From Macrostomum lignano (taxonomy: Eukaryota), in contig NIVC01002322.1 of the NCBI GenBank assembly GCA_002269645.1, positions 120,137-184,136 of the forward strand: a DNA stretch of 64,000 bases. Reading direction: 5' to 3'. The translations under genes and the position numbers were made by a program. Below are positions 1 to 64,000 of this stretch, one piece after another. Within the stretch, counting starts at the first letter, position 1. The number at the start of each line of letters is the position of its first letter. The notes beneath the pieces were generated by a model, which was not told the origin of the DNA, did no database searches, and saw nothing but the letters and a program-made list of their open reading frames with translations.

Positions 1-225
1 AACCATCGGGAAACGATCTCCATTCACTGCTATGAAAGGCGGAAGGCGCGTGAAGGCTGGTTGCTTAGCAACTAATCAAGTCAATTTGGTTTCTCTCAAT
101 AGGCAAATACGAGGTACTTGACTTAATTATATTATGCTTATAGATATGGAATCTCAATCAAGTGAGTAGCCTGCCACTAGCTTGGCATGGAAAATGATTA
201 AAAACCGCTGAATGATCGTATTTTT

Positions 226-470
226 CTCCCAGATCCTCAGTTGCTGGGCCAGCCTCTCAGATCCTCAGTTGCTGTGCCAGCCTCCCAGATCCTTAGTTGC
301 TGGGCAAGCCTCCCAGATCCTCAGTTGCTGGGCCAGCCTCCCAGATCCTTAGTTGCTGGGCCAGCCTCCCAGATCCTCAGTTGCTAGGCCTGCCTCCCAG
401 AGTGTCAGTTGCTGGGCCAGCCTCCCAGATCCTCAGTTGCTGAGCCAGACTCCCAGATCCTCAGTTGCTG
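226..470. repeat. 28-bp minisatellite (cctcccagatcctcagttgctgggccag), ~8-9 copies
   Basis: Tandem near-identical units read directly. Confidence 0.9.
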
Positions 471-1049
471 CTCCACTACCTTTGACACTGGGCTCAAACG
501 ACCTCATTTTCGCTCGCATTTAAAGAATAAAAACATATCTCGCACAGAAAATGCCTATACAAAAGTCATGAGATTTTTTTTTCGCCTCAAGTCTCAACGA
601 TTATTCGTTCCACGATCTCACATATTCGTTTCTAAGTCTTATTCTCCAGCTCTCTCTGTTTTATTAACCGCAGCAAAATGCAAATACAGCAGTGACTCGC
701 TCTAAAACAAACTGAACCGGCCAGCAGTCGGCAACTTCAATCTTTATGAGAAGCTGCGTGAGCCTTTGTTTCTAAATTTAGCCTTAGAAGTTGGGGAGCT
801 AATGTGAATTAATGGTACTCTATTATTGTGTTATAATAAACTATGCTTAGTATACCTCACATGCTTAAAGTAGTGCAATTAACCATCATAATGTTACAAA
901 TTAGCTTGATTGTGTGAAATATTACAGAAGTAGTCATGAATTAAATCACTAACTCTACATGCTAGCATTGCGCACTATACCGACAATGGGCACAATTCAG
1001 TCTAATTAGGCACTCCTAGCAGTGTTGCATCGATATTTAAATCCCAATA

Positions 1050-1500
1050 GTACACCACTTCACTCTCCCCAACTTTACACCCACTTCACTCCCCAACTTT
1101 ACACCCACCTCGCTCCCCAACTTTACACCCACCTCACTCCCCAACTTTACACCCACCTCACTCCCCAACTTTACACCCACCTCACTTCCCAACTTTACAC
1201 CCACCTCACTCCCCAACTTTACACCCACCTCACTCCCCAACTTTACACCCACCTCACTTCCCAACTTTACACCCACCTCACTCCCCAACTTTACACCCAC
1301 CTCACTCCCCAACTTTACACCCACCTCACTCCCCAACTTTACACCCACCTCACTCTCCAACTTTACACCCACCTCACTCCCCAACTTTACACCCACCTCA
1401 CTCCCCAACTTTACAACCACCTCACTCCCCAACTTTACACCCACCTCACTCTCCAACCCTATACCCACCTCACTCCCCAACCCTACACCCACCTCACTCC
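1050..1500. repeat. 24-bp C-rich minisatellite (ccccaactttacacccacctcact)n
   Basis: Tandem units; they explain the TPQLYTHL and GSEVGVKL ORFs in the track. Confidence 0.95.
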
Positions 1501-1871
1501 TCTACCCTACGCTATAGCCTCCAACAGCCCTATAGCCGCTCACAGAATAAAAGCAATGACTCCAACGCTCCACATGTCCATGGCGGTGCCACAGCCTCTG
1601 CGCAGCAGAACCTCAGGCGCACAATAGCCCGGAGTACCGCACACAGATCTCGTATGCACGTCAGAGTCCGCAATTTTGCTCAAACCGAAATCAGCTAAGG
1701 AGAGGAAGTGTTGAAAAGTGAAAATTTATAACTTTAAAATCATTATTGAAACGAGCGTATCCAATATGGTTATTTGCAATTCACCAATTTTCAATTTGGC
1801 CTCTTCGCGTTCGTCTTCGTAAAGCAAATTCTCCGGCTAAAATCAGATGGGACCAAGGGGGTTCATATTCA

Positions 1872-2036
<165 letters not shown>

Positions 2037-3663
2037 TTAGTCACGGAAAGCAGCTGTCATTTGTTGGCTAAAAGAGTTTTAACATTTCCAATCATTAGTT
2101 CCAGCCCATAAAGATATTACATGATCGTCCAATTCAAGCGCGCAAATACTGTACTCGTACGCAGACACTCTCTGTGCCTTGAGCCTTTCTTCTGTTCAGA
2201 AATCAGAAATTAAATTAAATTTAGATGAGAATGGGCCCAAGACAAATATGTTATCTGTTTTCCTACAAAGCTTCACAAAGTACAAAACCTTACCTGTCAA
2301 ACAGTTCCCCACCTGTGACCAATTCCAGAACCATGAAGAAATGATTTGGCGTTTCAAACACTTCCTTTAATCGAATCTGTTGAAGGCAGTTTACATCAAA
2401 GTTTTTTAGATGGGCTGTTCTTATATAGAGAATATTTATGAAATATTACTTAGAAAATATGAACGTGGCTCACAATATTTTCATGACTGACACTGAGAAG
2501 GATACCAATCTCAGCTGTTACTATTCTCTTATCCACCTGGATAAAAAGTAATGTTTTTGATTTTTCAAATAAAACAGGAAAGTTGACTATAATTTATGTT
2601 CTTAGTGAATATACTTTAACCTGGCAAACTATACTCACCTTCTTTTGTATCACTTTTGCTGCCCATTTTTCACTTGAGCCAATTCTGTTGCACTCATGCA
2701 CAACAGATGTTCCACCCCTTTAATGTGAATTTTTAAAGTTAAGATTAAGTAAATTTGTAGCAACAAGAATATAAATTTTATCTCAAAAATATTTTAAGGA
2801 AAAAATACAATATACATTTGTTCAATGAATTTATTGGCAGTAGGGATCCTCAAAAATTGTCCATGTAACACACTTTAAATCTTTATTTACTGAATTTAAT
2901 CACTATTAATATCACCACTGTGTGCTTATGTTGTTGATTAAAGTTGATCACTCAATGTATAACTTACTTTCCCAATTCCTTTCCTAAGTCGTAAACGTCT
3001 TCAAAACGAATGTCTTTGATGCTTTCATACAGCCAATAGTCCGAGTTCATATCTGTTTACGGAGATAGCCAGAACTAGAAATTAACCAAGTGAGGCCGCG
3101 ATCCTGAGTAAAATTCGTAAGTTAAGTATAGCTCGAAAGTAAAAAAGTCACGCTCATTAAATTCGTACCATTCTAGACTCCAAATATGAACACTGTAAAC
3201 TAAAAGGATTAAATGAATAGATTCAACTCCTGTCATGGTTCTTTGTATAGTTGAACATTATCAACGCCTTTTTACTACACTTAACAAATTCTTAGTTTAA
3301 AAAATTGTTTTACTCGGCACGATAAAAAGAGGCGATATTATAAACGCACACTTGATTTTGTTCTTAAAAACGATCATTGGTTTTTATGCCATTGCGACAT
3401 TGCGACATTAAAGAAAAAATACTACCACATCTTCCAATAGGTAAGTAAAAAACAAATTCTTATATAGTTTAAACTCTTACTCGTAGTGATAAAAATACGC
3501 AGCTAAGTGTGTGTATGCATAGAGCAAATTCGCTTCTAAGCTATTAATTTTCGACCGAAATTATCTAATATTACTTAGTATTAGTTAGCTAATCATTTAT
3601 TATATATTATTCATAAAAATAAACTAATAATATATTCGTAATTTTTGATTCCAAATCAAAGCA

Positions 3664-4221
3664 ATGTTGGCGGTGACGAAGCTTCAATATCAACTGTTCT
3701 GTCGATCGATTCTACTTCGCATTCTTATATTGACCTTTGTGTCAAGTTCTGCGGTTCGTTTAAATAAAAATCCGTGTTCTGAAGTCGCGTGCACTATGAC
3801 AATCGAACCTGGGGACACATTTGAACCACAGTGCAACAAATTTGTTGGCTTTATGTTGCTTATGGAGCCTGGCAAGAAAGTAACGTTTCAGAAGAAAGCA
3901 GAGCCGGAACTCAGCAACAGCCCATTTGACTTAGAAACTATCGACTCTACGGGCGACTGCTCTCTTTCGGCAGAGAATTTCACCCAAGCATTGCAGCGAA
4001 AGTACGTCATCTCACACAATACGTGCTCACCATACTTACACAATATAATTGAGCTTTTAACACTAAGAGTTGCCCGATAATTACTACAGAACCGACTGCT
4101 TCGTTGCTGATCGCGGCGGCTACTTCAATTGCCAGATTAAAAATCCGAAATCGGTCAGCGAGGCTCTGTACCACGGGTGCTTCTCAGAGAAGCGAATTCT
4201 TAACGGGTCCTACAACTGCAG
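3664..4221 (+). CDS. Possible coding exon(s) of a secreted Cys-rich protein (unassigned, apparent frameshift near 4070)
   Basis: ORF 3664-4080 has a hydrophobic signal-like start and spaced Cys; ORF 4070-4270 continues Cys-rich sequence up to a canonical a|gtaagt donor at ~4221. No family recognised. Confidence 0.3.
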
Positions 4222-4649
4222 TAAGTTGATCTTTCAGTACAATAGGTTAAATATAATTTTTAAAAAATGAAATGACCTTGTCCGAACAGGTTAGACCATG
4301 AGATATTAATAATGGGCCGCGATTTGGCTATTGCGAAGTAGATCCGAGGACTTTGGCTGGAGAATCGGGAGAGACCCACTCATTGCGACAGTGATAAATG
4401 ACTGACAACGATCCCTGCGACTAAAACTCATACAAGATAAAAAAGGTTCCTTCCAGTCAAAAACTGAAATATAATTTAATTTTAGTAAACTCCAGCAGTA
4501 CAGAATTCACCTTGACGACAAAGCAGCCCTCGATGCTCGAACAGAAACTGCCCACTTCCAATCCTCAAAGCGACAGGCGGGATGGAGCCGGACGGTTTGG
4601 TGAGTTGAGAAATAAATAAACTTTAAATGAACTCACATCTGCATGCAAC

Positions 4650-4707
4650 TCAATCAACCAATCAACCAATCGATCAATTAATCAATCAATCAATCAATCA
4701 ATTAATA

Positions 4708-4746
<39 letters not shown>

Positions 4747-4773
4747 TAGACAATCAATCAATCAATAAATTAT

Positions 4774-4818
<45 letters not shown>

Positions 4819-4851
4819 TAATAAATCAATCAATCAATCAATCAATCAATG

Positions 4852-4882
<31 letters not shown>

Positions 4883-4887
4883 CAATT

Positions 4888-4934
<47 letters not shown>

Positions 4935-4961
4935 TAGACAATCAATCAATCAATAAATTAT

Positions 4962-5006
<45 letters not shown>

Positions 5007-5011
5007 TAATA

Positions 5012-5042
<31 letters not shown>

Positions 5043-5199
5043 AAATCAATAAATCAATCAATTAATCAATCAATCAATCAATCAATTAATTAATCAATCA
5101 ATCAATCAATTAATCAATTAATCAATCAGTCCATCAAGCAATCAATCAATCAATCGATCGATCAATCAATCAATCGATCAATTAATTAATTAATTAATT

Positions 5200-5254
<55 letters not shown>

Positions 5255-5259
5255 TAATT

Positions 5260-5290
<31 letters not shown>

Positions 5291-5427
5291 TAATTAATCA
5301 ATCAATCAATCAATTAATCAATTAATCAATCAGTCCATCAAGCAATCAATCAATCAATCGATCGATCAATCAATCAATCAATCAATCGATCGATCAATCA
5401 ATCAATCGATCAATTAATTAATTAATT

Positions 5428-5460
<33 letters not shown>

Positions 5461-5590
5461 ATAAATCAATCAGCCAATCAATCAGTCAATCAATCAATCA
5501 ATCAATCAACGAGTCAGGTAATCAATCAAATAATCAATAATTTAATCAATCAATCAATTAATCAATCCATCAATTAGTCAATATTAAATC
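4650..5590. repeat. (AATC)n microsatellite, degenerate
   Basis: Direct reading. Confidence 0.95.
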
Positions 5591-6230
5591 AATCTAGTAT
5601 TTATCTATTTCGACATGGTCTTGCCCCTTAAATTTTCCTGATGCTGTAACATACAACGATTCCCTAAGTCCAACCAATCAGAAACAGAATTGTTCGCAGC
5701 TCGGATATTAATCTCCCTGAGGATAAGCCAGATTGTTTACGAGGTGCTTCATTCGCCGTTTCCCCTCGCCTGACTGATTAATCAACTGCTTTTATTAGGC
5801 GCTCGGCTAGCCCTGAGTCACAGAGAGGACACTCCCTGCGTGACCACCCAGCACCTGATCATTAATTATTCATAAGGGCAGGCTGGTAGGCACATACATG
5901 CAGGCTTGTGAGAAATCAAGGAGCACTTGAAACCAAAATTTGGACTGGCAACTCCTTAACGAATATTTTCTAAGACGATATTAAACCCCAGTCCCAATAC
6001 AGTTTCAAATTGTAATAACGCAATTCTGTCAAATTGTTCACCATGGAATCGGACAAATCTGTCACGCCTATTGCGTCATGAAATTAAGAGCTGAAAGGGA
6101 AGAGTTATCAACCCCCAGGCTCTGGCTGTAGGTGTCCTTGGAGAGACAGGTGGTCGCTCAGAGAGTGAATAAATAAGACAGCGAGCACTGCCCTTCGCAG
6201 CGGCGCTTTCCAACCCTACCATATCCAAGC

Positions 6231-6912
6231 ATGCCGCCCTACGCTATTCTCCTGTCAATTATTCTGTTGCTATGGCAACCGGCCGAGTCTCTGGCGGCCG
6301 GAAATTTATCGTACCAAACTTCGGACATCATGTGCTCGAAAAGCATCGCTGCCGCGGCCGAGCTGCTGGCTCGGGCAGTTGAAAATGCGACCGCTGGTGA
6401 CAGCCTTGCCGCCAGCAACAGCATCTGCCAGGACCTGCCGGACTGTCGGCGAAGATCGAACGCCTCGGTGGAGCTGCTGCTCACCAGAAGCTGCTCGACG
6501 GAATTCGCCAAGCTCAGCTCGCATGCCTACACCCACTGCCAGACCCTCCTGCAGAGCCGAACTGTCAAGGCGCTGTTCGCCTGCGACCCGGCCTGTCCCG
6601 GCGCCGGCTTGCCGCTTTGCGAGTTCCTTCGACGCCAGGAGTTCCGCGGCTCCGACGGGGTGAGCAGCGTGACGCTGAGCTACCAGACCGACCCGCTCAC
6701 CCTAGTGCCATACCCGGCTGTACTGGGCGTCAGCCCCGATGTAGCGACCCCGGTGCAACTCCCGTTCCGCCTGCTGCTGGTTGAAAGCGTCGGAGGGGTC
6801 AGCGAGGAGCGACGCTGCCCAATCTGCATCAAATTCGCCGGCGTGCTGGTCGACGAGCCGACGGAAACTTCGACGGTGGACTCAGAGACGACTTTCAGAG
6901 ACACCAGCGTCG
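6231..6912 (+). CDS. Signal-peptide exon, Cys-rich ectodomain; probable first exon of the adhesion GPCR
   Basis: MPPYAILLSIILLLWQPAESLA is a signal peptide; GC-rich coding-like sequence; G|GTTAGG donor at 6912/6913 (phase 1) matches the phase-1 acceptor at 8679. Linkage to the GPCR is inferred. Confidence 0.6.
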
Positions 6913-6964
6913 GTTAGGCTGGGTGGAGACTGGAAGACTGGGCCACAGAAACAGGAATGACATG

Positions 6965-7305
6965 GAGGGACACAGAGAGTGACAGAGAGTGACAGAGAGT
7001 GACAGAGAGTGACGGAGAGTGACGGAGAGTGACAGAGAGTGACAGAGAGTGACAGAGAGTGACAGAGAGTGACAGAGAGTGACAGAGAGTGACAGAGAGT
7101 GACAGAGAGTGACAGAGAGTGACAGAGAGTGACAGAGAGTGACAGAGAGTGACAGAGAGTGACAGAGAATTACAGAGAGTGACAGAGAGTGACAGAGAGT
7201 GACAGAGAGTGACAGACAGTGACAGAGAGTGACAGATAGTGACAGATAGTGACAGAGAGTGACAGTGACACAGAGTGACAAAGAGAGTCACAGAGTGACG
7301 GAGAC
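6965..7305. repeat. 10-bp satellite (gacagagagt)n
   Basis: Direct reading. Confidence 0.95.
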
Positions 7306-8329
7306 AGAGTCGGGAAACTCAAAGCAGCAACCATGGAACGCAGAGAATGACTGGGGCACAGCAGGGAATTAATATTTAGTATTTGCAAAGGGTCCAGCAA
7401 TCAGCAATCAATGATCAAGAGATTAAAGAAATTCATAAAGACTGCACAGTTTAACCCCTAGCCAATTCTTTATTTCCTATCCATCCTTTAGCCAAAGCAA
7501 TTCGTTGGATTGTAAATGCAACTATTTTTATAGATAAGCTTAGCTCGCTATTTTCCATCCCGGACCCTCGACTTTTCTTCGGCTGTACCTTCTAGGGTTG
7601 AAGACTATCTGATAGATGAAGAACGGGCGGGGGAGAAAGTACATTAGGGAAGCTGAAAGGAGGAAGATGCACAGGCCTGCGTGCTTGGTAGGATGCGGCA
7701 AGCCCAGGCAGTCAATATCGCTGAATCCGAAGGTGCAAGTGGTTGGTTTAAAAAACGTGGATTCAGCATCTGCGACAGTGAATTATTATTCATTGATATG
7801 AAAAGTACATTCGCTGGGATAACCTGTTCGATTCCGTCTGGAGTTTGGCAAGAAAGTGAAGTGGGATTTGGGAAATTCTTCAAGTTGTTTACTTGGTTCT
7901 CTGCTTGGCTTCATAAATCATTTTGAATAAGTTTATTTCCCAGGAATTTGTTCGCATTCTTTTAGAATTTAATCTTCGAAATGAATTTAACTCTTCATTC
8001 TGAATGCTTTAACAAAAATGAAAGGCGACTCCCTTAGTATTTCCCCTCGAAGTAGTATGGGATTTCCCGCACAATTCACCGAATTCCTGCACATGATTTT
8101 CTTTGAAGGACTCTGCAGTATGGGAATTCTGGTCCGGAATTTCCCTGGGATTCCCTTAAAGATTTCCTTTCGAAATTTCCTTAGAAGGTTTCCTTTGAGA
8201 TTCCTTTTGGGGTTCACCAGTTTGTATTCCCCTTGGGATTCCCGTTTGGAATTCACCTTTGGGATTCCTCTTTGGGATTCCCATTTGGGATTCCGCTTTA
8301 AACCTTGGAAATTCTCTTGGGAATTCCTC

Positions 8330-8570
8330 TGCAATTCTCTTTGCGATTTTCCTGGGATACGCTTTGGGATTTCCCTGAGGATACCCTTTGGGATATCCCT
8401 GGGGATACCCTTTCGGATTTCCCTCGGGATTACCCTTTCGGATTTCCCTGAGGATACCCTTTGGGATATCCCTTTCGGATTTTCCTGGGGATAACCTTTC
8501 GGATTTCCCTGGGATACCCTTTGGGATTTCCCTTGCGATTCTCTTGGGAATCCCCTTGAGATTGCCCCAT
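8330..8570. repeat. Degenerate ~21-22-bp repeat (gggataccctttgggatttccct-like)
   Basis: Direct reading. Confidence 0.75.
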
Positions 8571-8678
8571 CGATCGTATAAGATATACGTCTCTGTAATT
8601 AATGTGGTAAATTTTTACAGTTTATATAAGAATCCCCAGAATTTAAGGTAATTTGGAAAACCACTCCACCCCATTTAG

Positions 8679-8821
8679 AAACGCCGTGCGCCACCTGTTC
8701 AACAACGGAGAGTCCCCGCCGAAACTCCTGCAGCACTTATGAGGGCTCCGAGCGATCCTACCTTGATGCCAATGGCGAGTGCCAGCCTTCTCCAGCAAAT
8801 TTAAAGGAACTGAATTTAACG
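8679..8821 (+). CDS. Putative internal exon of adhesion GPCR ectodomain (ETPCATCS...CQPSPANLKELNLT)
   Basis: tttag| acceptor and |gtgagt donor; 143 nt open frame, phase 1 in and phase 0 out. Confidence 0.5.
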
Positions 8822-8947
8822 GTGAGTGGCTATTCGTATGCGATTTGGGGACAGCTTCAGAAGTCCTTGTAACGATTTTATGGGCCATTGTAACTGTTAA
8901 TGAGATCATAGTAGCAGTTCATAGATTATAAATTTATTAGAAATATT

Positions 8948-9530
8948 CATGAGGTCATTGCAATATGCATGAGGTCATTGCAATATGCATGAGGTCATTG
9001 CAATATGCATGAGGTCATTGCAATATGCATGAGGTCATTGCAATATGCATGAGGTCATTGCAATATGCATGAGGTCATTGCAATATGCATGAGGTCATTG
9101 CAATATGCATGAGGTCATTGCAATATGCATGAGGTCATTGCAATATGCATGAGGTCATCGTAGTATTGGTACAGTCATTGTAGTAACAATGAGCTTATTT
9201 TAATACCTATGATGTCATTGTAGTATTGATGATGATGTTAAAGTATTGATTGGTTCTTTTTTCTAACAATTATGTTATTGTAAGAATTGATTGAGTCATT
9301 CTAGAATCTTTGAGGTCATTGTAGAATATTTGAGGTCAATTTAGAACTAATGAGGTTATTTTAAAATTGATGAGGTCATTGTAGATTTGATGAGGTCATT
9401 GTAGATTTGATGAGGTCATTGTAGATTTGATGATGTCATTGTATATTTGATGAGGTCATTGTAGATTTGATGAGGTCATTGTAGAATATTTAAGATCAAT
9501 GTAAAATCAAGGTTATGAGGTCATTTTAGT
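8948..9530. repeat. 20-bp minisatellite (catgaggtcattgcaatatg)n, decaying into (tgatgaggtcattgtagatt)n
   Basis: Direct reading. Confidence 0.9.
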
Positions 9531-9550
9531 ATCTATGAGGTCGTTTTAGC

Positions 9551-9965
9551 ATGAATGAGGTCATAATAAAAATCAATGAGGCAACTGAGCTCTTTTTAAA
9601 CGCGTCAAAAACATTCCAGATGAACTCAGATTTGGCTGACAGCCAAAAGGCCACAGTGTTGCTTGAGTATGCCCAGAAAAATATCGACAGCGCTAAGTCG
9701 ATGAAAGAATTCACCAGCTTACTGAATCAACAGCTGACCTCGAACACTGACTCATCAACTCGGACGATTGCTAATCTGTTGAAAACAGTTGGAACCGTCG
9801 CTGACATGCCATTGTGGCGAGCTGTCAAGAATCTGACAGACTCTGACGCCAAGGACTTGGCCGAGACCGCCGCCTCTGTTATTGATGCTGTGGATAGCAT
9901 TGGCTTCGGGCTGGCGGCGTCCGCTACCCAGGACTTCAGCATTGATGGCGGCGATGGCGGAGTGG
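9551..9965 (+). CDS. Adhesion GPCR exon, helical GAIN subdomain A-like
   Basis: IANLLKTVGTVADMPLWRAVKNL...AASVIDAVDSIGFGLA resembles GAIN-A helices; G|GTGAGT donor at 9965/9966. The 5' boundary is uncertain. Confidence 0.6.
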
Positions 9966-9969
9966 GTGA

Positions 9970-10423
9970 GTGACTGACTGACTGACTGACTGACTGACTG
10001 ACTGACTGACTGACTGACTGACTGACTGACTGACTGACTGACTGACTGACTGACTGACTGACTGACTGACTGACTGACTGACTGACTGACTGACTGACTG
10101 ACTGACTGACTGACTGACTGACTGACTGACTGACTGACTGACTGACTGACTGACTGACTGACTGACTGACTGACTGACTGACTAACTGACTGACTGACTG
10201 ACTGACTGACTGACTGACTGACTAACTGACTGACTGACTGACTGACTGACTGACTGACTGACTGACTGACTGACTGACTGACTGACTGACTGACTGACTG
10301 ACTGACTGACTGACTAACTGACTGACTGACTGACTGACTGACTGACTGACTGACTGACTAACTGACTGACTGACTGACTGACTGACTGACTGACTGACTG
10401 ACTGACTGACTGACTGACTGACT
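9970..10423. repeat. (GACT)n microsatellite
   Basis: Direct reading. Confidence 0.97.
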
Positions 10424-11164
10424 CATAGTTTTCAAAGAGCTACTAGTCACTCATAGTCACTCATAGTCACTCATAGTCACTCATAGTCACTCATAGTCAC
10501 TCATAGTCACCCATGGTAACTCATATTCACCCATAGTCACTCATAGTAGTCACTCATAGTCACTCATAGTCACTCATAGTCACCCATAGTCACTCATAGT
10601 CACCCATAGTCACTCATATTCACTCATACTAATTGTCGCACTAAAATCCAAACTGTATGATTTTCACTCACAATTATTCATATAACGCAGCCCCTCTGCA
10701 TAAAAAGTAATTTTGCCTCAACATAGCGAGTCCAGCTGTCTGCGCCAGTTCCCAACCGGAAACGCTGGAACTGTATTTGTTGGCACGCAATGCGCATACA
10801 AGTCTGAAAATGTTTCATTTCAAGCTACAGAGCTACGCAATATTGCGTTATTAGCTATCTGTTGCGAGTATTGCGCAGGAGGGCGCATAGCCAGTGTGCC
10901 CGACATGTAGCGCAATTTGGTTCTCGGCTATTTTTGATATTATTTTGCGTTGCGAGTTTTAACGATAATTGTGTGATGTGACAGGTTGTTACACTCATTG
11001 AAAAAATGGAAATATGTTGAGCGATAGCGATGGTCGCAAGTAATAAAAAGAGAATAAATGTTCTGATTTTTTGTAGCTAAATGCTTATACTAATACGAAA
11101 AAGTGGTGGAATGGATAAACAGGTCTAAAAGGCAGTTTTACAGGTGGTCTAACAGGTACTCATA

Positions 11165-11975
11165 GGATAACAGGTAGTCTAACAGATAGTCTAACAGATA
11201 GTCTAACAGATAGTCTAACAGGTAGACTAACAGGTAGTCTAACAGGTAGTTTAACAGTTAGCCTAACAGGTAGTCTAACAGGTAGTCTAACAGGTAGTCT
11301 AACAGGTAGTCTAACAGGTAGTCTAGCAGGCTAGTCTAACGGGCTAGTCTAACAGGTAGTCGAACACGTCGTATAACAGGTAGTTTAACAGGTAGCCTAC
11401 ATGTAGTCTAACAGGTAGTCTAACAGATAGTCTAACAGGTAGTCTAACAGGTAGTCTAACAGATAGTCTAACAGGTAGTCTAACAGGTAGTCTATAATGG
11501 GCTAGTCTAACAGGTAGTCTAACAGGTAGTCTAACAGGTAGTCTAACAGGTAGTCTAACAGGTAGTCTAACAGGTAGTCTAACAGGTAGTCTAACAGGTA
11601 GTCTAACAGGTAGTTTAACAGTTAGCCTAACAGGTAGTCTAACAGGTAGTCTAACAGGTAGTCTAACAGGTAGTCTAACAGGTAGTCTAACAGGTAGTCT
11701 AACAGGTAGTCTAACAGGTAGTCTAACAGGTAGTCTAACAGATAGTCTAACAGATAGTCTAACAGGCTAGTCTAACGGGCTAGTCTAACAGGTAGTCGAA
11801 CACGTCGTATAACAGGTAGTTTAACAGGTAGCCTAACAGGTAGTCTAACAGGTAGTCTAACAGGTAGTCTAGCAGGCTAGTCTAACGGGCTAGTCTAACA
11901 GGTAGTCTATAATGGGCTAGTCTAACAGGTAGTCTAACAGGTAGTCTAACAGGTAGTCTAACAGGTAGTCTAGCA
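11165..11975. repeat. 12-bp satellite (acaggtagtcta)n
   Basis: Direct reading. Confidence 0.95.
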
Positions 11976-11987
11976 GCCAGTTTCAAG

Positions 11988-12928
11988 AGAAGTCCAACTT
12001 GCACTCCCCGAAGCGCACCAGCCCCCCCAATCCCCAACTCCCAGCTCTGTCCTTTGTCCGCCTGGCACCGGACCGCGGCTGGACGACAGCCCAGCCGGAC
12101 AGCCGGACCCAGCTGAAGCTGACAGCCAATCTTGTCGACAGTTCCGGGCAAGTCACCGAGGCTGACAATCGAACTGTGGTGGCAACATCGCTGGACCTGC
12201 CGCATCTCATTGGCAGCCTGCCAGATCCGCCCGGCAACGCCCCGGAGACGTCGGGCCTCATCGCGACTCGAATCGTTCAGGCCAGCCTCTTCGGAAGTTC
12301 GGACGGCCCGGGAAGTCGCAGGCTGACAGAGGCGTCGGTTCTGGCCGTGCTGCCGCATCTGAGCGGCAGGCAGTGGGTCGGAGTCCACAGGACCTGCGCC
12401 TACCTGAGGCCGGGTACTGGGCTGCTCGACTCCCACGGTTGCCGGGTGGTGCCCGAGCTCAGCAGCGCAGTGAAAACCGCCTGCCTGTGCAACCATCTCA
12501 GCAGTTTTGCTGTTGTCGTGTCGCCGAGCGACTCCTGGGCTACGATCGAGTCCAAGCAGCTGCTGATGGAGCACTCTGTGCCGCTGGCAGTTCTCACCTA
12601 CGTCTGCCTGGGCCTGTCAATCCTCTGCCTGCTGCTCACCTGCGTCACCTATGCGGCTGTCCGAGTGAAGACTCAGGCCGCCGATCACTCCATAGCAACT
12701 CTGCATCGGGTGCACAGCTGCCTGTCTGCCTGCCTGCTGGGCGCGCACGCCTTTTTTCTAGCCGGGTTCGAGGGCGGCACCACATTCGGCGCGTTGGCCT
12801 GCAAGATTGTGTCGGGAGCCGCTGTGTACCTCTTTCTCGCCGTCTTCTGCTGGCTGCTTTGCGAAGGCTTCATGTACACCAAGAGCCTCATTGTGGTGCT
12901 GCCAGGAGTAGACAGCACCTTCGCCAAG
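11988..12928 (+). CDS. Adhesion GPCR exon: GAIN-B/GPS + TM1-TM3
   Basis: GPS motif C...GC...TACLCNHL|SSFAVVV; TM1 LAVLTYVCLGLSILCLLLT; TM3 CKIVSGAAVYLFLAVFCWLLCEG (family-B WxxxEG); AAG|GTGGGC donor in phase 0. The 5' boundary is approximate. Confidence 0.9.
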
Positions 12929-12969
12929 GTGGGCAAAGGGGTTGAACTGAGATAGGCGGCGGAGTGGGG

Positions 12970-13378
12970 TGGATGCAGGGAGTGAGGTGGGTGCAGGAGT
13001 GAGGTGGGTGCAGGAGTGAGGTGGGTGCAGGAGTGAGGTGGGTGCAGGAGTGAGGTGGGTGCAGGAGTGAGGTGGGTGCAGGAGTGAGGTGGGTGCAGGA
13101 GTGAGGTGGGTGCAGGAGTGAGGTGGGTGCAGGAGTGAGGTGGGTGCAGGAGTGAGGTGGGTGCAGGAGTGAGGTGGGTGCAGGAGTGAGGTGGGTGCAG
13201 GAGTGAGGTGGGTGCAGGAGTGAGGTGGGTGCAGGAGTGAGGTGGGTGCAGGAGTGAGGTGGGTGCAGGAGTGAGGTGGGTGCAGGAGTGAGGTGGGTGC
13301 AGGAGTGAGGTGGGTGCAGGAGTGAGGTGGGTGCAGGAGTGAGGTGGGTGCAGGAGTGAGGTGGGTGCAGGAGTGAGG
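12970..13378. repeat. 17-bp G-rich intronic minisatellite (gagtgaggtgggtgcag)n
   Basis: Direct reading; highly homogeneous. Confidence 0.97.
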
Positions 13379-13430
13379 CGGGTGTTGAAAAGCGTCAACA
13401 CGAGCCCGTTGTCCCGGAACCCATCACCAG

Positions 13431-13781
13431 GTGAAGTTCCGGCACTATTGCCTGCTGAGCATCCTGGCTCCAGCCGCAATTCTCGTGCCGGTGGCGTTGA
13501 TCCGGTCGGACCAGATGATCCAGTACCGGCCCAACCTGGAAGGCCACAGCGCCAGCCTGGAGGAGCCGAGCACCTGCTGGCTGTCCGACCGGAACGGCAC
13601 TTATTGGGCCTTCCTCGGCCCGGTCCTGTTTGTCTGCGCCGTCAACCTCGCCATCTTTGTGGCCATTCTGGTCAAACTGTCCAGGAGGGATCTCGGAGCC
13701 GGAGGCGATGGTGGAGGCTGCAACGGATATAGCGGAGGTATGGAGGGACACTTCGGCCTCGGAGAGTTCATGAGACGGCAG
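13431..13781 (+). CDS. Adhesion GPCR exon: TM4, ECL2 (CWL), TM5
   Basis: ccag|GTG acceptor and CAG|gtgagt donor, both phase 0; CWLSDRNGTYWAFLGPVLFVCAVN is a typical family-B motif. Confidence 0.9.
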
Positions 13782-13807
13782 GTGAGTTGCCGTTTGCCGA
13801 GCCTTGG

Positions 13808-13963
13808 TCTCGATGAGATTCGTCTCAATGAGGTTCGTCTCGATGAGATTCGTCTCGATGAGATTCGTCTCAATGAGATTCGTTTCAATTAGATTCGTCT
13901 CAATGAGATTCGTCTCAATGAGAGTCGTCTCACTGAGATTCGTCTCAATGAGATTCGTCTCAA
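13808..13963. repeat. 15-bp intronic repeat (atgagattcgtctca/g)n
   Basis: Direct reading, ~10 copies. Confidence 0.9.
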
Positions 13964-14019
13964 TTACGAAAGCATTACATTATAATTCAGAATGGACTAT
14001 TCTCTATCCCATCCCCCAG

Positions 14020-14385
14020 GTGAAGCTGTCAATCACGCTGGCCTCGCTGCTCGGGCTCACCTGGCTGCTGTGCATTCTATTCTTCTTTGCTCAGGGCCGG
14101 TTCCTGCTCGCGGCTCACTACCTGTTCGTGCTGCTCACCGGCCTGCAGGGCTGCTTCATCTTCGCCACCCAGATCGCCGCTCACGAGAGAATTCGCGAGG
14201 CCTGGGAGCGGCGCCTGCTGAGCAGCGGCGGCCGCTGCCTCCCCAGCAGCCTTCGCCGCTGTCTGGAGAGACGGCGCACGGACAGAATGAGCGGCGCCTG
14301 CGGCAAGCAGCAGCAGCTGCAGCAGCAGAAGTTGAACTCCAGAAGCAAAAGTGCGGCCGATTCCGCTGCGCAAGGGAATTCGAAG
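14020..14385 (+). CDS. Adhesion GPCR exon: TM6, TM7, start of C-tail
   Basis: ccccag|GTG acceptor; LLGLTW (TM6) and GLQGCFIF (TM7); AAG|gtttgt donor in phase 0. Confidence 0.9.
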
Positions 14386-14791
14386 GTTTGTAAGAATCTC
14401 AATCCTTGGCTTAGGGATTAAGGATCATTGGGGTATTTAGCTGATGGGTGAGTGAGCTAATTAATTGGTCATTGAGTTTTTTGGTCATTGAGCTTATTGG
14501 TCATTTAGTTTATTGGTCATTTAGTTTATTGGTCATTGAGTTTATTTTTCCTTTAGTTTATTGGTCATTGAGTTTATTGGTCATTGAGTTTATTGGTCAT
14601 TGAGTTTATTGGTCATTGAGTTTATTGGTCATTGAGTTTATTGGTCATTGAGTTTATTGGTCATTGAGTTGATTGGTCAATGAGTTTATTGGTCATTTAT
14701 TTGATAGGTCATAAAGTTAAGTTTTCACCGAGTTGTTTAAACAACCAAGCTATATCCCAGAATGTGTGCAACTACCTATATCCCTGTGCAG

Positions 14792-15037
14792 AGGAACTGC
14801 TGCACCTGTTGCCATCTGCTGTTCTCTGGCTCGCCCAACACGGCATCATCTGAGGCCGCCTTGTGCCCTTCCTCAGAGAAAAATATTTGTCATCAGATGC
14901 AGCCAGAGCCCGTAACTTCCGGGTTCGCTGTAACCGACTGCAACACTCCCGTGGGCCTCTGCATGAGACCCCTGCCCAGTGACAGCATCGCCTCCTCTGC
15001 TGACTGCTCTGTTGCCACCGATGTCACCCGGCTGTAG
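14792..15037 (+). CDS. Possible terminal C-tail exon of adhesion GPCR
   Basis: tccctgtgcag|AGG acceptor is in phase 0 with ORF 14762-15037; low-complexity S/T/P-rich tail. Confidence 0.35.
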   Translation, partial: RNCCTCCHLLFSGSPNTASSEAALCPSSEKNICHQMQPEPVTSGFAVTDCNTPVGLCMRPLPSDSIASSADCSVATDVTRL

Positions 15038-15039
15038 AG

Positions 15040-15830
<791 letters not shown>

Positions 15831-15986
15831 ACACTGCGAAGGTGTAACTCCCATTCACACATTCTATTTAAAGTGGCACCCCAGCTGCATGCTCGTACGT
15901 ACGGATTTCTCTCACGGATTTCGAATATTTACTCAGTTTCAATCACAAGAATCACTGCCAGTTATTAAATATTATCTTATCCCCGA

Positions 15987-16301
15987 ATGGTGAACTTCCT
16001 CACTGGCACCCCCGCCTCACGCATGCAGTCTGACAGCCACTCGATGGCTCCGATTTACCGCGGCACTGCTCAGACTGAGGAAGTCAGCTTCGTCACCTCA
16101 TCACCGGCGGCAGCCGCTCCTCCTGGTGATGATCGACAGAGAGCCGAGCCAATTAAAGTTGCCATGGCAACCACGATTAGCCTGGGCGATATTCAGTGCG
16201 CCTGCGGCTGCGGCAGCGCAAATGACGGCCAGTGCGACAATGGCTTGGACGAGGAGGACTGGCACACGGCCGACATCATGCCTCCCGTTGCTGAGGCCTG
16301 A
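15987..16301 (+). CDS. Possible coding exon (unassigned; may be an alternative GPCR tail)
   Basis: GC-rich, non-repetitive ORF only. Confidence 0.25.
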   Translation: MVNFLTGTPASRMQSDSHSMAPIYRGTAQTEEVSFVTSSPAAAAPPGDDRQRAEPIKVAMATTISLGDIQCACGCGSANDGQCDNGLDEEDWHTADIMPPVAEA

Positions 16302-17254
16302 GGCTGGGCCATAGACAGTTGCACAATTTGCTAGCTAAAATTTCAGCGGATGCCTCACTGTGGTTCCAGACAGTTCTAGCTATTGCAATTGTGTCTGTAA
16401 TTTGTGTGCTGACACCTCTCCCTGACAACCCCTGTGTTTCTGCCCCCTCTCTTCCTGACGGCCCCTGCATACCCGCCCCTTCTCTCCCTGACAGCCCCTC
16501 TGTACCCTCCCCCTCTCCCTGACAGCTCCTGTTCGCCCCTTTCTCATGTGTACCCTTGACAGCCCAAGTGTACCCACCCCTCGCTCCCTGCCAGGCCCTG
16601 CTTTCCCGCCCCTCTACCCCTGACAGCCCCAGTGTTTCCGCCCCCTCTAACCCTAACAGCCCCAGTGTTTCCGCCCCCTCTCTCACTGACAGCCCCAGTG
16701 TTTCCGCCCCTTCAACCCTGATAAACTCTGTGTTTCCACTCTATCTTAGACTTTGCCATACACGCACAAATTCTCAATAAGTATCTGACTACAGAGTTTT
16801 AAAACATTTTGATGATCATTGTTAAATTTTTATACGCTCGTACGAGACAATAATAGAAATTTCAGCTAAAATGTACGCGATTAATAGAGCAATATGTAAT
16901 GTTAATAGTTGGTCCACGTGTAATGTACTACATGCATAATACGCTTTATAGGAACTCTGCTATTGTACATTGACAGTGCTACTCATTGCCTCTGTTTTGC
17001 AGTAGTACATAGTGAGTAAGACATTTCTAGGCTTGTATTTCGGAAGCAGCTGAAGTTTATTATAATTTTTTATTATTGTCGAAATACTACACTTATTGAT
17101 TATATTCACATTCGCCCATTCAAATATCACCGTTAGTTGCACGCTATTTAAAATATATTGTAATTTGTTTCATTCAAGTGAGAAGTTTCTACTGTGAAGA
17201 AATCTTTTAATAGCTAACCCACTGAGCTCCGCCACCAACTCTACTAGACCCGTA

Positions 17255-17645
17255 AACCCTCAACACTCAACCCCTCAACCCCTCTCAACACTCAACCCCT
17301 CAACCCCTCTCAACACTCAACCCCTCAACCCCTCTCAACACTCAACCCCTCAACCCCTCTCAACACTCAACCCCTCAACCCCTCTCAACACTCAACCCCT
17401 CAACCCCTCTCAACACTCAACCCCTCAACCCCTAAACCCTTCCACCCCTCAACCCCTCAACCACTCTCAACACTCAACCCCTCAACCCCTCTCAACACTC
17501 AACCCCTCAACCCCTAAACCCTTCCACCCCTCAACCCCTCAACCACTCTCAACACTCAACCCCTCAACCCCTCTCAACAATCAACCCCTCAACCCCTAAA
17601 CCCTTCCACCCCTCAAGCCCTCAATACTTAAATCCTTCAACCCCT
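17255..17645. repeat. C-rich ~25-bp repeat (caacccctctcaacactcaacccct)n
   Basis: Direct reading; the minus strand carries GGGGTTGA runs. Confidence 0.9.
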
Positions 17646-17965
17646 TACCCACAAAAAGAAATATATAAAGACAGCTCGCAATTGCATGACCAGAAAAATA
17701 TAAAGCCAAGTAGTGAAATAGACTCTTAAAGAGAGTGTGCGAGATCGTGCAGACTGACTCGTGCAACATCAAGATTTAAAATAGTTTAAGAAATACAAAT
17801 ATCAGTTTCAAGAATATGAATATGTTTAGATATTTTTGAAAAAGGAATAACGTAATTTCGTTTTTAATTTCTTAGTTTAACGGCATTAAAAACATTTTTT
17901 ATCTTAAAAGGCATCGGGAATTATTTGTTCACAGTTTCTGCAATCCGACTGTAATTATCTTGGCT

Positions 17966-18028
17966 CAATTCATCATCATCATTATCATCATCTTCATCAT
18001 CCTCATCATCATCATCATCATCATCATT

Positions 18029-18083
<55 letters not shown>

Positions 18084-18135
18084 GCATCATCACCAGCACT
18101 ATCGTCATCTTCATTGGCTTCAGCATCAGCACCAG
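17966..18135. repeat. (ATC)n trinucleotide tract just downstream of the CAP-EGF stop codon
   Basis: Direct reading; explains the poly-I and poly-M ORFs. Confidence 0.95.
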
Positions 18136-18145
18136 CATCATCATG

Positions 18146-21100
18146 TCATCCCAGGCGCGACAGCAAAGCAGCAGCTGTGAGTCCACCGACCCAGCCTCCG
18201 GCACTGATGAAGCCGTTTGAAGCCGAGTTCTGATTATAGCCGAACATGGCATCAGCAACTGACTTGTAGTCGGTCACAAAGCTGACGCTGACGCCGGGTA
18301 GACCGCCGCTGATTGAAGAGTTTCCAGAGTTGATCGAGGCGGTCAGAGCGCTGGCTGAGAGACTGCTGCCTGAGGCTGCGGAAGCTGCAAATCGTTTACG
18401 TTGAATGCTTAGCGTTTCTACTAAAACTGCACCAACCTACTACACCCACTCCGCTCCTACACCCACCCCACTCCTACACCCACGCCATTCCTGCACCCAC
18501 CTCACTCCTGCACCCACCCTACTCTTACACCCACTTTACTCCTGCACCCACCCCAGTCCTGCACCCAACCCGCTCCTGCACCCACCACACTCCTGCACCC
18601 ACCCCAGTCCTGCACTCACCCCACTCCTGTACCCACCACACTCCTGCACCCACCCCACTCCTGCACCCAACCCGCTCCTGCACCCACCACACTCCTGCAC
18701 CCACCCCAGTCCTGCACTCACCCCACTCCTGTACCCACCACACTCCTGCACCCACCCCAGTCCTGCACCCACCCCACTCCTGCACCCACTTTACTCCTGC
18801 ACCCACCCCAGTCCTGCACCCAACCCGCTCCTGCACCCACCTCACTCCTGCACCCACCCCAGTCCTGCACCCACTCCACTCCTGTACCAACCACACTCCT
18901 GCACCCACCTCACTCCTGCACTCACCCTACTCCTACACCCACCCCACTCCTGCACCCACCTCACTCCTGCACCCACCCTACTCCTACACCCACCCCACTC
19001 CTGCACCCACCTCACTCCTGCACCCACCTCACTCCTGCACCCACCCCACTCCTGCACCCACCTCACTCCTGCACCCACCCCATTCCTACACCAACCTCAC
19101 AAGAGGTCGTCAATTTCAGCAATCAAACTTTGTCCGCCTACCTGCCCGCTTCTTTCGTCCACTTCCGGCGGCAGCGGAGGCGCACAGACTGTTTCCGGTC
19201 GGGGGCTCAGCATAGACGGCAACCTCAAGGTCGCCCGAGTCAGCTGTTTTAATCGAGTAGTTCACGTAGTAGAGTTCAGCTGAGGACAGCAGAGTTGTGG
19301 AGGCCAGGTCGCCAGCCCCGCTGCTGGAAACAATCGGGCAGCAACGGGCGGGATCGGCTCGGCAGAACGTGTTGATGGCGGAGGCCAGCAAGGTTCGCAG
19401 GGTGGGCCAGACATCGCGGACGAACTGGGGAAGTGTTGGAAGATAGGTAGTGATCTTTCGGTTCATATTTGTTTATCGATAATCCAATAGCATCCGCCCA
19501 TTATTTCCGGTCCCATCCTGCAGCATCCGCCCCCTCATTTCCGGTCCCAACCTAAAGCATCCGCTCCCTCATTTCCGGTCCCATCCTGCAGCATCCGCTT
19601 CCTCATTTCTGGTCCCAACCTAAAGCATCCGCCCTCATTTCCGGTCCCAACCTAAAGCATCCGCCCTCATTTCCGGTCCCAACCTAAAGCATCCGCTCCC
19701 TCATTTCCGGTCCCATCCTGCCCCATCCGCCCCCTCATTTCCGGTCCCAACCTAAAGCATCCGCTCCCTCATTTCCGGTCCCATCCTGCAGCATCCGCTC
19801 CCTCATTTCCGGTCCCATCCTGAAGCATCCGCTCCCTCATTTCCGGTACCAACCTAAAGCATCCGCTCCCTCATTTCCGGTCCCATCCTGCAGCATCCGC
19901 TTCCTCATTTCTGGTCCCAACCTAAAGCATCCGCCCTCATTTCCGGTCCCAACCTAAAGCATCCGCTCCCTCATTTCCGGTCCCATCCTGCAGCATCCGC
20001 TCCCTCATTTCCGGTCCCATCCTGAAGCATCCGCTCCCTCATTTCCGGTCCCAACCTAAAGCATCCGCTCCCTCATTTCCGGTCCCATCCTGCACCATCC
20101 GCCCCCTCATTTCCGGTCCCAACCTAAAGCATCCGCTCCCTCATTTCCGGTCCCATCCTGCAGCATCCGCTCCCTCATTTCCGGTCCCATCCTGAAGCAT
20201 CCGCTCCCTCATTTCCGGTCCCAACCTAAAGCATCCGCTCCCTCATTTCCGGTCCCATCCTGCAGCATCCGCCCCTCATTTCCGGTCCCAACCTAAAGCA
20301 TCCGCTCCCTCATTTCCGGTCCCATCCTGCAGCATCCGCTCCCTCATTTCCGGTCCCAACCTAAAGCATCCGCTCCCTCATTTCCGGTCCCATCCTGCAC
20401 CATCCGCCCCCTCATTTCCGGTCCCAACCTAAAGCATCCGCTCCCTCATTTCCGGTCCCATCCTGCAGCATCCGCTTCCTCATTTCCGGTCCCATCCTGC
20501 AGCATCCGCTCCCTCATTTCCGGTCCCATCCTGAAGCATCCGCTCCCTCATTTCCGGTCCCAACCTAAAGCATCCGCTCCCTCATTTCCGGTCCCAACCT
20601 AAAGCATCCGCTCCCTCATTTCCGGTCCCATCCTGAAGCATCCGCCCCCTCATTTCCGGTCCCAACCTAAAGCATCCGCTTCCTCATTTCCGGTCCCATC
20701 CTGCAGCATCCGCTCCCTCATTTCCGGTCCCATCCTGAAGCATCCGCTCCCTCATTTCCGGTCCCAACCTAAAGCATCCGCTCCCTCATTTCCGGTCCCA
20801 TCCTGCACCATCCGCCCCCTCATTTCCGGTCCCAACCTAAAGCATCCGCTCCCTCATTTCCGGTCCCATCCTGCAGCATCCGCTTCCTCATTTCCGGTCC
20901 CATCCTGCAGCATCCGCTTCCTCATTTCCGGTCCCATCCTGAAGCATCCGCTCCCTCATTTCCGGTCCCAACCTAAAGCATCCGCTCCCTCATTTCCGGT
21001 CCCAACCTAAAGCATCCGCTCCCTCATTTCCGGTCCCATCCTGAAGCATCCGCTCCCTCATTTCCGGTCCCAACCTAAAGCATCCGCTCCCTCATTTCCG

Positions 21101-24100
21101 GTCCCAACCTAAAGCATCCGCTCCCTCATTTCCGGTCCCATCCTGCAGCATCCGCTCCCTCATTTCCGGTCCCATCCTGAAGCATCCGCTCCCTCATTTC
21201 CGGTCCCAACCTAAAGCATCCGCTCCCTCATTTCCGGTCCCAACCTAAAGCATCCGCTCCCTCATTTCCGGTCCCATCCTGCAGCATCCGCCCCCTCATT
21301 TCCGGTCCCATCCTGAAGCATCCGCTCCCTCATTTCCGGTCCCATCCTGCAGCATCCGCTTCCTCATTTCCGGTCCCATCCTACAGCTTAGTAGCTCAAT
21401 TTCCCGTTCAATCACCGGAAACAGAAGATAAGCCGGTTGTATCCCTGGTTCCCTCATAATCTCCCCAGCTGCTCACCCCGCCGTATCCCAGCGGCACTCG
21501 GGCGCAGCTGCTGCCGGTGCAGAAGTCGAAGCCGCTGCGCAGTCGCAGCAGCACCCCGTTGGAGTAAGCCGTCACGGCCAGCTGGCACCGGGGCCCCGTG
21601 AAATTTGCCGGGCACCGGCAGGCGCTGCAGCTGGAGTTGTCGGATTCGACGCCGCCGTTCAGGCAGGGCGTCCCGGCTGCCGCGCAGGCGCCGCAGGTTG
21701 AAGGCGGTCCAGCCGACAGGGACGGCTTTGCTGTGAGCAAGTTTAATTTAGATGGCCTTATGCAAATCTTTCTACTGTTAGTAGGAATACTGATTCTTCC
21801 CCATGTTCCTCTCCTTCTTCATCTCTCTCTCCTTCCCCATCTCCTTCTCCATCTCCTCCATCTCCTTCTCCATCCCCATCTCCCTCTCCTTCCCCATCTC
21901 CCTCTCCTTCCCCATCTCCCTCTCCTTCCCCATCTCCCTCTTCATCCCCACCTCCCTCTTCATCCCTACCTCTCTCTCCTTCCCCATCTCCTTTTCCATC
22001 TCCTTCTCCATCACCATCTCCCTCTCCTTCCCCATCTCCCTCTCCTTCCCCATCTCCCTCTCCTTCCCCATCTCCTTCTCCTTCCCCATCTCCCTCCTTC
22101 CCCATCTCCCTCTCCTTCCCCATCTCCCTCTCCTTCCCCATCTCCCTCTCCTTCCCCACCTCCCTCTTCTTCCCCATCTCCCTCTTCTTCCCCATCTTCC
22201 TCTTCTTCCCCATCTCCCTCTTCTTCCCCATCTCCCTCTCCTTCCCCATCTCCCTCTCCTTCCCCATCTCCCTCTCCTTCCCCATCTCCTTCTCCTTCCC
22301 CATCTCCCTCCTTCCCCATCTCCCTCTCCTTCCCCATCTCCCTCTCCTTCCCCATCTCCTTCTCCTTCCCCATCTCCTTCTCCTTCCCCATCTCCTTCTC
22401 CTTCCCCATCTCCTTCTCCTTCCCCATCGCCAATCGCACGCAGCGAGCGCTACTCACTTGAGCAGTCGCTACCCGCATAGCCGACAGGGCAATCGCACTG
22501 GCAGACGGGCACTGGCGAGGCGGTCCGATTGTCTATGGCCGAGCCGCAGTTCTTGCAGACCACAGAGCAGGCTAAAATACGTGATCCAGTTGAAAATTTT
22601 GCCTTATAAAGTTTACTGCGCTACATATCGGCGAGTTGATTTAATTTTGAAACTATGGCGTAGATCAAACTGTCAATCATTCTATGACTCATTATGACTT
22701 ACTAGGATTTCCTTCGCGTGCTATGAGCTGAGCGTCAGTGGCCAGGCTGCCATTAACGCAAAGTCCATTTAGGCAGTAGCCAGCAGTTCTGGGGCAGGCT
22801 GAGCACGGCTCACCGGCCGTGTAGATGTGGCTGGGGTACCTGCAGCGGTTTGACAATTGATGACTTAGCGTTCTCCAACGCCCTTACCTACATCCAATGT
22901 CTCTCTTTTCCAACACCCTTACCCCCGATTTTCATGGCCTCCCTTCTCCAACACCCTTACCCCGATGTACATGGCCTCTCTTCTCCAACACCCATACCCC
23001 CGATGTACATGGCCTCTCTTCTCCAACACCCTTACCCCGATGTACATGGCCTCTCTTCTCCAACACCCTTACCCCGATGTACATGGCCTCTCTTCTCCAA
23101 CACCCTTACCCCGATGTACATGGCCTCTCTTCTCCAACACCCTTACCCCGATGTACATGGCCTCTCTTCTCCAACACCCATACCCCCGATGTACATGGCC
23201 TCTCTTTTCCAACACCCTTACCCCCGATTTTCATGGCCTCCCTTCTCCAACACCCTTACCCCGATGTACATGGCCTCTCTTCTCCAACACCCATACCCCC
23301 GATGTACATGGCCTCTCTTCTCCAACACCCTTACCCCGATGTACATGGTCTCTCTTCTCCAACACCCTTACCCCGATGTACATGGCCTCTCTTCTCCAAC
23401 ACCCTTACCCCCGATTTTCATGGCCTCCCTTCTCCAACACCCTTACCCCGATGTACATGGCCTCTCTTCTCCAACACCCTTACCCCGATGTACATGGCCT
23501 CTCTTCTCCAACACCCATACCCCCGATGTACATGGCCTCTCTTCTCCAACACCCATACCCCCGATGTACATGGCCTCTCTTCTCCAACACCCTTACCCCG
23601 ATGTACATGGCCTCTCTTCTCCAACACCCATACCCCCGATGTACATGGCCTCTCTTCTCCAACACCCTTACCCCCGATGTACATGGCCTCCCTTCTGCAA
23701 CACCCTTACCCCCGATGAAAATGGCCTCTCTTCTCCAACACCCATACCCCCGATGAAAATGGCCTTATGAGATTGGCGATGAGTTTGGTTTCTTGCATTG
23801 GTTTTTCAGGTGAATTGTTTCTGCTTTACTGTATATTGCAATCGTTACTCTCTGAGTAAGGGGTGTTAGACGCGCCGGAGGGTGCCGCTGTACATGTCGA
23901 TGTACTTTGGCGGGGGGTTGAGGTGTGGGGGTGTTGGCCGCGCCGGTCAGCTTAAAGCCTCTGCACCCGGCCCGGCTTGGCTCCGCCGCCATTTCTCAAT
24001 TTTTTTGCTCAGCCACCGCCATGAGTGGCAGCCCAAAGCGACTAAACGTGCGCCAACTCAAGGCTGAGCTGCGAAACAGAGGCCTGCCTACTACGGGCCG

Positions 24101-27100
24101 CAAACAACAGCTTGCCAAGCGCTTGTCTACTGCACTCGGTTTAGAGCAAGCTGACGAAGACTTCAACAACTCCGAGATGACTTCTGCTCCGGACGCCGAA
24201 GACGCCATCGGCAGCGCGGGCGAGGCGCCTCCGGGGGCGGGGAGCGACCGGCTGGCTGCGCTGCGGCAGGAGGTGGAGCTGCTCGAACTGCAAGTCCTGG
24301 AAGGCCGTCGTCGTGATCTTCAGCAACAGCTTCACACTCAGCAGTGCTTGACGGCTCAGCCTCAGCCAGCATCATCATCAGGTAAGCATAACGCACATTC
24401 CAGTCTGCAGCTGCCCGAGGTTTTTGAATCTGGGATGAGGGAGGCGGCTCAGCTTCAGGCCGCTAATTGCCAGGCTCCGACTCGCAGGTTGCATCTCGTC
24501 AGAGACCACATCAAGCTAGCCAGAGGACCCGGCTCAGCCAGTCAGGAGCAGTTGATCGCCACTATGGAGAATGGCTCGCTCACATTCAGAAAGCAGTAGC
24601 CGAAGCTGTCTAGTATCTCTGCTGGTCAGTGGATCGCGGCCAACTCGATCATCTTGCAAAAGCTGATCAAGGAAAAACTCCCGGCGGCTGCTGGAAGCAC
24701 TGATGGTCTCCTGACTGACGTCCTTGGCTACCTTGACTACAATCGCAAGATTGGAGAGCTGCTGGCTGCTGACTACCCGGAATCCGTGATCTGAGAGTTT
24801 GACGAGGACTACCGGAGGCTGGTGGCGGAGTCGGGCATGGCGTGGGGTGAGGAGCCCCCTCAGTTGTACCACAAGCACCTCAACGCCCCCAGAAACCTGC
24901 GGTTCACGTTCGCTAAGCAGCCCAGCCAGCAGCAAATCCCGGCAGCAGCCAGGCCGATCTGTCTGCGCTTCAACTCCGAGTCCGGATGCAACCGCCAGAA
25001 CTGCAAGTTCCGCCACGTCTGCAAAATCTAAGGCTGCCTGGCAGCGCACCCGGCTCACGCTCACACGCAGTCGCCGCAGTCATTACTCACCAGACAGCTG
25101 CCGGGTCATGTGACCGGTGCGAGTGCAAAAAACTGATGCAATTTTATCCAGCTGACTGCTCTGCTTTTAATTCCGATTTTTCTGCTTTTACTTCTTCGCT
25201 GCCCATCTCGTCTGACCTGCAGCCTGACGCCTGGAGTGCTCTGCTCAGCGACGACCCAGACCGCGACTTTCTGAGGCCAGCCACCTTTGACTTCGTCCAA
25301 GAACCACGCCTCCGCCCTGCTGCACCGCTCTGCTGTGGAAGCCCAGGTCGAGGAGGAGCTGCGCCTTGGGAGGTACATCCGGTGGAGCGGCCCGATCAAA
25401 ATCAACCCCATCGGCGCCCTTCCCAAGTCCAACGGGCGGGTCCGCCTGATCCATGACCTGTCCTATCCGACCGGCCAGTCTGTCAACGACTGCTACGACC
25501 AACAGAAGCACATCAAGTACTGCACTGTCCAGCAGCTGGTTCGTCATCTCCATCCGGGACACTACATGGCCAAAATTGATCTCAAAAGCGCCTACAGGTC
25601 CGTGCCAATCAGGCCTGCTGACTACCGGCTCGTCGGCCTCGCCTGGCGGTTTGACTCAGACAGCCAGGACAGTCTGCTCTGCGACACCAGGCTTCCCTTC
25701 GGCGCCAAAGCTGCTTGCGAAGTTTTTCACCGTCTTTCAGCCGCCGTTACCCGGCACATGCACCGGCTTGGCTTTTCTGCTACGGTGAACCACCTGGATG
25801 ACTGGGCAGTCGCTGGGAAATCCGAGTGCGAGGCTTTCGCTGCTTTCGATTGCCTGCTGGACATCTTGCAGCGCCTCGGCTTTGCCATCAACTGGGACAA
25901 GGTTGTCAGACCTACGCAATGCATCGACTTCCTTGGCGTGCGCATCAACACCGCTACCGGCACCAAGTCGCTGCCCGAGGAGAAAGCTCTCGAGACGACA
26001 AAGCTGCTGACTCAAACCTGCTCGGAGACTCGGGTGCACATGCGCTCTGCTCAGAAGCTGATTGGCAAGCTTGGCTGGTTCTGTCAGATTGTCCCTCCTG
26101 TCAGAGTTTTACTGCGTCCGCTCTTCGACTGGCTGACAACTGCTGTTGACTGCAAGCTTTGGGTGACCGATGAGACCCGCGCCAACCTGTCCTGGTGGCT
26201 CAGAGCCCTGGCTTGGCTCCCCCCGGTGGCTTTGTGGCCGCGCTTTGATGAGGAGTTTGCCATGGAGACTGACAGCAGCCGGTCGGGCGCAGCCGCAGTC
26301 ATCTGGGGTGCCGAGAGTTTCTGGAGTGTCATCGACTGGGAGCTGGACTGCGGTGGTGTGTTCAAGGATGTCAACTTCAAGGAGGCTCTGGCACCTTTGC
26401 TGATCATCCTGCACCGTCGCTCTCAGCTAAAGAACTGCAAGATTGTCATCTACACTGACAGCACCGCTGTGGCTGGCATGATCAATCGCTGAGCTGTCGT
26501 GACCCGCGGTTCCTGCAGGTGTACCAGACTGTGGCTCTGCTGTGCATCAGGAACAGCATCAGTTTGGAGGCTTTTCACCTTCCTGGTCGCATGCAGATTT
26601 TTGCTGATGCCGCCTCCCGCATGTTTGCCTCGCAGTCTGAGCTCATTAACTTTTGCTGCCGCTACTAACGTACGCTCGTGATCTGCCTGCTTGAGTTCGC
26701 GTCGCACGCGCTCTCTGCCACTTCTCAATCTCGCCTCCTTTTGCAGGTCGCCCTCGCCCTCCAGAGACGCCGCCCGCCCCCCGCGCTGTGTCCGCCGGAC
26801 ACCTGTGCCGCCTCGGCCTGGCGGACAACTCCTGGCGATGCTACCTCAGCCAGCTGCGCTCCTGGGAAGCCTTCTGTGTTAGCGCAGGCCGCCCTTCATC
26901 TCCAGCTGACGGTGACCTGCTCTGCCGCTACATCGCGCACCTGGTGAGCACCCGGCTCCGGTCCTTCTCTAGCCTCCGATCCTACATCCATGCCGTCTCT
27001 TTTCTGCACCAAGCCACCGGCGCCCCCGACCCAGCGAAAAACTTCACCGTGCAGCTGGCCCTCCGCGGCGCCAAACGTCATCTGGGCCTGCGATGCAAAC

Positions 27101-29656
27101 AGGCGAAGCCGCTGACCATCGAGCACCTCAAGAGCATCCATCAGCAGCTCCCGCGCTCCATCTCAAGCGCAGATCTCAGGGCCGCCTTCTGGGCGGCTCT
27201 TCTGGTGGGCTGGTGGGGCATGTTGCGCCTTGGCGACTTCCTATCGACCCGCGGCAGCCGCTCTGTCTCGCGGGCCTGCCTGTCGGCTTCATCTGGCTGC
27301 TGGAAGTTGGCCCTCCCTAAGTCCAAGACCAACCAGTTCGGGTCGACGCCGCATGTCGTTCTTCTGCCACCTGTTCAAGAGTCACCGCTCTGCCCTGTGC
27401 GCGCCCTGCGGTCTCACCTGCACCTGTCACCAACCAGCGACCCAAAGGCGCCACTCTTTGGCTACGGCCTCAGAGGCGAGCTCTCAGCCAGCCAGTTCAT
27501 CAGCTGTCTTCGTGCGTGTCTGGCTGCGTGCGGCCTTCCAGCTGCCGGTTTCTCCGGCCACAGCATCCGACGTGGGGGTGCCAGTTTCTGCCATCAAATC
27601 GGCTTGTCAGAATCGGACGTTCGGGCTCTTGGGGTCTGGAGATCGGACGCTGTTCTCCGCTACTTTTCTGCCAGCTCTGCCCTGTCGCGCCGCCAGCGCT
27701 CTGCTTCTTTCATGGCTTCGCAGCTGCAGGCTGCGTCCACCTGACTGCCTTCCCGCTTTTACTCCTTCCCTTCCCCATCATTGGGGTTGGGATCCGCTTT
27801 CTCGGCCGCTGCCTGCTTTTCGCAACTGACTTTGTCTCGTTTGGCTCCTTCCGGCGTGTTTAATGCAATCGTTACTCTCTGAGTAAGGGGTGTTAGACGC
27901 GCCGGAGGGTGCCGCTGTACATGTCGCTGTACTTTGGCGGGGGGTTGAGGTGTGGGGGTGTTGGCCGCGCCGGCCAGCTTAAAGCCTCTGCACCCGGCCC
28001 GGCTTGGCTCCGCCGCCATTTCTCAATTTTTTTATCTCCTTTTTACGAACCAATAAATATTAACTCGTTTAAACTAATAAATAAACGCTTCGCTTGATCC
28101 GCTGGGATCCGCTTTCTCGGCCGCTGCCTGCTTTTCGCAACTGACTTTGTCTCGTTTGGCTCCTTCCGGCGTGTTTAAATGAAATTTAATCGTTAGAACA
28201 GAGAGGTTGGCTTCCGTTAGTTCATTGAGGCTGGCTTTCCGTCATTGAGGTTGGTTTCCGTTTGGTCATAGAGGTTGGTTTCTGTTTGGTCATTGAGGTT
28301 GGTTTCCGTTTGATCATAGAGGTTAGTTTCTGTTTGGTCATAGAGGTTGGTTTCCGTTTGGTCATAGAGGTTGGTTTCTGTTTGGTCATTGAGGTTGGTT
28401 TCCGTTTGGTCATAGAGGTTGGTTTCTGTTTGGTCATTGAGGTTGGTTTCCGTTTGATCATAGAGGTTGGTTTCTGTTTGGTCATTGAGGTTGGTTTCCG
28501 TTTGATCATAGAGGTTGGTTTCTGTTTGGTCATTGGGATTGGTTTCCATCGGTTTTATCGAAGTTGGGTTCCATGAAGGTCATTGGCGTTGATTACCATT
28601 GAGGTTAGATTCCACAGGGTCATTCCAACGTTTTCATACGAGCTAGATGTCATTGAGATTGGTTTCTGTTGGTCATTGATTTGGGCTACCATCGGTACAT
28701 TGGAATCATATTCTCAAGGGTCATTAGAGCTGCCTACCAAGCTCCCACTCCCCACCAAACTTACATCCTGTTGTACTCGCAGAACATCAGGAATTTGTTA
28801 GTGGCGCACTCCGCAATGGCGCAGCCAACCTCGGACACCGCGGCGCCCACCAGCTGAATGTAGTGCCCGCACTGCTTCAAGTTCAGCGAGTTGCTCAGGT
28901 CGCAAGCTTTTCTCGGGTAGTCGTAGGCCAATTTCTCCATGAAGAAGAAGGTCAGGATGTCGGTCAGGTTGGTCCGAAAGCCTTGGTAGATGTTCTCGCC
29001 CAAGTTCTGATATGGTCCGTTGTAGTTGTGCTCGAATACACAGCGATTGGCCGCCTGCTGAGCCAGCTCTTCCAGGTAGGGGTTCCACGTCTGGGGTGTT
29101 GAAGGAGAGAGGCCATGTACATTGGGGAAAGGTGTTGGAGAAGAGAGGCCATGTACATTGGGGGTAAGGGTTTTGGAGAAGAGAGAACTGTACATTGGGA
29201 GTAAGGGTGTTGGGAAAGAGAGGCCATGTACATTGAGGTAAGGGTGTTGGAGGAGAGAGGCCATGTACATTGGGGAAAGGGTGTTGGAGGAGAGAGGCCA
29301 TTAACATTTGGGTAAGGGTGTTAGACGAGAGAGGCAATGTACATTGGGGTAAGGGTGTTAGACGAGAGAGGCAATGTACATTGGGGTAAGGGTGCTGGAG
29401 AAGAGAGGCCATGCATTGTTGTACGCTCGAACGCACACCTGGGGTAGGGAAGCAAAGATAATCGAAAAAGATCAGAAAAAGCCAACTTTACCAGAAAGTT
29501 CATGTCAGCAGCGGAGGGTGAGACGGAGCGCCTAAGGCGGTTGTGCGTGTCGAGAGCTTCGGTTTTCTGGGCTGGCGTCAGCACGAGGCCACTGGCGCCC
29601 ACAGTGAGCGGCAGGCATAGCAGGAATAAAAGCGCGTGACAGCGCTCCAGCTGCAT
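18146..29656 (-). CDS. 7-exon gene: signal peptide-CAP(SCP)-hinge-EGF-EGF-unassigned (SEA-like?) domain-RKKR-GPI-type tail, 505 aa. Exons 29656-29492, 29090-28765, 22839-22703, 22571-22458, 21730-21477, 19424-19142, 18384-18146
   Basis: All introns are GT-AG and the phases are consistent (0,2,1,1,0,1; total 1518 nt). CAP motifs [31 protein letters not shown]; hinge [11 protein letters not shown]...CLNGLC; EGF motifs [15 protein letters not shown] and CLNGG...[13 protein letters not shown]; hydrophobic C-terminus [16 protein letters not shown]. Confidence 0.85.
18440..19095. repeat. 17-bp C-rich intronic minisatellite (ctgcacccacc[t/c]cactc)n
   Basis: Reverse complement of the 12970-13378 unit, more degenerate. 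Confidence 0.9.
19490..21382. repeat. ~34-bp intronic minisatellite (catttccggtccc[aacctaaag/atcctgcag]catccgctccct)n
   Basis: Roughly 55 tandem units with two or three interchanging variants. Confidence 0.95.
21810..22425. repeat. 18-bp polypyrimidine/polypurine satellite (ccccatctccctctcctt)n
   Basis: Direct reading. Confidence 0.95.
22870..23765. repeat. 37-38-bp minisatellite (ccccgatgtacatggcctctcttctccaacacccttac)n
   Basis: Direct reading; an inverted relative lies at 29091-29415. Confidence 0.95.
24021..25136 (+). pseudogene. gag-like ORF1 (N-terminal SAP domain, C-terminal CCCH/CCHC Zn fingers) with 3 in-frame stops
   Basis: ccgccATG start; SAP pattern [28 protein letters not shown]; [29 protein letters not shown]; stops at 24597 (TAG), 24792 (TGA) and 25029 (TAA); terminal TGA 25134-25136. 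Confidence 0.85.
25136..26668 (+). pseudogene. Reverse transcriptase-RNase H (DIRS/Ngaro type), frameshifted
   Basis: [27 protein letters not shown] (YLDD position), DFLG; RNase H ETDSS, NFKEAL, YTDS, then HLPG...ADAASR in another frame after ~26490. A further frame change lies near 25270-25290. Confidence 0.9.
26788..27744 (+). CDS. Tyrosine recombinase (phage-integrase family) of the Ngaro element
   Basis: Catalytic set present: MLR (R), SKT (K), GHSIRRGG (HxxR), GVWRS (W), LRY (Y); also LCPVRAL. No ATG start; the 5' end is uncertain. Confidence 0.92.
   Translation: MSAGHLCRLGLADNSWRCYLSQLRSWEAFCVSAGRPSSPADGDLLCRYIAHLVSTRLRSFSSLRSYIHAVSFLHQATGAPDPAKNFTVQLALRGAKRHLGLRCKQAKPLTIEHLKSIHQQLPRSISSADLRAAFWAALLVGWWGMLRLGDFLSTRGSRSVSRACLSASSGCWKLALPKSKTNQFGSTPHVVLLPPVQESPLCPVRALRSHLHLSPTSDPKAPLFGYGLRGELSASQFISCLRACLAACGLPAAGFSGHSIRRGGASFCHQIGLSESDVRALGVWRSDAVLRYFSASSALSRRQRSASFMASQLQAAST
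28205..28545. repeat. 24-bp minisatellite (gaggttggtttc[c/t]gtttggtcat[a/t])n
   Basis: Direct reading; lies just beyond the Ngaro right end. Confidence 0.9.
29091..29415. repeat. 37-38-bp minisatellite, inverted relative of 22870-23765
   Basis: Plus strand ggagaagagaggccatgtacattgggg..taagggtgtt is the reverse complement of the unit at 22870. Confidence 0.9.
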
Positions 29657-29770
29657 CTCTACTAATTTTCTAGCTTATCTGCAATGAACAGCATTGGAAA
29701 ATGAGGAAAAGTTGGGTAATTATTTAATTTATTGAATGACTACTTGATTGATTGATTGGTTGACTGATAT

Positions 29771-29856
<86 letters not shown>

Positions 29857-30577
29857 GTAGGTTACCTGTATTGCAGCTCTTTAAAGCTCCTCAGACGGGA
29901 TGGGCTGCTCAACCCCATTCTCAGCGATATTTATCATGCAGGCTGGAGCTTTCATGAATGGTTGCTCAGTTGCCATGGCAACACACCTCACTTACCCAGC
30001 TTCCTGCTTCTCTCCCGCATATGCCCAGCTGCTTGTTTCTTCTGCCTCAGGTTCTTGCATTTGCACTTAATCCCAAGGCGAAGTGCTTGGCAAGATTTTT
30101 TATTCGATACTTTTCTGACTTCGTTTGAATTTTTGAGCGACTACGCTCGTAATCCTGCCTGCTACTCCAAGCAGATGAAGGCAGCTTTAGATACAGAAAA
30201 GTACAATAACAGAAAGATGAGATGAGAATTCTTGTTTGACAAGGTGAGGCAAAAGGAGAATAATAAAACTGTACCAGACTTGCGATGCTGTTTGCTTTCG
30301 CATCTGGTTGCCATGGGTAACCATTTCCTAGCATTGCTTGAGCAGGTAGCTGAGCAAGCAGCCTCTGTTCCCGGCTGGTCTGGCAGGTGTGAAGGAAATG
30401 ATTTCTCAGAGGCTGCAGCTGCTGCTATCGCTATGGTGAAGGAAGTTTTGTCTGAGCTCGGCTGCTCCGGTGTGTCAACAAATGATTGGCATTTTTTAAA
30501 CCCCTTTCTCCTTTAGCTAGTCTTGGGTAAATAAGCCTAGCTTGGACTGCATTGATTAGTTAGTTAGTTAGTTAATC

Positions 30578-30656
<79 letters not shown>

Positions 30657-30657
30657 A

Positions 30658-30729
<72 letters not shown>

Positions 30730-31234
30730 GATTAGTTACTAAGAAGGGGGCGAGCAGGAGCAGACAGGCAGCTTCTTCACAGTGGATGTTTTTAGATGTT
30801 TTCTACCTGTCAATCAAATTCGCCATATGCCCCGCAATTTTCCCTCAGCATACAGTTTCTTCTTGAAAGCAGAAACTGAGGTACGGAAACGCCTGGAAGG
30901 GCTTTCACTTTCCAGCTGAGCAAGCGAAATTTACAAGCCTCGCCTCTGAGCTTCATCTGAGTTTTTCTTAAGTGGCTGGGCGCCCCGGCTACAATTTCTC
31001 ACGTGTTGTCAATGAAAACGAAGTGGCCTATTCTTTCGTAGAAAGTTGTACGGCGAAACAAAGTATAATTGAATAATCGATTCTACAGGGCTCTGTAACG
31101 GATTTCCATCTGCGTGGACTGCTCATAGTGCTGCATTCATTCTCTCATGAAGTAATGAACTCTTGTGAACATTATAATCAACTTTCTGGTATAATCTCTC
31201 ATGACTTCAGTCATGAACTCACTTTGATAAATCC

Positions 31235-32710
31235 ATTTATGAACTCACTCATGAACTCACTCATGAACTCACTCATAAACTCACTCATGAACTCACTCAT
31301 GAACTCACTCATGAACTCACTCATAAACTCACTCATGAACTCACTCATAAACTCACTCATAAACTCACTCATGAACTCACTCATGAACTCACTCATAAAC
31401 TCACTCATGAACTCACTCATAAACTCACCCATAAACCCACTCATTAACTCACTTATGAACACACTCATAGTAAACTCCTGTCTTTCTAACTATTCAGGAC
31501 AAATAATGCGCATTTAATTTCTTTTAGACTACTGCTGAACAGTAGCAGATTGAGCAAATTCCATTAAAAATAATGCTAGTAACTATCAATATGAATAGAG
31601 AACCCGATATAGGCTTTAGGCAACTTGAGCAAAAATTTATGCTGGTTAAACAGGTGGGCGATGTTGATGTCCTGAGGCCATTGAGGATGATGCTGAGTTC
31701 GAGCCGTCCCATGCTCACCCGCTGTTCCTGCTAATGATAGCGATCGGTGCTGATGACAGGGACTTAAGGGTGACTCAAAATCAAAATGCAAAGTTCCAAT
31801 TTCATGGCGCTGGTCAAGTCAGGCGCAATCGGGAACAGACCGGGGCTCGAAATCAGAGGGGGTGCCGCCTCGAGCTTCGGAGATGAGGGGGTGAGGTGGG
31901 TGGACAACTGACCTCCTGCTGCGTGCCCCCCCACTGTTGTCTCCGGACTTGGTCATCTTGGTCCCTGGCGCTTCACTGACTGCAGATCATGGAGTAGAGC
32001 CCCAGCCTGTAATTCTCCTGAGTTAAACTCGGCCCGTCTGTCTTGGTAAAAAGCGGCAAGCATCGCTTTATCAGTAAGCATATTAAGCTCATTAACTAGA
32101 ATTACTAATCAATCTCAGTTCATTCTCTCACTAATAAACTCACTTTCTAAATAAACTCATGAACATAAGATCATAAACTCATTAATAAAGTCACTCATGA
32201 ACTCACTCATAAACCCCATTATAAACACACTCTTAACCCCATTATAAACACACTCTTAACTCCATTAAACCCAATTATAAAAACACTCATAAAGCCAATT
32301 ACGAACTCATTGTTAAGTTCAATTATAAATGCACTCATAAACCTGATTATAAACTTACTCATAAACCTGATTATAAACTCATTCTTAAGCCCCATTGCAA
32401 ACTCACTCATAAACCCCATTATAAACACACTCTTAACCCCATTATAAACACACTCTTAACCCCATTATAAACACACTCTTAACCCCATTATAAACACACT
32501 CTTAACCCCATTATAAACACACTCTTAACCCCATTATAAACACACTCTTAACCCCATTATAAACACACTCTTAACTACATTATAAACACACTCTTAACTA
32601 CATTATGAACACACTCTTAACCCCATTATAAACACACTCTTAACCCCATTAAAAACTCACTCATAAATCCATTTATAAACTCACTCATAAACCCAATTAT
32701 AAACTCACCC
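31235..32710. repeat. 12-bp (tcatgaactcac)n at 31235-31470 and ~23-bp (cccattataaacacactcttaac)n at 32210-32710
   Basis: Direct reading. Confidence 0.85.
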
Positions 32711-33758
32711 TTAAACTCACTCACCAACTCACTCTGATTCAAAAGCTGACTAATAAGCCCAATCATTAAGTGACTCGTGAGCTCACTCACTCACTCACCA
32801 GCCGTGCCATGCCAGTCTGCCACAAGCCGCGGCAGGCAGCCCCCAACTATTCGACCCAATCGCTCGTCCCAAACTCGAATCATCATTATAGACTTCCAGA
32901 CTCGTCTCATCAAGTCTCAGCAGGCGGTCCTCGCCGCCGCGAGTCCAACGGGGGGAGGCTGGACTGGCCAGCGCGGTTTGATGAAGCTGCTCTTCGTGCG
33001 GCTTTTGATGGCCAGCTCGGGAGGAGGTCCTGGGCTCGCGTGCGACGCCGCGTCCGTCACAAAAGCTTTCGAACTGATTTTTAAACACCTTTCTTTGGTC
33101 TCGGTTTTTTCCCTTGTCTCTTCTTCTGCATGGTCATCGGCCGCTAACTGGGAGGCTGGGCCGCGCCGAACTGAGTTGATGAGGCTGGGGCAGATGGCGA
33201 ACCTGACCCGGTTAAAAAAAGTTTGTCCCAGCGGGGCGGCTGCTTCAAGGAGGCCGTGTGGAATCTTTTCGCCAAGAAATTAGAGAGCTTCAAGTGCTCG
33301 CGACTTTGATTATGATAAAGCAGGCGCATGCAGTTTTGGAGTAGATGGGAGCATAGTAGAGTTTGATGGGGGGTCGATGGAATCTCCCATTGATAATTAT
33401 CTTTAATTTTTATCCTGTTTCTCCCCTTCACTGCCTCAAGAGCTCAAAGCCAGTATGGCTAAATTTGGAAGTCAGACTCGAAGATCAGAGAGAGGGAAGA
33501 GCAAAAGGGGGGATTCTGTGCTCCCAGGTTCCGTGGAAAATTGGCTCCATCTGGCCGCTAACAGGTTCCCTCGGCCCAGCATCCCCGGGCTCCAACACCC
33601 GCCACCGGCTGAGGACGCAGCGAGCGTTTTAAGCTCGAGCTGATGGGGAGGGAAACTCGCTCATGATTTCTGGGCTATTGCGCTAATCACTGGAGTGAGG
33701 AGGTGGGGAGAGCAGGGGCTACCTGATGAAGGCGAGGGAGCGGGAACTCACTCACACA

Positions 33759-33821
<63 letters not shown>

Positions 33822-34159
33822 GCGCACATACATCTGCATGCTCGAGTTCACCCTGCAGTGCCTTGGCGATTTTTGGGAGATCCGAGCTGAGTCTTCGTCC
33901 GTCCAACTCCTCTTCCTCCTTCTAATTACTTTAGCAGCCTTGAATCGGGCCCAAATACCTGATGGGAATGTTGAGATTCGGCGAAGGGTCCAGAAGCACC
34001 TCTTGAGCGAAACCTTGCTCAGGATACGCAGTCCCCGGACCAAAGTTTTTGCGGGTGGGCTGATCCACTTGGAGATCTCATCGATCCTTATGCGTGTCCA
34101 ACTGTCTCTGCCGGGCGCCCGTGCATCAGTTTGTTGCTGCTGGACTGCACTTCTGCGTG

Positions 34160-35945
34160 TCTGCCTGTCTGTCTGTGTCTGTCCCAGTGTCTGTCTCAGT
34201 GTCTGTCCCAGTGTCTGTCTCAGTGTCTGTCCCAGTGTCTGTCCCAGTGTCTGTCCCAGTGTCTGTCCCAGTGTCTGTCTCAGTGTCTGTCTCAGTGCCT
34301 TTCCCTGTGTCTGTCTCAGTGTCTGTCCCAGTGTCTGTCTCAGTGTCTGTCCCAGTGTCTGTCCCAGTGTCTGTCTCAGTGTCTGTCCCAGTGTCTGTCC
34401 CAGTGTCTGTCCCAGTGTCTGTCCCAGTGTCTGTCTCAGTGTCTGTCTCAGTGCCTTTCCCTGTGTCTGTCTCAGTGTCTGTCCCAGTGTCTGTCTCAGT
34501 GTCTGTCCCAGTGTCTGTCCCAGTGTCTGTCCCAGTGTCTGTCCCAGTGTCTGTCCCAGTGTCTGTCCCAGTGTCTGTCTCAGTGTCTGTCCCAGTGTCT
34601 GTCCCAGTGTCTGTCCCAGTGTCTGTCCCAGTGTCTGTCTCAGTGTCTGTCTCAGTGCCTTTCCCTGTGTCTGTCTCAGTGTCTGTCCCAGTGTCTGTCT
34701 CAGTGTCTGTCCCAGTGTCTGTCCCAGTGTCTGTCCCAGTGTCTGTCCCAGTGTCTGTCTCAGTGTCTGTCCCAGTGTCTGTCCCAGTGTCTGTCCCAGT
34801 GTCTGTCCCAGTGTCTGTCTCAGTGTCTGTCTCAGTGCCTTTCCCTGTGTCTGTCTCAGTGTCTGTCCCAGTGTCTGTCTCAGTGTCTGTCCCAGTGTCT
34901 GTCCCAGTGTCTGTCTCAGTGTCTGTCCCAGTGTCTGTCCCAGTGTCTGTCCCAGTGTCTGTCCCAGTGTCTGTCTCAGTGTCTGTCTCAGTGCCTTTCC
35001 CTGTGTCTGTCTCAGTGTCTGTCCCAGTGTCTGTCTCAGTGTCTGTCCCAGTGTCTGTCCAGTGTCTGTCCCAGTGTCTGTCCCAGTGTCTGTCTCAGTG
35101 TCTGTCCCAGTGTCTGTCCCAGTGTCTGTCCCAGTGTCTGTCCCAGTGTCTGTCCCAGTGTCTGTCTCAGTGTCTGTCCCAGTGTCTGTCTCAGTGTCTG
35201 TCCCAGTGCCTGTCCCAGTGTCTGTCTCAGTGTCTGTCCCAGTGTCTGTCCCAGTGTCTGTCCCAGTGCCTGTCCCAGTGTCTGTCTCAGTGTCTGTCCC
35301 AGTGTCTGTCTCAGTGTCTGTCCCAGTGCCTGTCCCAGTGTCTGTCTCAGTGTCTGTCCCAGTGTCTGTCCCAGTGTCTGTCTCAGTGTCTGTCTCAGTG
35401 TCTGTCCCAGTGTCTGTCTCAGTGTCTGTCCCAGTGCCTGTCCCAGTGTCTGTCTCAGTGTCTGTCCCAGTGTCTGTCCCAGTGTCTGTCCCAGTGTCTG
35501 TCCCAGTGTCTGTCTCAGTGTCTGTCCCAGTGTCTGTCCCAGTGTCTGTCCCAGTGTCTGTCTCAGTGCCTGTCTCAGTGTCTGTCCCAGTGTCTGTACC
35601 AGTGTCTGTCTCAGTGCCTGTCCCAGTGTCTGTCTCAGTGTCTGTCCCAGTGTCTGTCTCAGTGTCTGTCCCAGTGTCTGTCCCAGTGTCTGTCCCAGTG
35701 TCTGTCCCAGTGTCTGTACCAGTGTCTGTCTCAGTGTCTGTCCCAGTGTCTGTCTCAGTGTCTGTCTCAGTGCCTGTCTCAGTGCCTCAGTGTCTCAGTG
35801 CCTCAGTGTCTCAGTGCCTCAGTGCCTCAGTGTCTCAGTGTCTCAGTGCCTCAGTGTCTCAGTGCCTCAGTGTCTCAGTGCCTCAGTGTCTCAGTGTCTC
35901 AGTGCCTCAGTGTCTCAGTGTCTCAGTGCCTCAGTGTCTCAGTGT
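34160..35945. repeat. 12-bp satellite (gtgtctgtc[c/t]ca)n with recurrent cctttccct variant, grading into an 8-bp unit
   Basis: Direct reading; explains the 600-760-aa SVCP/SQCL ORFs. Confidence 0.97.
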
Positions 35946-36594
35946 CCTAAAATCCATCACAAGCATTTTCTGTATCTACGCATCCCGTTGTTATAATTTT
36001 TCTATACTCTGTTTCCCACTTGATGGGGCTTCTGTCTGCTTATTTCATAATTTTTGTATCCCATATTTTGATACAAAAGCTGCCTTAAGTCTCCAGTTGC
36101 GATATCCGAGTTGATGGTGGGTCACGAGTTTGCGACTGTCAATAAAAAAACTAACAATTGCATGCACTGCAACACCTGCCTTAGGGGATCAGGTTCGCTT
36201 GGAGACTGGCGCGTGGATGGACACAGGATGCAGCTCCACTTTCGCGTGGAGATCGAGAGGCATTTTTTTCTTAGATTTTTTAAGTTTGAGGCTCACAGCT
36301 GGCTTTTGGCCAGCGGCATGGGGGGTCAGGGGGGCGCCATGTTTTGGTCATAAACTTTATTGAGTGCCGATTGCAAAACAGACAGATGGACAGACGGTAA
36401 GCATCAAATGTTGAGCATGATCTCCTGGCATTGTTGACACCTGGCTAAGGAATTGACGTCGGGATAGCAACTGAAAAAATAATTCCTAGAATAAAAACTT
36501 CTCTGACAAATGAATGGCTGTAAATGGTGTTGGATTTGGGATTTTTATAGAAATTGCCCTTAGGCTGAGAAGATTGGGTATAGAGGCGCTGTAT

Positions 36595-37240
36595 GACACA
36601 GAGTGACACAGAGTGACACAGAGTGAAACAGAGAGTGACGCAGAGAGTGACACAGAGAATGACTGATAGAGTGACACAGAGAGTGACAGTAATTCTTAGA
36701 GTGACACAGAGAGTGACAGTAGTTCTTAGAGTGACGCAGAGAGTGACACAGTGATTCTTAGAGTGACCTAGAGAGTGACACAGAGAGTGACACAGAGAGT
36801 GTCTCATAGAGTGACACAGAGAATGACAGTAATTCTTAGAGTGACACAGAGAGTGACACAGAGAGTGACACAGAGAGTGTCTCATAGAGTGACACAGAGA
36901 ATGACAGTAATTCTTAGAGTGACACAGAGAGTGACACAGAGAGTGTCTCATAGAGTGACACAGAGAATGACAGTAATTCTTAGAGTGACGCAGAGAGTGA
37001 CACAGTGATTCTTAGAGTGACCTAGAGAGTGACACAGAGAGTGACCTAGAGAGTGACACAGAGAGTGACACAGAGAGTGACACAGAGAGTGACACAGTGA
37101 TTCTTAGGGTGGCACAGAGTGACACAAGAGAGTGTCTCATCGAGTGACACAGAGAGTGACAGTGATTCCTAGAGTGACGCAGAGAGTGACACAGTGATTC
37201 TTAGAGTGACACAGAGAGTGACACACAGAGTGACACAGAG
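36595..37240. repeat. Degenerate (gacacagagagt)n satellite
   Basis: Direct reading. Confidence 0.9.
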
Positions 37241-38091
37241 CTGTGCAAGAAGCAGTGAAGCATCGCAAACAAACTCTTCCCCATCTGGTTCGAGCAGCGT
37301 CATCGCAGTTGCTGCATCCCAATATTCGCCGTGAAAGCCAACCTGCCGAGATCCCATGAGCTAATAGCCGTGAATTCCCCCTCCCATCCCATTTGCGTCC
37401 TGAGCTCGAGCAGGCTATTAGGAAGAATTGTGCGCGCTCAAAGGGAAGCGAGTGAGCCTTCTTAAGAGTCTTGAAATATTCCACTTGTTGTAATTGTTTT
37501 AGAGTCGGGACGCAGCGGGCGGTCCGTCCCATCTGCTGAAAGATTTCTCTCCAATAAACTCGTTCTGGCGGACAGCCTCACCAACACCCTCTCCGTGTTC
37601 ATGCACAGTTTTATCTGGCAAACTACTGCCTGATTAACTTTGACCGCAGTGACAATAATGCATTACCGAGGTAAGATGGAATGATATAGCACACTGCTGG
37701 ATCCAAACAGACAGATGTCAGAGGTCGGAGGAGTGCCACCTCAGTGCCCGCGGAGATCGAAATCTCTTCCAGTGGGCTGCTTGGCCACGGGCCTGCCCCG
37801 TCTCCGGGCTCAAAATCTGGGGCCCAATAAGGGGTTGCTCTTGATTCTAGTACTATAGAGATGGAAAAAGCAATTGAGGAAACAATTGGAATTTTGAGCA
37901 GGCTTTTAAAAATGGGATATTTTAAGATTTAGAAGATTCCTTATCAGCCATAACGGTTGCGCAGTGCTGAGGAGTTTGGTAGTGCTGGGGTGGCAGCAAC
38001 ATCTGCGGAGCTGTTTGCCAAGGTCCTGTCTATGGCAGCCAGCTGGGCTCTCCTGGCTGGGCGAGAGAGGTGCCGGAGAGTGACTTGCCGC

Positions 38092-38418
<327 letters not shown>

Positions 38419-38974
38419 TCAGAAAATCGAGCGACTCCGTGGTGTTTCGGCTTCTAATTCATAAACATAAATTTTTATAACTGTCCATGAAAACAATTGA
38501 ATATTTTGTTCCACAAATGAATTTATGACCCCGTCAATTATTAGAATATTTCACAATAGGATCAGGTGTTCCAAACCAAAATTTATTATCGAATGACAAA
38601 ACAGGGTGCGCTCATCTGCTATGTTTCAGACTCCACATAGGCTCACCTGCTGGACTGTAGTCTCAAATTCTTGTTTGGAATTGTGAAAAAATTCTTCCCT
38701 ATGAAGAGGTCGGCAATGCCATCCATTTATCTGGCTTGGGGCTGGACTGACAGACTTTCATTGTTTGACTTTTTGTTCAAACACCCCCTGCTCGGACATC
38801 GGATACCCGATGGTCCTGAGATTGAAGATTTTTCTAAATTATAGAATTGAGACTGAGAGCAAAGGCGGTGCTTCCAATGGGGCCGCCACCTGTCATGGCT
38901 TAAAGCAGCTTCTGTCTGACTGACCGTCTGGTCTTCAACTGGCTGTTGTGCCCTATGGACTGACTGTCAGTTCT

Positions 38975-39600
38975 ACCCGTCTATATCCGTCCCTATCCTT
39001 CTCTATCCGTCTCTATCCGTCCCTATCCGTCCCTATCCTTCTCTATCCGTCCCTATCCTTCTCTATCCGTCTCTATCCGTCCCTATCCGTCCCTATCCTT
39101 CTCTATCCGTCCCTATCCTTCTCTATCCGTCTCTATCCGTCCCTATCCGTCCCTATCCTTCTCTATCCGTCCCTATCCTTCTCTATCCGTCTCTATCCGT
39201 CCCTATCCGTCCCTATCCTTCTCTATCCGTCTCTATCCGTCCCTATCCGTTTCTATCCTTCTCTATCCGTCCCTATCCTTCTCTATCCGTCTCTATCCAT
39301 CCCTATCCGTCCCTATCCTTCTCTATCCGTTTCTATCCTTCTCTATCCGTCCATATCCGTCCCTTTCCGTCTCTATCCGTTTCTATCCTTCTCTATCCGT
39401 CTCTATCCATCCCTATCCGTCTCTATCCTTCTCTATTCGTCTCTTTCTGTCTCTGTTCGACTATATCCGTCTATATCCGTCTCTATTCGTCTCTATCCGT
39501 CTCTATCTGTCACTATCTGTTACTATTCGTTTCTATTCGTCTCTATGCGTATCTATACGTCTCTATGCATCTCTATCCTTCTCTATCCGTCTTTGTCTGT
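38975..39600. repeat. (ctctatccgtccctatc...)n pyrimidine-rich satellite
   Basis: Direct reading. Confidence 0.9.
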
Positions 39601-40469
39601 CTCATGCATCTATATTCGTCTCCTTTAATCCGTAATTATCAATAATCCCATTTCAAACAGTTTTATGCAACCTCAATCGCTAAGCCTGCCCACCTCTTAG
39701 TTATCCTCCGCCATCTCATCCTCATAAGCGCGTTATTTTTCAGCCATCGGGCAGGAGGCCCTCAAAACTCGGTCCCTCCTCAGCTGGGATTCCCGACCAT
39801 AAACTAACCACCAACACGTGTCCGACTTCCCAGGGTAGCTGGGCAGGGGAGCTCAGCAGCCGCCTGTTCCGAAAGTGACAGCTGCAGCCAGCGGCCTTAC
39901 GTAAGTGCCATCTATTCCAGACTCTCAGCCTCATCCCGAGTGGACCGGCAGCCTCCTGAAACTACAATGACGGTGAAGCCTGGAGAAACAAGTAGAGAAA
40001 AGATGAGATTGCAGTCCACCTGAGTGTGTGCAGTTTTATTCAATTAGGAAAACATTGATCGCGGCGCTCAACTCACGCACAGACCGGGGACTCCGCTAGC
40101 CGCTGTATCAGTCATTGTTGAACAAGGCCATCGCTGCTCTTGTCGGCGGTGAGACGCGCAGTCTGGGGAGCCGAAATCCCTGAAGTGACTCCACGCGAAT
40201 TCTGAGGCTGATTAGGCTGGAAAGAGTTGCATGCGATTGCTGGTTGGTGCGCCAGGTGAGCTGATCTCACAGCTCAACTCTAATCAGTGATGAAGCTAAT
40301 GCGCCTCGATCCACTCTAATAGCGCTGTCGCCCTCCATCTGAGATCAGGCTGATAAACTGCTTCTGATAGCTGGATGCTTTTTATCTGAGCTGATGGGGC
40401 TGAGTTTTTTTGGAGAAGACCTTCTCAAGGCTTCGATAATCTCGGGTTTTCTGACAGACCTGTTCTAAG

Positions 40470-41042
40470 CGTCTCTGGCGCTCAGTGTGTCTCTGGCGCC
40501 CAGGGTGTCTCTGGCGCCCAGGGTGTCTCTGGCGCCCAGGGTGTCTCTGGCGCCCAGGGTGTCTCTGGCGCCCAGGGTGTCTCTGGCGCCCAGGGTGTCT
40601 CTGGCGCCCAGGGTGTCTCTGGCGCCCAGGGTGTCTCTGGCGCCCAGGGTGTCTGTGGCGCCCAGGGTGTCTCTGGCGCTCAGGGTGTCTCTGGCGCTCA
40701 GGGTGTCTCTGGCGCCCAGGGTGTCTCTGGCGCCCAGGGTGTCTCTGGCGCCCAGGGTGTCTCTGGCGCTCAGGGTGTCTCTGGCGCTCGGGGTGTCTCT
40801 TGTCGCCATCAGTGTCCTTGGCGCCATCAGTGTCCTTGGCGCTCTCAGTGCCCTTGGCGCTCTCAGTGTCCTTGGCGCCATCAGTGACCTTGGCGCCCTC
40901 AGTGACCTTGGCGCCTTCAGTGTCCTTGGCGCCCTCAGTGACCTTGGCGCCTTCAGTGTCCTTGGCGCCCTCAGTGACCTTGGCGCCTTCAGTGTCCTTG
41001 GCGCCCTCAGTGACCTCGGTGCCCTCAGTGCCTCTGGCGCTC
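40470..41042. repeat. Composite 18-bp GC-rich array (tctggcgcccagggtgtc)n + (cagtgtccttggcgcc[ct/at])n
   Basis: Direct reading; a related copy lies at 42700-43290. Confidence 0.95.
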
Positions 41043-41644
41043 TTCTGATGTCTGTAACGCTTATTGCGAGTCCGCACCTCCCCCTAGCTGTTGCCATCGC
41101 CTCTCGAGCTCACCTCCTATCAAACAGCCCTCGAGGCGTCCCGGTCTCCATCAGTGAGACTTGATTGAATGTTTTGGTCACCACAAACCAATCTCAACTG
41201 AGTTTTTTGTCAGAGAGAAACCTTTGTGTCTGAAAACCCGCTTGCTTTGCTCGGAAACTCCCTCTTTAATGAGATTCCCTATTCTATTAACCAAATTCTG
41301 CAGCAATTAAAACATTCACAACAAAAAGATGAGGCGAAGTGGAAGCTGAGGCGGCTAAAATTCTTTGAATAAACGAGACTACGACTGAAAATTGAAGTGT
41401 TGAACATGATCGAAGGGCACGCCAAACTCCCTTAGCCCTGGGGGCGGTAGCGAGTTGCGGGCCTGTGGTTTGCCGGAAATCAGAGGTTGATGTTGAATCG
41501 GTAGTTCCGGGTTACTGCGGCTGTCTGTGTGGCTGCGGCTTTTCATTGTTGCATCGGCATAACAAACCATGGAAGCCTTGAGAGGCTGAATTTGAAAATT
41601 TGATAAATTATTATTCGAGGTTCAGCGTATAAATAAAATCGAGG

Positions 41645-42102
41645 GACACTGAGAAACACAGACAGACACAGACAGACACAGGCAGACACAGGCAGACACA
41701 AACAGACACAGACAGACACAGACAGACACAGAAAAGACAGATGCAGACAGACACGGGCAGACACAGGCAGACACAGACAGACACAGGCAGACACTGGCAG
41801 ACACAAACAGACACAGGCAGACACAGACAGACACAGAAAAGACAAATGCAGACAGACACGGGCAGACACAGGCAGACACAGGCAGACACAGGCAGACACA
41901 GGCAGACACAGGCAGACACAGGCAGACACAGGCAGACACAGGCAGACACAGGCAGACACAGGCAGACACAGATAGACACGGGCAGACACAGGCAGACACA
42001 GGCAGACACGGGCAGGCACAGGCAGACACAGGCAGACACAGGCAGACACAGGCAGACACGGGCAGACACAGGCAGACACAGGCAGACACAGGCAGACACA
42101 GA
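41645..42102. repeat. 10-bp satellite (ggcagacaca)n
   Basis: Direct reading. Confidence 0.92.
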
Positions 42103-42699
42103 GAAATGCAGTGACAACTGACCAGAAAATGGATAAAAATGGGTTTCCACTCCAGATCGTTTAGTTCTAGACGTCCTTGACCGAGGCAAAGGTGACAAAT
42201 TGCCTGTTTTAGTAGACAAAGCAAAAAACTTCGACATGTGTTTTCTGATCTCCATCGTTACTTCGTGAGCGACTGTTTCTATGCGATGGTTGAGTTGAGC
42301 GGTCGCTCCTCTTTAACCCGAAGCAAAGCTCACTCACTATTCCCACCCTCAGGGGCTTACTAGGATAAATGCTGCTCACAATTTTAAATAGCTACACTTG
42401 TTTGCAGAGCTCAACTGCTTCGGTTAAAGAGGGGTCGAGAAGGGTTTTTTGGGAGCCTTTGTTGTTGCTTAGGCCGAGATTCTTAACTGTTCTGTGCGAG
42501 CGAAATTTATTGGGGAGAGCGGGAAATGTTTGATTTGGGAAGACCAAAGATTATCTTCATTTGGGGGGATTTGCTATGGGATGCGATGCGAAGGTGGCGC
42601 ATTGCTAAGGTATGTCTCGGGGTGGCAACTGGATAATATTGTGGGACAACACGGAATGTTGGGCTTTTGGTAAGGCCAGCATCTGGCGCTCCGGCCTCC

Positions 42700-43290
42700 G
42701 GTGTCTGTGGCGCCCAGGGTGTCTCTGGCGCCCAGGGTGTCTCTTGGCGCCCAGGGTGTCTCTGGCGCCCAGGGTGTCTCTGGCGCCCAGGGTGTCTCTT
42801 GGCGCCCAGGGTGTCTCTGGCGCCCAGGGTGTCTCTGGCGCCCAGGGTGTCTCTTGGCGCCCAGGGTGTCTCTGGCGCCCAGGGTGTCTCTGGCGCCCAG
42901 GGTGTCTCTTGTCGCCATCAGTGTCTTGGGCGCCATCAGTTTCCTTGGCGCCCTCAGTGTCTTGGGCGCCATCAGTGTCCTTGGCGCCCTCAGTGTCTTG
43001 GGCGCCATCAGTGTCCTTGGCGCCCTCAGTGTCTTGGGCGCCATCAGTGTCCTTGGCGCACTCAGTGTCTCGGGCGCCATCAGTGTCCTTGGCGCCCTCA
43101 GTGTCCTTTGCGCCCAGGGTGTCTCTGGCGCCCAGGGTGTCTCTGGCGCCCAGGGTGTCTCTGGCGCCCAGGGTGTCTCTGGCGCCCAGGGTGTCTCTGG
43201 CGCCCAGGGTGTCTCTGGCGCCCAGGGTGTCTCTGGCGCCCAGGGTGTCCTTTGCGCCCTCAGTGTCCTTTGCGCCCAGGGTGTCCCAGG
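42700..43290. repeat. Second composite 18-bp GC-rich array
   Basis: Same two unit types and the same cttgtcgccatcagtgtc transition as 40470-41042. Confidence 0.95.
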
Positions 43291-44599
43291 AGCCTTCTGG
43301 TGTCCAGATTCCACATTTTCCTTCATAAATATAATATTTCTAACTTGTTTTTAGCTTTTAGAAAAAAGACTTCAAGCGCATGGACATCAATGCTACGAAT
43401 CAGTGTCTGAATTTATTGATCAAGTCAGATATCGACACGCAGTATGTAGCTAAAAAATGTATACAAATTTTTGAACAATAAATATTCTTAATATATTATC
43501 AGTAACCAAATTTTAGAGAAATTAACTTTGATAGACTGGAGCAGAGAGGCAGACATGCTGGTGGGGGGGGGTCAGGCAGTCAGCCTGGTTGCAAAACCCG
43601 CTGACTTCTGCTATGACGAGTCTGCGGGGATAAGAATGAAAAAAGCATTATAACTGAGGGCGGAAGCTGAGCAGAGGGTGAGGGGTGGGGGTTGATGATG
43701 AGGCTGCAAAGTTAACTTTGAGGAGGCCTAGTCCTGCTCACGATGAAAGGCAGGAGACATGGTGCGCACGCCATTCTCGCCCAGATCCCACTTGGCAACA
43801 AAAAGGCGCTTTCAAAAAAATATGAGTTAATAAAAAATAATTCATCTATCAGGCAATTCTGGAGTCCCACCTTTATAGTCGAGAAAAAAGGGCTGGTTAA
43901 ATTTGTTAATAACCTGTTTGCACGCTGGGAATAAAATTAATTTCTGTGAACAATGCTACTGGAGGAAATTTATGAGGGCTCATTTTTCGAGCTCGAATAG
44001 ATTGACATTCGATTTTCCCCTGGATCAAAATCGATGTGTATAAGATAGACGGGTGAACCAGGCTAGACAAAAAAGTGATTTTAAGAGACAAAATTTCTAT
44101 TCTAAAGCTTTTGTATGGAAGTTTCCGAACACTAAAAATCAAATATGCGGCCCATTGAATTGTCCAGCATTGAGACAAGTTCTCGTCCGGCATGCGGGAC
44201 CAGCAGGATTTTGGGGATTTTTGATTTGACTTCGCTTAAACAGCTCCCCAGTCGGAGCCTCAATCCAGGCCGCGGAAATCTCAGCTGGCAATGCGAATTG
44301 GTGAACTTTAAAAAAGTTGATGATGCTGTTGTTGTTGCGACAGAGCTTGGGAGCGGTCACGTGCCGCACGTGCACTGCAGAGCTTTCTGCAGCTCTCAAT
44401 AAAAAAGCAGTTCATTTCTTGGTTGCAAGCCTTGTTGATTTGGACCCGCAGAATTCCGTTTTGTTGACGCTAAACTGGGCAGAGATGAGGAGCATTGCTT
44501 CAGGAAACACATCAAGAAGTCAGATAAATATTGCTTTTAAAAAGCAGAAGACAAGCACTTTTTTCTAAATGTTGAAATTAACCATCAGAATTCGATCGT

Positions 44600-47235
<2,636 letters not shown>

Positions 47236-48254
47236 ACTTGAGAAATCAATCAGAATTTGCCCAGTGCCTTTCCCAGTCGGGCCAGTGGTTCATGCTGTTG
47301 ATAGCAAGCTCACTCTGTGACTCCCTGGACTTCGGTTGTGAATCTGTTGTTGGTCACGTGCTGGAATTGTCTGGGTTCCCGCAAATGTTTGTCTCCGAGC
47401 GACTGCGGTCCGTGTCTCTCCTAGAAGAAGACAAAGTAGTAGGAAGAAGCGCCCTCTAATTTTTTTATTATGAAAGCAGAAAGGGTGGGCACTTTGGTGA
47501 CCATGGGCGGACATGTGCCAAGGAGCCACGCCTGACCAAGTGCGAGACTGGCGCACACGCACAGCACAGATGAAACTCAGAGAGTGTGCGGCTCGTGTGT
47601 TCTTCCTCAAGAAATGCCTTTTTTGCATTCTGCGTTTAGCATTATTAGGCCACGAGCGGCCTGGGAGACTCAGCGCTCACTCGAGGGATATATAAAAAAG
47701 TTCTGCCACTTTTAGCGTTTGACTCGATTTTCCCCTCAGCCAGTTGGAAGTCTGGCCCCGTCCTGGAGATAAACTACAATGGGGAGAAGTGTCTTAAAAA
47801 AAAAACTTCCCAAACTAGATAGGAGAATTTGAGGAGACAAAAAAGGGCAGGTGTGTCACAGCTAGTTTTTGTGCGCATAGTCAGAGATATTAGTTGAAGT
47901 TACTGCAGGGAGAAGGCAACACGTGGCCGGGACCTGAGATTAGCCTAGCGACTATCTATTGTATGAGCATCCAGTCTTAAGTACGCCCTGAACTGGTTTT
48001 GTTCAGCTGCGAGCAAAGCTAATCTTTAAAATTATCCCAATTATGTGGCATAAAACTTCAGCGCTACATCCTTATGGTTCCCAGACCAGTATGAGGTAAC
48101 CCTCATCGCTCACTGCTTTCCTGAAGGCACGATATATCCTGACGCATCGTAAACTCTCCTCATCTGAACAGCATTGAGAGTCTGGGCTATGGCTCTTGTT
48201 GCTCCAGTTTACAACGTGTAACTACATGTGGAGTGAGAGGTGGATCGGGAGACA

Positions 48255-48960
48255 GAGAGAGAGAGGTAGACAGAGAACAGAGTGAGAGAGGTAGATAGGG
48301 ACAGAATGAGAGAGGTAGATAGGGACAGAATGAGAGAGGTAGATAGGGACAGAGTGAGAGAAGTAGATAGGGACAGAGTGAGAGAGGTAGATAGGGACAG
48401 AATGAGAGAGGTAGATAGGGACAGAGTGAGAGAAGTAGATAGGGACAGAGTGAGAGAGGTAGATAGGGACAGAGTGAGAGAGGTAGATAGGGACAGAGTG
48501 AGAGAAGTATATAGGGACAGAGTGAGAGAGGTAGATAGGGACAGAGTGAGAGAGGTAGATAGGGACAGAATGAGAGAGGTAGATAGGGACAGAGTGAGAG
48601 AGGTAGACAGGGACAGAATGAGAGAGGTAGATAGGGACAGAATGAGAGAGGTAGATAGGGACAGAGTGAGAGAGGTAGATAGGGACAGAATGAGAGAGGT
48701 AGATAGGGACAGAGTGAGAGAGGTAGATAGGGACAGAATGAGAGAGGTAGATAGGGACAGAGTGAGAGAGGTAGATAGGGACAGAATGAGAGAGGTAGAT
48801 AAGGACAGAGTGAGAGAGGTAGATAGGGACAGAATGAGAGAGGTAGATAGGGACAGAGTGAGAGAGGTAGACAGGGACAGAATGAGAGAGGTAGATAGGG
48901 ACAGAGTGAGAGAGGTAGATAGGGACAGAATGAGAGAGGTAGATAGGGACAGAGTGGGAG
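48255..48960. repeat. 24-bp purine-rich satellite (gagagaggtagatagggacaga[gt/at])n
   Basis: Direct reading. Confidence 0.95.
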
Positions 48961-49344
48961 GCAGATGAGCAGAGAAAGTTTCTAAGAATTCACTGAAAGC
49001 ATGGAATCATCAATTCTCAGTCAGCATTGCAAAGAATGGCAAGCATATTGTGAGACTCTACTCTATGTGGCAATTAGATTGCTCAAAAATCGCAGTTTTT
49101 CCATCAGCTATCGAATTTCGCGGTTATTTATTCCATAGATTTATATATCTACGAGGCCAACTCCTCCGTTGGCGGAGTGAGGGGATGGAACTCCCATCGC
49201 CAGAATTTCATTCCCCGAAACCATCAGCTGAATCCAATCCAATACCATCGTCCAAATCCTTTCCAAATCCTCTATTAACCTCCCAAAAACCATGTTGTTT
49301 TACCTGTGTGCAAAACTTGACTGCCTGCCATCGTCCAGACTGAG

Positions 49345-50945
49345 ACTCTCGTCTGTCTCCTCTCTCCTTTTTGCTCTCTCATCTCTAATCTCTCCTATCT
49401 CCTCTCTGCTCTCTCATCTCTAATCTCTGCTATCTCCTCTCTGCTCTCATCTCCTCGCTTATCTATCATTTCTCATCTCTACTCTCTTATCTCTCCTCAC
49501 TACTTTCTCCTCTTAACTTTTTCCTCTCTCCTCTTTTATCGCTTTTCTCTCCTCTCCTTTATCTCCTCTCTGCTCTCTCATCTCTCTACTTTCTCCCCTC
49601 TCCTCTCTCCCTTATCCTCTTGCTTCTCTCTCCTCTCTCTCCCCTCATCTCTACTAATTTATCTCTTCTCTCTCGTCTTTTGGCTCTACTCCCTCTGTCT
49701 CCTCTTTCTCCTCTCTTACCCCCTCTCCTCTCTCCTCTCAATTACCTCATCTCTTCTCTCGCCTTTATTCTCTTTTTCTTTTCTCTAATCTGTCCCTTTT
49801 AATTCTCTCTTTTCATGTTCTCTTTCATCTAATCTTTTATCTACTCTAGCCTTTTCTCTTTTCTCTATTCCCTTTCATTTAACCATTTCATCCTATCCAT
49901 GAAACAGCTATCATCAAAATCCTCTCCGTTAAACTGCAATCAAGCGTGTATCATCTCCTTCAAGCTACAATCCATCGATTTAAAAAAATATTATCTCTAT
50001 CAAATTTCAGTCAATCAAGACTATGAAACTGAAGTCTATAAAAATATGCTTTTTACTTGTCTGGGTATACGTCAAAAAATCTTCCAAATCTTCCAAATCC
50101 TCCATAAAACCTCTGAAATATCATAGCATGTTTTCCCTGTTTACAAAAATTGACTGCCATCGTCCAGACTGAGACTCTCTCCTGTCGCCTCTCTCCTCTT
50201 TGCTCCTTTATCTAATCTCTTCTTTCTGCTTCCTGCTCTCCATCTCCTCTCTCATCTCTACTCTTACTTTCTTATCAATCACCTCCCATCTCTCATCTCT
50301 CCTCTCTACGCTCTCATCTCTATTTTCTCATCTCTATTCTCTCATCTTTTCCCTTTGCTCTCTCATTTGTTTTTTCATCTCTCTCTTCTCTCCCTTCTCT
50401 TCTCGCTTCTCTCTCTCCCTCTTCACTCTATCTCTTCTCTCCTGTCTTCTCTCATTTCTCTCTATCTCTCCTCTTCTCTCTCATCTCTCATCTCTACTCG
50501 CTTATCTATCGCCTCTCCTCTACCCTGTCCTCTCTTTCTCTCCTCTCTTTTCTCTCTCGTCTCTCCTCTCTGCTCTCATTTCTCATACTCCTATTTTCTC
50601 TCTTACCCTCTCCCTTTTCATCTCTCATCTTTCCCCTCTTCTCTCTACCGTCTCCTGTCTCATCTCTCCTCTCTCTTCTCTCTCCTCTGTACTATCTTAT
50701 CCCTCCTCTCTCCTCCCATCTTACCTCCCTCCTTTGCTCTCTCATTTTTCCTCTCTCCCCTCCTTTCTTCCCTCTACATTCTCTTCTCTTCGCTCTCCCT
50801 CTTCATCATTCCCGCCTCACTCCCCTCTTCTCTCCCCTCTGTCGTCGACTCGTCTTTAATCTCACAGCTCTCATATCTACTGTCTTTTCTATCATCTTTC
50901 TATCCTCTCTTCTCCTTGAAATCTCTTCTCTCTACTCTCTTATCT
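49345..50945. repeat. Two CT-rich low-complexity tracts, each preceded by the same 26-bp sequence
   Basis: ctgccatcgtccagactgagactctc occurs at 49325-49350 and 50154-50179. Confidence 0.8.
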
Positions 50946-52400
50946 GACGGACTGAAAGCGCCGATAATCAAACCAATTGAAATTTGTCACCCGCCTCCTC
51001 CATTACTGAAATTCCTCAAATGATAGCTGGCTTGAATTTGTGTACGCAACCTCCCCCCAACTACAATCTTGGCAGAAAGTTTAAAAGTATGGAAATCGTT
51101 TTTTTCAATGCTGTGCTTTTTGTTTTCATATTTAAAGCAAATAACTTATATCCCCGAATTTAGCGTTGCAAGATCGAGCAAAGCTTCAAAGCATTAAGTA
51201 TCGAGTGTACATTCACCTGCCTGCTGTTTATTCATTGAATTTCACTGCCCAGCTAATATACAGCCAGGGCTGCCTTTCGAAAGGCGCCGATAATAAAACC
51301 AATTGAATCTCGACACAGTCCTATCTATCTGTTTACAATGTACATTGCTATGTACACTCAGCCCAAACCAACCCTCCGTTCTGGGGGGAATCATTAAGTT
51401 TAACTGAACCCCCCAACACGCGGGGGGTTTTATTAGCATTGAACCCAGAACACGCATCACCCACCCCTCCAATACACAGCGACCTGCGGGGGGGGGGGGT
51501 TGGGGTGGTTGTTTTTACAACTAATGCCACTGGAGAGGCAAAGTGGCCAAAGAAGGTTAAGAAAACAGTTTTCTGCTTTTTTAGCAGACTTAATTTTGAA
51601 AATTTCAACATTAAAATAGCCTATTTGTTGCGTAGGAAAATTCTGCATTGATATATATAAGTCGCGCATTTGAGTTGCCAGCCGTTTAGGAGGAGATACG
51701 CGTTAAACCCGGCCGGTCGATCGATCCACTCAGCTTTAGATATAAGATATAATAAGATTCCAAGATTGAAATCGAATATCTCAGAGGTGCCCAGAGAAAG
51801 TCTGTTATGCAGAATAGCTGAGTATCTCACACACCAATTTCAATTTTGACTGACTGAAATTGATGATGAAGAACCCGAAGCAATTGAAGTGGGGGTCACT
51901 GATGCCGCTTAAAAATCGCTCGAGAAGCTGGACTGCAGGACTCCGATAGCTGAGGATGGACAGGTTTGAGGAAACCTGATAACGTCTCATGCGCCCTTCT
52001 ACTCAAGATTTTCAAGAGAATGGATGGGCGATGAAAAATATGGCTGGACTGGGGGCAGGTCATTAGGTTAATAGATTGAAAGCCCCCCCCTGAGCCCAGA
52101 CTCAGGCGCGTGCCCCCCTGACCACTTGTCAAACACAGCGGGGGCCCCGCGTGCGCTCAAACAAAAATGGGCGGTTGAGCAAAAAACTGAAATTCCTCAA
52201 GTTGCAGGCCTCGAGCCGTTCTGTAATCAAACAGAGGCGCTTATTAATGGCTGGGTTTGGGACCCGATGCCTCAGCTCCATCATCTAACACTGCCATCTT
52301 CCCATTGTTCTATTGAATTTGGGAGATATATGGTCAGACATTTGAGTTAGCTCAGACTGGACAATGGGAATCGTTCCCCACTCATTGAGCCTTTGACCAC

Positions 52401-52668
52401 AGTAGTATAGAAAAAGACGCTTCTAGACCCAGAGCACTTTTTTAATGACCGTTTTAAGGGTCTAGAGGGGGGACACGGGGGGTAAATAAAAAAACACATC
52501 TAAACACCCTTAACACATCTAATCACCCATAATCACCCCTAACAATAAAAATCACTTCCCAACACTTCCAAACACTCCCCAACACCCCCCTCGCGTCCCC
52601 CCTCTTAAGACCATAAAAACGGCCATTAAAATAAGGTCTGATCTAGAAGCGTCTTTTTCTATACTACT
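52401..52668. repeat. Inverted repeat: perfect 27-bp arms 52401-52427 / 52642-52668, extended imperfectly to ~85 bp, around a G-free loop
   Basis: agtagtatagaaaaagacgcttctaga is the exact reverse complement of tctagaagcgtctttttctatactact. Confidence 0.95.
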
Positions 52669-52753
52669 ACTCTATAACCCCTTGCCCGCGCCGCAGGCGC
52701 TAAGGGTCGGAAAGAATAGAAGCTATTTATAGTCAGTTCACCTACCCACCCAA

Positions 52754-52851
52754 CATTCCATTTAGACCAGATTTTAGACCAAACAAAACTAGACTATCGT
52801 TTTGGTTTTCGTTTTCAAAAATTTGGTCTAAAATCTGGTCTAAATGGAATG
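52754..52851. repeat. Perfect 30-bp inverted repeat (52754-52783 / 52822-52851), 38-nt loop
   Basis: cattccatttagaccagattttagaccaaa versus tttggtctaaaatctggtctaaatggaatg. Confidence 0.95.
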
Positions 52852-52889
52852 CAGACAATCTTTTTCTGTTACTAAAAATAGAACAAAAA

Positions 52890-53299
52890 ATGACACACGT
52901 TACACATATGCAAAATCTGAATGAATTGCAGGTAGGAGACCCAGTTGAATACCGAGGTGAGGGGCTTTTTGATGTGGTTGGAACAGCAGCAAATTTTGTT
53001 AAAGACAATATGGGGCTTATAGGGCAAGCTGGCTCCGCAGCAGGTTCTATAACAAATGCTGTAAAAGGAGGAATTGAAGCAGCTAGAGCGGCAGAAGAAC
53101 TAAAGAAATTGAGAGAATTTAACGATACCCTCTCACAGATAAAAGCAATAAAAGATTTGAAATTAGCACAGGAAGCAACCCAAGCCGCACAACCAACAGA
53201 AACCCCACGAAAAGCGCACCAATAAGTAATAAAGATATTCAGGATTTTAATAAAATGTTAAATACTATTAAAGGTGGAAAAGGATTAAAGAAATTTTAA
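52890..53299 (+). CDS. pVI-like virion precursor protein (amphipathic helix after GEG|; probable -1 frameshift near 53205 giving C-terminus ...IKGGKGLKKF)
   Basis: aaaaaATG start; YRGEG|LFDVVGTAANFVKDNM; VKGG; the -1 frame 53204-53299 reads PTKSAPISNKDIQDFNKMLNTIKGGKGLKKF*. Function is inferred. Confidence 0.6.
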
Positions 53300-53309
53300 C
53301 AATATAAAA

Positions 53310-54303
53310 ATGGGCTCAGTTAATGATGATGAAAACCGGTTATATTTTATAGGAGAAATTGTAGATACTTTAGATCTTGATGATAATAAGCAAACCCACA
53401 CAATGTTAAAAAGATTGGATCGATTAGGTAAAAAGTTTGACTACGACATCGATACATTTAAACTCGCAGCAAAATATGCACAAGAAGGAAGGCCAATATC
53501 CTTTAAGAATCGCGGCAGAAATTATAGGTTGACAGACTCTGATGTGAAATTTTTAATGGAGACTCACACTAAAAAGGACGGTGGATTACTACCCATTCTA
53601 CCGCTTCTTTTAGGGCTTGGCGCAGCTGGAGCAGTCGGTTTAGCCGGAAAAAGAATTCATGATAATGTAAAACAGCTAGGAGAGTTAAGAGCGAAACAGG
53701 GGGGAATCTTACCCCTTGCAGCTTTGCTCCCAATAATTTTTGCAGGAATTGGAGCAGCTGGAGGAGTTGCTGGCGGAGCAGCTGGAATTGCAAAAGCAGT
53801 AAATGACAAAAAAGCTGCGGACGAAAAAGCCAAACGAGATGCAGAATTTCAAAGACAGCAAATAACGCAGGACGCACAATTTAAACAAAAACTTATCGAT
53901 ACAATTAATAGTAGTTCAGCAACAGCTGAGCAAAAAAGAAATGCAGAAGCTAGGTTATCAGCTGGAAAAGGGTTAATACTAAAAGGATCAAATCATGGCA
54001 ATGGTTTACTTTTACAAGGAACAACCCAAGGAAGTGGAGTTGTCGCAGATAAACTACACGAATTTGGCCAAACTTTAGAAAAAACGGGTGAGAAAGCTAA
54101 AGGATTTTTTGACAATATTGGATCCAATTTTAGACCAGCAGTTCAGAAGATTTTACTAAATTAGGAAAAGATTTTAACATCATTGAAAAACATGATGGAA
54201 GCGGATTATATCTCGAAATGAGACCAAAAGCAGGTTCAGGAATTTTCTTAAATTCAAACGTTATGGCAATGGATTGCTATTACCAAAAGCAGATCTCGAA
54301 TAG
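53310..54303 (+). CDS. pX/mu-like polyprotein precursor with repeated GG|/GxG| motifs (intact to 54164, continued by -1 shifts)
   Basis: KDGG|LLPILPLLLGLGAAG and KQGG|ILPLAALLPIIFAGIGAAGG resemble the adenovirus pX tail MRGG|ILPLLIPLIAAAIGA; GKG|LIL, GNG|LLL, GSG|VV; downstream frames give GSG|LYL, GSG|IFL and GNG|LLL. Confidence 0.7.
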
Positions 54304-54387
54304 GCTCCTGGGGGTAGGGTCTGGACACCAAAAACGCAAAATTAAAAAATCAATAATTCAAACATTATATAAATTATATTCTATAAA

Positions 54388-57300
54388 ATGGAACAAAGAT
54401 TGACCCCAGATCAGATTCGACAACTTCTTGCAAATGAGCGCCAACAGTTCAATCGATTACAAAGACAGATTGAACAAATTGAACAGCGCCAAAGACAACA
54501 ACGCCGCCAAAGAGCAAGAGAAAGACAGAGAGAAAGGCAGAGAGAAAGAGAAATACAAGACCAACAAATAAATGCATTAGCAAATAATATAAGGGCAGAA
54601 TATGAAATGAAGCGATTAATAGAAAAGGCTGAATATGAAAAAAGAATAGCAGAATTAGAAAAAAACCAAAAGAAACCCACACGTCGGAAACCTCGGAATA
54701 AATCGGATGAAAAACCATTAGATGAGTTTATTAGGGTTTATCGATTTGAACCAATGCAGAATGTCTTAGATTTTATTGAAACCCAGCTATCAAACGGATA
54801 TGCTGTTGAAATTACTAATGCGAGGGTACAATATTTTTATAATAAAACCGGAGATGATCGTGAAGAGATTAATCAATACTTAGCAACATTTTATAATATA
54901 AGTCAATTTCAAGCTTGGTTTAAGCATTTGGTAGAAAATTACGACATGAATTTAAGTGTGTTTTCTGGAAGACTTAAAATGACACCAAACGAAATTACAC
55001 TTAAACACGAAAGGTCAAAGCAGGGTATGGGAACAAATGTCATGTGTGAAATTGCAGAGTATAAAGATGAGTACTGTTACATACCTAGTGATGGAAATTG
55101 TTTCTATAAGTGTGTTCAGTTTATTTATGGTGATAAAGCCCCACGCAAAGACGAATATGGTGCTTGGTTGTACGACTCAAGAACTCAAAGAGGTTTAATG
55201 ACAAATTCAAGAATTGGAAGATTCAACGAACATTTTAATCTTAGTATAGGGCTGTACAACACCAAAAATCGTGGCATTGAACCAAAGTCTCAAAGAGGGA
55301 TTCACCACGATTGGTTATTAATAAATTACTTTCACACACCCGATTATCACATTGGTCATTATTGTCTTATATCAAATAAACAACGAGGAATCGCCCTCGA
55401 ACGGATAAAAGACAATTATAAAGTTGTATATAAAAACCCAACGCTCGAAAATGTTAAGGAGCTAAAAATGTTCAACACACCCACAAATCCCAATAAATCA
55501 AACGTATATATATTTGATTTTGAAACATATTTAAATTATAATCAACAAGCATGTCCGTATGCGGTTGGTCTTTTAAACTATAACGCCTTTTCTAATAAGT
55601 GTAATGAAACCCCAGAGCAAATAAAGAAACTAACTAAGATCTTGATATCAGATCGCGGTTGTGATTTTCAAACAGATGGAGATAAGGTTGACCGTGCCGA
55701 AGGTTCGCAACCAAAGGTTGATTGTGTTAGAAAAATGTTTAAATACCTTGGTACAGTTAGGTCAAAAAAGATTGTTTTGATCGCGCATAACTCATCCCGC
55801 TTCGATTCATACATACCACTATTTTGTAATATAAAACCAATTAAAATTCTCAAAACCCCAAGAGGAATATTATCAATAACTTTTGTAAACGATTACGCGT
55901 CAAAAGAGGTTAGCGCATTTATAAACAAAGATAAGAAGAAGAATCATAAGGATTCGAAACAAACCATTACGATGCTTTGTTCATATCAACATGCATCAAT
56001 GAGTTTAAAAAAGTTTTGCTCATCAATGACAATTAGAGAGGATTTGCGAAAGACCTCAATGGTTCACGACATTACCGAACACGACTATTTAGAGCGCATG
56101 GACGAATGGTATGAATATTTACAATTTGATCTTATTTCTTTATGCGCCTGTATTCATAAGTATAATGAAATAGCATATGAAATTGGAGGAATGACAATGT
56201 TCGATACTCTTACCTGTTCAAGTTTAACATTAAAATGTTGGTTTAAAGATTTTGTTAGAGTTGAAGACAAAATGAAACAATATCTAAAGACAGAAGAAAA
56301 AACTAATTACATTAAAAAAGTTGAAGAAATAATATCTCCGTTGAAAATAGAGGATTATTTTGACTTAAGCAAACTTGAAAAAGCAAAATACCAAACACTA
56401 TTAAGAAAAGAATTTTCAGTTCACTCTCATACCAATCCTTATATACGAAGGTTTATGCGGGACGCAGTCAAAGGAGGCAGGGTATTTGCACTAATAAATA
56501 AATATGAAAGCGACTGTTTTCAAACAATTGTAGACGTTGTAAAAGCCCATTTAAAAACACCAACAAGCGACCCATGCGAGGTTATATCATCTTATCTCAA
56601 AAGCGATATGGAAGAAAAAAAGAAAATCGCAATTAAACTAAAAAAGCAATTGGGTACCGTATCAGATTGTTTAATGAATTTTGATGGAGTTTCGTTGTAC
56701 CCATCTGCCATGTCTGATAAGGATAGTGAATATCCAAGAGCAGAAACAGCAAGAGTTTTTGATATAAGCGAGGAAAAAGATTTCTTGGCACAATTTAATT
56801 CACAAACCTTTCGACCAAAAACAGCGGTTTTAAAGATTATGTATGAGAATCCTAACACCGTTTTTCTTCAACATCTCCCATCGAAAGATAAAGAGAAATT
56901 TTATAATCCGGAAACAAAAGCAAACGAAACAAAAACATTAAATAGGTTTAGAAACGGAAAAGTAATTGACACCTTATGTTCCGTAGATATACAAGAAATT
57001 GTAAGAATGGGTGGAAAAATATTAAAGATATATAGTGGAATTGTATATGAAAAAAATTACGATTTCTCTCCGTTTCAGAATTATATTACAAATCTTTTTG
57101 AAATGAGAAAAGTATTTAAAAAAGAAAATAACGAGGCAGGTTCTGAATTGGTAAAAACACTATTAAATTCATTATATGGCAAAACAGTTCAAAGAGACAT
57201 TACTTTCACAACACATCTCTGGAATTTGCAAACATTAAAAACCGAATACGATGACACAATCAAATCATATGAGAAAATATGTGACGATTTATATTATGTT

Positions 57301-58008
57301 GAAAAAAATAAAGACACGCAAGAATATGTAGATGAGGAAGAGGAAAGCCCTATAACAAGCCTTTGTCCAGCACAATTAGGAATATTTATCTTAGCTCATT
57401 CAAGAAGGATCATGAATAATTTTATTACCTCTATAGAGGGCTCAAAGACTCCAGAAATTTATTACGGCGATACAGATTCGTTATATATACATAAAAAACA
57501 TTGGGACACATTAAATAAAAACGGGCACGTTGGAAATAACTTAAGTCAAGGAAAAAATGATTATGGAGAGGGTGGAATTATATTCGGTTATTTTATCGCT
57601 CCTAAAATTAAATATTGTCTTTTATTGAAAGACGATTTTATTATGGAAGAGAAAAAAACATTTAAAGGATGTGCAAACGATAAGATTAATTTTGCATCGT
57701 TTAAAACTTTATATGATGGACAGTCAATAAAAGTAAATAATAATGCTCCGTGGAAACGATCATTTGAAGGTGGTATAACAATTCCTCAAAGCGGATCAAC
57801 AATATCAAAAACATATAGCTCTACGATAAACACATTTAAAAGAGAAAAACCGGATAAAAACGGAGTTATGAAACCATTCTTTAAAAACTATTTTGATGAC
57901 AAACCACAGCATGAACAATCAATTGAATATTATAACAGTTTACTATTTGACGTTGACTATAATTGTTTTGAGTTCGATATTGATGAATTAGCACTTGAAA
58001 AAAACTAA
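54388..58008 (+). CDS. polB: Protein-primed family B DNA polymerase with N-terminal TP-like region and vOTU-like protease domain, 1206 aa, intact
   Basis: ExoI FDFET, ExoII HNSSRFD, ExoIII YLQFD; PolA DGVSLYPSAM, PolB KTLLNSLYGK, PolC YGDTDS, KxY in APKIKY; OTU-like IPSDGNCF...GHY. Confidence 0.96.
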   Translation: MEQRLTPDQIRQLLANERQQFNRLQRQIEQIEQRQRQQRRQRARERQRERQREREIQDQQINALANNIRAEYEMKRLIEKAEYEKRIAELEKNQKKPTRRKPRNKSDEKPLDEFIRVYRFEPMQNVLDFIETQLSNGYAVEITNARVQYFYNKTGDDREEINQYLATFYNISQFQAWFKHLVENYDMNLSVFSGRLKMTPNEITLKHERSKQGMGTNVMCEIAEYKDEYCYIPSDGNCFYKCVQFIYGDKAPRKDEYGAWLYDSRTQRGLMTNSRIGRFNEHFNLSIGLYNTKNRGIEPKSQRGIHHDWLLINYFHTPDYHIGHYCLISNKQRGIALERIKDNYKVVYKNPTLENVKELKMFNTPTNPNKSNVYIFDFETYLNYNQQACPYAVGLLNYNAFSNKCNETPEQIKKLTKILISDRGCDFQTDGDKVDRAEGSQPKVDCVRKMFKYLGTVRSKKIVLIAHNSSRFDSYIPLFCNIKPIKILKTPRGILSITFVNDYASKEVSAFINKDKKKNHKDSKQTITMLCSYQHASMSLKKFCSSMTIREDLRKTSMVHDITEHDYLERMDEWYEYLQFDLISLCACIHKYNEIAYEIGGMTMFDTLTCSSLTLKCWFKDFVRVEDKMKQYLKTEEKTNYIKKVEEIISPLKIEDYFDLSKLEKAKYQTLLRKEFSVHSHTNPYIRRFMRDAVKGGRVFALINKYESDCFQTIVDVVKAHLKTPTSDPCEVISSYLKSDMEEKKKIAIKLKKQLGTVSDCLMNFDGVSLYPSAMSDKDSEYPRAETARVFDISEEKDFLAQFNSQTFRPKTAVLKIMYENPNTVFLQHLPSKDKEKFYNPETKANETKTLNRFRNGKVIDTLCSVDIQEIVRMGGKILKIYSGIVYEKNYDFSPFQNYITNLFEMRKVFKKENNEAGSELVKTLLNSLYGKTVQRDITFTTHLWNLQTLKTEYDDTIKSYEKICDDLYYVEKNKDTQEYVDEEEESPITSLCPAQLGIFILAHSRRIMNNFITSIEGSKTPEIYYGDTDSLYIHKKHWDTLNKNGHVGNNLSQGKNDYGEGGIIFGYFIAPKIKYCLLLKDDFIMEEKKTFKGCANDKINFASFKTLYDGQSIKVNNNAPWKRSFEGGITIPQSGSTISKTYSSTINTFKREKPDKNGVMKPFFKNYFDDKPQHEQSIEYYNSLLFDVDYNCFEFDIDELALEKN

Positions 58009-58052
58009 AGCATGTAATTGTTTGAGCAAATCATTAACTTCAATTTCATATA

Positions 58053-58340
58053 TTATTGAGCACCAATTATCCTCACAGTCGCAGGGTAACTTAAACAATC
58101 CTTTATTTTTTTCCTAAGTTTTTTTATTTTTCTAACCAATCTATCTATTTCAATTTCAATTACTATTTCAGCATAAACAATATCTTGTCTTAAAAAACGT
58201 TTTCTTTTATCTATCTCATATCGGATGGGAAACATATCGTCCCCATACTCATGATATTTCTGAGATATAATTATATTTATTTTTTTATTAATATCATTAA
58301 GTTCACGCTCTTTAGTGATAAGGATTTTTATCGTATCCAT
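58053..58340 (-). CDS. Viral hypothetical protein, 95 aa, basic/coiled
   Basis: ATG in tataagaaaATG context; packed between PolB and the next ORF. Confidence 0.6.
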   Translation of the reverse strand: MDTIKILITKERELNDINKKINIIISQKYHEYGDDMFPIRYEIDKRKRFLRQDIVYAEIVIEIEIDRLVRKIKKLRKKIKDCLSYPATVRIIGAQ

Positions 58341-58361
58341 TTTCTTATAAAAAATTTAAAC

Positions 58362-58691
58362 TTATTCGGGGTCATCCTCCCAAACAGCCGCCAATTTTAC
58401 AGTCCTATCACTCTTTTTATTATTTGTTTGTTTTAGTTTAAATTGCAATCCACCCTCGATGCAGTATTTCATAACAAACGCTTTAGGTTTATTAATAACT
58501 AAAACTGGAAAATTTTTAACATCATCTCCGCTTAGACATAAAATTTTTTGCCCATCTAATTGTAAAAATATTGATTGAAGTCCAATAAATTTAACCTGTC
58601 TCAAACATATAATATTATATTCTTTATTCTCCAACATATTGGGTGTGAGATAATTAATCACATTAGAATCGGTTTTGAACCAGCTCTCCAT
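58362..58691 (-). CDS. Viral hypothetical protein, 109 aa, beta-rich with acidic C-terminal tip
   Basis: taaaaATG start; compact gene spacing; ends WEDDPE. Confidence 0.65.
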   Translation of the reverse strand: MESWFKTDSNVINYLTPNMLENKEYNIICLRQVKFIGLQSIFLQLDGQKILCLSGDDVKNFPVLVINKPKAFVMKYCIEGGLQFKLKQTNNKKSDRTVKLAAVWEDDPE

Positions 58692-58717
58692 TTTTAATCT
58701 AAAAAAATAACAAAAAA

Positions 58718-58906
58718 ATGAAAGACATTTATGTTTGTAATAAATGTAATGTGACTATGCACAGAGGGCAAACAGCAAACGGAGATATATATCATATGTG
58801 TTATTCATGTTCTAAAATATATCAATTTGAAAAAACAAAAAGATTGAAAACTCATATTACTATTTTAAAAACAAATTTTAAGAAATCTTACAAGAGACAT
58901 TTCTGA
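58718..58906 (+). CDS. Small Zn-ribbon protein (CNKC...CYSC), 62 aa
   Basis: Two CxxC pairs; aaaaaaATG start; divergent from 58691 with a 26-bp gap. Confidence 0.6.
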   Translation: MKDIYVCNKCNVTMHRGQTANGDIYHMCYSCSKIYQFEKTKRLKTHITILKTNFKKSYKRHF

Positions 58907-59020
58907 TCCAATTTTAATTCCCGGAAATAATGTTTATTTATATAATAACTTTTTCCATTTAAATAAAGGAAAGGGATTAAGTTCGAAAGACTCCGAAAGG
59001 ATTTTAATTTTAGTTGGATA

Positions 59021-59206
59021 TTATTTCAATTTTCTTATTCGAGAGAATACAAAGTTTATAAGGATAGGTAACATACCTAACGAAATGTTATTGAAAAAGT
59101 CATTGGAATTTTTATGTATTGATAAAAAATTTAAACCTAGGATCAGAAGAGAGTTACCACTTTGGGAAGAATATATAACATATGCATTAAATAAATTAAA
59201 CAACAT
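59021..59206 (-). CDS. Possible small hydrophobic viral protein, 61 aa
   Basis: Its ATG overlaps the end of the upstream gene; two hydrophobic stretches. Confidence 0.35.
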   Translation of the reverse strand: MLFNLFNAYVIYSSQSGNSLLILGLNFLSIHKNSNDFFNNISLGMLPILINFVFSRIRKLK

Positions 59207-59851
59207 TAAGTTCTACAGCACTTCCTGACCGTGGGCTTTGTGCCCCAGTAGCAATAGTTTCGGGTTCGTAAATGCCTAATGTTTCTATCGGTGGAGCTTT
59301 GGGTTTATCGAGTCTCAACTCTTTTAATTCCATATCGGTAAAAGTTTCAACATCTAAAATTCTATTTCTATCTTTTAAATATTTTTCATATAACTCAACC
59401 GCGGTTGATAACTCGTGAATCGTTATCTCTCCGTCATCCAATATTTTTTGCACATATAAATATAATGATTTTTATATTGTTTTGCAACATCTCTTAATGA
59501 TTTATATTTTTCCTTTCTTTTTTTAAGATATAATTTAATTGCTAAAAGTATTGATAAGTTCCTGATCAATTCAAAACCTGATATTGAGCCAATTGAAATA
59601 CCTAAAAATAATTGAGATAAATTAAGAGTTGGAATAGATTGTAAAATACCTAAAACGATTACACATAACATTGATAAGCTTCCAAATCCAATATTGAAAA
59701 AGTCCATATTTCTTATATGGTTTGAAACTCTTCTTACTTTTTTAGCATATAAATCATAATCATAATTTATTCGATCAACATTACTCAACATCTGACCTTT
59801 ACGTTGGTTGAACCGGTCGCGTTCCCATTTATCTGCTTCAGATACCGACAT
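59196..59851 (-). pseudogene. Two-TM viral membrane protein with DGEIT motif, split by a 1-nt deletion in an A-run (~59445)
   Basis: ORF 59423-59851 (coiled coil + 2 TM) joins ORF 59196-59453 (ILDDGEITIHEL) if A6 is read as A7. Confidence 0.7.
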
Positions 59852-59913
59852 TCTCGTCTATTTTTAATAGCACCAAAATGAATTCCCCGCGCTCTTTGGG
59901 GATTTGCCCGAGC

Positions 59914-60162
59914 TCAATAGGTATTGTATTGGAGTGATTCTTTCTTTTTTCTCCCATTTAAATCCATTTTCCAAAACTCTTGAAGTATAATATGATTTTT
60001 TAATAACTTAATTAATTCTTGAAGCTTCTTATTATCCTGAACATTTACAGTACTAAATAAAAATTTGGTATGAGATTTGAATGTTTTTATATTTGATTCT
60101 TGTTTAGGAATAGGAATATAGACATTATTTTGCCGCATCGATGGAGTTCTACTAAAAGCCAT
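59914..60162 (-). CDS. Viral hypothetical protein (MAFSRTPSMRQ...)
   Basis: ctatataaaATG start at 60162; the 3' end may be frameshifted. Confidence 0.45.
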   Translation of the reverse strand: MAFSRTPSMRQNNVYIPIPKQESNIKTFKSHTKFLFSTVNVQDNKKLQELIKLLKNHIILQEFWKMDLNGRKKKESLQYNTY

Positions 60163-60193
60163 TTTATATAGAATTATTTTATATATAAATATT

Positions 60194-62210
60194 TTATATT
60201 TGAGTAGGAGGTTTTTCCAAATAAGCAGTAGAGGGAAAAACATAACCAAACGACGTACTACCACATACAACTGCACCACGAATAAAATGTGCAGCATCCG
60301 ATCCTCCAGTTCGAGCACCAAAACCCATAAGGGTTCCAGATTTATCTAAAGTTCCCCAAGTTCCACTATCATATGTGAAAACGTTCTGCCCAATGAGGGT
60401 ATAAGAATCACCAGCAACATTGTATGTATGAATTATACCAAACCCTTTGATTTAAAATATTAATTCAAATAAATGCCAATCCGTTATCAATATTTGCATA
60501 GGCTAGTTTGATCCGCGTCAGTATTAACATCGCGCGGCTTGATCCGTCTGATTTTTTTACTCCAATACCAAATATCATGCCACTCACTTGCAAAAACTAT
60601 CAATCCGCGTCGGTTGATAATCCAGATCCAAATTCCGATGTTGGACGTTGGTGACAGTATGCATAAAACCAAACCGCATCTGCACCATCTCCTGTAGCAT
60701 TAGCAACTCGGAAAAAGAAAGACGCAGATATATTTTGAAAATGTGTGAAATTGAATTGTAAAGCACCACTTACTCCAGAAGTTTCACGAGTAATTCTAGC
60801 GCCGTTTTGATAATCGATATAAGAAGCGTCACCAATTAAAGAACCGACTGGATATATATCTCCGGCGGTTGTTGGATTTTGATATCCAGACCAATTACAA
60901 ATTACTGGTTCGAACAAGGCCGCATCAATAGCAGGTATTCCATCCAATTTATTTTTATCGCTTCCAGACATTCTACCATTTGATGTTGGAGTAGCTAGCT
61001 GATCTACGTACGCTCGCGAACTGCAGAAAGTATTTGAGTTGGCCAATTAAGATCTTGAATTTCAACACGGTGTTCAAATAATTGTATTTGACGAACCTCG
61101 ATAGGTTGTGTACCGGTACCACCAGTTGGGAAGAATACGCTATAATATTTCCAAAAATTAGTCGTTAAATTAGATAGAGCAAATGATGTTGCTTGAACTG
61201 GTGATCCGACGTAGTTAATGTCGTCCATGAATCGGTAGCAACATTTTTGCGCGAACCGACCACCCCGAGGGTATCTCAATTGTTTCACTGCCTGTAATTC
61301 TTAATTCAAATATTCTTCTATTATAACCTAAAAATTCAAATTGAATTTCCATATTGGTTGTGGTTCCGGTATTTGGTGACCATTGTGTCGCAAGGCTTCC
61401 ATCTCCAACTCGAAAAGCTGTGTTGCCATTTTCAGATGCTGTAAGAACAACATCAGGATTTGAAGTATTTGATGTAAGCGGCGTGGTAAAAATATCGGCG
61501 TCGGTTGCATTAGCTCGCTCGTTTACTTGGCCTAGAGTTATCGAGTCTGCGTTCTCTGTTCCAAATAATAAATTTGTTAATTTAAAATTATTCATATTAA
61601 TATTTCCACTACGAGTGGCAACTTGATTATCGACATAGTTCTTATCAACACTGAATCACTAGTTGTAATTGAAACATTTATAATTCGGTTGTTGCTCATA
61701 TCTAGGTTTCCGGTTGCGGTGGTTTGAACATAACGTGAATCAGAATCAGTTCGAGAATAAGAATCAGTTACATCTCTTTTTAAATTTAATCCATTATCAA
61801 CTTCGGTTTTGGTATAAGAATCGGCTACGTTCCGTTTCAAATTTAATGAATTATCAACTTCGGTTTTGGTATAAGAATCGGCTGTATTGCGTTTTAAATT
61901 TAATGAATTATCAACTTCGGTTTTGTATAAGAATCGGTATTGCGTTTTAAATTTAATGAATTATCAACTTCGGTTTTGGTATAGGAATCGGCTACGTTCC
62001 GTTTCAGATTTAGTGAATCATCTATTTGAGTTTTGGTATAGGAATCTGCAACATTTCTTTTTAAATTTATTTTTAGTATCAACTTCACTTTTTTTATAAC
62101 CTTCATCTTCATTAATATATCGATTATCTCCAAATGTAACACTTATTCCACCAGATGTACCACCACCACTACTTGTGTTCCGTTCCATGAGGGTGTTCAG
62201 AAAATAACAT
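60194..62210 (-). pseudogene. Fibre-like protein: 19-aa shaft repeats, NxxI-NL..D...YVD stalk motifs, F5/8C-like domain, phage-tail-fibre motif, L-type lectin head; multiple frameshifts
   Basis: About 6 copies of KRNVADSYTKTEVDNSLNL (57-nt DNA repeat); GNLDMSNNRIINV..KNYVD..GNINMNNFKLTNL; AFRVGDGSLATQWS..YYSV..VRQIQLF; ATPTSNGRMSGSDKNKLDGI; SFFFRV..GDGADAVWF...WH..ELIF...GFGARTGG..H.I; stop at 60194-60196. Confidence 0.75.
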
Positions 62211-62221
62211 TTTTTACTGTC

Positions 62222-62714
62222 TATTTTATAGAGTCTAAAATCGTGGCCATCGGCAATGCTTTGCATGATATTCTTAAATACTTCGGGGTTTTTCGAGTTA
62301 TTAATTTTATATAAAAAATACAACGCCGCTTGCCCGCAATAACTTTTATCAAATGTTTGAAACTGTTCGTGATGATCTCCACATAAACGATTTTAGTATG
62401 ATTAAATTTGTCTTTTATTTCCTGTAACGGAGAAGCGCGTATGAATCAAAAAAATAAACAAGTTTTGGTTTTGAATAAACTGCTGACAATGAACACCGTT
62501 TTCTTTTGTTGTTTCAATATTAACAATGAAAGATCCATATTGTGGTAAGTCTTTGATCTCATCTCGCATAACACATCTGAATGGTTTTATTTTAACTGCC
62601 TCGCCAATTTGTTAATTCGATATTGCTTGTTGTGTCGCTTCCATATCTTTGTTTAAAATCATCCACGTCATGTCATTTTTGTTTCCTGAAAAACTCATCC
62701 CACGTCATGGTCAT
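62222..62714 (-). pseudogene. Adenain/Ulp1-like maturation cysteine protease (PRO), frameshifted
   Basis: Reading across 1-nt shifts gives TSNIEL..IKPF.CVMRDE..LP, FIVNIETTKENGVH[W] (His 62489-62491), YFFDSY (Asp 62445-62447) and QFQTFDKSYCG (Cys 62336-62338). Both ends are approximate. Confidence 0.8.
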
Positions 62715-62715
62715 T

Positions 62716-62898
62716 TTATGTTGCTGAAAAACTCTTGGTTTTAGTTAGTTTCGTAGGTGTGGGTTTTAACAATTCCTTTCTTATTTTATCAGCTTGTAAC
62801 TGCTTTAATTTTGCTAGTTCTAGTTCGTAATTATCTTCAGCTTTTTTAACTTTTTCTGATTGTTTTTTTATTAAATTATTATTATTATTATTACCCAT
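62716..62898 (-). CDS. Small basic coiled-coil viral protein, 60 aa (MGNNN...)
   Basis: ctatagtaaaaATG start; fills the gap between penton and protease. Confidence 0.5.
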   Translation of the reverse strand: MGNNNNNNLIKKQSEKVKKAEDNYELELAKLKQLQADKIRKELLKPTPTKLTKTKSFSAT

Positions 62899-62911
62899 TT
62901 TTACTATAGGA

Positions 62912-63688
62912 TTAAACCTGTTTTATACGTAAAATTATTGTTATTGACTGCCCACCAAAACTTATTAATCTATCGCTTTCATCTACAATCCTAATATAAA
63001 TTGATTGAACGCTATATTGATTTAAAGGATAATATATTGGGGTTTGGGGTGCAACAATCATTTTCTCTCCAATTGGAACAGCAAGAAATGGGATTGAATA
63101 AATAATTCCACGTTGAACCAAAACTCCGTTATCGTCTGTTATATAACCACCGTTTGAAATGTCGGTTGTTATATTAATTGTATTTACTCCACCCTCTATA
63201 TTTCCAACTGTATCACCGGTGCTTGATGTGGTAACTATTCGGGAATTAAATCCAAGTATGGTTCTGAGTGAATTTGCAATTGTGAAATCAACCTGATATC
63301 CGGATCCTAGTGATAGTGTGAATCTGCCAGACGGTAAATCAACACTATAACAATTGCTCCTGCTACCACCATTAGTTGTTAATTCTCCTTCTATATAAGC
63401 ATTCAAATCAGTATAGCTATACGCTCCTGGGTTAACGCTAAATGTTGTCCAATTGGCTCCGGAATCTTTAGAATATCTAAATTGATTATTTGTTGCATTA
63501 ATTAATTGAGGCATGTTGAAAACCGAAAATAGTAAACCTATTTGATAACTTAGGCTTTGATCAAGTTGTAATGGATCGCGCAATTGAATCCGTTGCTCGC
63601 TGGTTGTCATTATAAACTGTAATGTTGTACTAAATTTTGAATTAGTTCGATCTACCAATTGTTTTATAGTATTTAAATTTGTAGTCAT
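62912..63688 (-). CDS. Minor capsid protein (penton, single jelly-roll), 258 aa
   Basis: Polinton mCP pattern: NNQFRY..PGAY...LN..I, SLRTILGF, P.GEKMIVAPQTPIYYPL..SIYIRIVDESDRLISFGGQSITIILRIK. Confidence 0.88.
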   Translation of the reverse strand: MTTNLNTIKQLVDRTNSKFSTTLQFIMTTSEQRIQLRDPLQLDQSLSYQIGLLFSVFNMPQLINATNNQFRYSKDSGANWTTFSVNPGAYSYTDLNAYIEGELTTNGGSRSNCYSVDLPSGRFTLSLGSGYQVDFTIANSLRTILGFNSRIVTTSSTGDTVGNIEGGVNTINITTDISNGGYITDDNGVLVQRGIIYSIPFLAVPIGEKMIVAPQTPIYYPLNQYSVQSIYIRIVDESDRLISFGGQSITIILRIKQV

Positions 63689-63757
63689 TTTTTATAGTGG
63701 GAATTAATCGTACCGAAGTCGCGTGCTATGTCTCTTCTTCCTCATTATCTTCTTTTA

Positions 63758-64000
63758 TCAATTTGTTAAAATTCTATGTTTCCTTTCTAACCTCGGATTG
63801 ATATAAATATGTTTGTATTGGCTATCAATCCCAAATTTTTTACACATACTTTTAAATGGTTTTGCATCCAATCCGGGATTAAATCTAGCGTGAATATTTT
63901 GTAGATCATAGTTATCTAAATCAAACATTACACAACAGCTAGCATTCTTTTTTAATCGATTCTAATTCTCTAAAGGATTGAGTAAGATAAAAAGCTCCAT
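63758..64000 (-). pseudogene. C-terminal part of A32-like (FtsK-HerA) packaging ATPase, cut by the window edge, one frameshift
   Basis: YLTQSF..L..I|KNASCCVMF...DLQNI...FKSMC...IYIN matches the Q...IR.N sensor/arginine-finger region; stop at 63758-63760. Confidence 0.7.

What the first reader, a model, noticed from the sequence alone, without database searches (positions are those of the whole stretch)
52401..64000. Endogenous Polinton/adintovirus-like virus with a near-complete virion gene set
Seen: an AT-rich, intronless block beginning at AGTAGT, with pPolB, penton, protease, ATPase fragment, fibre and core-like precursors. Established: this is the Preplasmiviricota (Polinton/Maverick, adintovirus) toolkit. 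Inference: a virus-like element from a poorly sampled invertebrate host that could still form virions in other copies or individuals. No integrase or major capsid gene lies within the window.
Basis: partly seen in the sequence, partly recalled or inferred. Interest (0 to 1): 0.85.

Follow-up and report, generated by a model that had tools for sequence, protein, structure and literature searches.

The report
Polymerase-matched ends in flatworm Polinton virus
This is a recently inserted copy of a virus-like Polinton element in a flatworm genome. Its family carries either of two unrelated DNA polymerases, each almost always paired with its own fold-back end sequence, likely because each polymerase recognises only its own ends. 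This copy is the one mixed-end hybrid found, and it makes that long-assumed specificity testable.

Summary
The Polinton is real, and the contig ends at window base 64000. Other copies (~17.6 kb; over 100 polymerase-start matches) supply the capsid, integrase, ATPase, terminal repeats and 6-bp target duplication. The host is Macrostomum lignano.

The striking feature was missed. The family holds two barely alignable protein-primed polymerases, W (this copy) and M, swapped exactly at the ORF borders. Each travels with its own ~270-285-bp terminal hairpin: 61 M/M, 24 W/W, 0 M-polymerase/W-end, 1 W-polymerase/M-end (12 untyped). The body between them, and a fibre block, assort freely between types.

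The single exception is this window: an M-type left end on a W-type body. Its W-type right end lies in another contig behind the same target duplication, two empty alleles exist, and the switch maps to a 14-bp motif shared by both end types.

Best reading: polymerase-specific replication origins, kept matched by end-copying (0.6). Polymerase swaps are known in nematodes, where the ends were reported as conserved. Earlier scan notes saw Maverick end hairpins in other genomes, but not this linkage. Raw reads were not examined.

The parts
52395..52400 (+). 6-bp target site duplication GACCAC, left copy. The right copy lies beside a W-type end in contig C2834.
   Evidence: empty alleles in C150 and C2833
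52401..52686 (+). M-type terminal module: AGTAGTAT start and 268-bp fold-back (perfect 27-bp arms 52401-52427/52642-52668). It does not match this copy's polymerase type.
52687..52708 (+). Inner terminal repeat shared by both end types, with a GCGCC-GCA-GGCGC mini-hairpin. The M-to-W switch of this copy maps to 52687-52700.
52754..52851 (.). Perfect 30-bp inverted repeat whose 38-nt loop occurs in both orientations among copies (27 vs 13 of 40).
52890..53225 (+). Small Gly/Ala-rich core-like ORF, 111 aa
   Evidence: no family hit
53310..54164 (+). Core-like precursor (pX/pVII-like), 284 aa; longer in other copies
   Evidence: Adeno_PX E=0.008, below cutoff
54388..58008 (+). Protein-primed DNA polymerase type W, 1206 aa, open. 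Predicted terminal-protein, vOTU, exonuclease and polymerase domains. Shares only a few bases at each border with the type M gene that replaces it in most copies.
58053..60345 (.). Five small ORFs of unknown function (one Cys-rich, one with hydrophobic segments), several frameshifted in this copy
60194..62266 (-). Fibre-like gene with 57-bp repeats, in frameshifted pieces. Carries block A (61011-61736) of a dimorphic A/B segment; type B has an F5/8 domain.
62270..62682 (-). Adenain-like cysteine protease, in frameshifted pieces (approximate limits)
   Evidence: motifs read by eye; no database hit
62912..63688 (-). Minor capsid protein (penton), 258 aa
63758..64000 (-). C-terminal part of the A32-like packaging ATPase, cut by the contig end

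Best explanation
This is a recent insertion of an integrating Polinton family that carries two unrelated protein-primed polymerases, each paired with its own terminal hairpin, likely because each polymerase with its fused terminal protein initiates only at its own end type. Shown: the two polymerase genes and two end types, their linkage, free exchange of the rest of the genome, and one mixed-end copy (this one). Inferred: W and M genomes replicate as free linear DNA in the same cells and recombine. The shared AGTAGTAT tip lets the common integrase insert either end. The shared inner repeat lets a displaced single strand fold into a panhandle and copy the end that fired onto the other end, so hybrids would revert to the end type of the polymerase that copies them. 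This copy would be a W genome that took an M left end by template switching at the inner repeat and was integrated before correction.
For: Linkage: of 98 copies examined, 61 M/M, 24 W/W, 1 W-pol/M-end, 0 M-pol/W-end, 12 untyped. None of the 89 exact M-polymerase starts has one of the 70 exact W-end matches upstream (lists). End pairing by target duplication among 153 ends gave 33 M-M, 17 W-W and 2 M-W matches. Backbone exchange: the 1.5-kb segment between left end and polymerase needs 7 type changes on its tree, 6 forced by starred branches. The segments after the polymerase and inside the right end need 4 and 6 changes (2 and 4 forced). In 6 independent pairs the end type follows the polymerase (median p=0.03). 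Control: the non-homologous fibre block between polymerase and right end assorts freely (M 7A/3B, W 8A/9B, p=0.42). Both polymerases are under purifying selection (pN/pS 0.16 and 0.13). Hairpin arms co-vary: M variants 5-8 bases from the commonest arm keep 0-3 mismatches with their own partner arm. The model of PolB-W starts with a beta-alpha-beta-beta-alpha-beta domain followed by an OTU-like motif, as described for the fused TP and vOTU (PMC11161782), so the TP would swap with the gene. Hybrid: 3 substitutions in 5 kb against W copy C4108 from 52701 on. A rare T at 52701 is shared with this insertion's own right end; it is found in 1 of 98 hits in the commonest M context.
Against: No biochemistry and no reads were examined. 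Copies are related, so the effective sample is about 6 independent contrasts, not 86. 20 of the 61 M/M loci were picked from both M lists (without them 41/24/1/0). Several contigs join halves of different insertions, so assembly mixing may inflate the intermingled trees. In phi29, specificity rests largely on polymerase recognition of the parental TP rather than on end sequence (PMC2175359). In nematodes a similar polymerase swap left the TIRs 'highly conserved' (Jeong et al.), so new ends are not always needed. Non-crossover conversion could keep the linkage without specificity.
Confidence: 0.6

Rival explanations
1. Historical linkage without specificity: two Polinton lineages merged their bodies once and are homogenised by gene conversion, which exchanges shared DNA but leaves the non-homologous polymerase and end blocks in their original pairing.
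For: Conversion would also give intermingled backbone trees. Only 6 independent contrasts. The nematode swap kept its TIRs.
Against: The ~780-bp non-homologous fibre block has moved between types, so long exchanges do occur. Exchanges should also yield mixed-end products, yet only one validated case was found. It does not explain why both ends and the polymerase, three separate blocks, are the only type-specific parts.
Confidence: 0.25
2. The hairpins are polymerase-linked for another reason, such as self-priming by fold-back, processing by the endonuclease VII domain of PolB-M, or type-specific packaging or transcription signals.
For: The M hairpin pairs to the very tip while the W hairpin leaves 10 nt free. 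PolB-M has Endonuclease_7 and PolB-W has no such hit. Terminal palindromes track replication gene type across Halocafeteria subtypes (10.64898/2026.07.28.741278).
Against: PolB-W has a predicted TP fold and OTU motif, which points to protein priming. There the palindromes go with non-pPolB elements.
Confidence: 0.1
3. The family dimorphism is real, but this window's hybrid is an assembly artefact, or two alleles with different elements at one site.
For: Assembly chimeras are common in this family; C2834 itself joins an M left half from another site. No reads were laid.
Against: Host-to-M-end and W-end-to-host junctions both abut the GACCAC duplication defined by two empty alleles. Only three loci hold each flank. 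The rare T links the two ends.
Confidence: 0.1

Closest known systems
Nematode Polintons with pPolB1/pPolB2 (Jeong et al. 2023, 10.1101/2023.08.22.554363; PMC10748475)
   Same: Two polymerases at about 16-22% identity embedded in otherwise near-identical Polintons of one genome; other genes interspersed in trees.
   Different: There the TIRs were reported as highly conserved across classes; here the outer 270-285 bp differ and track the polymerase. PolB-W shows no HNH/VSR hit. Their table lists 748 pPolB1 and 0 pPolB2 in Platyhelminthes. A mixed-end copy with a mapped switch is present here.
Polintons/Mavericks/adintoviruses (Polintoviricetes) in general
   Same: pPolB, RVE integrase, ATPase, protease, MCP, penton, TIRs starting AGT, 6-bp target duplication, ~17.6 kb.
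   Different: Very divergent MCP (2 homologs at 48-50% among the 8000 candidates scored); two end types and two polymerases in one recombining family.
PLV/virophage 'end module' turnover (PMC11296320; 10.64898/2026.10.13.758929; 10.64898/2026.07.28.741278)
   Same: Replication genes and termini proposed to act and move as a module; terminal palindromes associated with replicase type.
   Different: There the replicase and integrase lie next to the end and are compared across lineages. Here the integrase is shared, and polymerase and both ends stay matched although separated by 1.7 and ~11.4 kb of exchangeable DNA.
phi29/GA-1 and adenovirus protein-primed origins (PMC2175359; panhandle model in PMC11886824)
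   Same: Cognate polymerase-TP-origin pairing; panhandle as a homology-restoring route.
   Different: Those are non-integrating and tested in vitro; here the inference is from genome copies only.

Membership tests
Polinton/Maverick | Protein-primed family B polymerase | tested here: met
   PF03175; fold matches phi29, bidnavirus, adenovirus and adintovirus polymerases
Polinton/Maverick | Retroviral-type integrase | tested here: met
   rve E=2e-7 (31.8 bits, just under the 32.6 cutoff) in copy C2768; not in the window
Polinton/Maverick | TIRs of 100-1500 bp and 5-8 bp target duplication | tested here: met
   ~308/321-bp TIRs; 6-bp duplications. This copy's two ends share only the tip and the inner repeat.
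Polinton/Maverick | A32-like ATPase | tested here: met
   Pox_A32 E=9e-7
Polinton/Maverick | Double jelly-roll MCP and penton | tested here: met
   Atlas 0.97-0.98 to viral clusters, some with DJR/capsid families (low recognition score for the MCP); PDB P1v1 E=7e-4; MCP not folded
Polinton/Maverick | Adenain-like protease | tested here: inconclusive
   Motifs by eye and gene position; no Pfam or meaningful PDB hit
Virion-forming adintovirus | Particles or free encapsidated genomes | not testable with these tools
   MCP pN/pS 0.20 and no indel or stop in 8 of 20 copies compared
pPolB1 class (PolB-M) | Widespread invertebrate clade | tested here: inconclusive
   5486 hits incl. Nematostella, Stylophora, Araneus; no reference pPolB1 sequence was in my tree
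pPolB2 class (PolB-W) | Clusters with nematode/oomycete/mollusc pPolB2 | tested here: inconclusive
   Rare clade, 39 hits, named ones Lottia at 42-47%; the supplement rows seen held no sequences
pPolB2 class (PolB-W) | HNH or VSR insertion (nematode pPolB2 subgroups) | tested here: not met
   No such Pfam hit and no such title among the listed whole-chain fold matches; a weak test

The most novel reading that the evidence does not exclude
One recombining virus population runs two mutually exclusive replicons, each a polymerase-terminal protein plus its own pair of hairpin origins, over a shared capsid and integrase gene pool. End-copying at a shared inner repeat converts hybrids to the type of the polymerase that replicates them, like plasmid incompatibility groups inside one animal virus family. 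This window is such a hybrid caught in transit.
Probability: 0.4. Interest if true: 0.87.

Novelty: new variant of a known kind. Interest (0 to 1): 0.76.

Why it matters
How Polintons start replication, and what their terminal repeats do, has to my knowledge (recalled; no such test appeared in my searches) been inferred only by analogy with adenovirus and phi29. Here one genome sorts the terminal repeat into parts: an 8-bp tip common to both types (candidate integrase site), a ~270-bp hairpin tied to polymerase type (candidate origin), and a shared inner repeat where ends are exchanged. It names two polymerases and two origins for a crossed initiation assay. It suggests why polymerase replacement, now reported as frequent in this virus group, can succeed. 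The very recent, polymorphic insertions sit in a laboratory flatworm, a practical place to look for free Polinton genomes and particles.

Tried and rejected
Extending the contig: it ends at window base 64000.

Raw-read support for the junction was not obtained, so read-level phasing stays open. One search listed no holder on record as RNA: no RNA holder listed, no evidence on expression.

Genomic context of the unnamed homologs (P0002, P0040-42) was not obtained. Scans found no MCP relative in JGI metagenomes (0 of 387 stretches). In IMG/VR the C-terminal query found 0 of 3 and the profile found 9 distant PolB loci at 24-31% (not analysed). Cluster look-up gave no names.

The single-sequence penton fold failed. 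PolB-W has no PDB sequence hit. Definitions of alpha/beta adintovirus were not found in the library, so that label is not assigned.

Rejected: (a) the 52401-52668 hairpin as a separate MITE, because it is the outer TIR at both ends of M copies; (b) C2834 as a real M-polymerase/W-end element, because its left duplication pairs with an M right end in C4508; (c) the second M-W match, which joins two right ends, one already paired in its own contig (1.3 chance matches expected; shifted controls gave 1-3); (d) a third end type, because the 12 untyped copies have extra DNA before the end or are cut by contig ends. One search's left/right labels were partly wrong, so pairs ends without sides.

Full report
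Observation. The element starts at 52401 with AGTAGT and is 33% GC against 49% upstream. It has an open 1206-aa polymerase whose model matches phi29 polymerase and bidnavirus, adenovirus and adintovirus enzymes. It also has a penton, core-like ORFs, an ATPase piece, and a frameshifted protease and fibre. The window is the end of contig C2322. A homolog search names the host as Macrostomum lignano.

Family. The end probe gave 212 candidates, 40 scored, the full-length matches at 98-100%. Full-length copies are ~17.6 kb with ATPase, 493-aa MCP, integrase, ~308-bp TIRs and 6-bp target duplications. MCP and both polymerases show purifying selection (pN/pS 0.20, 0.16, 0.13; 20, 20 and 10 copies against one natural ORF each). 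Frameshifts are many but nonsense changes are almost absent. That suggests assembly indel error, which is an inference. Several contigs join halves of different insertions.

Two polymerases. In none of the first 10 copies fetched did the window's polymerase match at DNA level; an unrelated ~3.95-kb gene stands in its place. The two share only ATGGAA at the start and AAAAAACTAA at the end. They align at 22% over 171 aa and not at all in their N-terminal parts. Type M has 89 exact start matches, an endonuclease VII domain and thousands of invertebrate relatives. Type W has 27 exact start matches and 48 DNA candidates and 39 relatives, the named ones from the limpet Lottia. They fall on two sides of one long branch in a 33-row tree whose rows were chosen from each search.

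Two ends. W-polymerase copies match an M element only from base ~271 to ~17374. Their outer ~285 bp are a different fold-back (z=-9.9, against -13.1 for M). There are 70 exact W-end and 126 exact M-end matches. Both types begin AGTAGTA and end in a shared GC mini-hairpin. Diverged M ends keep their arms complementary.

Linkage. Typing left end against polymerase gave 41 M/M, 24 W/W, 1 W/M, 0 M/W and 12 untyped of 78, plus 20 of 20 M/M among loci picked from both M lists. About a third of the M starts were not fetched, but none has a W end upstream in the complete W list. Pairing 102 M and 51 W ends by target duplication gave 33 M-M (some redundant), 17 W-W and 2 M-W matches; 58 ends stayed unpaired and about 1.3 cross matches are expected by chance.

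Exchange. The DNA between left end and polymerase is intermingled across types, as are the segments after the polymerase and inside the right end. A non-homologous fibre block assorts freely. Independent contrasts number 6 and go the same way. Assembly mixing could add to the intermingling but would erode, not create, the end linkage.

This copy. Its left flank occurs at three loci: here and in two empty alleles. The right flank occurs in the two empty alleles and in C2834, where it follows GACCAC and a W-type end. The window is M-type to 52686, then differs from W copy C4108 by 3 substitutions over 5 kb. The switch therefore lies in a 14-bp shared motif, not at a random point in 1.7 kb. A rare T at 52701 is shared with the insertion's own right end. 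It is the only mixed-end insertion validated. No reads were examined.

Mechanism. PMC11161782 (passages) describes the TP and vOTU as N-terminal domains of Polinton pPolB; the W model has that order, so an ORF swap would swap the primer protein. PMC2175359 (abstract and one section) shows cognate polymerase-TP-origin recognition in phi29/GA-1, mostly through the parental TP. PMC11886824 (passages) notes panhandles as a proposed but unproven homology-restoring route. I infer polymerase-specific origins, integrase recognition of the common tip, and end-copying at the inner repeat (0.6). The rivals are conversion-kept historical linkage (0.25), another polymerase-linked role (0.1), and an artefactual hybrid (0.1, this copy only).

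What is known. Jeong et al. (abstract, whole Results, passages; supplement rows) describe pPolB swaps in nematodes with conserved TIRs, and list no pPolB2 in flatworms. 10.64898/2026.10.13.758929 (passages and one section) finds replicase swaps frequent and suggests pPolB and integrase act on the same ends. PMC11296320 (passages) proposes end-module turnover. 10.64898/2026.07.28.741278 (passages) links terminal palindromes to replicase type across subtypes. 10.1101/2024.01.15.575659 (passages) shows species-specific TIRs. Searches found no paper on Macrostomum Polintons or on polymerase-linked end types within one family. Subscription papers, Repbase, bioRxiv supplements and the original Polinton and adintovirus papers were not seen and may bear on this. 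Earlier scan notes report Maverick end hairpins in two other genomes, and none exist for this genome.

Verdict. The gene set is ordinary for a Polinton. The polymerase-matched ends and the mapped hybrid are a new variant of a known kind; interest 0.76.

Noticed in passing
window 52754-52851: The loop between perfect 30-bp arms is inverted in 13 of 40 copies counted, a flip-flop that suggests single-stranded intermediates.
   Followed up: partly
L030 (C1680 right end), L024 (C925), L115/L138 (C1307), L116 (C3750), L059 (C2834): Some ends have near-perfect palindromic arms, as if one arm had been copied from the other.
   Followed up: partly
L113 (C110), L114 (C691), L112 (C393); C762 by coordinates only: Short 2-4 kb W-ended elements with core genes and no whole polymerase; the three fetched have matching target duplications and are likely mobilised in trans.
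   Followed up: partly
window 61011-61736 and L005:91-1689: The fibre gene has two unrelated blocks; type B has an F5/8 domain and a hit to a phage tail fibre.
   Followed up: partly
L005:7340-8539 and L005:6355-6981: The integrase ORF has a weak N-terminal phospholipase A2-like hit (E=0.014). The neighbouring Cys-rich ORF looks HNH-like by eye and varies between copies.
   Followed up: no
L016, L110, L111, L070, L080: Optional inserts of up to ~1.7 kb or more, with unknown ORFs, lie between left end and core gene in several copies.
   Followed up: no
L007, L203, L209, L009, L164, L195: The target 6-mer CATGCA recurs at five distinct ends: a repeated target or duplicated loci.
   Followed up: no
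L010 (C4661); L021 and L037: A mariner-like insertion sits inside one copy; stacked W ends occur in C2506 and C506.
   Followed up: no
window 25275-27744: Reverse transcriptase-like and tyrosine recombinase-like ORFs, resembling a DIRS/Ngaro retroelement (by eye).
   Followed up: no
window 11969-14421: Exons resembling an adhesion GPCR (GPS plus 7TM), broken up by microsatellites (by eye).
   Followed up: no

What the first reader, a model, noticed from the sequence alone, without database searches (positions are those of the whole stretch)
52401..52851. Unusual terminus: AGTAGT...ACTACT 268-bp fold-back followed by two more hairpins
Seen: a Polinton-type AGTAGT start whose 27-bp perfect inverted copy (imperfect to ~85 bp) lies only ~240 bp away rather than at the far end of the element. 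It encloses a G-free loop of aacac/aatcacc repeats (~52484-52590). Next come a GC hairpin CCCTT-gccc-GCGCC-gca-GGCGC-t-AAGGG (52679-52706) and a perfect 30-bp inverted repeat (52754-52851). No TSD flanks the 268-bp unit. Inference: either a folded terminal origin for protein-primed or strand-displacement replication, or a mini-element (MITE-like) with both termini sitting at the viral end.
Basis: partly seen in the sequence, partly recalled or inferred. Interest (0 to 1): 0.7.

Follow-up and report, generated by a model that had tools for sequence, protein, structure and literature searches.

The report
Self-folding end of a flatworm Polinton
A virus-like jumping element in a flatworm genome carries, just inside its end, a mirror copy of its own terminal sequence, so a free single strand could fold back on itself and probably rebuild or repair its replication start without having to find the element's far end.

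Summary
The fold-back is real: 82-bp arms (27 bp perfect, 84.5% overall) around a 104-nt loop, inside a 110-nt G-free run. It is the true left end of a multi-copy Polinton, probably of Macrostomum lignano (polymerase 100% identical to its proteins). In contigs of four studies, depth jumps 70-260-fold at 52401, mixed flanks join there, and two runs hold the empty site. Loop and inner arm have about coding-body depth, so this is neither an artefact nor an amplified MITE. The GC hairpin is at chance level; the 30-bp hairpin is real but skipped in many copies, so it is not core. The polymerase keeps a terminal-protein-like domain (Tyr/Ser linker) and an intact vOTU dyad, so the hairpin has not replaced protein priming. 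Best reading (0.45): a local panhandle and back-up template for the origin. The right end, TSD and flip-flop could not be tested. A 2026 preprint describes short terminal palindromes in protist virophages/PLVs, mostly without pPolB. This scan noted other hairpin-ended Polintons on other DNA, not this layout.

The parts
52395..52400 (+). Last 6 host bases (GACCAC): expected left copy of the 6-bp target duplication; partner not in the window
   Evidence: An 870-nt host contig in runs X3 and X11 matches to 52400 and then goes on for 461 letters unlike the element, i.e. the empty site (table 8, records 9 and 25). The TSD itself is untested.
52401..52482 (+). Outer arm of the fold-back and true element end; starts (AGT)2; the first 27 bp (52401-52427) are perfectly complementary to the inner arm
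   Evidence: Depth step and 5+7 contigs with mixed flanks before 52400/52401 in X1.
52483..52586 (+). 104-nt loop; G-free on + (run to 52592), so C-free and G/T-rich on the - strand; short repeats AACACATCTAA x2, TAATCACCC- and CACTTCC-like units; no structure of its own
52587..52671 (-). Inner arm: inverted, diverged copy of the terminus, perfect over 52642-52668, with a third ACT to 52671
   Evidence: Depth about equal to the coding body.
52679..52706 (.). Small GC hairpin with a GCA loop; not above chance
   Evidence: z -1.75 on +, -0.37 on -
52707..52860 (.). Optional block of about 152 bp holding a TATA-like box on the - strand (about 52726-52733) and the 30-bp-arm hairpin 52754-52851; skipped in many copies; no TSD
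   Evidence: Joints 52706/52708 to 52859-52862 in X3 and X12; bin 52721-52800 at 0.37-0.55 of body depth in 4 of 4 runs
52890..53225 (+). First ORF, 111 aa, no family
53310..54164 (+). 284-aa ORF with GG(L/I)LP motifs; weak likeness to adenovirus core protein X (Polinton PZ-type gene, label recalled)
   Evidence: Pfam PF05829 E 0.008, below cut-off; Atlas hits 0.86-0.88, leads only
54388..58008 (+). Protein-primed DNA polymerase B, 1206 aa, open frame; terminal-protein-like domain (about residues 114-200, Tyr185) and vOTU domain (Cys238, His324)
   Evidence: PF03175 E 1.9e-18; model pLDDT 86; OTU structural matches Z 5.0-5.3; column counts
62018..62611 (-). Pieces of a probable adenain-like protease gene (His and Q..CG motifs, recalled), broken in this copy or its assembly
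   Evidence: no Pfam hit
62912..63688 (-). 258-aa ORF, candidate minor capsid protein (motif recalled; not shown)
   Evidence: Atlas nearest clusters viral, commonest Preplasmiviricota, score 0.97-0.98; single-sequence model failed; no PDB or Pfam hit

Best explanation
52401-52671 is a fixed part of the left end of an active-looking, multi-copy Polinton, not a passenger. During protein-primed strand-displacement replication the displaced minus strand ends here with ...ACTACT-3'. That 3' end can pair with the inverted copy about 240 nt inside, across a loop that cannot fold by itself, and so rebuild a double-stranded origin locally. The polymerase's own terminal-protein domain could then re-initiate without the genome-long 'racket' or panhandle of the standard model. 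The same fold gives a back-up template from which a nibbled end can be re-copied, which would keep the last 27 bp identical while the deeper arm drifts. Shown: anatomy, terminal position, multi-copy status, retention of TP-like and vOTU domains. Inferred: that the strand folds in vivo, that pPolB uses it, and end repair.
For: The terminus is exactly at the outer arm. Loop and inner arm are at about body depth in 4 studies, so most copies carry them. The 27 terminal columns are all identical against 44 of 57 (77%) deeper in; by hand 0.77^27 is about 0.001, with the boundary chosen after the fact. The loop has no structure, and a differing loop variant in one X12 contig is also G-free over its 28 loose letters. 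Four of 5 wobble-type mismatches are G-T on the minus strand, whose 3' end is here (not significant). Tyr185 in the alpha2-beta4 loop aligns with Tyr in 13 and Ser in 8 of 24 relatives (3 gaps); Cys238 is C in 20 of 24 and His324 is H in 21 of 24, the rest gaps, as described for polinton TP and vOTU domains. Precedent: fold-back repair of protein-primed telomeres in Streptomyces.
Against: No experiment or episomal read. None of the 32 contig pieces shown (of 2474) spans the whole fold-back, so continuity across copies rests on noisy depth (body bins vary 0.38-2.27-fold). One variant at single-copy depth skips 52500-52628, the loop and part of the inner arm; it may be a dead copy. The right end is unseen, and an ordinary long TIR there would make a local panhandle unnecessary. 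None of the 12 related loci showed an element end; the 6 scanned had no comparable repeat, so conservation across species is untested. In Streptomyces the repair used the short Palindrome I hairpin, not the long-range I-IV pairing that resembles this one. The DNA energy gap between strands is small (-65.1 vs -63.3 kcal/mol).
Confidence: 0.45

Rival explanations
1. Fixed relic: a 268-bp mini-Polinton once landed at the tip, or a template switch duplicated the end in inverted form, and the outer copy became the working end. The inner copy has no role or is only passively homogenised.
For: The unit has complete AGTAGT...ACTACT ends. A TSD would be lost once the outer end is reused, so its absence does not exclude this. 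The arms have diverged to 77% beyond 27 bp.
Against: The terminal 27 bp are perfect. The loop is G-free, also in a diverged variant. No second AGTAGT start follows 52671.
Confidence: 0.22
2. Hairpin self-priming as in parvoviruses, or as proposed for Halocafeteria virophages/PLVs: the paired 3'-OH is extended past 52671 to give a hairpin-closed duplex, later resolved or left as a snap-back dimer.
For: The folded 3' end is fully paired, with template continuing inward. The same model was proposed for terminal palindromes in a 2026 preprint. Unchecked scan notes describe giant palindromic Polinton satellites in other genomes.
Against: TP-like and vOTU domains are retained. The preprint's palindromes go mostly with non-pPolB replicases. 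Among the 9 joints listed none changes strand, and none of the 24 of 165 loose ends shown lies at 52668-52671. This is weak, because 31-mer contigs cannot bridge a 27-bp arm well.
Confidence: 0.15
3. The 268-bp unit is a currently mobile MITE-like mini-Polinton that happens to sit at the viral end.
For: Both of its ends carry the Polinton end motif. The first 80-bp bin has 1.6-3.4 times body depth.
Against: Loop bins are at 0.71-2.04 and the inner-arm bin at 0.81-1.32 times body depth, within body noise. The tip excess is expected if the right end shares the first bases. No TSD.
Confidence: 0.07
4. The fold-back acts as RNA: an outward promoter (TATA-like box on the minus strand near 52730) drives a long hairpin transcript that yields small RNAs.
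For: As RNA the minus strand folds better than the plus strand (-129.8 vs -108.4 kcal/mol). A TATAAATA box points toward the end.
Against: The box lies in the block many copies skip. The 14 Rfam matches all lie on hairpin 3 and far below gathering scores; none is on the fold-back. No RNA run was laid.
Confidence: 0.08
5. Long-read fold-back or assembly artefact.
For: Several genes in the right part of the window are broken, which may reflect read errors. The filled junction at this locus was not among the contig pieces shown.
Against: The arms differ at 13 of 84 columns and enclose 104 unique bases. Loop and inner arm are covered at element depth in runs of 4 studies, 3 if one is the source.
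Confidence: 0.03

Closest known systems
Polintons/Mavericks of animals (Barreat and Katzourakis 2021, PMC8097293; passages read)
   Same: (AGT)2 end motif, pPolB, multi-copy insertion with a sharp end.
   Different: That paper gives TIRs of 46-1447 bp and has no occurrence of 'hairpin' or 'palindrom'. Here an inverted copy of the end lies 240 nt inside the same terminus.
[quoted passage not shown]
   Same: A palindromic structure at the very end of an integrated polinton-related virus, next to the target site; hairpin role proposed, not tested.
   Different: There: 52-nt palindromes (subtype 5), found with a gap limit of 10, mostly with non-pPolB replicases, in a protist. Here: 82-bp imperfect arms, a 104-nt G-free loop (which that screen would miss), an animal host and a pPolB with TP-like and vOTU domains.
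Streptomyces archetypal telomeres (Yang et al., PMC5449611; passages read)
   Same: Protein-primed end whose 3' single strand can pair with an internal copy (Palindrome I with IV); GNA-loop hairpins; fold-back repair of clipped ends.
   Different: Bacterial Tap/Tpg system with no homology shown; 13-bp duplex; repair used the short hairpin; replication starts internally. Analogy only.
Adenovirus and bidnavirus panhandle origins (BmBDV, PMC4938981, passages; adenovirus recalled); Polinton 'racket' model as cited in PMC4196379 (passages)
   Same: A displaced single strand regains a duplex origin by pairing inverted repeats; protein priming.
   Different: They pair the two far ends; BmBDV is stated to lack terminal palindromes. 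Here the pairing partner is local.
Parvovirus/AAV inverted terminal repeats (recalled; search listing only)
   Same: Terminal fold-back with a fully paired 3' end.
   Different: No Rep/HUH nickase seen in the 11.6 kb available, a large unstructured loop in place of T-arms, flip-flop untested, and an own protein-primed polymerase.

Membership tests
Polinton/Maverick | Protein-primed DNA polymerase B | tested here: met
   PF03175 E 1.9e-18, 67 bits against cut-off 25.8
Polinton/Maverick | (AGT)2 or (AG)3 end motif at a true insertion boundary | tested here: met
   AGTAGT at 52401; depth step, mixed flanks and empty site; motif from PMC8097293
Polinton/Maverick | N-terminal vOTU domain on pPolB with catalytic Cys and His | tested here: met
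   OTU chains fill most top rows at modest Z 5.0-5.3, rmsd 3.2-3.9, about 100-110 aligned; Cys238 and His324 invariant in ungapped relatives
Polinton/Maverick | PRD1-like terminal-protein domain (4 strands, 2 helices, Ser/Tyr before the last strand) | tested here: inconclusive
   Topology and Tyr/Ser position fit. No TP or LF/PAD chain was listed among solved matches; the best viral-model hit is an adintovirus protein, E 3.4e-4 but TM 0.26.
Polinton/Maverick | Terminal inverted repeats at both ends and a 6-bp TSD | not testable with these tools
   The right end lies beyond 64000; no whole genome is held
Polinton/Maverick | Retroviral-type integrase, packaging ATPase, major capsid protein | not testable with these tools
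   Not identified in 52401-64000; the rest of the element is outside the window
Polinton/Maverick | Minor capsid protein and cysteine protease | tested here: inconclusive
   Candidates at 62912-63688 and 62018-62611; no Pfam or PDB hit
MITE / non-autonomous mini-Polinton (268-bp unit) | Own target-site duplication | tested here: not met
MITE / non-autonomous mini-Polinton (268-bp unit) | Many solo copies in excess of the autonomous element | tested here: not met
   Loop and inner arm at about body depth in 4 runs; a minority of solo copies is not excluded
Parvovirus-type rolling-hairpin telomere | Flip and flop orientations of the hairpin interior | tested here: inconclusive
   No strand-changing joint among the 9 listed, but contigs cannot resolve a 27-bp arm
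Parvovirus-type rolling-hairpin telomere | HUH/Rep nickase | not testable with these tools
   None among the 9 element ORFs scanned or the 5; the element is incomplete in the window
Halocafeteria-type palindromic virus ends | Near-perfect palindrome with a gap of at most 10 nt, mostly with a non-pPolB replicase | tested here: not met
   The loop is 104 nt and the replicase is pPolB

The most novel reading that the evidence does not exclude
Some animal Polintons have true self-folding telomeres: each end carries its own inverted spare origin across a composition-constrained unstructured loop. It serves for local re-initiation and end repair by the protein-primed polymerase and, when the 3' end is extended instead, yields snap-back palindromic derivatives. 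The layout may be widespread but missed, because TIR searches compare the two far ends and the one palindrome screen I read allowed only 10-nt gaps.
Probability: 0.3. Interest if true: 0.75.

Novelty: new variant of a known kind. Interest (0 to 1): 0.5.

Why it matters
How an integrated Polinton gets from an excised or displaced strand back to a double-stranded, integrable genome rests on a model in which ends 15-20 kb apart must pair (as cited in PMC4196379); I found no direct test of it. A 270-nt end that can form the origin alone offers another route and a small, defined substrate for testing Polinton polymerase priming in vitro. The probable host is a laboratory flatworm with many near-identical copies and an empty-site allele, so copies can be compared and free forms looked for.

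Tried and rejected
Whole-genome copy survey: no genome is held. Exact terminal patterns gave 0 hits in viral contigs and in prokaryote genomes. pPolB or 258-aa ORF relatives: none in viral contigs or prokaryote genomes. Metagenomes gave 12 loci at 33-73% best-segment identity; the 6 longest or best were scanned for inverted repeats and none had a comparable one, and none of the 12 held the arm's G-block motif; most are too short to reach an end. No second copy of either repeat lies in the window. G-quadruplex in the minus-strand loop: a G4Hunter-type score reached 1.92 over 25 nt, but ViennaRNA predicted none; left as a lead. A telomere-repeat reading was rejected: one TTAGGG only. Rfam: 14 matches, all sub-threshold miRNA models on hairpin 3. 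The 258-aa ORF folded alone gave pLDDT 34. Literature: searches listed no paper describing a long-loop internal inverted copy of the end in an animal Polinton; most hits were seen as listings only, and Repbase reports, the 2006-2007 founding papers and supplements (the preprint's are closed) were not seen. The scan's notes hold nothing on this genome or look-alike DNA.

Full report
Observation. The sequence is as described. Perfect inverted repeats lie at 52401-52427/52642-52668 (27 bp) and 52754-52783/52822-52851 (30 bp); they are the only ones of 14 bp or more within 400 nt in the 11.6 kb of element in the window. The first pair extends to 82 bp per arm with 71 of 84 columns matching. Shuffles give at most 14 bp (300 shuffles) and the 268-nt strand folds at z about -14. 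The G-free run is 110 nt (52483-52592; maximum 76 in 1000 shuffles) and has no structure. The small GC hairpin is not above chance (10 and 64 of 200 shuffles). No TSD flanks the unit, hairpin 3 or the block that holds it.

Context. GC falls from 0.49 in a minisatellite-rich host region to 0.33 after 52401. A 1206-aa protein-primed polymerase starts 2 kb downstream. It is 100% identical over part of its length to a protein named as Macrostomum lignano and falls in a 10-member cluster, 9 of them named as that species, so the host is probably that flatworm. A weak core-protein-X-like gene, a candidate minor capsid gene and a broken protease-like gene fit a Polinton but were not confirmed. Integrase, ATPase, major capsid gene and the right end were not found in the window, and no genome is held.

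Population evidence. Of 20 runs listed, 11 hold half or more of the sampled words. I laid contigs of 4 of them, from 4 studies, on 52001-54400; one may be the window's source. Summed depth rises 72-264-fold at 52401; the tool warns that this is no copy number. In X1, 5+7 contigs carry mixed flanks before 52400/52401. In X3 and X11 an 870-nt contig follows the host flank to 52400 and then goes on for 461 letters unlike the element, which I read as the empty site. So 52401 is a real, repeatedly used end, and this insertion is polymorphic or limited to one paralogous copy; the filled junction itself was not among the 32 of 2474 pieces shown. Loop bins lie at 0.71-2.04 and the inner-arm bin at 0.81-1.32 times median body depth, while body bins vary 0.38-2.27-fold. 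This excludes a copy-specific artefact and a strongly amplified solo MITE. It leans toward one fold-back of this sequence per element, without settling whether the right end repeats it. The tip bin is at 1.6-3.4-fold. Hairpin 3 is optional: joints skip about 52707-52860 in X3 and X12, and the bin 52721-52800 drops to 0.37-0.55 in 4 of 4 runs. A second, diverged version of the outer arm appears as loose ends before 52462 (3 contigs in X11, 2 in X12), and one X12 contig has a different but again G-free loop; these may be the right end or a sister family. One variant at single-copy depth skips 52500-52628. Of 155 substitution rows 40 were shown; 2 fall in the fold-back (52613, 52616) and none in the 27-bp arms. 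None of the 9 joints changes strand and none of the 24 of 165 loose ends shown is at 52668-52671, but such contigs cannot test flip-flop properly.

Priming machinery. A model of pPolB residues 101-364 from a 25-sequence alignment (pLDDT 86) has a beta-alpha-beta-beta-alpha-beta domain followed by a domain matching OTU proteases at modest Z (5.0-5.3). Krupovic et al. (bioRxiv 10.1101/2024.03.18.585575; section 6 and passages read) place the linking Ser/Tyr between alpha2 and beta4. Here that loop holds Tyr185, aligned with Tyr in 13 and Ser in 8 of 24 relatives (3 gaps); Cys238 and His324 are invariant where aligned. No solved TP or LF/PAD chain was listed for the first domain, so its identity rests on topology and the linker. 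The hairpin has therefore probably not replaced protein priming.

Mechanism. Following established adenovirus-type replication (recalled) and the Polinton racket model (as cited in PMC4196379), initiation at the far end displaces the minus strand, whose 3' end is at 52401. I infer that it folds on the inner arm, giving a local duplex origin and a spare template. This explains the perfect terminal 27 bp against 77% identity deeper in, the unstructured loop and, weakly, the 4:1 bias of wobble pairs to the minus strand (not significant). Streptomyces telomeres show fold-back repair of protein-primed ends, though through their short hairpin and not the long-range pairing (PMC5449611, passages). 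I give this reading 0.45. Rivals: a fixed relic of a captured mini-element or template switch (0.22), hairpin self-priming (0.15), hairpin RNA (0.08), mobile MITE (0.07), artefact (0.03). The missing TSD does not separate origin from relic.

Comparison and novelty. The end motif is standard for Mavericks (PMC8097293, passages). Terminal palindromes with a proposed priming role were reported in July 2026 for Halocafeteria virophages and PLVs, mostly without pPolB and found with a 10-nt gap limit. Folded ends on polinton-related viruses are therefore not new as an idea, but this long-loop form on a pPolB element of an animal differs and would have escaped that screen. Eight searches listed no description of it; subscription papers, Repbase and supplements were not seen. 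Unchecked scan notes mention a hairpin in a Giardia Polinton end, a 50-nt palindromic tip in a chytrid virus and giant palindromic Polinton satellites; I did not test them. Conservation in other species is untested, because no related locus showed an end.

Verdict. A real feature and the true end of a multi-copy Polinton; a new variant of a known kind; function inferred. Interest 0.5.

Noticed in passing
window 52400/52401: An 870-nt contig in two runs carries the host flank and goes on without the element (empty site), so this insertion is polymorphic or limited to one paralogous copy, which suggests recent activity.
   Followed up: partly
window 52707-52860: An optional block of about 152 bp with a perfect 30-bp-arm hairpin (each arm has TTTAGACCA twice; the loop can form two short arms) lies 30 bp before the first ORF. 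At least two different short alleles replace it in other copies; no TSD.
   Followed up: partly
window 52428-52461 and after 52511: Loose contig ends show a second, diverged version of the outer arm and a different G-free loop: possibly the unseen right end or a sister family.
   Followed up: no
window 53303-53312, 54381-54390, 52880-52892: Element genes start right after A-rich, TATAAA-like motifs (TATAAAAATG before the 284-aa ORF, TATAAAATG before pPolB); a window scan found 25 near-matches against 6.9 expected, many in host DNA.
   Followed up: partly
window 61757-62069: A 57-bp repeat in 5.6 copies lies inside a minus-strand coding region (DSYTK-E-VD-L-LK units), in a probable fibre- or tail-like gene (label recalled) that is broken into several frames.
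   Followed up: no
window 58000-64000: Many minus-strand genes are in pieces while pPolB is open; decay or assembly error was not told apart.
   Followed up: no
window 1-51000: The host region is packed with different mini- and microsatellite arrays (most of the 88 tandem-repeat rows); the long 'ORFs' there, such as 33838-36114, lie on repeats.
   Followed up: no
L005:1-600: Upstream of a related pPolB lie two diverged copies of a unit of about 190 bp with a GC-rich GCGT/GTGC stretch between them; not an element end as far as seen.
   Followed up: no

What the first reader, a model, noticed from the sequence alone, without database searches (positions are those of the whole stretch)
53310..54360. 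Tandem adenovirus pX(mu)-like segments in a polyprotein studded with GxG| motifs
Seen: two hydrophobic segments following GG (53580 GG|LLPILPLLLGLGAAG; 53700 GG|ILPLAALLPIIFAGIGAAGG), and at least six GxG-[LIV] motifs once the -1-shifted frames are followed (GKG|LIL, GNG|LLL, GSG|VV, GSG|LYL, GSG|IFL, GNG|LLL). Established: HAdV pX ends MRGG|ILPLLIPLIAAAIGAVPG, and adenain cleaves after (M/I/L)xGG or (M/I/L)xGx. Inference: a precursor cut by the element's own protease into several short core or membrane-active peptides, a multi-peptide version of adenoviral mu.
Basis: partly seen in the sequence, partly recalled or inferred. Interest (0 to 1): 0.75.

Follow-up and report, generated by a model that had tools for sequence, protein, structure and literature searches.

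The report
Polinton precursor with doubled pX segment
A gene of an integrated Polinton (Maverick) virus encodes a probable inner virion protein with two copies of an adenovirus protein-X-like hydrophobic segment and a string of likely protease cut sites, a new variant of a protein class already noted in these elements that gives testable predictions for how their particles mature.

Summary
The motifs are real: two K-x-G-G-hydrophobic segments (53574, 53694) and six G-x-G-hydrophobic motifs (53964-54276) in a gene of a multicopy Polinton. The frameshifts are not programmed: 21 of 26 copies examined hold the motifs in one 319-340 aa frame (dN/dS 0.085), and the window copy is broken near 54150 and 54265. 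Both segments resemble the conserved C-terminal piece of adenovirus pre-mu (Pfam E 0.008, below cut-off; family profile's top PDB hit is pX), not the Arg-rich mature mu, which is absent. No site fits the adenain [MIL] P4 rule: P4 is Lys in 163 of 201 GG sites. The tail motif is family-wide (259 seen, 8 expected; spacing 9-12 aa) and also marks the upstream amphipathic gene, whose end resembles adenovirus pVIc. pX-like domains in adintoviruses and multi-site GG|X/GX|G processing in mavirus are published. The tandem pX segments, the Lys-P4 pattern and the pVIc-like end were not found in my searches. Cleavage and membrane activity are inferred, not shown. New variant of a known kind.

The parts
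52401..52708 (.). left terminal inverted repeat of the Polinton, starting with an AGTAGT end motif
   Evidence: end motif; this stretch matches both ends of sister elements, and 3 of 5 sister pairs tested show 306-374 bp inverted ends
52890..53299 (+). upstream small gene (132-136 aa in sister copies; frame broken near 53200 here): G-x-G-LF motif, amphipathic helix, C-terminal G-K-G-L-K-K-F-stop. Cupiennin/PW-like by resemblance (labels from papers, not matched by a search); pVI-like layout inferred
   Evidence: (22 unbroken copies, dN/dS 0.113)
53310..54303 (+). pX-like precursor gene: 331 aa in most sister copies, broken here near 54150 and 54265 (main frame stops at 54164)
53310..53573 (+). 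N-terminal domain (residues 1-88); its second half is shared with single-copy relatives; no Pfam match
53574..53663 (+). pX-like segment 1: K-D-G-G then a hydrophobic run; shortened duplicate of segment 2
   Evidence: 21 bits against an HMM of 159 single-copy segments; 0 of 2000 shuffles reach its score
53694..53825 (+). pX-like segment 2: K-Q-G-G then a hydrophobic, Gly/Ala-rich run; the family's conserved core
   Evidence: PF05829 E 0.0083; 9lr9_E PX top hit; 77 bits
53826..53963 (+). charged, probably helical linker
   Evidence: sequence; dN/dS 0.02 for residues 166-216; fold not predicted
53964..54044 (+). G-x-G-hydrophobic motifs 1-3, 11 residues apart
   Evidence: one whole unit is missing in 3 of 21 copies
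54045..54196 (+). amphipathic-helix region between motifs 3 and 4 (contains the first frame break of this copy)
   Evidence: hydrophobic moment 0.54-0.60 in 18-residue windows of the sister protein
54197..54303 (+). G-x-G-hydrophobic motifs 4-6, 11-12 residues apart, out of frame in this copy
54388..58008 (+). protein-primed family B DNA polymerase, 1206 aa, unbroken
   Evidence: PF03175 E 1.9e-18
62200..62640 (-). adenain/S273R-like (clan CE) protease gene, spread over several frames in this copy (ends approximate)
   Evidence: family alignment keeps His, Asp and Cys-Gly; 4 of 5 PDB hits are ASFV S273R or adenovirus proteases, E 0.012-1.3
62912..63691 (-). putative penton (minor capsid) gene; the contig ends at 64000, so ATPase, major capsid, PZ-like and integrase genes were seen only in sister copies
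   Evidence: the penton label rests on position and resemblance, with no Pfam match

Best explanation
The gene encodes an internal virion precursor of an animal-type Polinton (adintovirus), homologous in its hydrophobic segments to the C-terminal piece of adenovirus pre-mu (pX). After assembly the element's clan-CE cysteine protease most likely cuts it at K-x-G-G|hydrophobic (twice) and at G-x|G-hydrophobic (up to six times). That would free an N-terminal domain, two pieces that start with a hydrophobic pX-like helix (40 and 88 aa), a 56-aa amphipathic piece and five 10-12-aa G-hydrophobic peptides. The hydrophobic and amphipathic pieces are the likely membrane-active products for entry; the short peptides probably line the inner capsid, as adenovirus pVI and pVII propeptides do. 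Shown: sequence, copy structure, selection, homology, motif statistics. Inferred: packaging (about 0.8), cutting at the GG sites (about 0.8), cutting at most Gx|G sites (about 0.6), membrane activity (about 0.45).
For: Polinton context with protease, capsid, ATPase and integrase genes. pX homology: PF05829 E 0.0083; 14 of 27 family members hit it at E<=0.1, best 2.3e-5; a relative elsewhere in the genome passes the Pfam cut-off at 30.1 bits; adenovirus PX is the top PDB hit of the family profile, E 0.022. Purifying selection, dN/dS 0.085 over 21 copies, motif glycines invariant apart from one substitution and one lost unit. Tail motif in 130 of 171 homologous tails, 259 seen against 8.3 shuffled, while G-x-x-G controls are not enriched (4 against 7.1). 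The motif is concentrated in the three putative internal proteins: 9 seen, 1.4 expected in 679 aa, against 6 seen, 3.2 expected in the other 12 proteins (5211 aa), none in major capsid, penton or protease. Precedent: the mavirus protease cuts GG|X and GX|G at four tandem sites (PMC6048507, passages); adomavirus LO6, a pX/pVI-like protein, is found cleaved in virions (10.1101/341131, passages).
Against: No experimental cleavage, packaging or expression data. The Pfam score of this protein (16.4 bits) is under the cut-off of 25, and hydrophobic Gly-rich runs give chance hits (SseC scored higher). P4 departs from adenain's rule, and only 1 of the 6 GxG sites here has the Lys found in 114 of 294 family sites. 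Conservation of the tail motif is strongest after the second Gly (L/I-Y/F-L-x-P), which suits a binding motif as well as a cut site. Mavirus has GXG sites that were not cut. 41 of 171 tails lack the motif. Homologues were found by similarity to the query, which inflates the Lys-GG count.
Confidence: 0.65

Rival explanations
1. Only the GG sites are cut. The G-x-G-hydrophobic repeats are uncut docking motifs (short beta-strands) that tether the protein to capsomers or to the protease, and their number sets valency.
For: Strong conservation after the motif, L/I 87%, Y/F 79%, L 71%, P 52%; regular 9-12 aa spacing in 65 of 129 gaps; whole units gained or lost between copies; adenovirus pVI and pVII N-peptides bind the hexon cavity (PMC8156859, passages).
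Against: The strict G-x-G spacing with a small or polar x matches the clan-CE GX|G rule, and in adenovirus the hexon-binding peptides are themselves protease products, so binding and cutting are not exclusive.
Confidence: 0.2
2. An uncut membrane protein with two membrane-spanning helices (holin-like, or anchor of an internal membrane); the glycine motifs are turns.
For: Two 19-residue segments with hydropathy about 2.1; some 'Macc' classes are described with holin-like hydrophobic domains (PMC11071296, passage).
Against: Each segment begins exactly after K-x-G-G, as adenovirus pX's does after a proven cut site; GG is kept before every repeat in proteins with 3-4 segments; turns would not need the fixed P4 and P1' pattern.
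Confidence: 0.08
3. A multi-peptide version of mature mu that condenses the genome.
For: Homology to pX; three of the predicted pieces have a small net positive charge of +1 to +4.
Against: Mature mu is the basic middle piece of a protein with pI 12.9; here no 19-aa window has more than 4 Arg or 6 Lys+Arg, and the homology covers only the hydrophobic C-terminal piece.
Confidence: 0.05
4. The tail is reached by programmed -1 ribosomal frameshifts.
For: Two successive shifts in the window copy; slippery sites have been proposed for other adintovirus genes.
Against: 21 of 26 copies examined carry the tail in frame; the other broken copies L005, L009 and L016 end in different tails; the window element has 12 frame-changing indels in 4 of 5 genes compared.
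Confidence: 0.02

Closest known systems
Adenovirus pre-mu / pX (PF05829; PDB 9lr9_E)
   Same: G-G followed by a hydrophobic LP-rich, Gly/Ala-rich segment; encoded with a clan-CE protease and a double-jelly-roll capsid. This C-terminal region is the part conserved across adenovirus genera (PMC12517501, passages).
   Different: 331 aa against 80 aa; two segments against one; no Arg-rich mu; Lys instead of M/I/L at P4; a long tail of Gx|G repeats.
Adintovirus PLA2X and GasderminX ('Macc' class; Starrett 2021 PMC8502044, Welch 10.1101/341131, PMC11071296)
   Same: Polinton-encoded proteins with a pX-like domain, proposed as membrane-active core proteins. PLA2-bearing proteins (PF08398) are among the homologues and share the K-x-G-G segment and tail motifs.
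   Different: No PLA2 domain and no gasdermin Pfam match; the pX segment is doubled and central. In the passages read, those papers give no cleavage motif for Polinton proteins.
Mavirus virophage major capsid C-terminal domain (Born 2018, PMC6048507)
   Same: A run of GG|X and GX|G sites about a dozen residues apart, cut by the element's own clan-CE protease into short peptides.
   Different: There the cluster sits on the major capsid protein; here the major capsid protein has no such motif and the cluster sits on a separate pX-like protein.
Adomavirus LO6 and adenovirus pVI/pVIc
   Same: LO6 is described as a pVI/pX-like protein cleaved in virions. The upstream gene has a pVI-like layout and ends G-x|G-hydrophobic...Phe like pVIc, whose Gly1, Val2 and terminal Phe are the key residues (PMC4246237, passages).
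   Different: No sequence-level match to pVI was obtained; the end peptide would be 5 aa, without the Cys of pVIc.

Membership tests
Adenovirus pX (pre-mu), PF05829 | hydrophobic C-terminal segment after GG matching PF05829 | tested here: inconclusive
   E 0.0083, 16.4 bits against a cut-off of 25; a family member passes the cut-off; top PDB hit E 0.022
Adenovirus pX (pre-mu), PF05829 | Arg-rich middle peptide (mature mu) | tested here: not met
   at most 4 Arg in any 19-aa window
Adenovirus pX (pre-mu), PF05829 | canonical [MIL]xGG|x or [MIL]xGx|G sites flanking the pieces | tested here: not met
   none at the eight motifs; the only formal match lies inside segment 1; M/I/L at P4 in 0 of 201 family GG sites
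Adenovirus pX (pre-mu), PF05829 | packaged in the core and cut by the viral protease | not testable with these tools
   needs proteomics
Adintovirus PLA2X | parvovirus-type phospholipase A2 domain (PF08398) | tested here: not met
   no match at E<=1, although homologues carry it
Adintovirus GasderminX | gasdermin C-terminal-like domain before the pX segment | tested here: inconclusive
   no Pfam match; the HHpred search used in the paper and a fold prediction could not be run
Adintovirus pX-like membrane-active core proteins (Macc class) | pX-like segment in a gene of the virion module of an adenain-bearing Polinton | tested here: met
Polinton/Maverick | protein-primed PolB | tested here: met
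   PF03175 E 1.9e-18 in the window
Polinton/Maverick | rve integrase and A32-like packaging ATPase | tested here: met
   in a sister copy: rve E 2.7e-7, Pox_A32 E 9.7e-7; beyond the contig end for the window copy
Polinton/Maverick | double-jelly-roll major capsid protein | tested here: met
   sister-copy profile against a PF21738 protein, probability 99.8; no direct Pfam match
Polinton/Maverick | adenain-like cysteine protease | tested here: met
   His, Asp, Cys-Gly conserved; weak PDB hits to S273R and adenain; broken in the window copy
Polinton/Maverick | terminal inverted repeats | tested here: met
   3 of 5 sister pairs, 306-374 bp; the window's left end matches them. Target-site duplications were not examined.

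The most novel reading that the evidence does not exclude
Animal Polintons have their own maturation code: a protease that prefers Lys at P4 cuts three internal proteins (upstream pVI-like, pX-like, PZ-like) at K-x-G-G|hydrophobic and G-x|G-hydrophobic sites, releasing membrane-active helices, capsid-lining peptides and a C-terminal G-hydrophobic-x-x-Phe peptide that activates the protease like adenovirus pVIc. The pVI/pVIc switch and pX would then predate adenoviruses, and repeated duplication of the pX segment (2-4 copies, probably more than once) would raise the membrane-lytic dose in elements that lack the phospholipase.
Probability: 0.25. Interest if true: 0.72.

Novelty: new variant of a known kind. 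Interest (0 to 1): 0.45.

Why it matters
Polinton particles have not been observed (10.1101/2023.08.22.554363, passage), and I found no reported substrate for their protease. This family-wide motif set names candidate substrates, cut positions and a P4 preference that differs from adenain's, all testable with short peptides. It also suggests roles for small conserved Polinton genes still called uncharacterised (PMC8097293, passages) and links Polinton internal proteins to adenovirus pX and pVI. The window's own copy is a damaged example; the value lies in the family.

Tried and rejected
Programmed frameshifting: rejected. Pfam SseC (E 0.001, under cut-off) and T7_gp14 hits: treated as composition noise of Gly/Ala-rich helices. 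VPS13A, second PDB hit: not pursued, three weak pieces. Viral-contig scan: 255 pattern matches, none confirmed; the metagenome scan gave 5 loci, of which I read 2. Upstream protein: no homologue by word search, only sub-0.9 Atlas leads, no Pfam match; its relatives were recognised by position and eye and aligned, 4 sequences only. Atlas for the main protein: best 0.90, second cluster 20% Adeno_PX, low recognition score, a lead only. A single-sequence PDB search with the protease found nothing. The PZ-like assignment is weak (E 0.015). Expression: no RNA holder listed, and no reads were laid, so expression is open. No fold or complex prediction was available, so the helices and the capsid-binding idea are unmodelled. 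Earlier-findings look-ups were empty. No paper was found for PDB 9LR9. Whether the window's breaks are mutations or assembly errors is not settled: indels outnumber substitutions in the protease gene (7 against 6) and 4 of 12 lie in homopolymer runs. The tree (28 of 194 proteins) gives one strongly supported clade of 7 two-segment proteins; the placing of the 4 other multi-segment proteins is weak, so more than one origin is likely but not shown.

Full report
Observation. The main frame runs from ATG 53310 to a stop at 54164 (284 aa) and holds K-D-G-G (53574) and K-Q-G-G (53694), each followed by a hydrophobic run with a 19-residue hydropathy near 2.1, then three G-x-G-hydrophobic motifs (53964, 53997, 54030). 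Three more lie in two other frames (54197, 54233, 54265).

Context. The window is the end of a contig of a 764-Mb eukaryotic, probably animal, genome. From 52401 it holds a Polinton: terminal repeat, a small gene, the gene in question, a protein-primed polymerase (PF03175) and, on the other strand, a broken protease and a putative penton. Sister copies add the ATPase and integrase, a major capsid protein (profile match 99.8 to a PF21738 protein) and 306-374 bp inverted ends in 3 of 5 pairs tested. The protease family keeps His, Asp and Cys-Gly, and 4 of its 5 PDB hits are ASFV S273R or adenovirus proteases, at weak E-values of 0.012-1.3.

The frameshifts. The gene has at least 139 matches in the genome (137 of 584 candidates scored). 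Of 26 places examined (the 20 loci and six), 21 have one frame of 319-340 aa; 17 of these have six tail motifs and 4 have five, three of them through loss of a whole 11-aa unit. The window copy is broken near 54150 and 54265, and has 12 frame-changing indels in 4 of the 5 genes compared. So the shifts are decay or assembly error, not recoding. Pairwise dN/dS over the 21 unbroken copies is 0.085 (0.02-0.17 by region); the pairs are not independent and broken copies were left out.

Homology. Segment 2 hits Pfam Adeno_PX at E 0.0083, under the cut-off, and a spurious-looking SseC hit scores higher. The case rests on the family: 51 and 178 homologues; 14 of 27 aligned members hit Adeno_PX; another gene in this genome passes the cut-off; and the family profile ranks adenovirus PX first among 177,635 PDB sequences (E 0.022, residues 48-77 of 80). 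Segment 1 is a shortened duplicate (21 bits against an HMM of 159 single-copy segments; no shuffle of 2000 reaches it). Eleven of 196 proteins scanned have 2-4 segments; seven, this one included, form one strongly supported clade. The matched region is the piece after the last cut of pre-mu (cuts at residues 32 and 51; PMC8156859, passages), the part conserved in all adenovirus genera (PMC12517501, passages). The Arg-rich mature mu has no counterpart here, so 'multi-peptide mu' is the wrong name.

The sites. Canonical adenain sites are [MIL]xGG|x and [MIL]xGx|G. None of the eight motifs fits. In the family, P4 of the GG site is Lys in 163 of 201 and M/I/L in none; for the GxG motif it is Lys in 114 of 294 against a 12% background. 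The first count is inflated because homologues were found through this segment; the second much less so, since the query has Lys there once in six. In 171 tails the motif occurs 259 times against 8.3 by shuffling, G-x-x-G controls are not enriched, x is mostly Ser, Asn, Lys, Glu or Asp, and spacing clusters at 9-12 residues; 41 tails lack it. Among 15 proteins of this element family it is concentrated in three putative internal proteins (9 seen, 1.4 expected) and absent from major capsid, penton and protease, though six single motifs occur in the other twelve (3.2 expected). The mavirus protease cuts GG|X and GX|G at four tandem sites but leaves two other GXG sites uncut (PMC6048507, passages).

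Mechanism. Best reading (0.65): an internal virion precursor cut after assembly into two pieces led by hydrophobic pX-like helices, one amphipathic piece and several 10-12-aa peptides, serving membrane penetration and capsid lining. The main rival (0.2) keeps the GG cuts but treats the repeats as uncut docking motifs, which the strong conservation after the motif favours. An uncut two-helix membrane protein (0.08), a DNA-condensing mu polyprotein (0.05) and programmed frameshifting (0.02) are weaker. No fold, complex model or expression data were obtained, so none of these bears on the ranking.

The neighbour. The upstream gene (dN/dS 0.113 over 22 copies) has an invariant G-E-G-L-F before an amphipathic helix and ends G-K-G-L-K-K-F. 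Three other elements end the matching gene with G-x-G-hydrophobic-x-x-Phe. Adenovirus pVIc is released by a Gx|G cut and depends on Gly1, Val2 and its final Phe (PMC4246237, passages). The likeness is of layout only; no search linked the protein to pVI.

What is known. Starrett 2021 (PMC8502044, passages) reports pX-like domains in adintovirus PLA2X and GasderminX and a cupiennin-like gene; 'cleav' does not occur in its main text. Welch (10.1101/341131, passages) shows the adomavirus pX/pVI-like LO6 cleaved in virions. PMC11071296 (passages) names the class Macc. PMC8097293 (passages) calls pz and pw uncharacterised. Also searched by passage without a relevant motif description: PMC11071308, PMC11131425, 10.1101/2023.08.22.554363 and 10.1101/2025.02.07.637071. 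Searches showed no description of tandem pX segments, a Lys-P4 pattern or a pVIc-like end in Polintons. That is limited evidence: subscription papers are not held, and the Starrett supplement was cut before its sequence files, with its slide files unreadable. The labels PW, PZ and cupiennin for genes here are my assignments by resemblance, partly recalled, not search results.

Verdict. A real, selected feature of a known class of Polinton proteins, with a doubled pX-like segment and an extended set of probable cut sites. New variant of a known kind; interest 0.45, higher if the Lys-P4 code and a pVIc-like cofactor prove true.

Noticed in passing
window 52890-53299; L047:3948-4439; L043:1659-1970; L042:5133-5504: The small upstream gene ends in G-x-G-hydrophobic-x-x-Phe-stop in all four elements aligned and has an N-proximal Gly motif before an amphipathic helix: a pVI/pVIc-like layout.
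   Followed up: partly
L031:4930-5598 (-); L043:4621-5364; L042:6189-7079: A PZ-like protein also carries one G-x-G-hydrophobic motif just before its C-terminal piece.
   Followed up: partly
window 54388-58008 against L030:3454-7410, L022, L026, L028: Near-identical capsid modules carry two unrelated polymerases: the window type (PF03175) and a type with an endonuclease-VII/HNH-like domain. Such pPolB swaps are published for nematode Polintons.
   Followed up: partly
L045-L051: A second Polinton family in the same genome (protease 59-64% identical) has a 150-aa single-segment pX-like protein with two tail motifs.
   Followed up: partly
L048:8276-8719: A third pX-like gene next to an integrase-like ORF passes the Pfam Adeno_PX cut-off (30.1 bits) but has no tail motif of the strict kind.
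   Followed up: no
proteins P0058, P0075, P0097, P0102; P0006, P0009-P0012, P0014: Other family members hold 3-4 pX segments, or a short GG-led amphipathic unit before the main segment.
   Followed up: partly
proteins P0018, P0041, P0168, P0178: Database proteins that join the pX-like protein to the protease; real fusions or frameshifted read-throughs were not told apart.
   Followed up: no
window 60200-62250 (-): A fibre-like gene with 19-aa (57-bp) tandem repeats, split over several frames in this copy.
   Followed up: no
window 1-51000: The host flank is rich in satellites and simple repeats, such as a 12-bp array at about 34000-35900 with an inverted relative at about 15300-15800; long ORFs there are repeat artefacts.
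   Followed up: no
G000 contigs: Many contigs end inside these elements, as this window does, which suggests the family breaks the assembly.
   Followed up: no
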